Shown: piece after piece, positions 1 to 64,000 of the stretch
Position numbering within the stretch: position 1 is the stretch's first letter
Layout: each line of letters starts with the position of its first letter
NCBI GenBank assembly: GCA_010909165.1
Contig: MU008159.1
Span: 1,798,001-1,862,000, forward strand
DNA: 64,000 bases
From: Anthoceros angustus
Taxonomy: Eukaryota > Plantae > Anthocerotophyta
Reading direction: 5' to 3'
Notes under the pieces: model-generated
Databases searched by the model: none
What the model was told of the DNA's origin: nothing
The model's input: only the letters and a program-made list of their open reading frames with translations
Program-made: the position numbers and the translations under genes

Positions 1-3000
1 GGTTGCTTAAGACCATACAGAGCCTTTAGCAGCCTACATACCTCTCCCTCGCGTCACGGTATTTCGTATCCCTCGGCTGGTCCATGTAGATCTCTTCATC
101 CGGATCTCCATTCAGAACGCAATGTAACATCCATATGATGTATCTCCATGTCGGCGGCTGCGATAGCTAGGAGAGCTCGGATAGATGCTATCTTAGCGGG
201 GAGAAGGTATCGATAATCCACACACGGGACTTGTGTATATCCTTTCCCCACCTTGCCTTGTAGCGCTCTATGCTTCCATCACCTTGCGCTTAATCTTGAA
301 TGTCCACTTTGATCCTATGCTCTTCCTTCCGTGAGGTAGAGGAGTGATTGCCCAAGTTTTGTTCTTGAGAAGAGAGTTATACTCACGCCCACGGCTTCTT
401 TCCACTCCTTTGCCTTTTGGTCCTTCCAATGCTTCCTTAGGCTTTGTGGTTCGCACATCCGCCAACCATGCCTCCTCATACACATGCATTCATGGATTCC
501 AAGATCTTCTGAAGGTTTCCATTGTCTCGTTGATCTTCTCAAGATTGGTTGTCTCTCTCGAATACTTGAGCTTCCTCTTCTTCGACAATGCTTTGATCTT
601 CATCTACTTCTCCAATCGCGACATCGAATTTCCCTTTCTCCCCTCTATGTCGCATTGTTGAGAAGGTTCTGGGCTCGAGCGGTTGCTCAAGAGTGTCATC
701 ATAGTAATCCTCATTAGGGTCGCCAACATACGCCGTCGGATCCTTCATGATAACCGGGGTTGGAGCTCCCACTCCTTTGATGGGTTCCACAACCTCATTA
801 AATACAACATCCTCGCTAAAATGATCTTCTTCCTTGAAAGATCATACAACCGTAGCCCTTAATCTCGAGAGTATCCAAGCATAAGGCACTTCACGCCTTT
901 TGGATCCCATTTTGTTCGGGTTTGCTTGAACGTGAGCATAAACCATCGAACCAAAGATCCTCAAATGGCTTATGTCGGGCTTGACGCTGCAGACGCTTCC
1001 TCCGGGTCATTCCAACAATAGCTTTGGTTGGAACTCGATTCAAAACATAGGTTGTCAGTAATGCCTCACCCCAAAACGTACTTCCAAGCCACTATGATGT
1101 AACATGCATTTAGCGCCAGACTCCTAAGTTTGCGCTCCGCCACTCCATTTTGCTCCGGTGTGTGAGGGATGGTTAGTTGCCTTCCAATTCCATGCTCCTT
1201 GCAAAAGCGTTGGAAGTCGTGGAGATGTATTCACCTCCGTTGTCACTACGCAAAGTCTTGACGTTGTCCACTTCATGCTTCTCCACCATGGCTTTCCATT
1301 CCTTGAAGAGTGTAAATACCGGGATTTCTCCTTCATAAGATATGTCCAGTCTTCCTAGTGAAATCATCCACAAACACGAATGTAGCGGGCTCCGCCATGA
1401 GTGGATTTTCATTGGACCACACACATCCGTGTGTACCAACTCTAGCGCCATCTTTGCTCGTGCAATCTTGGGAACTTAGTTCGGTGTAGCTTTCCCATTA
1501 TGCACCCTTGGCATAATTGCGCTCACCCACTTCTTTCAAATCCAAGCCCAGTAACCATATGTTGGTTCTTCATCAACTGATATTGTCCACACCAATGTGC
1601 CCTAGACGTTGATGCCATAAATCAATAGATCCAATGCTATTTTGAATCGTCCATAAAGGTGCAAGCTTGCCTTCCCACGAAGCACACAACTTGTACAAAT
1701 TTCCTACTCGGACGCCCTAGCAATCACTTTAGCATTCGATAACTCAGTGCTCGATTGGATCCAAATCCTTTGGAATTGAACACAACCTCATGACGATCGG
1801 CAATTTTGCGGAAAGAAGATTCCTCGCAAGATGAGGCACATGATGCACGCCCTTAATACTCAGATGTCCTCCGGAAGATGGACTCGTAACACTCCTCTTC
1901 CCTTGATGTCATGTGACCTATTGTCACCAAGCGCCACCGTATGCCCCTCCGCAATACCTCGTAGCTTGAGAACCAAGGAAGGTTATAATCGAAATGCTTT
2001 GATCTTCATCTACTTCTCCAATCGCGACATCGAATTTCCCTTTCTCCCCTCTATGTCGCATTGTTGAGAAGGTTCGTTGGGCTCGAGCGGTTGCTCAAGA
2101 GTGTCATCATACAATCCTCATTAGGGTCGTCAACATACGCCGGATCCTTCATGATAACCGGGGTTGGAGCTCCCACTCCTTTGATGGGTTCCACAACCTC
2201 ATTAAATACAACGTCCACGCTAAAATGATCTTCTTCCTTGAAAGATCATACAACCCTAGCCCTTAATCTCGTGAGTATCCAAGCATAAGGCACTTCACGC
2301 CTTTTGGATCCCATTTTGTTCGGGTTTGCTTGAACGTGAGCATAAACCAGAAAAGATCCTCAAATGGCTTATGTCGGGCTTGGCGAGACCACGCTTCCTC
2401 CGGTCATTCCAACAATAGCTTTGGTTGGAACTCGATTCAAAACATAGGTTCTTGTAACAATGACCTCACCCCAAAACGTACTTCCAAGCCACTATGATGT
2501 AACATGCATTTAGCCTCCACGACTCAAGTTTGCGCTCCGCCACTCCATTTTGCTCCGGTGTGTGAGGGATGGTTAGTTGCCAATTCCATGCTCCTTGCAA
2601 AAGCGTTGGAAGTGTGGAGATGTATTCACCTCCGTTGTCACTACGCAAAGTCTTGACGTTGTCCACTTCGTTCTCCACCATGGCTTTCCATTCCTTGAAG
2701 AGTGTAAATACAGGATTTCTCCTTCATAAGATATGTCCAGTCTTCCTAGTGAAATCATCCACAAACACCGAATGTAGCGGGCTCCATGAGTGGATTTTCA
2801 TTGGACCACACATCCGTGTGTACCAACTCTAGCGCCATCTTTGCTCGTGTGCAATCTTGGGAACTTAGTTCGTGTAGCTTTCCCATTATGCACCCTTGGC
2901 ATAATTTCGGCTCACCCACTTCTTTCAAATCCAAGCCCCAACCATATGTTGGTTCTTCATCAACTGATATTGTCCACACCAATGTGCCCTAGACGTTGAT

Positions 3001-6000
3001 GCCATAAATCAATAGATCCAATGCTATTTTTGCTCCATAAAGGTGCAAGCTTGCCTTCCACGAAGCACACAACTTGTACAAATTTCCTACTCGGACGCCT
3101 AGCAATCACTTTAGCATTCGATAACTCAGCTCGGATTGGATCCGAAATCCTTTGGAATTGAACACAACCTCATGACTGCGCCGGCAATTTTGCGGCGAAA
3201 GAAGATTCCTCGCAAGATGAGGCACATGATGCACGTCCTTAATACTGTAGGTCCTCCGGAAGATGGACTCGTAACACTCCTCTTCCCTTGATGTCATGTG
3301 ACCTATTGTCACCAAGCGCCCTATGCCCCTCGCAATACCTCGTAGCTTGAGAACCAAGGAAGGTTATAAGCGAATCTTTGGGATGCACCGAGTCAAGGTA
3401 CAAACTCTCATCCTTCTTTGATGAAGTCGCTTGATCTCTTTCGGTGAAGCACGCCAAGATGTGTTCTTGGTCCTTCTCACGACTTGATTAGCTTGGGATG
3501 ATTTCCTTCTTCAAGTCTCGCCAATCTTATTTTACGCCCTTTGCGTGGTGATTGGGCTTCCGCAATAACAAAAGCCTTTCACCTTTCTCTTTGCATCCGT
3601 ATCCTTTGTCCCTTCTAGAGACTTGGCTTGAGGTCTTCCACCGTGATGTGCTCTTCTTGGAGAAGAGTGCCAAGCCTTCGTTGCCTTGTGTCCGGAAAGA
3701 ACCATCAAGCTCCTCTTGTAGGAGTAATCTAACCACCTCATCAAAGGTTGGTTGATTGTCACTTGACGCATCGCCAACCATGCCTCCTCATACACATGCA
3801 TTCATGGATTCCAAGATCTTCTGAAGGTTTCCATTGTCTCGTTGATCTTCTCAAGATTGGTTGTCTCTCTCGAATACTTGAGCTTCCTCTTCTTCGACAA
3901 TGCTTTGATCTTCATCTACTTCTCCAATCGCGACATCGAATTTCCCTTTCTCCCCTCTATGTCGCATTGTTGAGAAGGTTCGTTGGGCTCGAGCGGGTTG
4001 CTCAAGAGTGTCATCATAGTCGGAATCCTCATCGGGTGTCAACATACGCGTCGGATCCTTCATGATAACCCGGGGTTGGAGCTCCCACTCCTTTGATGGG
4101 TTCCACAACCTCATTAAATACAACGTCGCTAAAATGATCTTCTTCCTTGAAAGATCATACTGGCCAGCCCTTAATCTCGTGAGTATCCAAGCATAAGGCA
4201 CTTCACGCCTTTTGGATCCCATTTTGTTCGGGTTTGCTTGAACGTGAGCATAAACCACGAAAAGATCCTCAAATGGCTTATGTCGGGCTTGACGCTGACC
4301 ACGCTTCCTCGGTCATTCCAACAATAGCTTTGGTTGGAACTCGATTCAAAACATAGGTTCTTGTAACAACACCTCACCCCAAAACGTACTTCCAAGCCAC
4401 TATGATGTAACATGCATTTAGCCTCCACGGACTCCTAAGTTTGCGCTCACTCCATTTTGCTCCGGTGTGTGAGGGATGGTTAGTTGCCTTCCAATTCCAT
4501 GCTCCTTGCAAAAGCGTTGGAAGTGGAGATGTATTCACCTCCGTTGTCACTCACGCAAAGTCTTGACGTTGTCCACTTGCGTTCTCCACCATGGCTTTCC
4601 ATTCCTTGAAGAGTGTAAATACAGGATTTCTCCTTCATAAGATATGTCCAGTCTTCCTAGTGAAATCATCCACAAACACCGAATGTAGCGGGCTCCGCCA
4701 TGAGTGGATTTTCATTGGACCACACACATCCGTGTGTACCAACTCTAGCGCCATCTTTGCTCGTCGCAATCTTTGGGAACTTAGTTCGTGTAGCTTTCCC
4801 ATTATGCACCCTTGGCATAATTTGCTCACCCACTTCTTTCAAATCCAAGCCAGAACCATATGTTGGTTCTTCATCAACGATATTGTCCACACCAATGTGC
4901 CCTAGCCGTTGATGCCATAAATCAATGGATCCAATGCTATTTTGCTAACTGTCCATAAAGGTGCAAGTTTGCCTTCCCACAGAAGCACACAACTTGTGCA
5001 AATTTGCTACTCGGACGCGCCTATCAATCACTTTAGCATTCGATAACTCAGGCTGCTCGGATTGGATCCGAAATCCTTTGGAATTGAACACAATCTCATG
5101 ACCTACATCGGCAATTTTTGCAACAGAAAGAAGATTCCTCGCAAGATGAGGCACATGATGCACGTCCTTAATACATGTGGCTCCTCACGGAAGATGGACT
5201 CGTAACACTCCTCTTCCCTTGATGTCATGTGACCTATTGTCACCAAGCGCCGTATGCCCCTCGCAATACCTGTAGCTTGAGAACCAAGGAAGGTTATAAG
5301 CGAAATCTTTGGGATGCACCGAGTCAAGGTACAAACTCTCATCCTTCTTTGATGAAGTCGCTTGATCTCTTTCGGTGAAGCACCAAGATGTGTTCTTGGT
5401 CCTTCTCACGACTTGATTAGCTTGGGATGATTTCCTTCTTCAAGTCTCCAATCTTATTTCTGATCCTTTGCGTGGTGATTGGGCTTCCAATAACAAAAGC
5501 CTTTCACCTTTTGCATCATCCTTTGTCCCTTCTAGAGACTTGGCTTGAGGTCTTCCACCGTGATGTGCCCTTCTTGGAGAAGAGTGCCAAGCCTTCGTTG
5601 CCTTGTGTCCGGAAAGAACCATCAAGCTCCTCTTGTAGGAGTAATCTAACCACCTCATCAAAGGTTGGTTGATTGTCACTTGACGCATCGCTACGGATGC
5701 CCTATAAGACAATAAAAATTGCCTACATGATGGTGGCAAACTACTCGACAGGTGATCACCTTACCCTCTGAAGGTTTGATCTCTGCCTCCCTCATTTGAT
5801 CAACCAAGCTTTTCAACTTGTTGACATGTTGTTGAACGGTGTCGCCCTCAGCCATCTTGAAGTTGGAGAATTGACTTTCCAGCAGCATTTCGCTCACAAT
5901 GCTCTTCTTCTCGTACGTTGTGCAAAGAATTTTCCATGCATCCTGCGAAGAGACACACTCGCTCAATTGTGAGAGAATGTCATCTGACACATTCAGGATA

Positions 6001-6171
6001 ATATTAGCCAAGGCTTTCGCATCCTTGTCTATATCCTTTTCGAGCGCCATCCGGAAGTCCATTTTCCACAAACTTCCACAATCCTCTGTCAATGAGAAGA
6101 GATTTTAGCTTCAACTTCCATAATGTGAAGTTCACGCCATCAAACTTCTCCACTTGACGCGTAGTCTCCAT
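1..6171 (-). pseudogene. copia gag-pol polyprotein, frameshifted
   Basis: Many short ORF fragments with gag/PR/IN/RT motifs. Indels differ between the tandem copies. Confidence 0.9.
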
Positions 6172-6358
6172 ATGCACACCTCGAAAGCTATGCAAAGACA
6201 AGACAAAAGTTCCTCGCACCAAAACTACTACCAAGCTTCACGAAATTGCAACGAGCTTTTCACGGACACTTAGTCCGCATAACTACAAACAATGCAATAG
6301 AAGACAAGTGGCAAGAGTCCCACAGTGGTGGTGCAGTACTTACGCATCTCCGAACCAT

Positions 6359-6369
6359 GCTCGATACCA
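6359..6369 (-). other. Primer binding site (tRNA-iMet type)
   Basis: Minus strand reads TGGTATCGAGC; the canonical site is TGGTATCAGAGC (1 nt missing). Confidence 0.85.
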
Positions 6370-6564
6370 TGTTAGAAAACAGAATTCCTGTGTTCAAGAC
6401 ATTAGAAATGGTGTGCTATGCATACATATATAGCCTTTGGCCTTGTCATACTCTCGATAGTATGAAACCCTATCTCGCTCCTGGGATAATCCTATATACT
6501 TCTAGGACTTATACTCATAACTCTAATATGTGATGTGTTGCACCAATCCTATAGATTTCTAACA
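6370..6564 (-). repeat. 5' LTR of copia-1 (195 bp)
   Basis: Termini TGTTAGAAA...TTTCTAACA (9-bp inverted ends), directly adjacent to the PBS. Confidence 0.9.
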
Positions 6565-7474
6565 GAGACAGCGAGAAACTATGTCATGAACAAAAAGGAG
6601 GGCAGAGTGCGCATCCGGATGAAGGTAGTACCCTTGTACAGCCCCTTGTGCAGAGGGAGGCCACAGCAAGAGTTTGTGAGCTTCTTGGATGTTATGTGAA
6701 TTTTAGGATCACGGATTATTCAGATCGATCTGGGGTAAGCTTTTGACTGATGTTGAAACGTGTACAGATTCCGCTTCCTTCCATACAAAAATGGCGATGC
6801 CCACAGCTAAGTATATCAGAAGTCCCATGCTTGCTTGCAAGACAACAGAGGAAGCTGTTTGAAGATTGGGCCTGCTGGATATGCCCTTCCTCGACGTTCC
6901 CATCGAGTGCAGCACACTGTCAGGACAGGTGTTGGCTCTGTTCAAACGCTTTTTCCTGTAAGGCAACCAATCCATGGCCTCCCCCAGCCGCAAAAGAATG
7001 CCATCCGCTTGGGATCTACTGTCTCCGAATGAAGAGCCAACCCCTGTGGCATCATCATCATCTCGAAGAGGCTGACCCAACGCTCCAGGTCAACTGTTCT
7101 CCCACTGCAGACATCACATGTCTTGCCAGTCAAGGCTCGAAAGGCTCGGACCCATTGTACTCCGAGGACGAGTGCCTCGGGGAGTCCTCGGACTGGGCAA
7201 GGCCCTCCCCTCCAAGGAGTCACCATTCTCAGGCAGCGGCCTGTCCTCTGGAATTTGGAAGAGCGGAGGCTCCCTGTAAAATCCTGGCCTCAGGCTTACC
7301 CGCAGCAGAGGATCCTGTATCTCCGGATGACTGCTCGCAGCCTGCACTCCACAATTATGTAAGGCAGGCAAAGCATACCAATCCAACTCCCGGCGGCGGC
7401 AGAAGCAGCCTGGGCTCCAGAACCATAACTGCCTTATTGCATCATGACCCTCGGCAGAAGGAGAAAAACATTAC
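6565..7474 (-). pseudogene. Rearranged pseudocopy of the TPK channel gene
   Basis: 6768-7474 matches 12293-13008 in the same orientation. 6565-6767 is the inverse of 11857-12059. Start ATG changed to ATA (7318-7320), two 4-bp deletions, copia-1 inserted at 6564/6565. Confidence 0.92.
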
Positions 7475-8177
7475 ATCAGCAGCTCCCCGTATTCGCCACG
7501 TCCCGTTTCGGAATTTATATCACAGGGGGTACTACCGTGCGGCTCTTATTAGACGATCTTCGGGACAGCGGGCATGTGAAGGAGCAATTGTGCACTTGCT
7601 CACTTGTCCTTGCAGTTGCAGAAGACTCTGTCCTTGCGCTTCGTCCCCTTCCAAGACCCGCATCCCTATCTGCAAGCCAGCCGAGCGGTAGCGTAGACCT
7701 ATTGCACGCAAGCCTGTCTCCATTTCCTAAGCTCCGAGTATGGTATTGTTCTGTTGCCACCCGATTTTCTAATAGTGCGCCATGTCAAACGGTTGTGTCG
7801 CTATGGACTGGGCGTTTGTTTCTTCGCGTTGGTCGCACGTTTGCGCGTTTGTGTGTCGCTCGGGCTGAGGAGCTCTATGTGTAGCTGCTGTGTTAGCTGT
7901 ATACGGCATGTCGCTTACACCGTATGTAGGAGGTGAATTGTAGAGGTGTTTGTCATAAGGGTTTGCATGTATTTGATAGTCATGCATGTTGCTCTTCCGC
8001 TACCAGTGCAGAATTCGAAAGACCAGTAGTCCTAGCGGAAGGGGCTTGAGTGGTATGTAACGACTCCGTGCTTGTGTGCTGTGTTTCCTAATATAATAGA
8101 TACGATTCTGCCTAGCGTGACAAGCTGCTTGCAATGCAATTTTATCTGGAGTGACGCGAATTGGTGAAGTCCGCGAT

Positions 8178-9494
8178 ATGAAGCGAGTTCGTGAAGTCCC
8201 CGATATCGAGCATCTTGAGAGGCGTACTCGGAAGAGCTTCGAGGATTATGATTTTGAGATGGTATCGCTTTGTGCATGCAAGATAGGGGAGTATTGTAAG
8301 AGCTCAGAAGCAACTGGACATGCGGGTTTGGTGCTAGAGGAGGATAATAATGAGATGAAAGAGCTTCCTGAATGCGAGTTAGGGGACTATTTTCGGAGCG
8401 TAGAAGCAACTGAACACGTGTGTATGAAAAAAGAGGACGAGGTTGAAGTCGAATCTGATGACACAGGAACGTCGCGATCGGAAGAGAATGGATCCGAAGA
8501 AGAAAGAGAAAGATGCACAGAAGAGTATGGATCCGAAAAAGAAGGAGAAAGATGCACGGAAGAGTATGGATCCGAAGAAGGAGGAGAAAGATGCACGGAA
8601 GAGTATGGATCCGAAGAAGGAGGAGAAAGATGCACGGAAGAGTATGGATCCGAAGAAGGAGAAAGATGCACGGAAGAGTATGGATCCGAAGACGGAGGAG
8701 AAAGAGGCATATGGGAATATGAATTCACCGCGGCCCGCGGGAGGTCACCGCACTACGGAAGGTTGCTGGAGCACGCGGGGGATGCTGCTCTGTTATGTGA
8801 GGAAGCAAAAGACGTGTGTAGTCCAAAGAAGCTTACAGAATTGTTAAATCTTACTTTGACACTTGACGGAACAGAAGAGGAAAGCCTTGCTCACAACGGA
8901 GCAACTCTACTCAACTCGAGCAACCGCGTTCTACATGATATGCAGCTGCTAAACATCAGTGCTTCTAAACTTGAGGCTCACAAGTTGAGGGTTGAATTTG
9001 GAGATGTGCTGGAGTGGTGCACTGTGGACATTGTGTCACCTTCCTTGTTGGTATGCACAATAGATGTAAGGCAGTTCCTGAAAGTTGATTTAAGTTCGAT
9101 TGGAGTCTCAGCTGGTGCTCCGCTCCAATTGTACATACATGACAAGAACATGGAAATGCATTTCCAAGCAGATCAGAAGACTGCACGGTATACAGAGAGG
9201 AGGGCTTCAATCGGGCTGAAATTTCTCATTCCAAATTTAGTGAAGGACTGCTTAGATCCAGTGGCCAACCTTTTTCGGGTAGACGGCCTTCACCATGAAA
9301 ACGTTGTGGTGGGAATGCTGCAAAGTGTGGCTTGGTACCTCCTCAACCTGTCGAAGATCTGCTGCGTTTGCCGGGTTCAGCGCTGCCGCCCCTCCGTTCC
9401 ACCGGAAGACTTGGAGTCTTGCGACTCAACCATCTGCCTTGCTCGGTTAGAAAATTGGAGGCACGTGTCTGCTATATATGATTCGCTACCCTGA
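8178..9494 (+). CDS. Acidic-repeat protein with a Cys-rich C-terminus resembling the pre-catalytic region of PARP6/PARP8-like (clade 6) proteins; may continue in later exons
   Basis: Uninterrupted ORF (GTG 8151, first ATG 8178). Segments IDVRQFLKVDLSSIGVSAGAPLQLYIH, IGLKFLIPNLVK and NVVVGMLQSVAWYLLNLSKICCVC...ESCDSTICL match the recalled PARP6/8 pattern. No catalytic PARP domain visible. Confidence 0.55.
   Translation: MKRVREVPDIEHLERRTRKSFEDYDFEMVSLCACKIGEYCKSSEATGHAGLVLEEDNNEMKELPECELGDYFRSVEATEHVCMKKEDEVEVESDDTGTSRSEENGSEEERERCTEEYGSEKEGERCTEEYGSEEGGERCTEEYGSEEGGERCTEEYGSEEGERCTEEYGSEDGGERGIWEYEFTAARGRSPHYGRLLEHAGDAALLCEEAKDVCSPKKLTELLNLTLTLDGTEEESLAHNGATLLNSSNRVLHDMQLLNISASKLEAHKLRVEFGDVLEWCTVDIVSPSLLVCTIDVRQFLKVDLSSIGVSAGAPLQLYIHDKNMEMHFQADQKTARYTERRASIGLKFLIPNLVKDCLDPVANLFRVDGLHHENVVVGMLQSVAWYLLNLSKICCVCRVQRCRPSVPPEDLESCDSTICLARLENWRHVSAIYDSLP
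8480..8705 (+). repeat. 39-bp coding tandem repeat (RCTEEYGSEEGGE), about 5.5 copies
   Basis: Unit gaaagatgcacggaagagtatggatccgaagaaggagga; one unit is 36 bp, so frame is kept. Confidence 0.95.
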
Positions 9495-9776
9495 ACTTAT
9501 GGGTTATCTAATCCGCACAGATTGAGCAAATTAAGCCTCGGCACCTGATGTATGCACCAAAATTAGAGAATGGCAGTCTCAGCTGGTGAAGTTCTTGAGA
9601 GATTTTTTGCGCACATATCTGTTATTTGGATACTTTATCTCCTTTGAACTGAGAGAATTACTTCTTTTCTGTGACCATTATGATTTTGCTGACCAGGCCT
9701 CGTTCTGATTTGCTTCTCTTGATGTATCAGCCAGAGAGTCGGTTCTGTGTGCCTGGCTTTGCTCCCAGTGTATTGT

Positions 9777-10630
9777 GTGGAATACCAATCTCGTCAGGAA
9801 GCCCTTTAGGGTTTTTTTCGATGGTGTCACACACTTGACGACATCGGTCGTGGTCCTCGTGTCCCGATCTCGTCACTAAGCCTGTGGTGTGTGTGTGAAG
9901 ATTCTTTTTAGGTTTTGACACACAAGGTTTTCTTTTTTAGGGCTGTCAGGCATGGGCTATCGCACATCCATTCGCATGACCCCATCTGCCCGTCAGTTTG
10001 CCATAAGGAAACCGTCACCAGGCCTTTATGGCAGATAGCGTGGAGGAGCCATCGGGCGAGCGCCACTGCCTTTCGCAGCCATACAGGCCTTTGTGGCTGC
10101 AGCCATACAGGCCTTTGTGGTTGATAGCCTGGAGGCGCCATGTACGCCTCGTGCGCCTGGCTTTCGCAGCCATCCCAGTGTCGTGCGATTGCATTTGGCA
10201 GCCATACAGGCCAAAAGGACAGAACACACCGGATCGAGCATGTTTGAGGCTAACATCCGGGGCCTCGCGTACGGTGAAAGGGAAACGCAGTCTTGAACGA
10301 CTAGCATGCCCACAGTCGGGGGCTTCCACCGGGGCCGAGACATGTCCGATCGATATATATGTCCATATGTGGTGGAGGAAAACCTAAACATGAGTATGTG
10401 TGTTTGACATAAACCCTAAATGGCAGAAAGAAAAGTGGATGACGAGATCGGAACACGAGGGGGCAAGTTCCGAGACAAAAAAACTTTGTGGCGCCTACGG
10501 CCCATCGTCCGCTGATGTGGTGCGTATGTGATGAAGGAATCTTGAAGATGCGCAGGCATCTTCATGTAGAATACCGGAAGAAAAAAACTTGTCACACATG
10601 CCCGGCTTAGTGACGAGATCGGTATTCCAT
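9777..10630. mobile_element. Putative non-autonomous element with imperfect inverted ends
   Basis: gtggaataccaatctcgtca (9777) vs the inverse of tgacgagatcggtattccat (10611), 18/20. The motif ATCTCGTCA occurs twice on + at left and twice on - at right. No TSD verified. Confidence 0.4.
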
Positions 10631-11275
10631 AGTATTGCTGAGACTCCTCATATTCGTGTGTTTTTTTGGTTTCACACGCTTTTGATTTGCTCGGAATGGC
10701 CAAAACCCTAATGAGAGAGAGTGGAAATCCCGGCTCCTATACTTTCGAATTGTATCTTTCAATCGTCCAGATACAAACAAATCGGGGTGAAGGCATGGTT
10801 CTTTCGTTCTTGCTCCTTCCCGAATGCAGTGAGCAGTGTCATTATGGATTAGGTGGTAGAACTGTGAAGAGGAAGAGGGGGAAAATCTTCTATTCAGGGA
10901 AGGCGGGGACGGCGGTTGTTTTTTTGGTTACATCGTGAAAGTGAGCGACGTAATGTAGAACAGGTAGCAGGATAGTGGATGATGGGAAGGGAAATAGGGT
11001 ATGACTTTGTATCAAGTGGCGGCGGCTCAGTTTTTGGGTTACCATGTGTGCTTCTTGTATGTTACAGCGTGAGGAGGTGAGTGAGAAAAGTGGAGAGGGC
11101 GGGTAAGGGGGTTTGAACTTTGATGCTTTTCCCCTCGTTGTTCAATCCACGAAAGCAATAATCCCCATGTGCTCCATGCTAAAAAGTTGACCTAAATGGT
11201 GCACATGCAAGCTTCTTGCACGGCTTTGAATTTGCAGGCCGTCAGCCCCTACCTGGCTCAGAAGGAGTCACCCTA

Positions 11276-12854
11276 TTATACAAGACTGGTCAAGTGAATC
11301 TTCCCCGTGTGCTCAGCATCAACCCGATCGAACTGATGGCAGAGATCGTCTATTTCTTTGGCGAAACCTTGCCCAGTTCTTTCAGCTTATATATAACAAA
11401 CTCCGACTTACTGTCAAAAGAACCAAGGCAAACCAAGTCAGCTGCAGACGAAACCGCACACAGGAAGAACACGTTCACCTTGTCTCGCACAACAAGATGG
11501 AAGGCGAAAGTTTTTCACCTGATGCGTCCATCGCGGTCAAGATCAGCTGCTAGCACATCATTCCTTGTGATCTCCCTTGACATAACCCATTTGGCAATTT
11601 TGCGATGTCGCTTGTCAACTCTAGCTTCTGCCAGAAAAACAAATGCACGTGCCACTGCCAAAGTGCTCACCAAAAGCCATACTGCTGCAAACAATCTGCC
11701 TCTCACAGTCTTGAAAGTGTGATCTCCATAGCCAACTGTCGTCACTGACATCATTGTACCATAGAAAGCGTCTATCCAATTGAGTCCTTCCATCTTGTGC
11801 ATCACCAGAGTCCCCACAGCAACGCACAAGCACACCGTGCCGATGGCTAGCCCAACCTGTACGCGTTTCAACATCAGTCAAAAGCTTACCCCAGATCTAT
11901 CTGAATAATCCGTGATCCTAAAATTCACAGAACATCCAAGAAGCTCACAAACTCTTGCTGTGGCCTCCCTCTGCACAAGGGGCTGTACAAGGGTACTACC
12001 TTCATCCGGATGCGCACTCTGCCCTCCTTTTTGTTCATGACATAGTTTCTCGCTGTCTCATGGTGCCCCCCCTCCACAGCACTCAGCAAAAGAGTCTCTT
12101 GCTTATTCAACACAAAGGTCACGAGGCCGCTCAAAAGGGTGTCCAAAAAGGCCACACCAAAGATCACAAACAGGCACGCAAATAGCTTGGCGGTGTTAGT
12201 AAGGGGAACAATGTCCCCATACCCAATGGTACACATGGTGACCACGCAAAAGTAGAGTGCGTCCACGAAGCTCACAGTCGTTGGTCCAGAGAATTCCGCT
12301 TCCTTCCATACAAAAATGGCGATGCCCACAGCTAAGTATATCAGAAGTCCCATGCTTGCTTGCAAGACAACAGAGGAAGCTGTTTGAAGATTGGGCCTGC
12401 TGGTTGTGTCCTTCCTGGACGTTGCCATCGAGTGCAGAACACTGTCAGGACAGGTGTTGGCTCTGTTTAAACATTTTTTCCTACAAGGCAACCGATCCAT
12501 GGCCTCCCCCGGCCGCAAAAAACTTCCATCCTCTTGGGATCTACTGTCTCCCAAAGAAGAGCCAACCCCTGTGGCATCATCATCATCTCGAAGAGGCTGA
12601 CCCAACGAGCTCTCCAGGACATCTGTTCTACCGCTGCAGACATCACATGGCTTGCCAGTCAAGGCTCGAAAGGCTCGGACCCACCGACTTGTACTCCGAG
12701 GACGAGTGCCTCGGGGAGTCCTCGGACTGGGCAAGGCCCTCCCCTCCAAGTTGTCACCATTCTCAGGCAGCGGCCTGTCCTCTGGAATTTGGAAGAGCGG
12801 GGGCTCCCTGTTAAATCCTGACCTCGGGCTTACCCGCAGCAGTGGATCCTGCAT
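11276..12854 (-). CDS. TPK: Two-pore potassium channel, TPK/KCO family; coding exons 12854-12000, 11856-11519, 11410-11276
   Basis: Two pore loops (TIGYGD, TVGYGD), 4 TM segments, EF-hand DLDRDGRISKSEF, GT-AG introns, 5'UTR intron acceptor near 12876. One base is missing near 11358 in exon 3. Confidence 0.93.
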
Positions 12855-13831
12855 TTCCGGATGACTGCTCGCAGCCTGCACTCCACAATTATGTAAGGCA
12901 AGCAAAGGATAGCAATACAACTCCTGGCGGCGGAAGCAGCAGCCTGAGCTGCAGAACCACGACTGCCTTATTGCATCAAGACCCTCAGCACGAGGAGAAA
13001 AACATTACAAGGATTCCTCACAACGTCCGGCAGCCACTCCTAAATCTGGAAGTTTCCTTTTCAGTCGTGTTTTCCAGCATATGACAAGCCAAGAGATGTA
13101 GGCAGTCATCCACTCCAGTAGCGAGAGAGCTGCCAGCGCTGGAAAATCACAAAAGCCATCTTGCTCGTTGCGGGTCTGCCACGTGCAGGCCGAGCTCTCA
13201 GTTGGCAACGAGCAACGGATCAAGAACATATAAGCGGCGCGATCTGCTCTTCGCGGCATGCGCAACAACGCGGAATTCGGGCACAGAGCAGCAGCCGAGA
13301 GCGCCGAAGACAGCGGAGCTTATCCTCCAAGGTTGAGACACAGGCAACCGGGTGAGCGTGTTCTCGGGCGAAGCAGCAGCAGCAAACGCGAGCGGTTCCC
13401 GATGCGAAAACAAAAGCTCAGTCTCCGCCTCCCAAAAATCGAACCCACAATCAATTCCAATTCCAGAAGCCGGGGTTGAGCTCGTCTGACCCTGGATTCC
13501 AGACAAGGCAAGACACAATTGGGCACTTTCGTTTTTTGTCAGAATTTTCCAATAAAGAGGGGAGCAATTTTTTGCCAAAGCACCGACTGAAAGATCAAAT
13601 CCGAGAAGCCAGGTTGCAAAGGCCAAGCAACAGGATTGCCTCCTCTCCCTCACACCGCACAACAAAAAGAAAAAAGAAGGGGGAAAAGGCTCAAAGGACG
13701 AAACAAAGCGCCAAGGAGAACAGCAAAGGGAGGAACGGAAGGATGGCGAGCAGCATGGTGGCAGGCAGGCAGGCCTCAGGTTGGGCGGGGGACGGAGGTG
13801 GGGAGGGTGCGCAGGGAAGGGGAGGGGAGGG

Positions 13832-13864
13832 GCGGAGCGGAGCGGAGCGGAGCGGAGCGGAGCG
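13832..13864 (+). repeat. (GCGGA)n microsatellite upstream of TPK
   Basis: About 6.5 pentamer copies seen directly. Confidence 0.9.
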
Positions 13865-14127
13865 ACGGCAGCTGTGCAGGGTAGAGTGGAGTGTGCTCAC
13901 CTGGGGCAGTTGCAGAGCTGCCTTTTATGCCGCATGACCTTGCTGCTGTTGCTCCATGCTGAGACCAAGTCATCTCTCCCTACTTGCTTCCTCAGTTCCT
14001 TCCTCCTCTCCGCCGGCTGGGCGAAGCCGCTCCGGGAGCAGCTTCCCTTCAAGTAAGCAAGCCGGGAAGGACTGTGGAGCTCAATTTATACCTGGCCTAC
14101 CGGGTTGGTGGCACCCACAATCGGCTT

Positions 14128-14166
14128 GCTCCTGCTCCTGCTCCTGCTCCTGCACCTGCACCTGCT
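14128..14166 (+). repeat. (CCTGCW)n hexamer repeat
   Basis: Seen directly. Confidence 0.85.
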
Positions 14167-16485
14167 AGTGGAGGGGCGGGGCGAGTGGCCCACCATGGGA
14201 TTTCTGGGCGGCACGGGAATGTGCGAGGGCTTGTTCACAAACACGAGCTATTGGATCACAACTGTGGCATATACTAGTTGTGACATATACTGTGGGGCAA
14301 TGAACACCGAGTTCCGAGTAGACTCGATTCTTTTGAATTCGTCAACTCCTCGGGCCCGGCGGGCGGGCAGCAGGAGAGGGACGTGACGTTTGCTTCCATC
14401 AGAATGCCATTTCTTTCCTATCTGCCAATGGCCCTTGTCTGCCAAGGGCTTGATAGTTGCGGAGAGCACGGAGCTTGATCGGAATGCGCGGCCATGGGAG
14501 CTCTGCCGGGCTGCGAACCCAGTTAAGCCTGGTGGCAGGTTCCAACATGCTGTGCAACCCTTTTCCTGGATCCAACTCCACAACGTCATGGGCGTCACGA
14601 GGAGCTCAGGGCAGGCCCACTTGCTGACAGGCAGGCTCGGCGTCATCGGCGGGGCCTGCCTAGATCTCGCTTCTCTTTTGTGGGTCCGTCGTTTCTGACT
14701 TGAGCTGCCACTTCTCCAACGGTGTCACACTCCCCTCATCTCTCGTTCTCGTGAGGGACAACAGTCACACCCTGGACCTGTCACCTGCAAAGCCGCACAG
14801 CCGCACAGCCGCACAGCGTAGACATCACGTTATGTGTCTAGGTTACTTGTACTGTGCCTAAACCCCTTTTAGGCATCCATGTATCTAACTAAGATTCGGA
14901 GCTTAATAATGATAATCTTACATAGCTTAACGCCCATAGTGAACTTAAATAAAATTCTTCTTCTTTTTTTCCGTACATATAGCATAACAGAATATAATAA
15001 TGATAACCTCACATAGGCATGTCCAATCATTCATAGGCAAATGGACCAACTGCCGCGAGCCTATGGCACCATGTTTCCATGTCTTCATAGGTTTGGAACA
15101 TAAATACCATATCCGAGATTCTGGATTTCTTATAAAGATAGAAAATATATTTTATAATACTATATAATTTATATATAATATTATATAATTTATATTCAAT
15201 CGTATGAAAATCCCAAGTGGACTTTGGAATCTATAGTACCTCTCATACTTCACTTTGCATAGCAATGAGCAATGAAAACAAAATAGGAGTAAGACATGAA
15301 TTTACCATATCACATTTGGATTGTCCCAAATCTTCTACATTCATCCTTATTCTTGTAGTGCACGATGTTATTTCCCATTTGGCGAGAACTGTAGCGAATA
15401 GTATATCCTCCTCTATCTGTTTACTTTCACACAAATCTAGAAATTCTAAGAAGAATAAAAGAAGCTAAATCACGATCTATACAGATATTATACAATATAA
15501 GATATACGTTTGTACACGTAGTATACATAATATTCCAAGTGTTTGTTTTATTGTTCTAGTAGTGTATACATAGTATATATAATGAGTACATCTATATCTA
15601 CCATAAAGATAATGTTTACAAACATGAAGATAAAGCTAACAGACATGAAGATAAAGCTAATATATGAATTGTATTATTGATTGGGAAAACCACAGTTGGA
15701 TATGTGAGGTTAACTTGTTATTATGAGGTTCTAGACAAACACCTCCTAACAATGATGAGTAAAAATTTGTTGGAATCATGAAGGATAAGCTAGACCCATT
15801 AAAGAAGTACAAAATAATTGATCGCGTATTTGGAACTTGAGGAAAATGATTAAGTCCAAGGCTCAATAAGCAACAATTAACATGAGAGCATCTTCTCCCT
15901 CAATAAATAAAGAGTCGCTTACATGAGAGAAAACTTTGCCATATCACAAATCTTCACAAATATTAATGCTGGCACTTAAGATTAATATATTAACCTTGAA
16001 ATTTGGAGTTCCATATAAGTTATCTTTCTTTTTAATTTAATATATTAAGGACTTTGTTTTTAATATTAAATAGCTATTATGATATGTATAGTGTTAAGTA
16101 CCTAAAAGGTGTTCTCTTCTCCATCACTTCTCCTCCTCCTTCTTTCTCATTGATGCCGCTGCAGATGTTGGGCGCCTAAACGTTTGTGTCCAACATTCCT
16201 TCTCTTCTCCTCCTTCTTCCTTCTTCCTTCTTATTGACGTTTCCACATATGTTGGGCACCTAGAAGGTGTTCTCTCTTCTTTCACTTCTGCTCCTCCTTC
16301 CTTCTCATTGATGTCCCCGTAGATGTTGGGCTCGCCTGACTCTTTCCTATGAGTTCAAAAGCACAAGGCCACCAACACATATTGGTATAGACTTATTTTC
16401 CTATTCCTATATTTTAATTCTCAAGACTCTATACCATGATCAACTATTACACTTCCACACTCAATTTCATACAACAATAATTGTC

Positions 16486-16947
16486 TCATACAATAGTTGT
16501 CTCAGTGTCCCATACAACACTATTTTTAACATTCATAATCACTATATCACCATCATCTCGTATGTAGCAAACAAATGGTTGGTCATTGGACCCTTCGTAC
16601 TCAGAAAGCCAAATGAGATCAGCCATTGGTCCATTGAATATGCTTAATTGACCATTACTCAAAAGATAAGCAACACATAGTGCCCCCCTCCCACCTGTAT
16701 TTGTGGACCATCTTGAAATAGAATTAACATGGTCAACAAGGGTTAAGTTACAGTTGAGACTCATTTGCAATTCCCATCGAAGATTTCTGCTCCATATTGA
16801 GGACCCAGTGTCTAAAATCCGACTGTCTTTATTGCTTATCATTTCATAGTCAAAGGCTGTAGCTAAATATATTGATATTGAAATGAATAATAATGAATAA
16901 AAGGTCGATAGATAATGTTTATAGAGTATACTCTTTTGGTTTTCCAT
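16486..16947 (-). CDS. Secreted bulb-type (GNA/B-lectin) domain protein, 153 aa
   Basis: Hydrophobic N-terminal signal. Three beta-prism repeats: LQMSLNCNLTLV..RWSTNTGG, LLSNGQLSIF..LIW, IRDDGDIVIM..VVWDT. Confidence 0.8.
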   Translation of the reverse strand: MENQKSILYKHYLSTFYSLLFISISIYLATAFDYEMISNKDSRILDTGSSIWSRNLRWELQMSLNCNLTLVDHVNSISRWSTNTGGRGALCVAYLLSNGQLSIFNGPMADLIWLSEYEGSNDQPFVCYIRDDGDIVIMNVKNSVVWDTETTIV

Positions 16948-17374
16948 ACATGTATGAACTTTTAGTATAAATATTATTGGTGAGTTAAGTGGACTAGATA
17001 AATTCTCTTAAACAAGATCAAAAGTGTGGACTTGAATTCAGAAATGTAGTTCTAGAAGAGATCTAAACTTAGGTGCTATTTTGCGCATTATATAATGAGA
17101 GATGGGATGCACCTATCTACAACAAGATCACTTTTTATGGATAAAAGAACAACCCTTTGTGATTTATAAGTCAGGAGGAATATTAAGGTGAGCACCTTAA
17201 ATTTAAAATATTTTATATGTTTGCGTGGATCTAGAAAACATTATTTTGATATCTATTTGTAATATAAATGTGTCATCCATATCCAACTACGCAATGCATA
17301 TATTCTATATAAGGATACAATGAATTTGGAACACTCTATTTTGGTTAAATTAGTTAAAAAGTTTTATTATTATC

Positions 17375-17735
17375 TTTAAAAAGAAGAAAACCCATCTAGC
17401 CTGAACCAAGAGAGGACAACCTACCAAGACCCAGGGGAGCTAGTCCCCACAAATGCCAACCCCGAAGTATCCTAACTTCGTGTTCCATATTCATTGTATC
17501 CCTAACCAAAGTATCCTAACTTCGTGTTCAAGATTCATTGTATCCCCAACCGAGAACAATGGAGCCTTCATTAAAGAGAAGAGAAGGGAAAACCCACCTT
17601 TAAGAAAGAGAGATTGGGAAAACCATTTTTTAAAAGAAAGATAGAAAACCCATCTACCGTGAACCGAGGGGGGACAACCTTCCAAGAGCCAGGGGGGCTA
17701 GTCCCATGAATGCTAACCCCGAAGTATCCCTAACC
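17375..17735 (+). repeat. Pair of ~100-bp diverged direct repeats (17375-17476 and 17628-17735)
   Basis: agaaaacccatcta..tgaacc..ggacaacct.ccaaga.ccagggg.gctagtccc..aatgc.aaccccgaagtatcc occurs twice. Confidence 0.75.
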
Positions 17736-17759
17736 TCAAAAGGTGACCTTCATATCTCT

Positions 17760-17944
17760 AGCAAAGATATCAGCTATCACGATGGTAAAAATATTAACTA
17801 CTATGATAATAAAAATATCAACTACCATAATAGTAAATATCACTAATATAATGGTAAAGATATCAGCTACCCCGATGGTAAAGCCATCAGTTATCGCGGT
17901 GGTAAAGCCATGGTTATGGCGGTGGTAAAGACACCAGCTACAAC
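17760..17944 (+). repeat. Degenerate 24-bp tandem repeat, about 8 units
   Basis: Unit like gtaaagatatcagctaccccgatg. Confidence 0.75.
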
Positions 17945-18194
17945 TATCCCTTATGGACACACAGAAGGAGAGCACACATGTAACATATAAAAACAGGAGC
18001 ATAAAAAAAACTTTTTATAGTAGCATAACAAGACAATAAATTGACAAAGAAACTTTGTCTGCGATGCATGTCAATAAAATGAGACAACAAACTAGATGAT
18101 CTCGAGTTAGTTCTAACTAGGTGATAGTTGTTAGCACTGGATACGCAAATCCCCTGCTTGCCTGGACAACAGGAAAATCAGCTAGCCTCTCCCT

Positions 18195-20426
18195 CTACTC
18201 ATCTACCTCTGCCACTATCTCCTTGATTAGCTCAGTTTTGTACTCATCAAAGCTTCCTGGATACTTACGGACAGTTCCATCCTCCACCAGCCAGATCTCA
18301 CTCTTCTCTTCATCTTCACAGACACGTGAAATCAGACGTGAATCATGACTGACTAAAACCACACCCCCCGTGAACTCGTCCAAAGCATCCGCTAATGCGT
18401 CAATACTCTGCATATCCAAGTGATTCGTTGGCTCATCCAGGAGCAAAATGTGAGGGCGAGCCATCGAGATGGATGTGAAAACAACCCTGGCCTTTTGACC
18501 ACCGGAGAGCTTCACAATGGGACTCACATGATTGTGGCTTGGGAGCCCAAACTTTCCAAGCTTTGACCTCACCGCCTCCTGCTTGCTGGGGCCTTCCTGG
18601 TCTGGGTACAACCTAAGCAAATACTGCACCGGCGTCTCATCCATGGTCAACAAATCCACAAAATGCTGGGAGTACCTTCCTATCCTCAGCTTTTGGCTCT
18701 GTCTTGACTGCCCCTCTGTCGGCTGCAAATCGCCAGCAAGCAGATTCAACAACGTAGACTTGCCTGCACCATTTGGTCCCACAATGGCGACACGAGTACC
18801 CATGTCCACCCCAACATCGATGCCATTCAAGCTGAAGTCATCCCTTCCAGGATAATTAAAACTAACGTCCATAAGTTGAAGCAAGGGAGGCGTCAACTCT
18901 GTAGGTTCAGGGAAATGAAACTGCACAGTATAATCACGCCATTTGCGAGGAGCCTCCACCGTGGATTCGTCATCCTCCACAGCTGCTCCAGACTTGGATT
19001 TTCCCTTAGCCCTGGCTTCCTTCCCCGCTGCCATTTTTGCTCTATCTTTCACCTTATCTTGCTGAGCTTTGCTCCCAGACCGCTTAGCAGCCTTGAGCTG
19101 CTTCTCAAACACCTCAGCCTTCTTGTTGTTCTCCCGCCTTTTCTGCTCAAACATGTCCTCGAATGCACCAAAATTACCTTTGTAGAAATGAAGCTTCTCG
19201 TCATGCAGGTGGATGATGTCCGTAGACACAGAGTTAAGAAAATCCCTGTCGTGTGAAACTACAATCAGTGTCTTCTTCCACCGCATTAAATACTCCTCAA
19301 GCCAAATGACGGCCCTCAAATCCAAGTGATTCGTAGGCTCATCCAGCAACAGCAGCGTGGGCTGCACAAAAAGGGCCCGGGCAAGGGATATCCTCATTCT
19401 CCATCCTCCGCTAAACGATCTGGTAGACCGCTTCTGCATTTCCTTGGTGAACCCCAACCCTGCCAGGATCTTACTTGCTCTGGCCTCGGCAGCATCCGAC
19501 CCCATGGCCTGCAACTTGTCGTACACGGCCGTAAGCTTGTCGGCCGTGCTAGGCTCATGGCCCTCATCATCCGCCTCCCCTTCACTCTTATCTTCCTCCT
19601 CCAACGACAGAGCCTGCAACTTGGCAGCCTCATCCCGCAACCTCACCAACTCCTCATCCGCAGACACCACGGCCTCCAAGGCTTTGCGCTCATCTCCAAC
19701 CACCTCTTGCTCCACCAGCAGCACATCTAAGTTCTTAGGCACGGGAATCTGCCGCCATGCCAGCAGCTTCAGCAACGTGGATTTCCCCTTGCCATTCGGG
19801 CCCACCAAGCCATACCTTCTGCCATGCACAATCGTGAGCCCCGTGTTCTTCAACAACTCCTTACCCCTGGCCGACACCGAGAAGCTGTCAATCTTGATGT
19901 CCTTGGCATTGGCATCAGCCGCTCCACCGTCATCCGCCTCCAAAGCGGCAGCTTTCGCCCCGATCACCACCGAGAACGCACTCCTGTCATCCTTCAGCGC
20001 CTCCTGCTTAGCGTGCTCCGCAGCCAGAGCCTGCACAACCTCCTTCTTCTCCCGCTTCTTCAGCTCCCTGTCGGAGACAACGAGATCCAACGCTCCATGG
20101 CCCCTGGCAGCCCTGCGCTGGGCCGCCAAGCCGCTCAGATCCTCAACCACCGGGGGTGGCACCACATCCTCCGCCTCATCATCCGAGGGCGGCAAGTCGA
20201 TGTCAGCAGTGTAGGCGTTGGCCTTGGCAGGAGGCGGCTTGGCCTTGGCTTTGGGAGCGGCCGCTCCTTTGCCCGCCGCCGGCTTGCTCTCCAAGCTGCT
20301 GAGGAAGGCGGAAACGTTCACGGATGCTCTCTTGGCCGACGCCGTGCTCTCCTTCGATCCTGAATTCTTGCTCAGCTGCTGCTTGGATCCTTTGGACTGC
20401 GCGCCCGAATCCTCCTTCCGCGGCAT
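18195..20426 (-). CDS. ABCF4: ABC transporter F family member 4 (soluble ABCF, GCN20-like), 743 aa, intronless CDS
   Basis: Two NBDs: GPNGKGKST/FSGGW/LLLDEPTNHLD and GPNGAGKST/LSGGQ/LLLDEPTNHLD. No TM domain. Plant ABCF4-type DIDLPPSDDE N-terminus. 5'UTR intron acceptor near 20510. Confidence 0.96.
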   Translation of the reverse strand: MPRKEDSGAQSKGSKQQLSKNSGSKESTASAKRASVNVSAFLSSLESKPAAGKGAAAPKAKAKPPPAKANAYTADIDLPPSDDEAEDVVPPPVVEDLSGLAAQRRAARGHGALDLVVSDRELKKREKKEVVQALAAEHAKQEALKDDRSAFSVVIGAKAAALEADDGGAADANAKDIKIDSFSVSARGKELLKNTGLTIVHGRRYGLVGPNGKGKSTLLKLLAWRQIPVPKNLDVLLVEQEVVGDERKALEAVVSADEELVRLRDEAAKLQALSLEEEDKSEGEADDEGHEPSTADKLTAVYDKLQAMGSDAAEARASKILAGLGFTKEMQKRSTRSFSGGWRMRISLARALFVQPTLLLLDEPTNHLDLRAVIWLEEYLMRWKKTLIVVSHDRDFLNSVSTDIIHLHDEKLHFYKGNFGAFEDMFEQKRRENNKKAEVFEKQLKAAKRSGSKAQQDKVKDRAKMAAGKEARAKGKSKSGAAVEDDESTVEAPRKWRDYTVQFHFPEPTELTPPLLQLMDVSFNYPGRDDFSLNGIDVGVDMGTRVAIVGPNGAGKSTLLNLLAGDLQPTEGQSRQSQKLRIGRYSQHFVDLLTMDETPVQYLLRLYPDQEGPSKQEAVRSKLGKFGLPSHNHVSPIVKLSGGQKARVVFTSISMARPHILLLDEPTNHLDMQSIDALADALDEFTGGVVLVSHDSRLISRVCEDEEKSEIWLVEDGTVRKYPGSFDEYKTELIKEIVAEVDE

Positions 20427-21122
20427 TGCACAGTTTCAATCCTCCAACCACAATTCGATCACGGCCACAAGTCTGTCTCTCCTGCTCCCAAGCTCGAAGG
20501 AGCTCTGACCTACATACACAGCACAACACTCGTTTAATCCGCAACTTCAATACTCTCTTACATATGTATACCGTATGATTGTATCTTAGTATAGCAGCCT
20601 GCAACTTCGAGATCTGTGTGGTTGATATGGACATATAAAAGCCCCATATATAGTAGCAATATGATAATAAGATAATATATTATAATATTAGGATACACGA
20701 AACCCATGTAAATTATAGTCAGCCCTAAGAAGGGTAGGGCGGACTCCCTCAAGTGAATTTTTCAATCAAGAGACAGAAGGACCTTACTTTTCATCTCCAT
20801 AATGGGGTAGAAGTTTCTTTAACACGTAATCTACTATATAAATAAAGAAGTTTTTATAATATTTTTATAAATATAAATAATTAAATAATTTGAGGAACCA
20901 ATAATAGTCTTTGTAAATGGTTAACCCTCAACCATGCAATGGTGCAATAGAGTTGTTTGCATGTTATTCAAGCTCATGCGCAAGTCACGCACCGAAAAAT
21001 CAGTGTTTTTGGCCAATCTTATGAATCGTGGCCCGCTACCTCTAGCCACCCAGAGCTCAAAGAAATGCACATTATGTGCATGGTAGAATGCCCTGAAACG
21101 CCATAGCCGCTTCTTTGCAGAG

Positions 21123-21282
21123 CGCCAAAATGGGAACCATGAGATAGGGGCAATGTTATGTGCCTCTACAATGACCGCCAAAATGGGAACCATGAGATAG
21201 GGGCAATGTTATGTGCCTCTACAATGACCGCCAAAATGGGAACCATGAGATAGGGGCAGTGTCATGTGCCTCTGCAATGACC
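21123..21282 (+). repeat. 53-bp tandem repeat, 3 copies
   Basis: cgccaaaatgggaaccatgagataggggcaatgttatgtgcctctacaatgac starts at 21123, 21176 and 21229. Confidence 0.95.
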
Positions 21283-21499
21283 ACATGCTACATTGCATGC
21301 TGTCAACTCATCCTAGTCAAGACCCAAATCCTGAAAATCTATATCGGTAAAAAAAACCGGGCCCGCCCTCGAAACAGCCAATGGAGAGTGTCGTGGTGGC
21401 GGTGGCACGTAGACATGTACCACATGACAATGGGTCATTGAGTGCCTTTGTGTAGACACATCTCCCTTTGCCGGACTCCACCGTTTGGGTGACAATAAT

Positions 21500-21777
21500 G
21501 CAAATTTTGTTGGGCTCTTATGCTATGTTTCGTGTTTTGGGCACTTGCCTTTACCCAAGCCAAATTTTATTGGGCTCTTGTCCGATGTTTAGTGTTTTGG
21601 GCACTTGCCTTTACCCTAGCCAAATTTTGTTGGACACTTGTCTTTACCCTAGCCAAATTTTGTTGGGCACTTGCCTTTATCCTAGCCAAATTTGTTGGGC
21701 ACTTGCCTTTACCCTAGCCAAATTTTGTTGGGCTCTTGTTCGATGTTTCGTGTTTTGGGCACTTGCCTTTACCCTAG
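21500..21777 (+). repeat. Compound ~33-bp tandem repeat
   Basis: Units gccaaattttgttgggcacttgcctttacccta mixed with tcttg..cgatgttt.gtgtttt variants. Confidence 0.9.
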
Positions 21778-22454
21778 TGTGGACAAGGGAAGAACGGTAG
21801 ACTCCCCCCCTTAGGAAGGTAATAGGAGTTTTTTTTGTTTTTTTAGTGTTTGGTGTGTGAAGAATAAGGTGGGGACAGGGAAAATAAGGCCGAACGGACC
21901 AGAGAGGAACGGATGGAGGGGTCCCTGCCGGACAACGTCAGGTACTCCGGACTGGGCGCCGGAGTAATTCGGGAGCCTACTAAGGTAAGTCCGACGGGCG
22001 GAATAACCAGGGGGCGAGCGTGAAGCGTAATTGGCAAGCGGGACACGGGGATGGTACTGAGTGGAGGACGGACATGTAACGGACTGGGACCGCAGAGTGT
22101 CAGCGGCCGCTATTGGCAGGTAACCACGACCCAAGGGCAGCGCCAAGAAGGCGGCGGGCGTGAAGTCGCGATTGATGCTGGCCGCGCATCGCGAGGCGAA
22201 CGCCTTCCAGCGGCGATTACGCTCCACACCCAGCACCGCGGAGAAGACTATCTTCCCAAACTACGCAGCGGCAGTTCTCTCAGTCTCTCGCGCTCCGGCA
22301 TCCCGCTCTCTGGCGCCTTCTCTTCCGAGACATGAGCGTAACTTCGGGCGGTCTGCAGTTCTGTCCGACGCGTCGACCTCGCCGGAGCTCAGGAGCGCCG
22401 CGACGAACAACACAGCTCACCCCTCCTCAACGACAGAAGCAGCGGCGTGCTTCC

Positions 22455-22758
22455 ATGGGGCCAAAGAAGGCGATGGAGTCCTAGGAACCGTGGTGGAACG
22501 CAACATTGTCACCAAGCTGTATCCGGACTTTGGTCCATGGCTGGAGGAGGCGGCGGAACTGGTGCAGGAGTGGCACCTCGACGTTTTCCAGGCCGTCTGG
22601 ACTTACGATAGCGTGGCCTTGGTCCGGGAGTATGCTCGGAAGATGCTGGCGGCGGCGAGCAAAACAGTCCGCTCGAAGAGCCTGAAGGAGGACCCGAGGC
22701 GATGGACAGTGGAGGTTCTCCGGGCGGTCTACAACCGCCCGGCAGAGGAGGTAGAAGG
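22455..22758 (+). pseudogene. 5' part of a TE accessory ORF, interrupted by the Sola2 element
   Basis: ...TVRSKSLKEDPRRWTVEVLRAVYNRPAEEVE continues in frame at 38138 as GVVPEPLKLRGKVEAARAALLRPGSQRSSNG once the element and one TSD are removed. Confidence 0.75.
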
Positions 22759-23472
22759 GGGTGCAAGCACGGTTAGGTAGACCACATTATGTGGGGACGG
22801 ACGCAACGTGGAAATATGTCCACATGTGGACATATTTACCTTCAAAAACTCTCCTCGCTAGAATAATGATCAAGTGATTCAAGTTTTTTCCCAAAACTAA
22901 GAGCATGGCAACAAGTCCACAGTAAAATGCCCAGATTTTAAGGATATGATTTTTGCATTTGGTATTTAATTATTTGATCATGGATGGACAAGTGAGCTTT
23001 GGATACAAAAAGTGAGCACAAGACACACAACCCAAGCTCATTTGAATTTCAAACACAAACCGTCAAGTGAACACAGAACACTAAAAGTGAGTCTTTGTCA
23101 CACTGAAGTTGGAACTTGTTCAAATTTCAAAGTTTGGAATAAGCGGGAATTTCAAAGTTGTACCCTGGCGCGAATTTCAAGAGCAGTCGTCAAGTGAACA
23201 TGGAACACTGAAAGTGAAGCATGGTCACAAACAAGTGTAAACTTGTTTGTATTTCAAAGTTTTGTCTAAGCGGATTTTCAAAAGATGGTAAGTACCCATG
23301 TTGGTGCGACTTGTCACCAATGAGAGCATAACCCGCCATCTTCACGCTGCGAGACCTTTCACCACTGCTTTGCGCTTGAGGCGCTCGGTGCGTGTGTGAA
23401 CCATGTGCCCGATCGTGAGCTGCGAGGGAGGAGAGGCGGGAAGGGAGCCCGTCCGGGCGAGCAAGGAATTGA

Positions 23473-26400
23473 ATGGCTCCAGCGCCTCCCTCTCCGGGTG
23501 CACTTAGGAAAGCAAAACACGCACTGAAGCGCCGGTGGAGGGAAAAGCAAATTCGAGTTGCATCTTTGCGTGTGGAAGATGGAGCATCTTTGTGCGTAGC
23601 GGATGTTAGGCAAGAGGCGGAGGCGGTCGCATGGAGGAGGATTGTCACGGTGATAATCATACGGCGGAGGGTGGGTGTGAGGCGGCTTCTCCGGATCAAG
23701 AACCCTCAATGAGTGAGGAGGGAACTAGTCTACGAGGGCAAACAGCACCAGGTCCTCTTTCATCCACAGAGCGGTCAAGGCGATTCTGCACGGCAAAGGG
23801 GCGGATCTCACCAGTCGTGATGGGGCCGTGATGCACAATGTGGGCGTGTTGCTCGAGAACTTGGCCACGTTTTCGGATGTAGAACTGCCCACTTCAATTC
23901 GATAGCAAGGCTAAGGTGTTAGATGCTTTTTCCAGCTTCGTGGCCTCAAGGAATTCTTCCTGCCGTTCTTGTAGGGGTGAAGGCTCGAAGCCACATCCTC
24001 GCTCCAAAACATCAGGCGGCCATGAAAAGCTGGAGTGTACAAGCGTCGATCACTTGAAGGCAAGACAAACCTTTATGAATATTGTGCTAACTAACGACGT
24101 GAGGCAAGCAACTGGAGCAGCTGCCTTGGGCCGAGTCCTTGGGGTCAGCAGGTGAGTTGTGGCACGCCATCTTCAAACCCGCGGCGATTTGCAAAGTGCA
24201 CCAGAGGAGGCGCGCTGGTGTGGGTGGGGACGGAAGGCTCGTTCCGATTGTTTGCCCCAAGGGGTTAAGGAAGCTGTTTTGCAATTTTGGGAGTCGGCGT
24301 CAAGGCCTTCCTCCAACTCCAAGGATGCGAGGCGGCAGCGGGTGGCTCCTCTTGTCTTCCGCACGCACATCATCCATTTCCTAGATACCTCTCAGGTGAT
24401 TCAGTTCACGCAATTTCTCTTTGCTGCTTCCACTGGCGGTGCGCACACTGCCACTGGTGGTGAGCGCGTCTCCTTGCCCAGTGCAGGCTAGTCTATGCTT
24501 GCAATGAACACTGCCACTAACCCTTTAACTTGTTTCAGCAAGCCCGTCGGGATCATCACTATATGTGATGACAGCGTGCGTCTTGCATATCCTCTGCATG
24601 TTCGAGTTTCCTCCTGTGGCTGCTGCCGCTTGACTCGCTTCATCTCTTTGCTTGCGCCATGCTTGCCACAGCTCTTGTTTAGTTGCTCTTGCTCTGGTCA
24701 TTTGCCGCTCGATCATTGCTCGGCTCCATGGTCATTTGCCTGTGCTCGAGAACTTGGCCACGTTTTCGGTTGTAGAACTGCCCACTTCAATTCTGATAGC
24801 AAGGCTAAGGTGTTAGATGCTTTTTCCAGGCTTCGTGGCCTCAAGGAATTCTTCCCTGCCGTTGCCGTAGGGGTGAAGGCTCAGGAAGCCACATCCCTCG
24901 CTTTCCACATCAGGCGGCCATGAAAAGCTGGAGTGTACAAGCGTCGATCACTTGAAGGCAAGACAAACCTTTATGAATATTGTGCTAACTAACGTGAGGC
25001 AAGCAAGCGGGCGCCTTGGGCCGAGTCCTTGGGGTCAGCGAGTTGTGGCACGCCATCTTCAAACCCAGCGATTTGCAAAGTGCACGAGGAGGCGCTACCG
25101 GTGTGGGTGGGGACGGAAGGCTCGTTCCGATTGTTTGCCCCAAGGGGTTAAGGAAGCTGTTTTGCAATTTTGGCAGTCGGCGTCAAGGCCTTCCTCCAAC
25201 TCCAAGGATGCGAGGCGGCAGTGGCTCCTCTTGTCTTCCGCATCATCCATTTCCTAGATACCTCTCGGTGATTCGGTTCACAATTTCTCTTTCGCTTTGT
25301 GGCACGCACCTTGGTGAGCGTCTCCTTGCCAGTGCAAGCTAGTCTATTCTTGCAATTGAACACGCCACTAACCCTTTAACTTGTTTCAACAAGCCGTCGG
25401 GATCATCACTATATGTGATAGCTGTAGCTTGCCGTGCTGCTTGTCCTGCATGTTCGAGTTTCCTCTGTGTGCCGCTTGACACCTTCACATCTCTTTGCTT
25501 GCGCCATGCTTGCCACAGCTCTTGTTTAGTTGCTCTTGCTCGGTCATTTGCCGGGCTCGATCATTTGCTCGCTCCATGGTCATTTGCCACAGCTATTGCT
25601 CATTTTCTCGGCTCCGGTCATTTGTACTCGCTCATTTGCTCGCTCCTTGTCATTTGCTCGCTCCTTGTCATTTGCTCGGCTCAGTCATTTGCAGCTATTG
25701 CTCATTTGCTCGCTCCTTCTCATTCGCTCGGCTCTGGTCGGGTTCCAGCTCTGCTCATTTGCCACAGCTCGATCATTGGCCTCCGCTCCTTTGCCATGGC
25801 TACTGATCATTTGCTCTGCGTGCAATGTTCATTTGCTGTAGCTCAGGTTCACTCGAGGATATACAAGGCTCACCTGCTTTGTGAGTGGGGCACTTCATGT
25901 GGCTCTGTGTCCTTTTGTGCAGACCGCTCCACTCTATCTACTTTGTTTGGTCACATCTTGGTGTCCCAGCTTTTAGAGGGAGATGTTCTGAGCATGCATT
26001 GTCGTGAGTGATGTGCAGACGGAGTTTTTTTTGCGCTTTCAAAAGGAGAATCCGGATATCAAGATTGGCCAACGAGCATTCGAGAAACTGAAGCCCTTCT
26101 TCATCAAATCCCTGCAAGAGAGAAATGTCTGTTGTTGCAGGTACCATGTCGAGATGGCATTTTTGAAAGACGCTGAATCTGCTACGCAGTACCGTATCAA
26201 AGGTGCACCTCGTGTGCACGTGTACCTGGGTGTGTGGAGAGGAACCCGAGGAGGGGACAAGTGCCACGCGATCGGAGATGTTTTCATCCGTCCAGAGATG
26301 GTGCACTCTTTTATGCCCTAGAGCACCGGATGAGGGTGGCATAGGCGAAAATGTTTGCTTGGTAAATGCGCTGTGGAGTTTCAAGCGGCCCTCATCCTAA

Positions 26401-27959
26401 GGAGGTTTCACAAGCATTTTTGCCGGAGATGAAGCTGAAGTGGCGGTGCTTCAAATATCAGAAGGTGGGAGTGAATGAGGACGGAACCTCCAAGTCCAGA
26501 ATAAAAGCTAGTTTATAGGGAAACCCATCCGTCGGCAATGATTGAATTTCTTAAGGATAAATTGACTACTTTCATTTCACATGACTACATCCAAAGATGG
26601 CAAGCCCTGGAGTTTCGGAAGTGCATTGATTGGTTTCCCGAGGATGTGATAGTTTCTATTATGGACTTTTCGCAGAACTATGCTTTTCAAGTTCAGAATG
26701 AGATACAATCAATGCACTGGCATAGTGATCAAGTTACTATTCTAGTTCATGTTACATATATGCGGATGGGGCCAGTGGTGGAGGAGGACCCCTGCTGTAA
26801 TGTTCAGAAGTTTTACCACTTTTACATTAGTGATGACATGCAGCATGACACTCTCTTTGTCCAGCATGCCCTTATGCTACATTGGGACTGGCTACTGTCA
26901 AATGGATACAAGAGTCCACGAGAGCATTGGATGTGGTCGGATGGTGCAGCTTCGCAGTTTAAGGCTTGCAGACCAAGCTATTTTGTGGCGAGGTACCCAA
27001 GTCTAAGGAGGATGCGAGAATCTTTGTGGAGCTATTTTGGGTCGAGCCACGGAAAGGGGAGCACGACGGGCCATATTAAAGAGGGCACTACGTCAAGAGT
27101 CACCTTCATCGACGAGGCTGCGAGCCGCGGATGTTGTCGACTTCTGCGGTCCAAGTATATCCAATGGGGCTGCATCCTCCTATGCAAGTGGAGAAAGGCA
27201 GGTGCAAAGGGTTTTTGGTTGGTGGGAAAGAATGAAGTCAACCGCAGTGGGGTGTGCACCAATCCGGGTTCTAAAGGCATGCACATATATGGTGACTCGT
27301 GGATGCAACCAACCCTCGGCTCAAGATGCGGCATCTTGCGTGTTTTTGTCTTTGTGTGCATGGGCGGTGACCATGGAGCATGTGAGGCAGTGCCCTATAG
27401 CATATGGCATTGATTACTCGAGGCGGACGGTAGAAGGGCGTTGGTGGTCGGACCGGACACGCACCATTGTCGCTACATGCGGTTGGTCCAGATGGGCCAC
27501 GATCCTCTGCTAATGGTGTTGCTAGTGAAGATGTCTCGAAATTGCACCTCTTGGAGCTTGGAGACAACTTTGTGGTGCGTCACGGATCCGAGGCGAAGGT
27601 TCAACTTTTTATTTGGCAAAGTGCCATTGCGTGCATGTGACCACGGAGCACATTACATCCAGGCGGACAAAATTTCCTCCAGGATAAGGTGGTTGTGGGC
27701 CGGACTACTCGGGTTGAGCCGGATGGTTGTGTGTACACTTTGGATCATGAGGTCTGGAGGTCACCCTTCTTTCATCCTACGTGGAGACTGCAAGTTCCCA
27801 CTTTTGGAACGCGTGGAAGGAGGCCGATTAGTGTATGTGCTTGACTCGGACACGGTCGAGTCCTTTAAGGAGCTTGTGAGGGAGGGAAACCAACCCATTT
27901 GTGTTTTCGTGTCGACTCTAAGGCCTCAATTGTACATATGCCAAACGAAATTGAAATGA
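23473..27959 (+). pseudogene. Sola2-like transposase, spliced (intron about 24396-26018), frameshifted
   Basis: RKARSDCL..VLQFW..SRPSSNSKD, HFLDTSQ|TEFF, IKIGQRAFEKLKPFF..RNVCCCRYH, DFSQNY..QNEIQSMHW..QVT, SDD..HD, WSDGAASQFK, WSYFGSSHGKG(E)HDG, C-terminal RHLACFC. Confidence 0.85.
25535..25850 (+). repeat. Degenerate ~18-20-bp repeat in the transposase intron
   Basis: catttgctcgctccttgt and variants. Confidence 0.8.
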
Positions 27960-28164
27960 CCTTGACGAACTTGTAAATACCATGGTGGTTGCTCAAGATG
28001 TGGCCATATTCACACTGTGATGACCCGCTCCACTCCGCTTGGGATCCGGAGCACTTTGCTTGACTTGCGACCTTGCGGGTGACAATGCCCAACTTAAGCG
28101 CCTTTTAAAACCCCATCTCGTGGAAGACCTTGGAAGAGCCAAAGATTGATGCAAGTGAGCCATG

Positions 28165-28320
28165 GCCACGGCGTCAGTGCGGTGTCGGTGCGATGGCGGT
28201 AGCGGTGTCGGTGCGATGGCGGCGGGTGTTCTGCGATGGCGGTAGCGGTGTTGTGCGATGGCGGCGGGTGTCGGTGCGATGGCGGTGCACGGGTGTCGGT
28301 GCGATGGCGGATGCAGATGG
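28165..28320 (+). repeat. GC-rich tandem repeat between the two convergent genes
   Basis: Core gtgtcggtgcgatggcg, about 6 copies. Confidence 0.85.
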
Positions 28321-29389
28321 TAGGCGGAGACCATTCATGGCTCGGGCGACCCTCTTGGGCAAGTGTCCGGAAGACTTGCGTAGTCATTTGGTGGTGATGC
28401 GGCAACCCGGATCCGGTATGGATGCGGAAAGGGTCGCCACGGCCAGCGAGGCGTCGGTGATCACGTGCGTCGGTGGCCCACCAGAGGATGAGGCTGAGGA
28501 TACACAATCAGTGAAGTCAAGCTAGTCTCTAAGAAGGAACCAAGAAAAGGGCCATCTAGTGTTTGGGAGAAGTTCGTTATTCCCTGGCCCATGTTTGTTC
28601 TTGCGTGTTTAGGTGTGGTGTGTGTTGGAAGGAAGGCTCTCCCTGTGTACATGCAGGAGGCGCTATTGTTTCTCAATTGAAGCACTTCAAAATTGTCCAG
28701 CATTCTATCAAGTATGTCAAGCGGTGTCTTTTCTAGTCTCTCCATTGTCCGGTTGTCTAGCCACCTCTGATTCAGCGTTTGACATGTGCCTCTAGGGCTT
28801 CCTCTAGCGTGGCAGCAAGGGCTTACCCAATACTTGGGCTTGTCCTTCTTGTTGTGGGGATCCACTGTCACCTCCGGCATCTCGACTTTGGCTGCAGACG
28901 CATGCCTGAGCGAGACAGTTGCCCAAGCTTCCCTTGTTCGGGTATAGCCCGGCCCTACTTCCACATAATAATTACCTTCAACAACCTCGGCGCCTTTGCG
29001 AATTGGGCGACCCTTCCAAAACTTGTCTTCATGCTGCCTCGAGCTGCGAACACCCTCGACACACCGAGGAGGTAGAATTTAACGTTCTGCATTGCACGCT
29101 ACGTACCATATAGTTGTCTCCAGGCTCCAACTCTCGCACTCCCGAGGACAAGTGACTAGTCTTCGGTCTTGATGAATGCTTCGGTTTGGTCGTCTTTGGA
29201 GCCTTCCGCTTCGTGCCTCTACTCCCAGAGCGGGTCCCCATCCCCTCGGCAGCCTCACTATTATCATGCTGCACCAAACCTGTGCCCACCCCACTCACAT
29301 TTCCAGCCTCACTATTACCATCTTGCACCAAACCTGCCCACCCCACTCACATTTCCAGCCTCAGACACCTCCACCCCAGCCTGCTCCAC

Positions 29390-29835
29390 CTGACATGTGT
29401 CCTTGTCCACTTCAGGTCCATCATCCTTCGCCTCATGAGATGTGTCCTCATTCTCCACCTCAGGTGTGTCCCTATCCACCTCAAGTGGGGCCTTCTCAAC
29501 CTCAAGTGTGTCATTCTCCACCTCATGTGTGGCCTTTGTCTGGTCAGGTGTGGCCTTCTCTACCTGATGCCCCTCCATGTCCACCTCAAGCGTGTCCTTG
29601 TCCACCTCTAGTGTGGCCTTCTCAACCTGAGCTATGTCATTCTCCACCTCATGTGTGGCACTTTTCTGCCCAGGTGTGGCCTTCACCTCGTAGCTCCTGT
29701 CCACCTCATGTGTCCTTGTCCACCTCAAATGTGGCATTCTCCACTATAAGTGTGGCCTTTTCCGCTCGGATGTGGCCTTCTTCACCTCATGCGGCTCATT
29801 CTCCACCTCCGCATTGGGCGTCGCTTCCTCAGGTG
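29390..29835 (-). repeat. 21-bp tandem repeat encoding acidic heptapeptides (EVDKDTH/EVEKATL)
   Basis: ccacctcatgtgtccttgt-like units, about 20 copies. Confidence 0.9.
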
Positions 29836-31274
29836 TGGGCGTTGTTGCAAAGTTGTCCAAAACTTCTGCATCATGTAAAAAGTCATCAAGTGCTTGGGGT
29901 TGGATGTCGTCCACTAAGCCGCCAACCACGTCATCACCTCCATGAACCTCCTGATCTGCCTCCCCCCACACTGCACCTCGTTCCACGCCCACTGGGTCTT
30001 CTGTGATCCCGCCGTGGGTGTCATCAACTGCAGCAATTCCATTGTTGCAACCTTCTCGAGGCCTACACCGATTGACCCCTTGCATTGGAGTCGTTTTTCA
30101 CCGAGGCGGGTCCAAGCACCCCTCGTGCCACGACCGCACGCCAAAATCGAGCCAGAAGAGCCGCCGGTGGCAAGCAGTGGCCGTGTTCAATGGGAACACG
30201 GTGGCACTTGTCACCGGCGGCTTTTCATAGCAAGGCTGTAAAAACGCGATGATAGCATTAGACTTTGGAGGAAAGCAACACGGTGCAAAGGAGAACCCTA
30301 TTCCTCGGCACACACCCTCTACACACACCTGGAGATGCTGCTGCCCGCATGTCCTGGCGGTGGCTACGGCGGATCTTCTCAAGGCGGGACAGCAATGCAT
30401 CCGGATCCTTTACCAGCTCAAGGTACTCAGATTTCCACTCCTTGAGTATTCCACCTGCGCCTGCATCTGTTCCTGCGGAAGGTCCCAACCTTTTGCGACA
30501 TACCACCGGGTGTCCACATCCATGCTGCAGTCTTCCAGGGCACATGTCTTGTTGGTCTGCAAATGGGAAAAAGGCAAAATTCATGGTACATATGCCGCAC
30601 GAGAGCAAAACCACTCATTGCAGCCAAACCACCTGCAATGACACGCACTCAATGAGAAACAAGGTGGACACCAGTTCCAGACAAGAAAACAGATCCGCAC
30701 AGTACACCGAAAGAATACCTTGCGCATATAGGGCAAGCATTCACGAATTGTTGGCCCGGTCGCTCCAATGGCGCTGGAAGGAAGTTGGTGCGACCGGGCC
30801 TCCCCCACTTCAACATCCATGACGCAAGAGACTTGAGGATGTTGAACATCCTCCTTTCGGTCAACAACGCAAGCCTTGAAGCTCATGTTGGGCGGCGGTC
30901 CTCTGCTAACTCCTCAACCCAGGTACAGGGTTTTCTCCAGAGTGTACAAGGCTTGAAGCTGGCCCGAAAGGTGGCTGATTAGGGATCTGTGCCCTTGAAT
31001 GTCCTCAAAAGTCTCGTCCTCGTCAATGCTCTTCTGCACCATCTCCATTTCTTGAGAACACTTGCGGATGTCGAACGCCACCTCCCAAGTCTCTTTTCAC
31101 CGTCAATGCTTGCTTCACCTCCTTTGCGGTGGCATCCACCTTGTCAAGTTGCATTCACATCCGCCAACTCCCAGACTGGATCGGTGGTCGGCGAGGATGG
31201 TAGCCACCTTGCTCTTCCTTCGCGTCTGCCCTCACACATCATCACCGAGTTACTCATCCACCCTTCCCGGTGGA

Positions 31275-31790
31275 ACATTATTGCATGCAAAGTGGCATTG
31301 TGCCACCGTAGAACCAATATGCGAGCCTAGGAAAAGTGGCCTTGGGCACGAAGTGGAAGCAGACGAGTAAATGACTAGGGTGCAACGCACATGTGGCAGA
31401 GTGGACCAGAATTGCAGGCAAAGTGGCATTGTGCACAGTGGAACAAATGTGCGGAAAAATGACATTGGGCATGTGAAGTGGAAGATGCATACGAGCAAAT
31501 GAGGGTGCAACGCACATGTGGCGAGTGGACCGATGCAAAGTGGCATTGTGCACACAGGTGGAACAAATGAGCAGGAAAAATGACATTGGGCACAGGAAGT
31601 GGAAGACAGACACATAGCAAATGATCAGGGTGCAACGCACATGTGGCAGAGTGGACCAGAATTGCAAGCAAAGTGGCCTTGTACACATAGGTGGAACAAA
31701 ATGCAGATAAACTGACATTGGACACACCAAGCGGATGAGAAACAAACAGCACATGACTAGGGTGCGACGCACATGTCGCTCAACAACAGT
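31275..31790. repeat. ~110-120-bp tandem repeat, probably intronic; repeated again at 33230-33700
   Basis: Recurring aaagtggcattgtgcac..gtggaacaaatg..aaaaatgacattgggca..aagtggaag..gggtgcaacgcacatgtggc. Confidence 0.85.
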
Positions 31791-34700
31791 CGAGTTCGGC
31801 AGATAAGCTAGTGCATGGTGCACTTCACATGAGCCTACACTATGTCAAAATAGGTTGACTGACAAGGAGGGCCATCCTGGGTGCTCCTTAGAGGATACTA
31901 GGTAGTCTAGAGGGACTTAGCGACCAGGCATGCGGAACAGAAGATAAATCAGGCATGTTAGACAACCTTGGAGAGACAAAATAAAAAACAAGCACATCCT
32001 ACCATGAGGTGGCTGCTGCTCATGTCCTGTGGGCTTCCCTACAATGAGTAGGGGCTCTTCCTCCTTGACTCCTGCAGCCTTCACCGCCTCTGCCCGCTTT
32101 CCCTCTCGTATTTCTCGTTTCTTATTCCTTCCGGATTGGGTCTTCTCGTGAAACACCCTCCAGTTCACCTCAACGCCAGCAAGTTTCTCCAGCGCAATCC
32201 CAAGGGCCATAAGCCTAGGGATCCGCTTCTCCCCCAAGCTGGGCCTCAACTCGTACATGCCATAAACAAGAACATCAATTTCCCTCCATTCTTCTTGAGG
32301 CGGTTCCCAACCATGCCCTCGTTAAAAGGGGGCCAAAAGCTTCTCCACCTCCTCATTCCCCAACATTTCCCTCGGTCCATTTGAGCCCCAAGTCTTTGAC
32401 ATCCACCCCGGCTAGCGGATCGCCATCGCCGCCCTCCATGTCCATCTTGCCATGGGCTCTTTCGCTTCCGCCCATATTCCCTCAAGCGCTCTCTTTGCTG
32501 CTGCGGCGCTCCTTCCCTTTCCGGCTCCGCTTTTCCGCTGCCCTACTTTTGGATTCCATGGATCTGCCACTTCGGCGCTTGGGCACCTCAGGTGAGGTCG
32601 CTTCCACCTCACCTCCAGTCTCGTCACTCACCAGATGAGTGCCCAGAGCTCCCCTCCTGAGTGTGGTCTTCCACATCTCTGGCGTCCTCGCTTTCTTCAA
32701 GCTCCGGACGTCTGCCCTTAGATGAATTCCCTCTGCACACACAACCCACATCAAGGACCACTGTTAAGTTACATGGAAAGCACGGTTAGGCAGACAGCGA
32801 GCACCATCCACATCTGCAGCATCAAAGCACTCGAGCCGCCTCGGAGCCACTTCTTGCCGCGGCCAAGTCCCCATCGCGACGGCCCCTTGTCCTCCGCCAT
32901 CCAGCTCTCGCCGTGCGAGGCCCATGTCCTAGCCCCAAACCACTGGGCTCGAGGAAGGGCTCCACAAGCCGGGTCTCGGGACATGAGCTTAGAGGTGCCT
33001 CCCACCTTGGGCGTGAGGCCTTGCACTTGGATCACCACCTCACCCAATCGCACCTAAACTTTCCAAACATGCAATCATACAGGGCATCCACCTTGTCAAG
33101 TTGCATTCACATCCGCCAACTCCCAGACACGGACTGTGGTCGAGGATGGTAGCCACCTTGCTCTTCCTTCGCGTGCTGCCCTCACCGATCATCACCGAAG
33201 TTACTCATCCACCCTTCCAAAGGAACATTATTGCATGCAAAGTGGCATTGTGCCACCGTAGAACCAATATGCGAGCCTAGGAAAAGTGGCCTTGGGCATG
33301 AAGTGGAAGCAGACAGAGTAAATGACGGTGCAACGACATGTGGCAGTGGACAATTGCATGCAAGTGGCATTGTGCACATAAATGTGAAAAATGACATTGG
33401 GCATGAAGTGGAAGATGACACATAGCAAATGACGAGGGTGCAATGCACATGTGGCGAGTGGACAGTGCAAAGTGGCATTGTGCACACAGTGGAACAAATG
33501 AGCAGGAAAAATGACATTGGGCAGGAAGTGGAAGATGACACATAGCAATGATCGTGGTGCAACGCATGTGGCGAGTGGACCGAATTGCGTGCAAAGTGGC
33601 CTTGTACACATAGGTGGAACAAAGCTGCAGATAAGACATTGGACACACCAAGCGGATGAGAAACAAGCACATGACTAGGGTGCGACGCACATGTCGCTCA
33701 ACAACCAGTGTCCGAGTTCATCAGATAAGCTAGTGCATGGTGCACTTCACATGAGCCTACACTATGTCAAAAGGTTGACGACAAGGAGGGCACTGGTGCT
33801 CCTTAGAGGATACTAGGTAGTCTAGAGGACTTAGCGACTGCGGAATGGGGAAGATAAATGCATGTTAGACAACCTTGGAGAGACAAAATAAAAACAAGCA
33901 CATCCTACCATGAGGTGGTCATGTCCTGGGCTTCCCTACAATGAGTAGGGGCTCTTCCTCCTTGACTCGCCTTCACCGCCCGCCCGCTTTTCCTCTCGTA
34001 TTTCTTCTTATTCCTTCCGGATTGGGTCTTCGTGAAACACCCTCCGATTCACCTCAACGCCAAGAAGTTTCTCCAGCAATCCCAAGGGCCATAAGCCTAG
34101 GGATCCGCTTCTCCCAAGCTGGGCCTCAACTCGTACATGCCATAAACAAGAACATCAATTTCCCTCCATTCTTCTTGAGGCGCAGCCTCCCCAACCATGC
34201 CCTCGTTAAACTGGGGCCAAAAGCTTCCACCTCCTCATTCCCCAACATTTCCCCAGAGCCCCAAGTCTTTGACATCCACACAACGGATGCGCCATCGCCC
34301 GCCCATGTCCATCTTGCCATGGGCTCTTCGCCCATATTCCTCCAAGCGCTCTCTGCCGCCGCTTTGCCGCTCCTTCCTTCCGGCCCGCTTTCCCTACTTT
34401 TGGATTCCATGGATCTACTTGGCGCTTGGGCACCTGTGAGGTCGCCCACCTCACCTCCGCCTCGCCACTGCAGATGAGTGCCCAGGCTCCCCTCCCGAGT
34501 GTGGTCTTCCACATCTTTGGCGCCTCGCTTTCAAGCTCCGGACGCCCGCCTAGATGAATTCCTCCGCACACACAACCCACATCAAGGACCACTGTTAAGT
34601 TACATGGAAAGCACGGTTAGGCGTGACAATGAGCACCATCCACATCTGCAGCATCAAAGCACTCGAGCCTCGAGCTGCCACCGCCGAGCTGGCCAAGTCC

Positions 34701-37700
34701 CCATCGCGACGGCCCGCCTTGTCCTCCGCCATCCGCAGCCTGCACAGGCCCATGTCCTAGCCCCAAACCACGGCTGGGCTCGAGGAAGGGCTCCACAAGC
34801 CGGGTCTCGGGACATGAGCTTAGAGGTGCCTCCCACCTTGGGCGTAGAGGCCTTGCACTTGACGATCACCACCTCACCCAATCGCACCTAAACTTTCCAA
34901 ACATGCAATCATACCGGAGGCCGTCCATCCGGCTTCCGAGCTCCTAGGTGGGCGTTTCCTACAGATGTGCACGATCTTTGTCGAGGCGAGGTCATGGCGG
35001 CAAGCGCAAGCCCCGAACCCGGCAATTGCGGCTGGGCGACCTACTCGCAGATTGGTGGCTCGAACTTGGCTGTCCTCCCGGCGGCTGGCCCGATCTCCCT
35101 TCCGCCCTGCAGCCTCTAACCGTGGGGACCTCATTGTGGATGAGTGGGCACCCTCCTCCCTTCCTCCTGAACACTCCAAATGGCGATGGTGGCCGCGCCT
35201 CAGAGCTCCTGCCAAGTCGAACACCGCGGCTTCACGCCCAGTGCTTTTCCCAAGTTCCCAGACATGACTAGGTGCGACGCACATGTCGCTCAACAACCAG
35301 TGTCCGAGATCGAGGATAAGCTAGTGCATGGTGCACTTCACATGAGCCTACACTATGTCAAAAGGTTGACTGACAAGGAGGGCCATCCTGGTGCTCCTTA
35401 GAGGATACTAGGTAGTCTAGAGGACTTAGCGACTGTGCATGCGGAGCAGAAGATAAATGTGCATGTTAGACAACCTTGAGAGAGACAAAATAAAAACAAG
35501 CACATCCTACCATGAGGTGGCTGCTGCTCATGTCTGTGGGCTTCCCTACAATGAGTAGGGGCTCTTCCTCCTTGACTCGCAGCCTTCACCGCCTCGCCCG
35601 CTTTTCCTCTCAGATTTCGCTTATTCCTTCCGGATTGGGTCTTCTCGTGAAACACCCTCCAGTTCACCTCAACGCCAAGAAGTTTCTCCAAGCGCAATCC
35701 CAAGGGCCATAAGCCTAGGGATCCGCTTCTCCCAAGCTGGGCCTCAACTCGTACATGCCATAAACAAGAACATCAATTTCCCTCCATTCTTCTTGAGGCG
35801 GTTCCCGCCAACCATGCCCTCGTTAAACTGGGGCCAAAAGCTTCTCCACCTCCTCATTCCCCAACATTTCCTCACCATTTAGCCCCAAGTCTTTGACATC
35901 CACCCCAAAGACAACGGATGCGCCATCGCCCGCCTCCATGTCCATCTTGCCATGGGCTCTTCGCCGCCATATTCCTCCAAGCGCTCTTTGCCGCCGCTGG
36001 CCCTTCCCTTCCGGCCCGCTTTTCACCGCCCTACTTTTGGATTCCATGGATCGCCACTTGGCGCTTGGGCACCTGTGAGGTCGCTTCCACCTCACCTCCG
36101 CCTCGCCACTGCAGATGAGTGCCCAGCTCCCCTCCCGAGTGTGGTCTTCCACATCTGGCGCCTCGCTTTCAAGCTCCGGACGCCCTTAGATGAATTCCTC
36201 CGCACACACAACCCACATCAAGGACCACTGTTACATGGAAAGCACGGTTAGGCGGTGAGCACCATCCACATCTGCAGCATCAAAGCACTCAGCACCGCCT
36301 CGAGCTGCCACTGGCCGCTGGCCAAGTCCCCATCGCGACGGCCCGCCTTGTCCTCCGCCATCCGCAGCCTCGCCAGGCAACGAGGCCCATGTCCTAGCCC
36401 CAAACCACGGCTGGGCTCGAGGAGGGCTCCACAAGCCGGGTCTCGGGACATGAGCTTAGAGGTGCCTCCCACCTTGGGCGTGAGGCCTTGCACTTGGATC
36501 ACCACCTCACCCAATCGCACCTAAACTTTCCAAACATGCAATCATACAGGGCATCCACGGCTTCAGCTCCTAGGTGGGCGTTTCCTACAGATGTGCACGA
36601 TCTTTGTCGAGGCGAGGTCATGGCGGCCGCCCGAACCCGGCAATTGCGGCTGGGCGACCTACTCGCAGATTGGTGGCTCGAACTTGGCTGTCCTCCCGGC
36701 GGCTGGCCCGATCTCCCTTCCGCCCTGCAGCCTTCACCGCCTCCCCGCTTCCCTCCTCGTATTTCGCTTATTCCTTCCGGATTGGGTCTTCTCGTGAAAC
36801 ACCCTCCAGTTCACCTCAACGCCAAGAAGTTTCTCGCAATCCCAAGGGCCATAAGCCTAGGGATCCGCTTCTCCCCAAGTCGGGCCTCAACTCGTACATG
36901 CCATAAACAAGAACATCAATTTCCCTCCATTCTTCTTGAGGCGCAGTTCCCGCCAACCATGCCCCTCAAAACTGGGGCCAAAAGCTTCCACCTCCTCATT
37001 CCCCAACATTTCCCTCCCATTTGAGCCCCAAGTCTTTGACATCCACCCCAAGACAACGGATGCCGCCATCACCGCCTCCATGTCCATCTTGCCATGGGCT
37101 CTTCGCCGCCATATTCCTCCAAGCGCCTTTGCTGCGCCGCGCCCTTCCCTTCCGGCCCGCTTTTCCGCCCTACTTTTGGATTCCATGGATCGCCACTTGG
37201 CTTGGGCACCTGTGTGAGGTCGCCCACCTCACCTCCGCCTCGCCACTGCAGATGAGTGCCCAGAGCTCCCCTCCCGAGTGTGGTCTTCCACATCTTTGGC
37301 GCCCTTTCAAGCTCCGGACGCCCGCCTTAGATGAATTCCTCCGCACACAACCCACATCAAGGACCACTGCGGTTACATGGAAAGCCTAGCGTATGAGCAC
37401 CATCCACATCTGCAGCATCAAAGCACTGAGACCGCCGAGCTGGCCATCGCCGCCGAGCCAAGTCCCCATCGCGACGGCCCGCCTTGTCCTCCGCCATCCG
37501 CAGCCGTGCAACGAGGCCCATGTCCTAGCCCCAAACCACTGGCTCGAGGAGGGCTCCACAAGCCGGGTCTCGGGACATGAGCTTAGAGGTGCCTCCCACC
37601 TTGGGCGTAAGAGGCCTTGCACTTGACGATCACCACCTCACCCAATCGCACCTAAACTTTCCAAACATGCAATCATACTGAGGCCATCCCGGCTTCCGAG

Positions 37701-38137
37701 CTCCTAGGTTTCTCAAGGCACAGACAGTGTCATGGCGAAACGCAAGCCCCGAACCCCAAGAATTGCCCAGCGACCTCGCACCTCGCAGATTGGTGGCTCG
37801 AACTTGGCTGTCCTCCGCGCTGGCCCGATCTCCCTTCCGCCCGGCGCCTCTAACCGTGGGGACCTCATTGTGGATGAGTGGGCACCCTCCTCCCTTCCTC
37901 CTGAACACTCCAAATGGCGATGGTGGCCGCGCCTCAGAGCTCCTGCCAAGTCGAAACACGGCTTCACGCCCAGTGCTTTTCCCAAGTTCCCAGACATGAC
38001 ATGTTCACGCTCCAAATTTGACTTAACTTCAAACTATATAAATATTGGATAATCGAAACTCGCCGTATATGCAGCACATAGTGCACATTTGCATATGTCA
38101 CAAAATGTGGTATACCTAACCGTGCCTACACCCAAGG

Positions 38138-41100
38138 CGTAGTGCCAGAACCTCTAAAGTTGAGGGGCAAAGTGGAAGCAGCCAGGGCTGCCCTGTTGAG
38201 ACCAGGGTCTCAGAGGTCCTCCAACGGGTGATGTCCACCTCCTGGACCGACGAGGAGAGCAAGTACAAGATAATTGTCCATCGGAACATGCTCACCAAGG
38301 CTGATCACTTAGGTGACAACCTTTTGGTGTTTTTGCATGCCCTTATGAGGGGCAAGCGAGCGGACTGGGGGCAGATCATTTACGCCCGCATCGCGCAGGA
38401 GGCGCGGAAATTGCGTAGCGAATGGCCTCCGCCCTTGGCCATGTCCCCATTCATCGTGCATGTTTGGGGGCACCTTAACCTCCTGAGGGAGGGAGAGGAG
38501 GAGCGAGCTCTCCGGAAAGGGCGGGTCACATTCCCAGAAGCGAAGCGTGAGGAGGTAGCACAGGACCTGGGAAGTCGGCCAGGCAAGAAGCGTTGGACGT
38601 AGGAGGAGGAGGACTGGGAAGGCATTCCGGACTCCATTCGCCTGGAACGGACCCCTTCCCCTCCAAGGGAAATTTGGGAAGTAATTCCCGCTTCCCTCCT
38701 CCTCGTGCCACTGGCAGGGGTCACCTCCGTGGCCGCAACGACAGCGGTCCAAGCGCCTTTGCTGCGCCGCGCCCTTCCCTTCCGGCCCGCTTTTCCGCCC
38801 TACTTTTGGATTCCATGGATCGCCACTTGGCTTGGGCACCTGTGTGAGGTCGCCCACCTCACCTCCGCCTCGCCACTGCAGATGAGTGCCCAGAGCTCCC
38901 CTCCCGAGTGTGGTCTTCCACATCTTTGGCGCCCTTTCAAGCTCCGGACGCCCGCCTTAGATGAATTCCTCCGCACACAACCCACATCAAGGACCACTGT
39001 TACATGGAAAGCCTAGCGTATGAGCACCATCCACATCTGCAGCATCAAAGCACTGAGACCGCCGAGCTGGCCATCGCCGCCGAGCCAAGTCCCCATCGCG
39101 ACGGCCCGCCTTGTCCTCCGCCATCCGCAGCCGTGCAACGAGGCCCATGTCCTAGCCCCAAACCACTGGCTCGAGGAGGGCTCCACAAGCCGGGTCTCGG
39201 GACATGAGCTTAGAGGTGCCTCCCACCTTGGGCGTAAGAGGCCTTGCACTTGACGATCACCACCTCACCCAATCGCACCTAAACTTTCCAAACATGCAAT
39301 CATACTGAGGCCATCCCGGCTTCCGAGCTCCTAGGTTTCTCAAGGCACAGACAGTGTCATGGCGAAACGCAAGCCCCGAACCCCAAGAATTGCCCAGCGA
39401 CCTCGCACCTCGCAGATTGGTGGCTCGAACTTGGCTGTCCTCCGCGCTGGCCCGATCTCCCTTCCGCCCGGCGCCTCTAACCGTGGGGACCTCATTGTGG
39501 ATGAGTGGGCACCCTCCTCCCTTCCTCTGAACACTCCAAATGGCGATGGTGGCAAGCCGCGACGCCCGAGAGCTCAAGTCGAAACCGCCACGGCTTCACG
39601 CCCGAGGCACTTTCTTCCCAAGTTCATTGACATGACATGTTCACGCTCCAAATTTGACTTAACTTCAAACTATATAAATATTGGATAATCGAAACTCAGA
39701 TATGCGCACATAGTGCACATTTGCATATGTCACAAAATGTGGTATACCTAACGTTTACACCCAACAAGGCGAGTGCCGGAACCTCTAAAGTTGAGGGGCA
39801 AAGTGGAGCGGCTGTACGCCCTGTTGAGACCGAGGTCCTCCAACGCAGTGGGCGATGTCGGACCTCCTGGACCGACGGGTGAGAGCAGTGGCCAAGATAA
39901 TTGTCCACTGGAACATGCTCACCAAGGCTGATCACTTAGGTGACAACCTTTTGGTGTTTTTGCATGCCCTTATGAGGGGCAAGCGAGCGGACTGGGGGCA
40001 GATCATTTACGCCCGCATCGCGCAGGAGGCGCGGAAATTGCGTAGCGAATGGCCTCCGCCCTTGGCCATGTCCCCATTCATCGCATGTTTGGGGCACCTT
40101 AACCTCCGAGGGAGGGAGAGGAGGAGCGAGCTCTCGGAAAGGGCGGGTCACATTCCAGAGGCGTGAGGAGGTAGCAGGGACACAGGAAGTCGGCAAGAAG
40201 CGTTGGACGTAGGAGGAGGAGGGCGGGAAGGCATTAGGACTCCATCACTTTGAAGCGGACCCTTCCTCAAGGGAAATTTGGGAAGTAATTCCCGCTTCCC
40301 TCCTCGTGCCACTCAACGGGTCACCTCCGTGGCCGCAACGACAGTCCAAGTCGGCGCCCGGCACACGGAGGACACAAGGCCCGTTCCGGCCCCGCCCGTC
40401 GAGCCTCGACGGACTGGGAGGGAGGCCAAGAACAAATGGAAGGATCCGGACTCCAACGCTCCGGTGACGGTGCCTCGTGCCCGCCGATGGAGTGGCAGAA
40501 GAGGTCGCTATGCACGGTGCGGAGGGACTCGGCCTGTGGCGCCGGAGGACACTGGCAGCAACCTCATCCGGAGCCGGTCCTCTCTCCTACAAGGAGAGGA
40601 AAGAGGGCCAGCTCGAGGACCCCATCACCACCGCCGGATCCAAAGAGGAGAAGGGTGGAGAAGGAGTTGGCCGCAAAGAGGGCCAAGGAGGTTGAAGGAC
40701 CTACTCCGGACGGTCAGGACTTGGGGGTCCTGATTGGGTCCGGAGTACCTAACCCGGAGCTGCTCCGGAGTGCAGTCTGGCGGGCCTTAGCGGACCGAGA
40801 AATGCCCGTAGCCCCAGCAGGGTACTTAGGCACATCGCCACCGGGCGCCGTGGAGGAAACACGGCGAGTATTGGCTGCCGTCATGGACGGTATGCTATGG
40901 GGTCTCTGCGGGACAGCAGAGAAGGCTTAGGAGGTGGAGGCCACCCGGCGGAGGATGGTGGAACTTCAGGGCCAAACGGAGGCCGCCCAAGCGGCCAGGA
41001 GGAAGGCGGAGTCCCTCGCCCGAATCGAGGAAGAGAAGCGGCGGGCGGCAGAGACAGCGGCAAGATCCACCCAGCAGGACCGGACGAGGGTCCTTCAATT

Positions 41101-42802
41101 ATGTGAGCAGTTGGGCCTAGCCCAGGAGGCGAAGGCGCAAGCGGAAGGGGCGCGCCAGCAAGCGGAGGAGGCCCGGGAGCAGACTGAAACTGCCTGGAGG
41201 GAGCAAGGCCAGAGGCTGGAGGCCAAGATGAAGGCGGCCAAGGAGGCCGAAACCACCGCAAGAACCGATCGGGACCACTACCGTCGGGACCGGAATCGGT
41301 GGAGAGAGGCGGAGTAGCTACGGAGCGCCTACAGGAGGAGCAGGGGGCTGCGGAGCAAGCCCGCGTAGTGCACGGGGCTGAGGTAGAAGGGAGGCTAAGG
41401 GAGCTGGAAGGCCTCCAGCGCAACCTGTGGGGCGTAGCGCCAGAGGAAGGCGGGAGGGAGACCTTGAGCCGCAGCCCAGAAATGAACCAGCGGCATGGTC
41501 TCCTTCAGGGACCATAGCGGACAAGGAGCAGGAGATAGAACGTCTCCAATTATGCCTGAGGGCGGAGGAGGTTCGCCGGCATAGCAAGGAGCTGGACATC
41601 GCCGAGCTCGAGAGAGGGTTGGCCGATGCCCAGCGCCTTGTGGAACTCCCGGGACGGCTGGAAAAGGAGATGGCCGTCCTCAACCAGAAGGTAACCGAGC
41701 AACAGCATTGGAAGGAGGAGGAACACAAGTTGCTCGTACGGTTACGAAGAGCGGAGGCACAGAATCAACTCCTGACCGGGCAGCTGGCCACCGCGAGGAG
41801 AGAACAAGAGAAGGAGCGGACCAACGTGGAGCGGAGGCTCCAGGAGTTGGCGGAGGTCTCGTTGATGGCCTCCCGGGATGCTGCCAGATCAAGGCTGGAG
41901 GATCTCGGGGCTGAGATGGCCCAGCAGGCAACCCGACACGCCCGGCTGCCGGAAAACCTCTGGAGGCGGAGTACCGGGTGCTGCGGACCCATGTGAAGGA
42001 GGCCATCCAGCAAGTAGACTCGGACTTCGCATATTACCATGCGGAGCTCCTAAGAGCGGTGGCAGCCGTTCAACCGGGGGTCGAGGAGGCGGGTCCGCTG
42101 GAGGAGTCGGGGGAGACCGGGAGAGAAGAGGGCCTCGGAGAGAGCGCGGCGGCAGGGCACTTAGACGCCCTGTTCGGACAGGAGAGCGGCAGCGAGGAGG
42201 CGCCGAGGGGGGAGGAGAGATAGGAGTGCAACGACGGAGCCACTGCCATAGAGCAAGAGGTAGGCTCTCCGCACCCAGGACCCGTTGAGGGGGGTGGGCA
42301 GGAAGGCGTTCCGCCACAAGGGTTCCCAGAAGCGGAGGAGACAGGACCCCTGGAGGCCCCGGACTTAAGAGTCTGGGAATGGCAAGAGGTAGGGGCGGAC
42401 CTACCGGTCTGGGCCCCAGAAGAGGGAGCGGACCTGTTGGTCCGGGCTCCAGAGCAAGGGGCGGACCTACCGGTCCGAACTCCAGAGGTGGGGGCGAACC
42501 TGCTGGTCCGAACTCCAGAGGTGGGGGCGGACCTACTGGTCCGAACTCCAGAGGTGGGGGCGGACCTACTGGTCCGAGCTCCAGAGGTGGGGGCGGACCT
42601 ACTGGTCCGAGCTCAGGGGGAAGGGACGGGGGCGTTTGACCAACTCCCCGCCCTGGAGAGGGGCCTGGGCGAGGGACAAACTCGTCCAACCCTAGGAGAG
42701 CGAACGTCGGACGAGCCCGAGGATCAAGGGTTGTCCAGAGCGCCGGAGGACAGCGGGGACGAGGATTTGATAGTCACCTGTCAACTCGATGCTGGCAGCT
42801 GA
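38138..42802 (+). pseudogene. 3' part of the TE accessory ORF (globular domain plus long coiled coil), resembling extra ORFs of Gypsy elements
   Basis: LLVFLHALMRGKRADWGQIIYARI..MSPFIVHVWGHLNLL, then E/R/A-rich coiled coil at 40934-42200. Frameshifted. 38749-40340 duplicates 37120-38748. Confidence 0.6.
42385..42620 (+). repeat. 33-bp tandem repeat, about 7 copies
   Basis: ggtccgaactccagaggtgggggcggacctact. Confidence 0.95.
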
Positions 42803-43632
42803 CGAGCGCGAGCCCCAGCGGAATTACGGGTCGAGAATCATCCGACAGGCGCCCAGCGCTGGGGATTGGTCCGCCAATGGCAGGGGCTGATCGTAGTCAA
42901 CCTCAGCCGCCCCGCCGAAGGCGTGGGTAGGGTTGTAGATGGGGTCACGCCGGGAACCGCGGCCACTTGCGCATGTGTTGTGAGCTGGCGGTAACCCGGA
43001 TTTAGGGTGTAATAAAGGCACCTCCTCATAAAGTAGTATAAGAGGGGGCTGCCATTCTAGTAAAGGGATCTTTCTTTTAGGATTGATACCGCGTCTTATG
43101 TTCTGATCTTCTGAGCATTACTAACACGCGAGTCCCGAGTCACCAAGCGGGTGGACTACTCCGGAGAGACTGATCCAGGTTCTGGTGACGAACCCCTAAC
43201 GTGTGGTGGTGGGTGCAGGTGTGAAGAGTTCGGGACCCTTGCTCGCCGAGCGGGACATTGACGCGAGCACGGAGTGGGCGCTTAGCCACCGGCGGGAAGG
43301 TGTGTAGAGCCCGACCGAATTTGACCGCGACGCAACCACGAGGAGTCGTGACACCCTTCTCGCACGCAAACCGTACAGGCATCTCCGGGTGCGATAGGCA
43401 GATACTGGAGGGACTACGAGAGAGAGAGTGGCGACGGCGAGGGATGAGAGAATAGGACGTGAACGAGTCCTTATAAACGTTCAAGCGCATTAATCTGTAA
43501 CGGACGGACCCCGGTAAGGTAGTGGTGAAGCCCTTGGGGGAAAAGTTACCCGAAGCGATACGAAGGTAAGGGTGTGGTGGGAAAAACGGGTTCCGGATGG
43601 TCGGTAGTTCGGACCACTCTGGAGGAGTTTCC

Positions 43633-43883
43633 TGAAGAAATAATTGTTTATGTGTTGACTCATGCTAGGGTTAGGTTATCTTAGTTTAGTTAACCTATCT
43701 GATGTGTAAACTGGGTCTAGTCACCTAGTACCCTTTCGGTAGGGTTGTGACTCTTACAGTGGCGTAACACTTGGTATCTTAATTAGGTTGTTTTAAGCAT
43801 AAGCAAGTTACTCTTTATTTGATCTTTCAATTCAATCAATAATGTAATTGTGTTTTATTAATTCAATTCACATAAAATCTTCA
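43633..43883 (+). repeat. 5' LTR of copia-2
   Basis: TG..CA, matches 54317-54573. Confidence 0.96.
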
Positions 43884-46800
43884 TGGTATCGAGGGGGATA
43901 GATGGAGATGCATATAGTATGCACACACAAATTTTCTGCATTAGAAGATGTGCGAAAGATGTGTTTTATTATTGTTTTGAATAATAACATGTTCTTGAAA
44001 AGGAACTTTTAAAGAAACATCAAGAAATGAATTTTGTGTTGTTTTCTTTAAAAATCTATACAAATTCTTGCATTAGGTAGCCATTCTAGCGTGCATTCAT
44101 TGAATTGCTCCTTGAGCAATTGCAATGAACATACACTAGAACAATGCCCAATGGGCAAAATTATATATAGAAAAATACAAAGAAATATAAGATGCAATTT
44201 CGCACTTATAAAACACAAATCCTGTTACGGCACATGGCCAATTTAGATGCGCACCAGCAATGGCCGCAACACCGCTACTCGTAATCATCCTAGGCAAAAT
44301 AGGTCAAGAATTGGATGGGCACACAATTGCTTCGATTACATTCGCATCCTACAATGGAGCCAACAAAACCAAAATAGACCTATGCAAATTGCTGATCCGA
44401 GAGACGCATTTAATACTATTGTGGAATTTCTCTATCCTCAAGAGCGTAATGGTGTTTACTCTTCCTCCAAGAAATCCACTAAATTTGCAGTGCGTGTACA
44501 AAGAGCTTTTGATGGAAACGGCAGCCCGTGGTTTCATCACAACTCAAGCGCCACAAACACGAGTGTCGACAATAATTAATCGCATCGAAGCAAATAACAG
44601 GATAGTGGACAGACGCTGCACACAAATTAATGGACACTTGTCTACAGCAAGCGTTGACTTACAGGATCTGAAGGAGCAAGTTGCACACTTGGACTACAAG
44701 CTGGTTATGCTGCTCAAGCCCGAGATGCTCAAAAATCCAGTGTTCAGAAACACGGCCTGTAAACACGCAAGTAAGACAAATCGTGAGCGAAGCTTTAGCT
44801 CACTTAACTCGTGTCCATCTTGCTCCACGTATGCCTACAATAGGTTCGAGATGAGGAGCTCCAAAATTGCACGAGGAGGATCTCGGGATCAAAACCGCAA
44901 CGCCGAATCAACAAGCGTTATGAGCGGTGTGTCCGATCGGGACGGTTTTGGGGATATATTCAATACTGAATTTGAACACGAGGTCGAACAACAAGCCATA
45001 AATATGGCACGCACCTCAACTCCAAACTATGGAGGTAATGAATCCTTCAAGGAGAAGGATCGGTTCAATGGCAATGACTTTGACATATGGCGATCCGGAT
45101 GGAGGCGTCCTCGAAATGAGGGGCTCAAACATGCAACCGGAAAGGTAGTGAAACCAGACGAGGATCTTGGAGAAGAAGAATGGTTAGCTAAGGATAGCGG
45201 AGCCAAGTACCTCATTCAGTGGCACGACAACCGAAATGTTGAGGCGCATAATGGGTGGAAACTTCAGCCGAAATCATGAATCGTCTAAAGGAACTCTACG
45301 CAGGCCAGAACATGGTCAGTGCAATGACAGCTTTAAGAAATTTCCAGAACTTGAGAATGAAGGATGGGGACTCAGTGGAGAAGCACGTGAGTACCTTTAG
45401 GACCCTAGCCTCCCGGCTTCAGGGTGCCTCTAAAGTTGCCATCAAGGATGATGAGATGGTGATGAGGCTCCTTCTTTCGCTTCCTGAGTCTTGGTCACAC
45501 TTCGTGACCTCCCACACAGCTGCTCAGACACAAGCTACACTGTTAGCTAAGAAGCAAGGCATAGAGATGCCTGAGATGTCATTCTCACAACTTGTGAGTT
45601 CCATGCAAGAAGAGGCAAGCGAACTAATCACAAGAAAGCGAGGAAACAACAGCCCCAGACACCTCAAATCAAGGCGAGGAGGCAAGAAATCCTTCTCCAA
45701 AGGAGGTGGTGGAAATCCTTCCAAGGGAGGTAGCTCAGCGGATCCTCATCCGGGAAGAAGACTAAAAAGCCGGCACACGTGCAAGCACGGACATTGGGAA
45801 AAAGAGTGTCGCAAAAAGCAAGCTGGAATTCCTCGCAAGGAGGGCACCAGCGCTGACGCCAATGTTGTGGTAAAGAAGGCTAATACCCCATCAGCTCTTA
45901 CAGTTGGGACTAGGGAGTTTGCTAGTCCATTGCTGCTTCCCACTTGCCTTTCTGCCAAAGCTAATCTGAAACCAATAGATGAATGGTATTTAGATACAGG
46001 TGCTACTGCACACATCTGCTTTGATAGAAATGCTTTCAAAACATATAGGTCTTTTCCGGATCGGTATGTTTACCTTGGGGACGACAGTCTCTAGTCTCAC
46101 TGGTCGTGGCAGTTGAGTTGCTAGTTCCTGAGGATCACACTCATGTTGTTAGAAGTCTACTATGTGCGAAATGACTAGAAACCTTATTTCGATCAAGATT
46201 GAATGCGATAACAACGATCACGTTGTTTTCACTAGGACATTGTAGAATCATAGATGCTATTGACCCTAGAAAGGTCCTTGCACATGGGTCTTGGACCACG
46301 ATCTGCTCCGCTCCATTTGCACGATGGAGTAGCGAGTCCCACGACACAAGACGTCTCCTTGCATCCGCACAACAAACAAAGAAAGTCTAAGTTGTGGCAT
46401 GCACGCTTGGGTCACCCTCACATGGCAAAGCTGCAAAAATTGGCTGAGTGACTGTATCAAGATGGACCTATTGGCCCTTTGATCGCCATACCTTTATGTG
46501 AGGCTTGTGTGTTGTCGAAGAAACACCAAGCTGCCTTCAAGAACAAAGCACCTCATCGTGCTGATGATCTCCTTGAGCTTGTACATACTGACCTATGTGG
46601 ACCCTTATCTCAAGCGTCCATAGGAGGTGGACGTTATTTTCTAATGTTCACAGATGACAAGAGCAGATTTGTCACCACCTATATCCTGAAGAACAAAAGC
46701 GAATGTTTCTCCTACTTCAAGGAATACATCAAATTCGCTGGGCGTTGGACAGGAAAACACTCAAGACCACGAGATCCGATAATGGCGGGAATTTACATCT

Positions 46801-46981
46801 AATGAATTCCATTACAGAAAGAGAAGGCATTGGACGCCAACTCACCGTTGTATACACTCCACTGCAGAATGGAGTGGCCGAGCGCTTGAACCTCACATTG
46901 CAGGAGATGGTCTCCTCATTGTTACATGATGCTCATTTGCCACTACCCTACTGGGCTGAGGCTTTGATGACTTCAACTTTT

Positions 46982-48727
46982 AACAGCGTCTGTTTAGAAA
47001 GGGGTTTCTCCTGTCAAAAGGGGTTTTGGAAAAAATCCCAACCCTATTTCGCCGGAAACTGAAGTTGCTTTGGTTTTTGTTGGTTTTTGTAGGTGTTCAT
47101 CCATCGGTTCCGGGCATTCTCGGCTCCGGCACCACTTCCTGTCGAGTCATTTACACCGCATTGGCGCCTTGTACTCAGGTTCATGGCGATTTAGTCGGTG
47201 TGATGAAGGGCTAGTGACCTCATTGTTCCATAATTTCGTCATGTCCGTAGTTTCTGCATTTTGTGTGGTTTTGTATGTTTTGTATACCGGGGGCCTAGGC
47301 GCGCATAAGTGCGCGTCTAAACAACGCTATCAAACTTGTGCACGACTGCAAAAAGAACGCGAAAAATGATCTTCTAATGGGAAAACATGTCCTTTTGGAG
47401 GTCTGAGGATGTTCCGGAACTCCCGACAAAATAACAGGTAGCAGACATCGGCAGAGGTTCACCTAGACCGCTCTCATATATCTATCCTATGCCCTAATGC
47501 GATGAAGAGCACCCTATCCCCTTTTTATCCTTTACGGTGTTTCCGTCTCTTTCGGCAGTGATCTAGTACCGAGTTATCATCAAACATGCCAGGGGCCCGG
47601 TGGGTGAACAAGTGCATGTACCGAGGGGCAAGGGGCCCGGTGCGCACTTGTGCGCGCACCGAGGCAGGAGGCCAGTGCGCGCACCGAGGCAGGAGGCCAG
47701 TGCGCACTTGTGCGCGCACCGAGGCAGGAGGCCAGTGCGCGCACTGGGGCAAGGGGCCCGGTGCGCACTTGTGCGCGCACCATGGGGCAAGGAGGCCCAG
47801 GTGCACGCACAAGTGCACGCAACCAAGGTCAAGAAGGGCTTAGAAGCATGAATCCATATGGTTCATGCCTCCTAGTGCATTCCCAGACGGTTCATCCAAA
47901 GAAAAAGAGCAAAAAGTCTAAAAAACCCTTAAAACCCCTAAAAAAATCACAAAAAAGTCCAGTTTTTTTAGGCAAGTGCGCGCACTTGCCCTAAAATTTT
48001 GACAATTTTTTGAATTATTTTGTATTTGTTTTAAAGGGTTCCTTTCGACGTTTTCAACCTTTTTTGTGCACCTCCCTAATGTGGATATGTTCTTATCTTT
48101 ACTTAACCCTCATCTTTTCTCTAGTGGTTAAAATTTTGAACTAGTAGTGAGAACCTTTTGCATCTTTTGAATCTTGAGGCGTTTGGCGTGGGCCCGACTC
48201 AAGTGCGAGACCATGCCACTCTCATTCTCTTGCATGTGGATCAAGAACATTAGGTCAACGAAGATATTATTGTCCCAATGTCTAAGAAACAAAGTCTGTA
48301 AAATTCTCGAGGCGAGAGTATAGTCTTAGGATTGAGTGGTATGAATGAAAGGTTGGTGCGCAAACAAGTTTGCGCACAGTCTAACAAGCCCTAAAAACTC
48401 TAAAGCGTTTGTATCGTCCAACACGGCAATGATTGCGGATGTTGGAGATTGTTTAGATGTAAGTGCGCGCATAAGTTTTGTGTGTCATCGATTTGAAAGA
48501 AAAAGCCGAGCGAGAATGGGACTTTAGGTTTTGCCACGTACTTGCAATCTACAATCTCAAATAACGTGTATCAAAACAATTATTCAAAAGGTTGCGGTGA
48601 CATGTCCGAGAGAAATACCAAAACGGCTGATTATAGTGCGGATTTTTTCAAGTGCAAAAAGGGGTCCGGCCACGTCCGTGTGCAAAAAAGGGTTTCAGGA
48701 GAAACCCCTTTCTAAACAGACGCTGTT
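46982..48727. mobile_element. Non-autonomous TIR DNA element (1746 bp) nested in the copia-2 integrase
   Basis: Perfect 32-bp TIR AACAGCGTCTGTTTAGAAAGGGGTTTCTCCTG at 46982-47013 and 48696-48727. TTTT on both sides. Excision restores ACT TCA ACT TTT CTA CTG AAC (TSTFLLN). Confidence 0.93.
47590..47822. repeat. GC-rich tandem, partly palindromic repeats inside the TIR element
   Basis: gtgcgcacttgtgcgcgcaccgaggcaggaggcca units. Confidence 0.9.
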
Positions 48728-51700
48728 TTTTCTACTGAACAGGTTACCCACCACTGCAGTTGAAGGCAAAACTCCTTATGAGGCTTTTACAGGCAGGAAG
48801 CCCTCTATTCAACACTTGAGGACCTTGGCCGTCAGCATATGCCTTCATCCCTAAGCGAAGCAGGATAAGTCGGATAAGGCACGCAAGCTGCTTATCTTTG
48901 GGGTATCTGAGAGGGATTAAAGCTTACAACCTATATGATGTCCCCACAAATAGAGTCATCTATGCTCGAGTGTTACATTTGATGAAACAAGTACTTGGGC
49001 GTCGGTGGGAGCACACACTCATGTTCCCACACACAGAGGCTGAGGAAACCTATGAACTCTCTCACTATGACTGATCATGGCACTCATGCTCATACTCCAC
49101 TGTTGAGGAACATGCTCCTGCGGGAGGGGAATCAGGCGATTAGGAGAAGAACAACGAACTTGACATTCAACACGAAATGCCCTTGCCGGATCTAGGATCA
49201 CATTCCTCAACCGGGATAGCGATCGATGATGCAACGGTGATCGATCGGGGATGCTCTTGACGAGGAATTCGAGGAAGTTGATGATGTACTTCTGCTGAAC
49301 TGAGCGAGCACGCCCGGCGTTACCTACACGTGAGCGTCGACCTCCGACTACTATCATGCACCGGACTTTAGGATTACATTCTCATAGCAAAGTTGCCCAA
49401 GGGCGTAAAAGGGTGTCATGTAAATGGGTCTTTAAATTGAAGGTCAAGAAGGGCCTAGGAGCATGAACCCATATGGTTCATGCCTCCTAGTGCATTCCCG
49501 CAGTTCATCCAAAGAAAAAGAGCAAAAGTCTAAAAACCCTTAAAACCCTAAAAATCACAAAAAGTCCAGTTTTTGAGGCAAGCCGCTTCTAAAATTTTTG
49601 ACAATTTTTGAATTATTTTGATATTTGTTTTTTAAAGGGTTCCTTTCGACGTTTTCAACCTTTTTGTGCACCTCCCTAATGTGGATATGTTCTTATCTTT
49701 ACTTAACCCTCATCTTTTTCTAGTGGTTAAAACTTTGAACTAGTAGTGAGAACCTTTTGCATCTTTTGAATCTTGAGGCGTTTGGCGTGGGCCCGACTCA
49801 AGTGCGACCATGCCACTCTCATTCTCTTGCATGTGGATCAAGAACATTAGGTCAACGAAGATATTATTGTCCCAATGTCTAAGAAACAAAGTCCTGTAAA
49901 ATTCTCAGAGCGAGAGTATAGTCTTAGGATTGAGTGGTATGAATGAAAGGTTGGTGCAAACAAGTTTGCGCACCAGAATTACAGCAAGCCCTAAAAACTC
50001 TAAACGTTTGTATACGTCCAACACCTGGCAATGATTGCCAGATGTTGGAGACTGTTTAGATGTAAGTGCGCGCATAAGTTTGTTTCTCGGTCCTGAAAGA
50101 AAAAGCCAACGAGAATGGGACTTTAGGTTTTGCCACGTACTTGCAATCTACAATCTCAAATAACGTGTATCAAAACAATTATTCAAAAGGTTGCGGTGAC
50201 ATGTCCGCAGAGAAATACCAAACGGTGATTATAGTGCGGATTTTTCAAGTGCAAAGGGGTCCGCCACGTCTGTGCAAAAAGGGTTTCGGAGAAACCCTTT
50301 CTAACAGACGCTGTTTTTCTCGAGCAGTTACCCACCGCAGCTTGAAGGCAAAACTCCTTATGAGGCTTTTGCAGCCCTCTATTCAACACTTGAGGACCTT
50401 CGGCTGTCTCGCATATGCCTTCATCCCTAAACAGAAACGGGATAAGCTGTCAGATAAGGCACGCAAGCTGCTTATGCTGGGGTATACAGAGGGGATTAAA
50501 GCTTACAACCTATATGATGTCCCCACAAATAGAGTCATCTATGCTCGGAGTGTTACATTTGATGAAACAAGTACTTGGGCGTCAGTGGGAGCACACACTC
50601 ATGTTCCCACACCTGAAGACAGTGAGGAAACCTATGAACTCTCTCACTATGACCTGACAGATCATGGCACTCATGCTCATACTCCACCTGTTGAGGAACA
50701 TGCTCCTGCAGGAGGGGGGAATCAGGCAGTATTAGGAGAAGAACAACCTGAACTTGACATTCAACACGAAATGCCCTTGCCGGATCTAGGATCACATTCC
50801 TCAACCAGGATAGCGATCGATGATGCAACGGTGATCAGATGCTACCGACGAGGAATTGAGGAAGTTGATGATGTACTTCTTTGAACTCGAGTTGTGAGCC
50901 CCGCCCGACGTTACCCTACACGTGAACGTCGACCTCCTGACTACTATCATGCACCAGACTTTAGGATTACCTGTTCTCATAGCAAAGTTGCCCAAGGGCA
51001 GAAAACTGGTGTCATGTAAATGGGTCTTTAAATTGAAGGTTAAGGCGGATGGATCGTTTAGCGGATACAAGGCGATTAGTTGCTAGAGGTTTCACACAAA
51101 TTCCGTTTAGATTACCTCGAAACCTTTGCTCCCGTCAAGCTTGCTACTTTTCGGACCATGTGTGCGATTGCTGCTGACAAGGACTACGAGCTCAGGATGT
51201 TTGATGTGAAGACGGCTTTCTTGCATGGAATCCTTGATACAGAGATCTACATGCAACAGCCACCTGGTTATGAGGTTAACGGCAAGGAGGATTATGCTTG
51301 TAAACTAATTAAGTGCCTCTATGGACTTAAGCAGTCCGCAATGAAATGGAATGCTGCACTGGATAAGGAGTTGCGAGCTCTAGGTTTTACAAAAAGTAAG
51401 GGCGATGACTTATCGTATACATCAAGAATGATGTAATGTCTACTTGCATTTATGTCGATGACCTCATCCTTGCAACGACTGGATTTTATCTCCTCGATCA
51501 CGAATCTGTTGGCACAAAAATTCAAGATGTCAGACCTTGGACCTTTGCAAAGTTGCTTAGGAATACACATTCAGCGCAACAGAGAAAAAAGGATCCTTAC
51601 CATGACTCAGCCCCGATATCTGCTGGAAAGTGCAGAGCAGTTAGGACTCAAAGATGCCAAACCTGCTGCAACACCTCTTCCAAGTGGTCTTAAGTTGAGC

Positions 51701-54316
51701 AAAGATATGTCACCAGTTACACAGTCTGAGAAGGACGATATGAGAAATGTGCCATACAGGCAAGGTGTGGGCAAACTCATATATGCTGCAAACACAACAC
51801 GACCAGAGGTAGCGTACTCGACAAGTGCTCATCCCGATTATCTAAAACCACAGGCGGACACATTGGACTTGTGTTAAGAGAGTTTTCCGGTGTCGAAAGG
51901 CACACCAAAGCGGGGTATTGTATACTCACAAAGATGGTGTGGCGGACCTCGGCGTATACACCGATTCGATTATGCGGTGACATAGATACGAGGAGGTCGG
52001 TTTGAGTTATGTGGTGAGCTATCTTTGGAGGACCTATTTGTTGGTCAAGCAAAAAGCAACCAGATTGCACTCTCAAGCACGAGGCGGAATCTGATGCCTG
52101 CTGCGTGAAGGAGGTTATTTGGCTAAAGCTGCTGTTTTGAGCTTGGCATTGAGTTGCTCGCTTGCACAAAATCGACCGACAACCAAGGGTCAATTGCACT
52201 AGCTGAAAATCCCGTTTTCCACTCGGGACAAAGCATGTGGCGTTGGAATACCCTTTGGATTAGAGAGCTACTAGCTGCAAGCACAATATCTACGGAATAC
52301 ATAGCAACTCAAGAAAACCCGGTGACATTTTCACAAAGGCTCTAGGGGATCTACATGAGAAGCATGTAAAGTTTTTAGGCCTAGGTGACTCCTCGGAGTC
52401 CCTAGGTAGTAGTGCATAAAGTCAAGTCATTCGGCAGCATTCTAGCTACGGCGAAGAAGAGCATTCCTCGTCGGTGTAGTCGTTGAAGTTTGTCTCATCA
52501 CGAGACTTCAAAGAATAGGAATCCCCATCGGACTCGATTCTCCAGGCAGTTGTGACTCTCCTCCTCATCTTGAAGGATCGGCTGCTATAGGGCGGTGGTT
52601 TTCCTCCACTCTCTCCTTGCACGGCACGAAATCACTCTTGATTGGAGGTTCGATTCTTCTTCCGGTATCGAAAGGCACACCAAAGCGGTGTGTATATACT
52701 CACAAAGATGGTGTGGCGGACCTCGGCGTATACACCGATTCGATTATGCGGTGACATAGATACGAGGAGGTCGGTTTGAGTTATGTGGTGAGCTATCTTT
52801 GGAGGACCTATTGTTGGTCAAGCAAAAAGCAACCAGATTGCACTCTCAAGCACGAGGCGGAATCTGATGCCTGCTGCGTGAAGGAGGTTATTTGGCTAAA
52901 GCTGCTGTTTTGAGCTTGGCATTGAGTTGCTCGCTTGCACAAAATCGACCGACAACCAAGGGTCAATTGCACTAGCTGAAAATCCCGTTTTCCACTCCGG
53001 GACAAAGCATGTGGCGTTGGAATACCCTTTGGATTAGAGAGCTACTAGCTGCAAGCACAATATCTACGGAATACATAGCAACTCAAGAAAACCCGGTGAC
53101 ATTTTCACAAAGGCTCTAGGGGATCTACATGAGAAGCATGTAAAGTTTTTAGGCCTAGGTGACTCCTCGGAGTCCCTAGGTAGTAGTGCATAAAGTCAAG
53201 TCATTCGGCAGCATTCTAGCTACGGCGAAGAAGAGCATTCCTCGTCGGTGTAGTCGTTGAAGTTTGTCTCATCACGAGACTTCAAAGAATAGGAATCCCC
53301 ATCGGACTCCGATTCTCCAGAATGCAAGTTGTGACTCTCCTCCTCATCTTCAGAAGGATCAGGGCTGCTATAGGAGCGGTGGTTTTTCCTCCACTCTCTC
53401 CTTGCCTGGCCTGAAATCCTGTCTTCAGATTGGAGGTTCGATTCTTCTTCCAGGCGTATGTTGGATCCTGCCATGGACAGTGGGAGCTTAGTATAGCATC
53501 TCACATGCACAACAATTAAAGATTGCAACGAGTATTGAAGCTGGGATCTTACTATAAGTGCTGACCACATGAAATGGGTAAGCCCAGCAGTTTTCGACCT
53601 TGACACGTCTCATCACGGCTTTGGTACTGCCCACATAAACCCTGTACCACAGAGGGCTGCGCGGATGCTTGATGGAGCCATAAGAGACGATCTGAGTCTC
53701 CTTGAATAGGTCTGCAGGCTTAGGAAAGCTAGGCTCTTCACAGGGGTTAGTCTCATTCTCAGAAAAGCCGAAATCAGGATTAACAGCATGGGCCTTTACT
53801 CTTGTCGCTTTGGAGTGCGGATGAGGCGGCACGTCTGTTGCGAGCCGCCCATGGGCTCACTTGCTGGCGTGGCGGCTCGCCTTGCTAGGACCTCCTTGGT
53901 GGTGCCTCGCGGCCTTCCACGAGGCGATTACCTTGGTACCCTGCGGTGGAGTGCTCACATCGTGAGGAACGGTGTTCTAGTTGTGGTAAACCCCATGCGG
54001 TCTCTAGTGATTTCTACGCTTGGTCTGGAGTCTCCAATCAGGCGAGACATGATGCTCACCTTCTCGCACTCCTTAGCCAGGATAATGAGAACTACACTCA
54101 AGCACGGGCGTATGCTATTGTTGAGTAAGCGCACCTTGGTGCACCACTTCACCTTGGGTGTCTCCATGCTTTTATTCGCCAAGGAGCTGGGGCGTAAGCT
54201 CAGTCTATGGTACTCCACGTGCAGCAACTAGGCCGAGTGCAGAGACAAGGGTCAAGGGACAACACAAGGAACCCACGCGAAGAGAAGGCGCACAAGTCAT
54301 GATCAACAAGTGGGAG

Positions 54317-54573
54317 TGAAGAAATAATTATTGTTTATGTGTTGACTCATGCTAGGGTTAGGTTACCTTAGTTTAGTTAACCTATCTGATGTGTAAACTG
54401 GGTCTAGTCACCTAGTACTCTTTCGGTAGGGTTGTGACTCTTACGAGTAGACGTAACACTTGGTATCTTAATTAGGTTGTTTTAAGCATAAGCAAGTTAC
54501 TCTTTATTGTGATCTTTCAATTCATTCAATAATGTAATTGTGTTTTATTAATTCAATTCACATAAAATCTTCA
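54317..54573 (+). repeat. 3' LTR of copia-2
   Basis: TG..CA, preceded by the PPT. Confidence 0.96.
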
Positions 54574-55077
54574 CCCCCTTGCGCTCAGTACCCGATTGTT
54601 TCGATCGGAGAGGTACGAAGAGGAAACGGGGATCGGGCGGACCGTGTCGCCCACGCGGAGGGGTTGCGGAAGGGTTGCTGTCCGCTGCCGTGGTGAGTAG
54701 AGCAACGGAGGCGCATTTGCAAGCGACGGGGGAAAAACATTCTCTTGGGAACGGACTCCATACTACTATGACACGGGACCGTGGTACGCCCTGCGGGACG
54801 ACAGCGAAAGTAGCACCACACCTAGCTACATCAGAAAAATAGATCACGCTATTTCTGATAGTTACACTCATCATTGAAGTAAATGAAAGGGGTGTCTTAG
54901 ATGATTGATTTTGTACCGATCGACTCAGCAATTTGAGATGTGATTGGTTTCAGGCATGTTATACCTTCTTGGAGGCATGTCATACCTTCTTGGAAGCATA
55001 ATCGTCGCTGGAACCGCACACCAAGAGCACAATAGAAATAGTTATTAAGATACTAGGTTATATGTCGCGCCCTCAAA

Positions 55078-55440
55078 CACATACACATGGATTGAGAAAG
55101 AATGAAGAGACACACATGGATTGAGAAATAATGAAGAGACACGCGGATTGAGAAAGAATGATGAGACACACTGGATTGAGAAAGATTGAAGAGGCACACA
55201 TTGATTGAGAAAGAACGAAGAGACACACATGAGTTGAGAAAGAATGAAGAGACACACATGAGTTGAGAAAGAATGAAGAGACACACATGGGTTGAGAAAG
55301 AATGAAGAGACACACATGGGCTGAGAAAGAAAAGAATGAAGAGACACACATGAGCTGAGAAAGAAAAGAATGAAGAGACACACAAGGGCTGAGAAAGAAT
55401 GAATTGACACAAATGGATCGAGAAGGAATGAAGAGACGAC
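55078..55440 (+). repeat. ~29-bp tandem repeat, about 12 copies
   Basis: cacacatgg.ttgagaaagaatgaagaga; no unique spacers. Confidence 0.95.
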
Positions 55441-55670
55441 ATTTGATTACGGTCCACTAAGGACGGATGATCGTCAGCGGACAAATCGGATAAATATATA
55501 GGTTGCGCATACTAAAGATCGGGCGCATACTAAAGACTACTTAAGTCTCTCGAAAGGTTCTCAGCGACTTTGTCGCAGAATGGTAGGCAGCAGCAAATTA
55601 GAGTCTGTTCCTACCTTTTCTGTGGTCATTGCTAACAATCAAGGAATCCTGATTTGGGAGGAAGCTCATT

Positions 55671-58600
55671 CTACAGCTTAGAGATGCTGCCTGGCAACAA
55701 GCCAAAGCACTTGAGCATGAAGGCATGGACGAATGCAACTTCCTTCAACCTGTCAAACCTGTATGGACCAAGCGCGCAATTAGAGTACAGACAGGAGGGC
55801 GAAGGTAGGGAAACCAGTGCTGCTGAAATCGCACGATTACCTCCCTGACTTTGAGAAATGGCCAGAGCCTAAGTCACATTTGAGAAGAAGCAGGTTGCTG
55901 TCCGTTTTCAGCTCTCGCAGCTTAGCCACGTACTTTGCCGGCTCCCAGTAGCCAACTCTCGGATCTGTTTACAACCCATCTTAAATCAGCATAGTTCGGT
56001 GGACAAACATTAAAAGGTTGAGTTGGACAAACATTGAAAGGTTGAGTTGATAGTCGAGGGCCATACCGTGAAGCCCTCCTGTTACGAGGATGTTTGGGTA
56101 GTTCCGAGGCTTAACCTGCGCAGACCTCACCAGTCAGAGTCTTTCCACATCCACAGTGCAGGAACGTCCAACGAAAAGAGTCTTAGATTCTGAAAGTTTA
56201 TCACTCACATTGTCCACAGGTGAATATGATTTCATGTATTTGTAGTATTCCTCAACATTAGGGTTGCCCCACTCCTGCCATGAGCGGACCATCAGGTAAA
56301 CGAGAGTATGGAAGAAAAACCATGTAGCATTGACTTGCATACTGGACGTTCCAAAAAAACGGCATGTTATGTTTGCTTACCTCATACTCGGCTGTTGTGA
56401 GAGGTATAGATGCATCGAGCATGGTAGTTATAAGATCGACGAAAGCCACTTCGGCAACAGCAGCTGAGAATAGGTCAGGTCTGAGAGACAGCACCCCTCC
56501 AATCAGCAGGCCCCCTGCGCTCCTTCCTTGAATGCATATTTTGTCCTTGGCACCGTACTTGTTGTCAAGCAAGTATTCAGCACAGGATATGAAGTCCAAG
56601 AATGTATTCTGCTTGCGCAGAAGTTTACCATCTTCGTACCACCTCCTGCCCATCTCTCCGCCTCCTCGTATGTGAGCAATGGCGTACACAACTCCACGAT
56701 CCAAAAGCTCCAATCTTGTTCCATCAAAGCTAGCATCTCGAGCTAACTGCAGTTACACGAAACAGATGTAATCTCAGGCCCGAAGCCTCTTGAAGCACTG
56801 AGTGGATGGAGTGGGAACGTACCTCGTAAGCCCCATAACCATAGAGTAACAGTGGATCTGTACCATCCAGCTTCACTAGGTCCTTTCTGTACACCAGAGA
56901 TATAGGAATTTGAACACCATCAGCTGCTGTAGCCCATTTTCTCTCTGTCTCATACTTTGTTAAGTCGAATCCTCCCAATACCTGCCAGACGTTTGCCACT
57001 CACTACTTATGGAAAACACACTAACATGCAAAAGCGGCAGGCAGTTTGCACAAGAAATGCACGTGCAAACTTTCTCTACAGTTTAAGCTTGTGCTGACAG
57101 AGCATACCGCTTCCGTTTTCTTGAGAACTGATCTATGTTCAACCAGATCATAGTCAGATACGGAGTGAGGAGTTCGAAGAGACGAGTATCCATATCGGGC
57201 AATGTGTGAATTGTACTGCGAAACTCGAGGGTACACAGAGTAGGCAGGTTCAGGAAACACAATCCTTTTCCCTTCAGACAAGCTGTCTATCGGCTCTCCT
57301 GCTGGCGGCAAAGCATGAACTGTGATTGTCTGCAAACCGTTTTCCCGTTCATATATGATAAGATGGTTCTCAGATGCCTGCACTGCTTGCAGCTTCACAC
57401 TGCATAAAGCAAGCATCCCAGAAGTTAATAGAGAGAAGAGAAGTGTGAAAACATGTGTGGTGAAACAGACATTGATGTGAAAATTACAGACCTCGGTCTA
57501 TGTTGAAGAATTACTCGCGTGTCGGTCACATTGTCCACTGGACAGACCAGTAATTCGGAGTTGAAAAACTCATCACTTCGTCTCGTGACAAAGAAATGAC
57601 CTCCCCTGTGCGTAACAGTGTGGTCCACTCCCTCCACTTTAGGCAGAAGAGGCTTCAGCCCACTGTTTGGATCACGAGTTGGCAGATACTGGTTGAAGGA
57701 AGTTGTCTTGCTTCCAGACACTACAAAGATATATTCTCTGCTTTCCGAAGAGTAGAGTTCTAGAAAGAACTCCACTTTGTCCTCAAAGTACAAGAGCACA
57801 TCTTCTGATTGCTCTGTACCGACCTTGTGGCTCCAAACCTGCAAACCATCCACACGCACACTATCGGGGCGTATGAGGGGGAGGAATCTACAGAACCTTC
57901 TCTCCACACCAGAGTGAGGGCGGAAGCAACAAACCTTGCAAGGACGATTGACATCATCTTGAGTGATATAAAGAACAGTCTCGTTATCTACCCACTCTAA
58001 ATACTCCGTTGCTCGCACAGTGAGGGCCTCACCAATGAATGCCTTACTATCTATGTCCACAATACGGAGGGTGTATACCTCGCCACCAGAGGTATCCTCC
58101 AGGAACGCATACAGCTTGTGGTTGGGGCTAACCTGTGAGAGCAAGAGAAGTGTTAGACAAAGCCACAACAAGGAAAGCTGGCATCAAGGCTCTGTTATCA
58201 AGTCAACCACAACTGTCCGGCAGAGTACCTGAAAGTTGCCCACGGAGTAAAATTCATGCTCCAAAGCCTTCTCATTCTCGTCCAGAAGGACCTCTTCCAG
58301 TGTGATATTGCTTGCAATGTCCACAACCTCATCAACAGTCCCAGGTCCCTCACCCCCGGGTATAGCCCGTCTGCAGTGGACCTTGTACTGCCTCCCTTCA
58401 TGAGTTTTGGTATAGTAGAAGTACGGTCCCCTCCTGAGTGGAACACTGAAGTCTTCCTCCTTTATCCTGCCCCGCATCTCCTGGTAAAGCAATTCCTGGA
58501 GATCGTTGGTATCTGCACACAACAACGAGAGTAGGTAGGTGCTTCCCCTGGAAAGACTCAGAGCGAATCAAGACAAGGACGAGCATTACCTGCCATCTGA

Positions 58601-59004
58601 GAAGCTGTGTATTCGTTCTCAGCAGCCAAGTAGGCCAGTACCTCGGGATCTTGGCGCTTGTCGTCTCTGAGCCAGTAGTAATTGTCCACTCTCACATCCC
58701 CGAAAAGCTCCATCTTGTGAGGCACCTTCTTGGGCACCGGGGGCTGGACCTGAGCGGGGGCAAGCTGGCTAGTGGTTTGCAACACCCTGGCCCCGGGGCC
58801 AGCCCCTCGAGGGGAGCAAGGTGCCATATCCGCGTTCCTGCCTGCACCACCCAAGCCTCCTCTCAACGTTCTGGGTGCAACTGCGGTGGACAGACGGCTC
58901 GCACCTCCACCGAACCCAAAATCCTCGGGCTTGGGCTTGAGCCTGGCCTGCAACGCTCCTAACCGACGGTGGAGCCTGGCTGCGAAAATGCCACAAGAGG
59001 ACAT
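55671..59004 (-). CDS. Oligopeptidase B / protease II (S9A), 11 exons, 795 aa: 59004-58590, 58512-58229, 58132-57935, 57838-57492, 57399-57108, 56981-56823, 56746-56381, 56274-56209, 56115-56067, 55964-55841, 55758-55671
   Basis: [43 protein letters not shown] (Ser), HDPRV (Asp), GSGH (His). All introns GT-AG with compatible phases; exon total 2388 nt. Ends in SKL*. Confidence 0.94.
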
Positions 59005-60094
59005 TATCAGAAAGAAGGCAGAAGCTGAATTCACACTCCTTTCCAAACAAGAAAGAGCGCCCAACCAGCACGTACTGGCAGAGGCGCGTGCAGCAGCAGA
59101 AACAGCCCAAAGGTTCAAACCCGCAGTTCCCAGGATAAGGCACTGAATGCAGGAGCGGGAGCGGCGGTGGGAGAGAAAAAAGAAATGGGGGTCGGATTTA
59201 GGATACGTGTGCACCGACAGCGCCACTCCAGGGCGGGGGACAGGAATGCGAAAGGAAAGGAAAGGCACCTGGTCGTGGAGAGCAGCAAGAGACAAGAGGC
59301 GAGGAAGCAGGCAGGCTCGCAGAAACGACACCAGGCGAAGAGCAAGCGTCGCAACCGGAGCCCACCGCAGTGGCAGCAAGCAATGAATTGGCACAGGGAG
59401 CGGAGAGCGACCCAGGAGCCGGACTCGAGGCCAGGAATGCGAATCTAAGCAACGCAGCTGCGCTTAAGTAAGGCCCGGAGAAGGAAGGGGAGGGAAGGCC
59501 CAAGCCCGAGAGCGAGCGAGGCCTGGGCCAGCAGTGAAGAGAGAAGGCAGCCCCGCGGCCATGCGGCCCGTGCCCAATCCAACTGTAGTGCATCTGGACA
59601 AGAGGCGAATGTAAGCGGGCAAGCAAGCTCCCAGCTAACAGGTTCCGACAGCCCGGAAAGTGCAACAGTCAGGAAACAGAAGCATGCCAGTGCTTGTTTC
59701 TCCAGGCTTGCAGCAAGGAAACTGGACAGATTATACCTTTGCACTCGCGACACCAAGCTGGGAAGTTCTAAGTGGGGCCGCCCGCGAAGGCTGCGAGTGT
59801 GCCAACCACGTGCCTCGTGAATTTAAGCTAAACAGGATTAAGCCCGGGTGTCGACAGGGTGACCACATACGCTGCATCCAGGATACTCTATGTCGACACC
59901 ACGCCCACATCACCGCGGACCCCGGCGGGCCCCGCGCCTGTGCTCCCTGCCTTCTTGCCTAGTGATGCGAATTCACGTCTCTGTTGGAGTGAAAGGCGTC
60001 AGGACAGAAAAGAATATCCTTGTGCTGCGGTTGGACAGCGTGCTACATACCAGACAGGAGAGAGCCAAGTTCACACTAGGAGGCCGCACCCGGT

Positions 60095-61659
60095 CTACAA
60101 TAGGTGGCGCCCGACGCGGACATCCGGCCTGGCGATTGCCAATCGCCGCCGCCTGCCTGTCGAGGCTTCCAGGAGCACGCTCAGGGACGCGTCCACGGCG
60201 TCGACGGACGCGTCTAGCGACCGCGTCCGAAGCTCTTGCTTGGTGTGGAGCTCCCGGAGCAGGGTTGCGGCTGCCGCGCCGGCCACGTGCGGTCCATGGA
60301 TGGTTGCGGCCTGTGAGGTGAACGGAGGTGCGGAAATGCAGTCGAGCATGAGGAAGATGGCGTTTGCGGATAAAATGCGGAATTCATGGAGCTCACCTCA
60401 GACCGTGCATGACAGGCAACGCAAGGCATGCTCTTGCCTGCCCAGGCGGCGCCCGCGTGGTCCAGCAGGTGACCACACTGTGAGGGGATGGGACAAGGAA
60501 GATGAGGACATGGAGTTGAGATCTCAAGTGTTCGGTGCGGTGAGGAAACCGTGTGGTGAGGCACCTGGATGCGACTGATCATGGCCTTGGAGTTGCTCCA
60601 CGTCCCGTCCATCAGGATGAAGCGCAAGGCTTCCTCGCTGTCATCCTGGAGTCGGGGTACGGGTTAGAAGTAGGGTAAGAGACGCCGGTCAGAGGGTGAT
60701 GTGGTGTGGTATATGCGTACCGTGACTGCGTCTGTCGCTAGTGCCGGAGGGATCCTGATGTGCTGGACGCCGAAATCAAGAGCAGACAGCTCGGGGAACA
60801 GGCACCATTCGTGATCTTGACCTGCGCCACACACATCACCATGGCCTTGGCGTTAAAGCACGGGCAACCTGACTACCCCTGGTGTTCAGGCAGCCCGGTG
60901 TGTCGCGTAGGACAGCGGGAAGGGATACCTGCCTGCTTGAAGGCGTCCCACATGGAGGCTTCTTGCTCTGGTATGCCGAAGATGCACAGCCGGGCGGAAC
61001 TAGGCCCGAACTCCTGCAACAGGAGCTTGCCCGTGTTGTTCTTCCTGAGGAAATCCTGGCCACAGCAAACATGTAGGATGAGCACCTTAGGGTTCTGGAT
61101 GGAACACTCTTCGCAGTGGTCCTTCCTACCATGGGATGCATGTACATCCAAAAGTTCACGCCCTTCCACAGAGAGACTGCCACCACGCTCTTGCACATGC
61201 AGTCTCCCAGCGGAAGCCAGCACTCCCATCACCACAACGAAAGGTTGGAGCACAGGTTCCCTGATATGACCAGCAGCGGAAAGTTAAGCGTCCATGCCAT
61301 CTGTCCACCTACGTCTGTGCAGATGTAGCCTGTGCTGCCAAGAATTCGGCAGGCGACCTGGCGAGCTGTGAAAGAATTGCTGCTTCGCCTCCTTGTCTGC
61401 GAGGGAGCGGTACAAGGCTCTGTCCCTAGCATCTTCTTCAGCTCCAGCACGCCCCTACATTTCCCCGTAGGGTTAGTCCGGTCTACCCGACGGACAATGC
61501 ATCTTCCAGTTCCATCGCTTCGACCTACGGCCTACCTTGATGGATGCACGGGGACCTCCAAACACGAACTCCTGTCCCAGTTCTTGCTCCAACGCCTTGA
61601 GCTTTCCGAATAATCTCCTCACCAGCGCTGGAGCTGTAGGGGATTTGGTGATGGCCCAC
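60095..61659 (-). pseudogene. DTW-domain protein (tRNA-uridine aminocarboxypropyltransferase, DTWD2/TapT-like), frameshifted and apparently 5'-truncated
   Basis: TARQVACRILGSTGYIC, CWLPLGDCMC, FWMYMHP, DFLRKNNTGKLL, FILMDGTWSNS, RPQPSMDRT. Frameshifts near 61372 and 60280. No in-frame start found. Confidence 0.85.
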
Positions 61660-62050
61660 CAGCGAATTTGTCGCAGAACGTAGGCACCAGCAAATTGGAG
61701 TCTGTTCCTAGCTTCTCTGCGGTCAAGGAATCCTGATTTGGGAGGAAGCTCATTCTACAGCTTAGAGTTGCTGCCTGGCAACAAGCCAAAGCACTTGAGC
61801 ATGAAGGCATGGACGAATGCAACTTCCTTCGACCTGTCAAACCTGCATGGACCAAGCGCGCAATTAGAGTACAGACAGGAGGGCGAAGATAGGGGAAAAC
61901 AGTGCTGCTGAAATCGCGCGATTACCTCCCTGACTTTGAGAAATGGCCAGAGCCTTGGTCACATTTGAGAAGAAGCAGGTTGATGTCCGTTTTCAGCTCT
62001 CGCAGCTTAGCCACGTACCTTTGCCGGCTCCCAGTAGCCAACTCTCGGAT
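61660..62050 (-). pseudogene. Duplicate of the last two oligopeptidase B exons (62050-61926, 61842-61755) with intron and 3'UTR
   Basis: Closely matches 55562-55964. Ends GSNSKL*. One extra base at 62018/62019. Confidence 0.93.
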
Positions 62051-62211
62051 CTGTACACATCCAGCACTTGTACAGACTGCAAATACAGACTGCAAATTCA
62101 GGCTGCAAATCTTGTACAGACTGTAAGAATGACAACTTACATTAGCACACAATTACAGACAAAACAAGCAAAAATATACAACCTAAACCTATTGAATACA
62201 AACCTACTTAC

Positions 62212-64000
62212 AGACTGGTGGTCGGATGGTGAACACTTCTGCCTTTTTGATGCATCCATTCTCTTTCTGGCCTCCTCGTCCATCATCCGCTTGAGTAATT
62301 CCTCTCTTTGAACTTGCAGATGCTGTTCTTTTCCCCTCTGCATTTGAAGCTCAACTTTTTGCACTTGAACTCTCCTTTCCTCACTTTTCCTTCGCTGGAT
62401 CTCCAAAGCTCTTTCTTTCATCTTCATCATTTTGTACTCTTGCTCTCTTGCCAAATAGACCTTGGCCAAATTCTATTCAAACTCCAAATCAGACTTAAGC
62501 AAACCTGATGGGATACCACCAGGAGGCACTGCTACCACCTCTCCAGGTGATGTGACATTCTCACCTCGCTGCTCCATAGCTGTAGAGGCAACCACAACTT
62601 CATCTATGTCAAACGATTGATTTGCCACTTAAACAGCATCAGTAGCTACACCAGATCAGAATCATCTGACTCACAGCTACAGGAGCGCATTCAATCTGCA
62701 TCAACAAAATATTAATTAAAAACCTCATAACAGGAATCATAAATACAAAAACTTCAACTCCACCTGCAACTCTTCCGGGAGAGTAATTTGAAAAACAGGG
62801 GACCCTGCCTTCCCTCTACCAAGAATTCTATGAGACAATAAAAAATTAAATACCTATAAAATTTGCAAAAACACAACATAAACAATGATATCAAAAGTTA
62901 CCTCTTCAAGTTGAGAAGATACAACCACTTCAGGAATATCTGGATCTCCACGCAAATCATCTCTCATGCTATTCAATTCTTCATTCAAAAGTGTAGGAAA
63001 ATTTTTCTTTTCTCCAGGGATCATACTGCAAATAGCAACAGCCTGCTGAGCTTTTTTCGTATGATCGTACCTAAAACACACAAAAGTAAGGTTTTAGAAC
63101 TGCTAAGAAAAAACCGGAAAGCAGCACATATAAGCAACCATAATTACCTCTAGAAACCGGCTTCAGTTTTATGACTAGTAACAGTTCTACCCCCAGCAGA
63201 GGGCACCTAAGCAAGCTGAAATCTTGTTATCATTGTAATCCGACAACCTTTATTACTGTAATGGTCTTTAAGTCCCACAGCATCCGCCATGCTCTTCATT
63301 AACTTTGTAAGCATTCCCTTGGACACACGATCTTTAGCATACCAGGCCTGCCAAAAGCAATCATAAGAAACTGCAACAAGTTAAAAGACACTCAAAACAC
63401 AAACATTGAGCAAAGTAAACTTACATGGCCTCTATGGTTGTCAATGGGAGTCTAGTTGAACAAAAATCCTTGGATATCTTTCTTGTCTTAGTTTGTCCAA
63501 ACGGGTAAATGGTCTATCACAGCTTTGAAGGTTTGAACAACATCGCCCTCGTGCATCTTGACAGGGGGTCGAAAATGTTCAGCCTAATAGTTTCTCATGT
63601 CAAATTTGTTGTTCTTGCTCAGCCTTTCTGTATACCTGGCAGAACAATATAGTACTTAGCACTAATTATACACATCATAGTAGACAAGCAAAATACAAAA
63701 CTTACACCACGAAATCTCCAGCTGAGTCTTTGGAAAAATTGAAGTCCGCAATCTTTGAATCGTATAACTCCTCTCCTTCCCGGACCCAGACCTGGATATA
63801 CAATAGTAGGCACACCTGCAAGGAATATGAATTAGCAGCTTTAACTTTGGTTCTGCTTTCAATACACTCAAAAGAAAATCAGGGAAAGCCAATTAGCACC
63901 TTCACCTTTTCTGAGCCCCTCTTGGAAAAGTATTCTGATGGTCAGGATGGTTGAGGATCAAAAGTTCCTCATCATCTGTGATGAGCTTTGTCTCCTTTCT
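62212..64000 (-). pseudogene. Crypton-like (DUF3504) tyrosine recombinase, spliced, with premature stops; runs off the right edge
   Basis: Exons >64000-63906, 63815-63706, 63635-63425, 63347-63148, 63070-62902, then exons to 62212. Translation: ITDDEELLIL..PRG; WVREGEELYD..ADFNFSKD; YTERLSKN; AWYAKDRVSKGMLTKLMKSMADAVGLKDHYSNKGCRITMITRF..VP..VTSHKTEAGF*RYD. Confidence 0.8.

Follow-up and report, generated by a model that had tools for sequence, protein, structure and literature searches.

A probable Sola2-type transposon of Anthoceros angustus with a transposase gene and a convergent RING-H2 gene

The window analyzed here, a stretch of 64,000 nucleotides of the Anthoceros angustus genome, very likely contains a copy of a DDD transposon of the Sola2 type, a cut-and-paste element of about 10 kb that is nested in another repeat and carries two convergent genes between terminal inverted repeats (TIRs) of 35 bp. 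A transposase is encoded on the plus strand and a dedicated accessory gene, ORF2, on the minus strand, both of them inside the TIRs (Table 1). Two-gene cut-and-paste transposons are the best handle on transposons versus host control.

Table 1. Features of the element and its surroundings, in coordinates of the window.
Feature	Position	Strand	Basis
Left target site duplication (TSD), AAGG	22755..22758	.	Direct reading; same as 38134-38137
Left TIR, first letters GGGTGCAAGCACGG	22759..22793	+	Inverted-repeat search and TIR pattern search
Transposase N-terminal coding block	24015..24488	+	tblastn with upstream ORFs of L001, L003, and further loci
Tandem repeat of 23850-24740, 88% identity, mainly indels	24743..25588	.	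Repeat comparison
Transposase main coding block	25992..27959	+	Homologues, alignment, tblastn, frame-by-frame matches
ORF2 tail, probable: acidic 7-residue (21-bp) repeats and K/R-rich stretch	29032..30097	-	Repeats, translations
ORF2 RING-H2 exon, with three single-base frame shifts	30413..30673	-	L074 match, then profile
132-bp tandem repeats with TIR-like motif AGGGTGCAACGCACATGT	31270..31776	.	Repeat search
ORF2 N-terminal-domain piece (…MALGIALEKLAGVEVNWRVFHEKTQ…)	31920..32321	-	Full-length ORF2 profile
Chain of overlapping copies of 31131-33080 and onward, 86-91% identity	33083..37856	.	Repeat comparison
Right TIR	38099..38133	-	Inverted-repeat search and TIR pattern search
Right TSD, AAGG	38134..38137	.	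Direct reading
Tandem repeat of 37118-38744, outside the element proper	38748..40344	.	Repeat comparison

Termini, target site, and assembled length

The two TIR arms are complementary at 31 of 35 positions (89%), GGG begins each terminus of the element (22759 and 38133), and AAGG is read on both sides as a 4-bp TSD, in agreement with the earlier note on this DNA. The pair is the sole long-range inverted pair within 22-39 kb, and zero matches to the TIR pattern are expected by chance. The transposase would cut at the GGG termini and paste the element with a 4-bp staggered cut of the target. A homologous repeat was found in an intact relative, L095, where a perfect 28-bp inverted repeat (244-10677) surrounds both genes, the intact transposase being located at 5692-7575 on the minus strand. 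When both ends of the element are compared with both ends of L095, no variation is seen at 19 of the first 26 positions of the TIR, counted from behind the 4-nt flank. No 4-bp TSD was seen at the ends of the L095 repeat, and a TIR search in six AT-rich relatives yielded noise only.

The ends had also been called exact, with removal of the element restoring an interrupted ORF in frame. The TIRs and the TSD are real, but the right end is repeated in tandem together with its TSD and 600 bp of flank: the downstream repeat holds a second, garbled right TIR, of which the inner 22 nt recur exactly at 39731-39752, as well as AAGG and flank. Similarly, the upstream flank ORF does cross the junction but stops after 31 codons, and upon removal of 22759-38137 the long downstream ORF lies in a different frame from it. 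The site of this frame shift is one at which indels distinguish the two assembled flank copies. The flank ORF has a weak match to Transposase_32 in Pfam; its kinship with the N-terminal domain of ORF2 was considered and rejected, the two being unrelated on comparison.

As assembled, the element measures 15.4 kb, and the earlier estimate of a true size of about 10 kb after the collapse of duplicated segments was borne out. The chain of overlapping copies inflates the element by approximately 4.6 kb through segments whose differences are dominated by indels, and tandem copies as a whole extend over 31-40 kb. Between copies, 41-92 gap events were counted versus 20-56 substitutions; transitions are about as frequent as transversions, the differences are clustered, and perfect runs of up to 528 bp lie between the clusters. 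The same stutter pattern was observed in unrelated parts of the window, and both genes of the element are frameshifted as assembled. The repeat following the N-terminal transposase block is probably an assembly stutter, and the frameshifts and tandem copies of this element copy are most likely assembly errors. A genuine, old and dead copy of 15.4 kb with local duplications would fit the TIR mismatches at 4 of 35 positions, which indicate that the copy is not brand new, and the similarity of only 86-93% between the duplicated segments. However, such a history is decidedly unlikely given the clustered, indel-dominated differences, the balance of transitions and transversions, the long perfect runs, the stutter elsewhere in the window, and the three single-base losses that fall within a 60-nt stretch of the RING exon, around which residues are still conserved. 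The window provides an example of the indel-ridden tandem stutters in this assembly, which inflate elements and break reading frames.

The transposase and the Sola2 assignment

A spliced DDD-type transposase had been proposed on the plus strand. The transposase itself was recovered, with 64 homologues at about 50% identity and acidic motifs conserved in their alignment. Judging from its predicted coding sequence, it comprises at least two coding blocks, the N-terminal one being matched at 24051-24398 by a 319-aa ORF of L095 (tblastn, E 2e-7). As regards splicing, the gap between the N-terminal and main blocks is intron-like, as it is in L095, but the core is unspliced in relatives; positions 25998-27065 align with these in one frame, with in-frame stops inside, and at least five frame changes occur in the C-terminal half.

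The likely triad, assigned by position in the alignment and not by structure, is formed by aspartates at 26664-26666 (DFSQNY), 26940-26942 (WSDGAASQFK), and 27065-27067, the last one being located in the KGEHDG block (27053-27070) and in a different frame as assembled. Among 24 aligned transposase sequences, D43 is nearly invariant and D135 is invariant; the alignment of transposase relatives likewise has an invariant D99/D100 and a conserved HGKGEHDG block. No Pfam family reached the cut-off when the ORF pieces of the transposase were searched. Its nearest ESM-Atlas clusters contain cnidarian, molluscan and streptophyte hypothetical proteins.

Sola2 transposons are credited to Bao, Jurka, Kapitonov and Jurka (2009). 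According to the earlier note, their termini follow the rule 5'-GRG. Five motifs, DF.EN, Q…(S/T)IL, HF..SD…H, WSDGA..FK, and HGK…D, are shared in this order with the published proteins Sola2_DFa-2 and Sola2_PPa-1 (additional file 3 of PMC3627910), their collinearity being judged by eye only. GGG termini are common to the element and L095, and the 3' end of DFa-2 reads GAG in reverse complement. Together with the 4-bp TSD and the G-starting termini, these motifs, compared by eye, support a probable assignment of the element to the Sola2 group. A transposase grouping outside Sola, the refuting outcome considered in the earlier note, was not indicated by the motifs of the relatives. Placement in Sola1 or Sola3, or in a DDD lineage without a name that only resembles Sola, would agree with an assignment made from motifs, with the lack of a Pfam model for the transposase, and with TIRs exceeding the 12-22 bp of dictyostelid Sola2 elements (PMC3627910), but we consider it unlikely in view of the five collinear motifs, the length of the TSD, and the G-purine-G termini resembling the 3' end of DFa-2.

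Published Sola2 elements have, as far as motifs compared by eye show, the same order of acidic motifs, and further a 4-bp TSD, termini starting with G, and a size of 10-15 kb; they differ in their hosts, which are amoebozoan or animal whereas the present one is a streptophyte, in the shorter TIRs, and in an AT-rich TSD in contrast to AAGG (PMC3627910).

ORF2 and its relatives

A second gene on the minus strand, converging on the transposase as suggested earlier, was matched in two short pieces, the RING exon and the N-domain piece, which are collinear and together (30413-32321) fall inside the TIRs (22759-38133). Against a profile of the RING exons of 10 relatives, the exon, read with X at its three breaks, scored 31.9 bits with an E-value of 1.8e-7, which is optimistic, as the frame path was picked after the L074 alignment had been seen. 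The full ORF2 profile matches the RING exon with its positions 453-498 and the N-domain piece with positions 139-185 (i-Evalue 2.7e-4); duplicated copies of the N-domain at 35401-35772 and 36737-36856 match it as well. The zinc ligands of the RING in this copy are distributed over three frames. The probable tail was called from its repeats and composition; ORF2 of the relative L028 contains acidic or basic low-complexity regions, and relatives also have a conserved downstream ORF.

Between the two matched pieces lie 132-bp repeats, with four copies in the main array and two more in a duplicate at 33435-33694; these are probably within an ORF2 intron. Another motif, CCACATGTGG, was considered as a repeated binding site and ruled out, as it is present once only.

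Exons were searched singly, the RING region being the only read-through. No Pfam family was found at cut-off for the ORF2 pieces (40+ ORF pieces of both genes were searched), a word search with 30261-30614 on the minus strand gave no match, and tblastn of the window ORFs against 7 and then 87 loci returned transposase matches only. The RING link emerged on reversing the search, that is, with ORFs of the loci against the window, and a single weak match was obtained when long ORF2 proteins served as tblastn queries on the window.

Among relatives, the RING exon profile identified an exon on the strand opposite to the transposase in 15 of the 20 related loci that have 8 kb of flank or more; if distinct sequences are counted, the figure is 11 of 16. 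The exon is missing from five of the 20 long loci, and in one lineage a Pre-SET/SET gene stands in place of the RING gene. The reverse search, starting from ORF2 proteins, regained a convergent transposase in 7 of 8 loci. In the transposase tree, the RING-bearing loci are scattered over the clade sister to that of the window, and the relatives whose transposases come nearest to that of the window (49-57% identity) are on contigs too short to show ORF2. The family spans charophyte to moss-like sequences, and its RING exon is represented by 520 cluster representatives at E <= 1e-3. In this very large family, a putative ubiquitin-ligase gene of the RING type is retained, combined with a domain of no known fold.

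ORF2 is under purifying selection in relatives, with dN/dS of 0.26 and 0.19, compared with 0.03-0.18 for the transposase. Its co-occurrence with the transposase in both search directions, together with these values, argues that ORF2 is a dedicated accessory gene and not a one-off capture. The earlier note had described it as dedicated, had suggested a check for purifying selection, and had allowed for other copies lacking the gene; the first two were upheld in relatives, and most long loci do carry the RING. Plant DNA transposons often capture fragments of host genes, Pack-MULEs being an example, and the window gene is fragmentary and has no Pfam match; still, a captured host RING fragment or an unrelated nested insertion with no role for the element is extremely improbable, since a gene with the N-domain, coiled coil and RING faces the transposase in most long loci, evolves under constraint, and is enclosed by the perfect inverted repeat of L095.

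In intact relatives, the ORF2 product has 500-630 residues. About 130 of these form a conserved N-terminal domain, which is joined by a coiled coil and then by a RING-H2 finger of the C3H2C3 type. Among 63 family members, each of the eight positions of the zinc ligand pattern C-x2-C…C-x-H-x2-H-x2-C…C-x(n)-C is filled by C or H in 53-62 cases, and the last ligand pair is spaced x4, not x2. Pfam RING models missed the gathering score (best 16-22 bits versus cut-offs of 21-30). The AlphaFold model of the RING region of one relative (P0162:380-490, pLDDT 81) shows the RING cross-brace fold: in a Foldseek search of PDB, E3 domains of the RING or RING-like type, i.e. RING and RING-type domains, made up all of the top 10 and nearly all of the top 50 matches. 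Probabilities reached 1.00, the best E-value being only 6e-3; RNF165, for example, was superposed with an rmsd of 1.9 A on 47 residues. No recognizable fold emerged for the modeled N-terminal domain from Foldseek against PDB (best E 2.1), from ESM-Atlas (best TM 0.34), or from VIA-align wide (best Z 3.1). No DNA-binding domain was recognized in ORF2 by Pfam or structure comparison, and Pfam gave no TnpB, RuvC, ParB, or methyltransferase signals in the ORF2 pieces or full-length relatives. The ORF2 protein is probably a dimeric E3 ubiquitin ligase.

Known two-gene elements and the possible role of ORF2

Two genes are present in several plant TIR transposons, namely MuDR (mudrA/mudrB), PIF/Harbinger (a transposase and a Myb-like ORF), CACTA (TNPA/TNPD), and VANDAL21 (VANC), their second-gene products being MURB, the Harbinger Myb protein, TNPA, and VANC, respectively. 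As in the element described here, the transposase is accompanied by a second gene dedicated to the element; however, these elements belong to other superfamilies, no partner is a RING protein, and the partner roles (DNA binding, anti-silencing) are mere analogy for ORF2. An E3 module tied to a DDE/DDD recombinase is known in the N-terminal RING of the Transib-derived RAG1, where it is part of the same polypeptide, whereas here it belongs to a separate convergent gene; the likeness meant here is one of architecture.

Sola2 elements had been thought, in the earlier note, usually to carry a transposase only, but two-gene Sola elements are already known (PMC3627910; PMC12477816). First, the chimeric Sola2-Fanzor1 elements of Dictyostelium fasciculatum and Polysphondylium pallidum also hold a transposase and a second large gene within one TIR pair, the partner there being a TnpB-like Fanzor1 nuclease (PMC3627910), in contrast to the protein with the N-domain, coiled coil and RING-H2 finger found here. 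Second, Sola1-1_Ec32 of Ectocarpus is a giant Sola element that likewise has an accessory gene antiparallel to the transposase. This ParB-like/DNA-methyltransferase gene is proposed by its authors to modify the element's own chromatin or DNA (PMC12477816); the element differs in belonging to the Sola1 group and in the domain content of the accessory gene, no ParB or methyltransferase signal being present here. A RING partner was found in no paper, and literature searches on Sola with bryophytes and Sola with RING returned nothing relevant.

In our preferred but tentative reading, ORF2 may act on host chromatin or silencing proteins and thereby keep the element expressed; its N-terminal domain would select the substrate of ubiquitination. 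If the RING does act on such host factors, this would be transposon counter-defense by ubiquitination, a strategy well known in viruses; to our knowledge, it has not been described for plant DNA transposons. The proposal is open to direct experiment in intact relatives, L095 among them. Alternatively, ORF2 could be a transposition cofactor binding the subterminal repeats or the transposase, with the RING serving in transpososome assembly, nuclear import, or turnover; it would then be comparable to the Harbinger Myb-like protein or to the RAG1 RING. The gene accompanies the transposase over deep divergence, TIR-like motifs are repeated within the element, and a RING is fused to the RAG1 recombinase, all of which would suit a cofactor; nevertheless, we regard this role as somewhat less likely, considering the lack of a recognized DNA-binding domain and the chromatin enzymes that sister lineages have in the same slot, Pre-SET/SET in this family and ParB-methyltransferase in Sola1 (PMC12477816).

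An extension of the role in counter-defense, which we put forward as speculative and rather unlikely in its full form, is a streptophyte-wide Sola2 lineage with a single convergent "effector slot" filled by varied chromatin-acting modules, so that the elements would come equipped with enzymes for rewriting or escaping host silencing. The slot would hold a RING-H2 ligase with a novel targeting domain in most lineages and a gene of the Pre-SET/SET histone-methyltransferase type in at least one, much as Sola1 elements carry ParB-methyltransferase genes (PMC12477816).

A convergent RING gene

The two-gene Sola2-like transposon is real, and its accessory RING gene (ORF2), convergent with the transposase, is a conserved feature of the family; the function of ORF2 is one that we infer. 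Minus-strand ORFs of the window gave nothing in Pfam or word searches. The ORFs of 87 related loci were searched against the window. A minus-strand ORF of one locus (L074), whose RING matches lie below threshold, matched window 30670-30449; its homologues in 12 further loci lie in every case on the strand opposite the transposase. Exons were searched singly, an X at each frame break being the only read-through. Read with an X in place of each of three single-base frame breaks, the RING region of the window scored 31.9 bits against a ten-exon profile; its E-value of 1.8e-7 is optimistic, as the frame path was picked with the L074 alignment already known. A profile built from six ORF2 proteins of full length gave three window matches, collinear on the minus strand, and likewise matched the duplicate copies (see table). 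The RING exon of the window lies ~3.3 kb from the transposase.

Among relatives, 20 loci extend 8 kb or more beyond the transposase on its downstream side; in 15 of them (11 of 16 after merging near-identical contigs) a RING exon was found 4-9.5 kb from the transposase. In the transposase tree, RING-bearing loci are scattered over a 42-row clade, sister to the 14-row clade of the window; the contigs that hold members of the window's clade are too short for a verdict. An exhaustive profile search yielded 520 cluster representatives, including some long ORFs of 500-717 residues. The long proteins share a conserved N-terminal domain, a coiled coil and a RING. Seven of their contigs (L089-L095) carry a convergent transposase with 51-54% identity to the window core, unlike L088, where none was found; the N-terminal domain is also present in L072, L030/31, L028 and L032. 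Estimated dN/dS was 0.26 (L092/L093) and 0.19 (L094/L095) for ORF2, 0.34 and 0.28 for a conserved downstream ORF, and 0.03-0.18 for the transposase. This downstream ORF, of low complexity and located between ORF2 and the transposase of intact relatives, could be the last ORF2 exon or a third gene. Acidic 21-bp repeats were observed at a matching position in the window (29451-29809).

A Foldseek search of PDB with the predicted RING structure (pLDDT 81) gave RING or RING-type E3 domains for almost all of the 50 best matches. Each of the eight zinc ligands is kept in 53-62 of 63 sequences, the last pair being spaced x4. The N-terminal domain model (pLDDT 84) had no convincing match in PDB or ESM Atlas. 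A motif, AGGGTGCAACGCACATGT, resembles the terminal GGGTGCAAGCAC. Four copies sit in an array of 132-bp tandem repeats between the two matched ORF2 pieces, with two more in the duplicate block; they may be internal transposase-binding sites.

Features of the window and of related loci (L numbers)
Feature	Position	Strand	Remark
Inverted pair	22759-22793, 38099-38133		35 nt, 89% complementary
Coding-like flank	22160-22758	+
Coding-like flank	38228-38602	+
Transposase N-terminal block	24015-24488	+	matched by upstream ORFs of relatives
Transposase core	25998-27065	+	one-frame alignment to unspliced relatives, in-frame stops included
Transposase ORF	26538-27413	+	64 homologues, ~50% identity
KGEHDG codons	27053-27070	+	other frame than upstream motifs
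ORF2 profile match	31920-32321	-	end of N-domain, EVNWRVF, i-E 2.7e-4
ORF2 profile match	30917-31096	-	weak
ORF2 profile match	30413-30648	-	third collinear match
ORF2 duplicate copies	35401-35772, 36737-36856
AGGGTGCAACGCACATGT regions	31377-31776, 33435-33694
Tandem-copy region	456-5691		unrelated to element
Tandem-copy region	23850-25588		inside element
Tandem-copy region	31131-40344		within element and beyond right end
Tandem-copy region	47825-51044		unrelated to element
Tandem-copy region	51885-53451		unrelated to element
Copy pair	31131-33080, 33083-34914
Copy pair	33669-35122, 35262-36739
Copy pair	35579-36739, 36727-37856
Copy pair	37118-38744, 38748-40344
Low-complexity ORF	L092:3862-4518, L093:2980-3747, L094:3690-4427, L095:3194-3988	ORF2 strand	acidic and K/R-rich, 218-264 residues
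Pre-SET/SET gene	L002:17787-18670, L003:13340-13878, L004:6217-7032, L005:5605-5730	-	downstream of transposase

Transposase and an intact relative

Homologues of the transposase ORF include one from Klebsormidium nitens. In their alignment D43 (DFSQNY) is nearly invariant, D99/D100 and D135 (WSDGAASQFK) are invariant, and the block SGHGKGEHDGAGA is present. The C-terminal half matches relatives piecewise across all three frames, to ~27900. No Pfam model matched the transposase.

Locus L095:244-10677 (10.4 kb) looks like an intact relative and would serve well as an experimental reference. A perfect 28-bp inverted repeat (244-271 and 10650-10677) encloses both genes, with all frames open: ORF2 has 567 residues and the transposase 319+627. 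The ends align with the window TIRs, and among the first 26 positions 19 are invariant; no target site duplication was seen next to the L095 ends. Since the L095 transposase consists of two ORFs ~1.3 kb apart, the gene likely has at least one intron. The ESM-Atlas neighbours of the L095 transposase are hypothetical proteins from cnidarians, molluscs and streptophytes.

Termini, insertion site and assembly

The TIRs, GGG termini and AAGG duplication proposed in the earlier note are real. The left end reads …GTAG AAGG followed by GGGTGCAAGCACGGTTAGGTAGACCACATTATGTG…, and the right end …CACAAAATGTGGTATACCTAACCGTGCCTACACCC followed by AAGG CGTAG…; the repeat finder gave a single long-range inverted pair within 22-39 kb, and a 29-nt TIR pattern, three mismatches being allowed, occurs in the 64 kb only at the two element ends (chance expectation 0). 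The further argument that excision restores an interrupted ORF in frame held in part: when 22759-38137 was removed by script and the flank ORFs were read across the junction, the upstream ORF crossed it for 31 codons and then reached a stop, the long downstream ORF being in another frame. This frame change coincides with a stretch where two assembled flank copies disagree by indels, and the half-restored ORF is consistent with nested insertion into another repeat. As the flanks are coding-like and the right one weakly matches the Pfam family Transposase_32 ('putative plant transposon protein', E 0.09), the element is probably nested in this way.

Self-comparison of the whole window located tandem copies in five regions. 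In the last copy pair the right TIR is present a second time, together with AAGG and 600 bp of flank, and an exact repeat of the TIR's inner 22 nt stands at 39731-39752. Differences between copies are a signature of consensus error and not of divergence, because gap events (41-92) exceed substitutions (20-56), transitions are about as frequent as transversions, and nearly every difference lies within 5 nt of another, the clusters being separated by perfectly matching stretches as long as 528 bp. The window's copy is most likely distorted by assembly errors. Following the overlap chain shortens the part between 31131 and the right end to ~2.4 kb, and collapsing 24743-25588 removes 846 bp, which brings the element to ~9.96 kb, in agreement with the ~10 kb expected earlier. 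The stutter seems to stem from the assembly, since it also affects parts of the window unrelated to the element. The three regions outside the element hold indel-ridden tandem copies of the same kind, with 90-97% identity.

Comparison with known Sola elements

Sola2_DFa-2 and Sola2_PPa-1 have the motif order …LMDFKEN…; …Q…SILGMVIY…; …HFDVFSD…H…V.H…; …FWSDGAKHFKS…; …YHGKSDVD… (PMC3627910); compared by eye only, the five motifs follow the same order in the window family. Second genes are known from Sola elements: Fanzor1 in dictyostelid Sola2 elements (PMC3627910) and, on the opposite strand of an Ectocarpus Sola1 element, a ParB-methyltransferase gene, comparable genes being reported from both green and red algae (PMC12477816). 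In contrast, the partner in the window family is a RING gene; our literature search turned up no publication that describes a RING partner of a Sola element.

Four loci (L002-L005) from one sub-lineage of the window's transposase family, with transposases 48-51% identical to the window core, carry in the convergent position a histone-methyltransferase-type (Pre-SET/SET) gene (Pre-SET match in L004, E 1.3e-14) and lack a RING exon.
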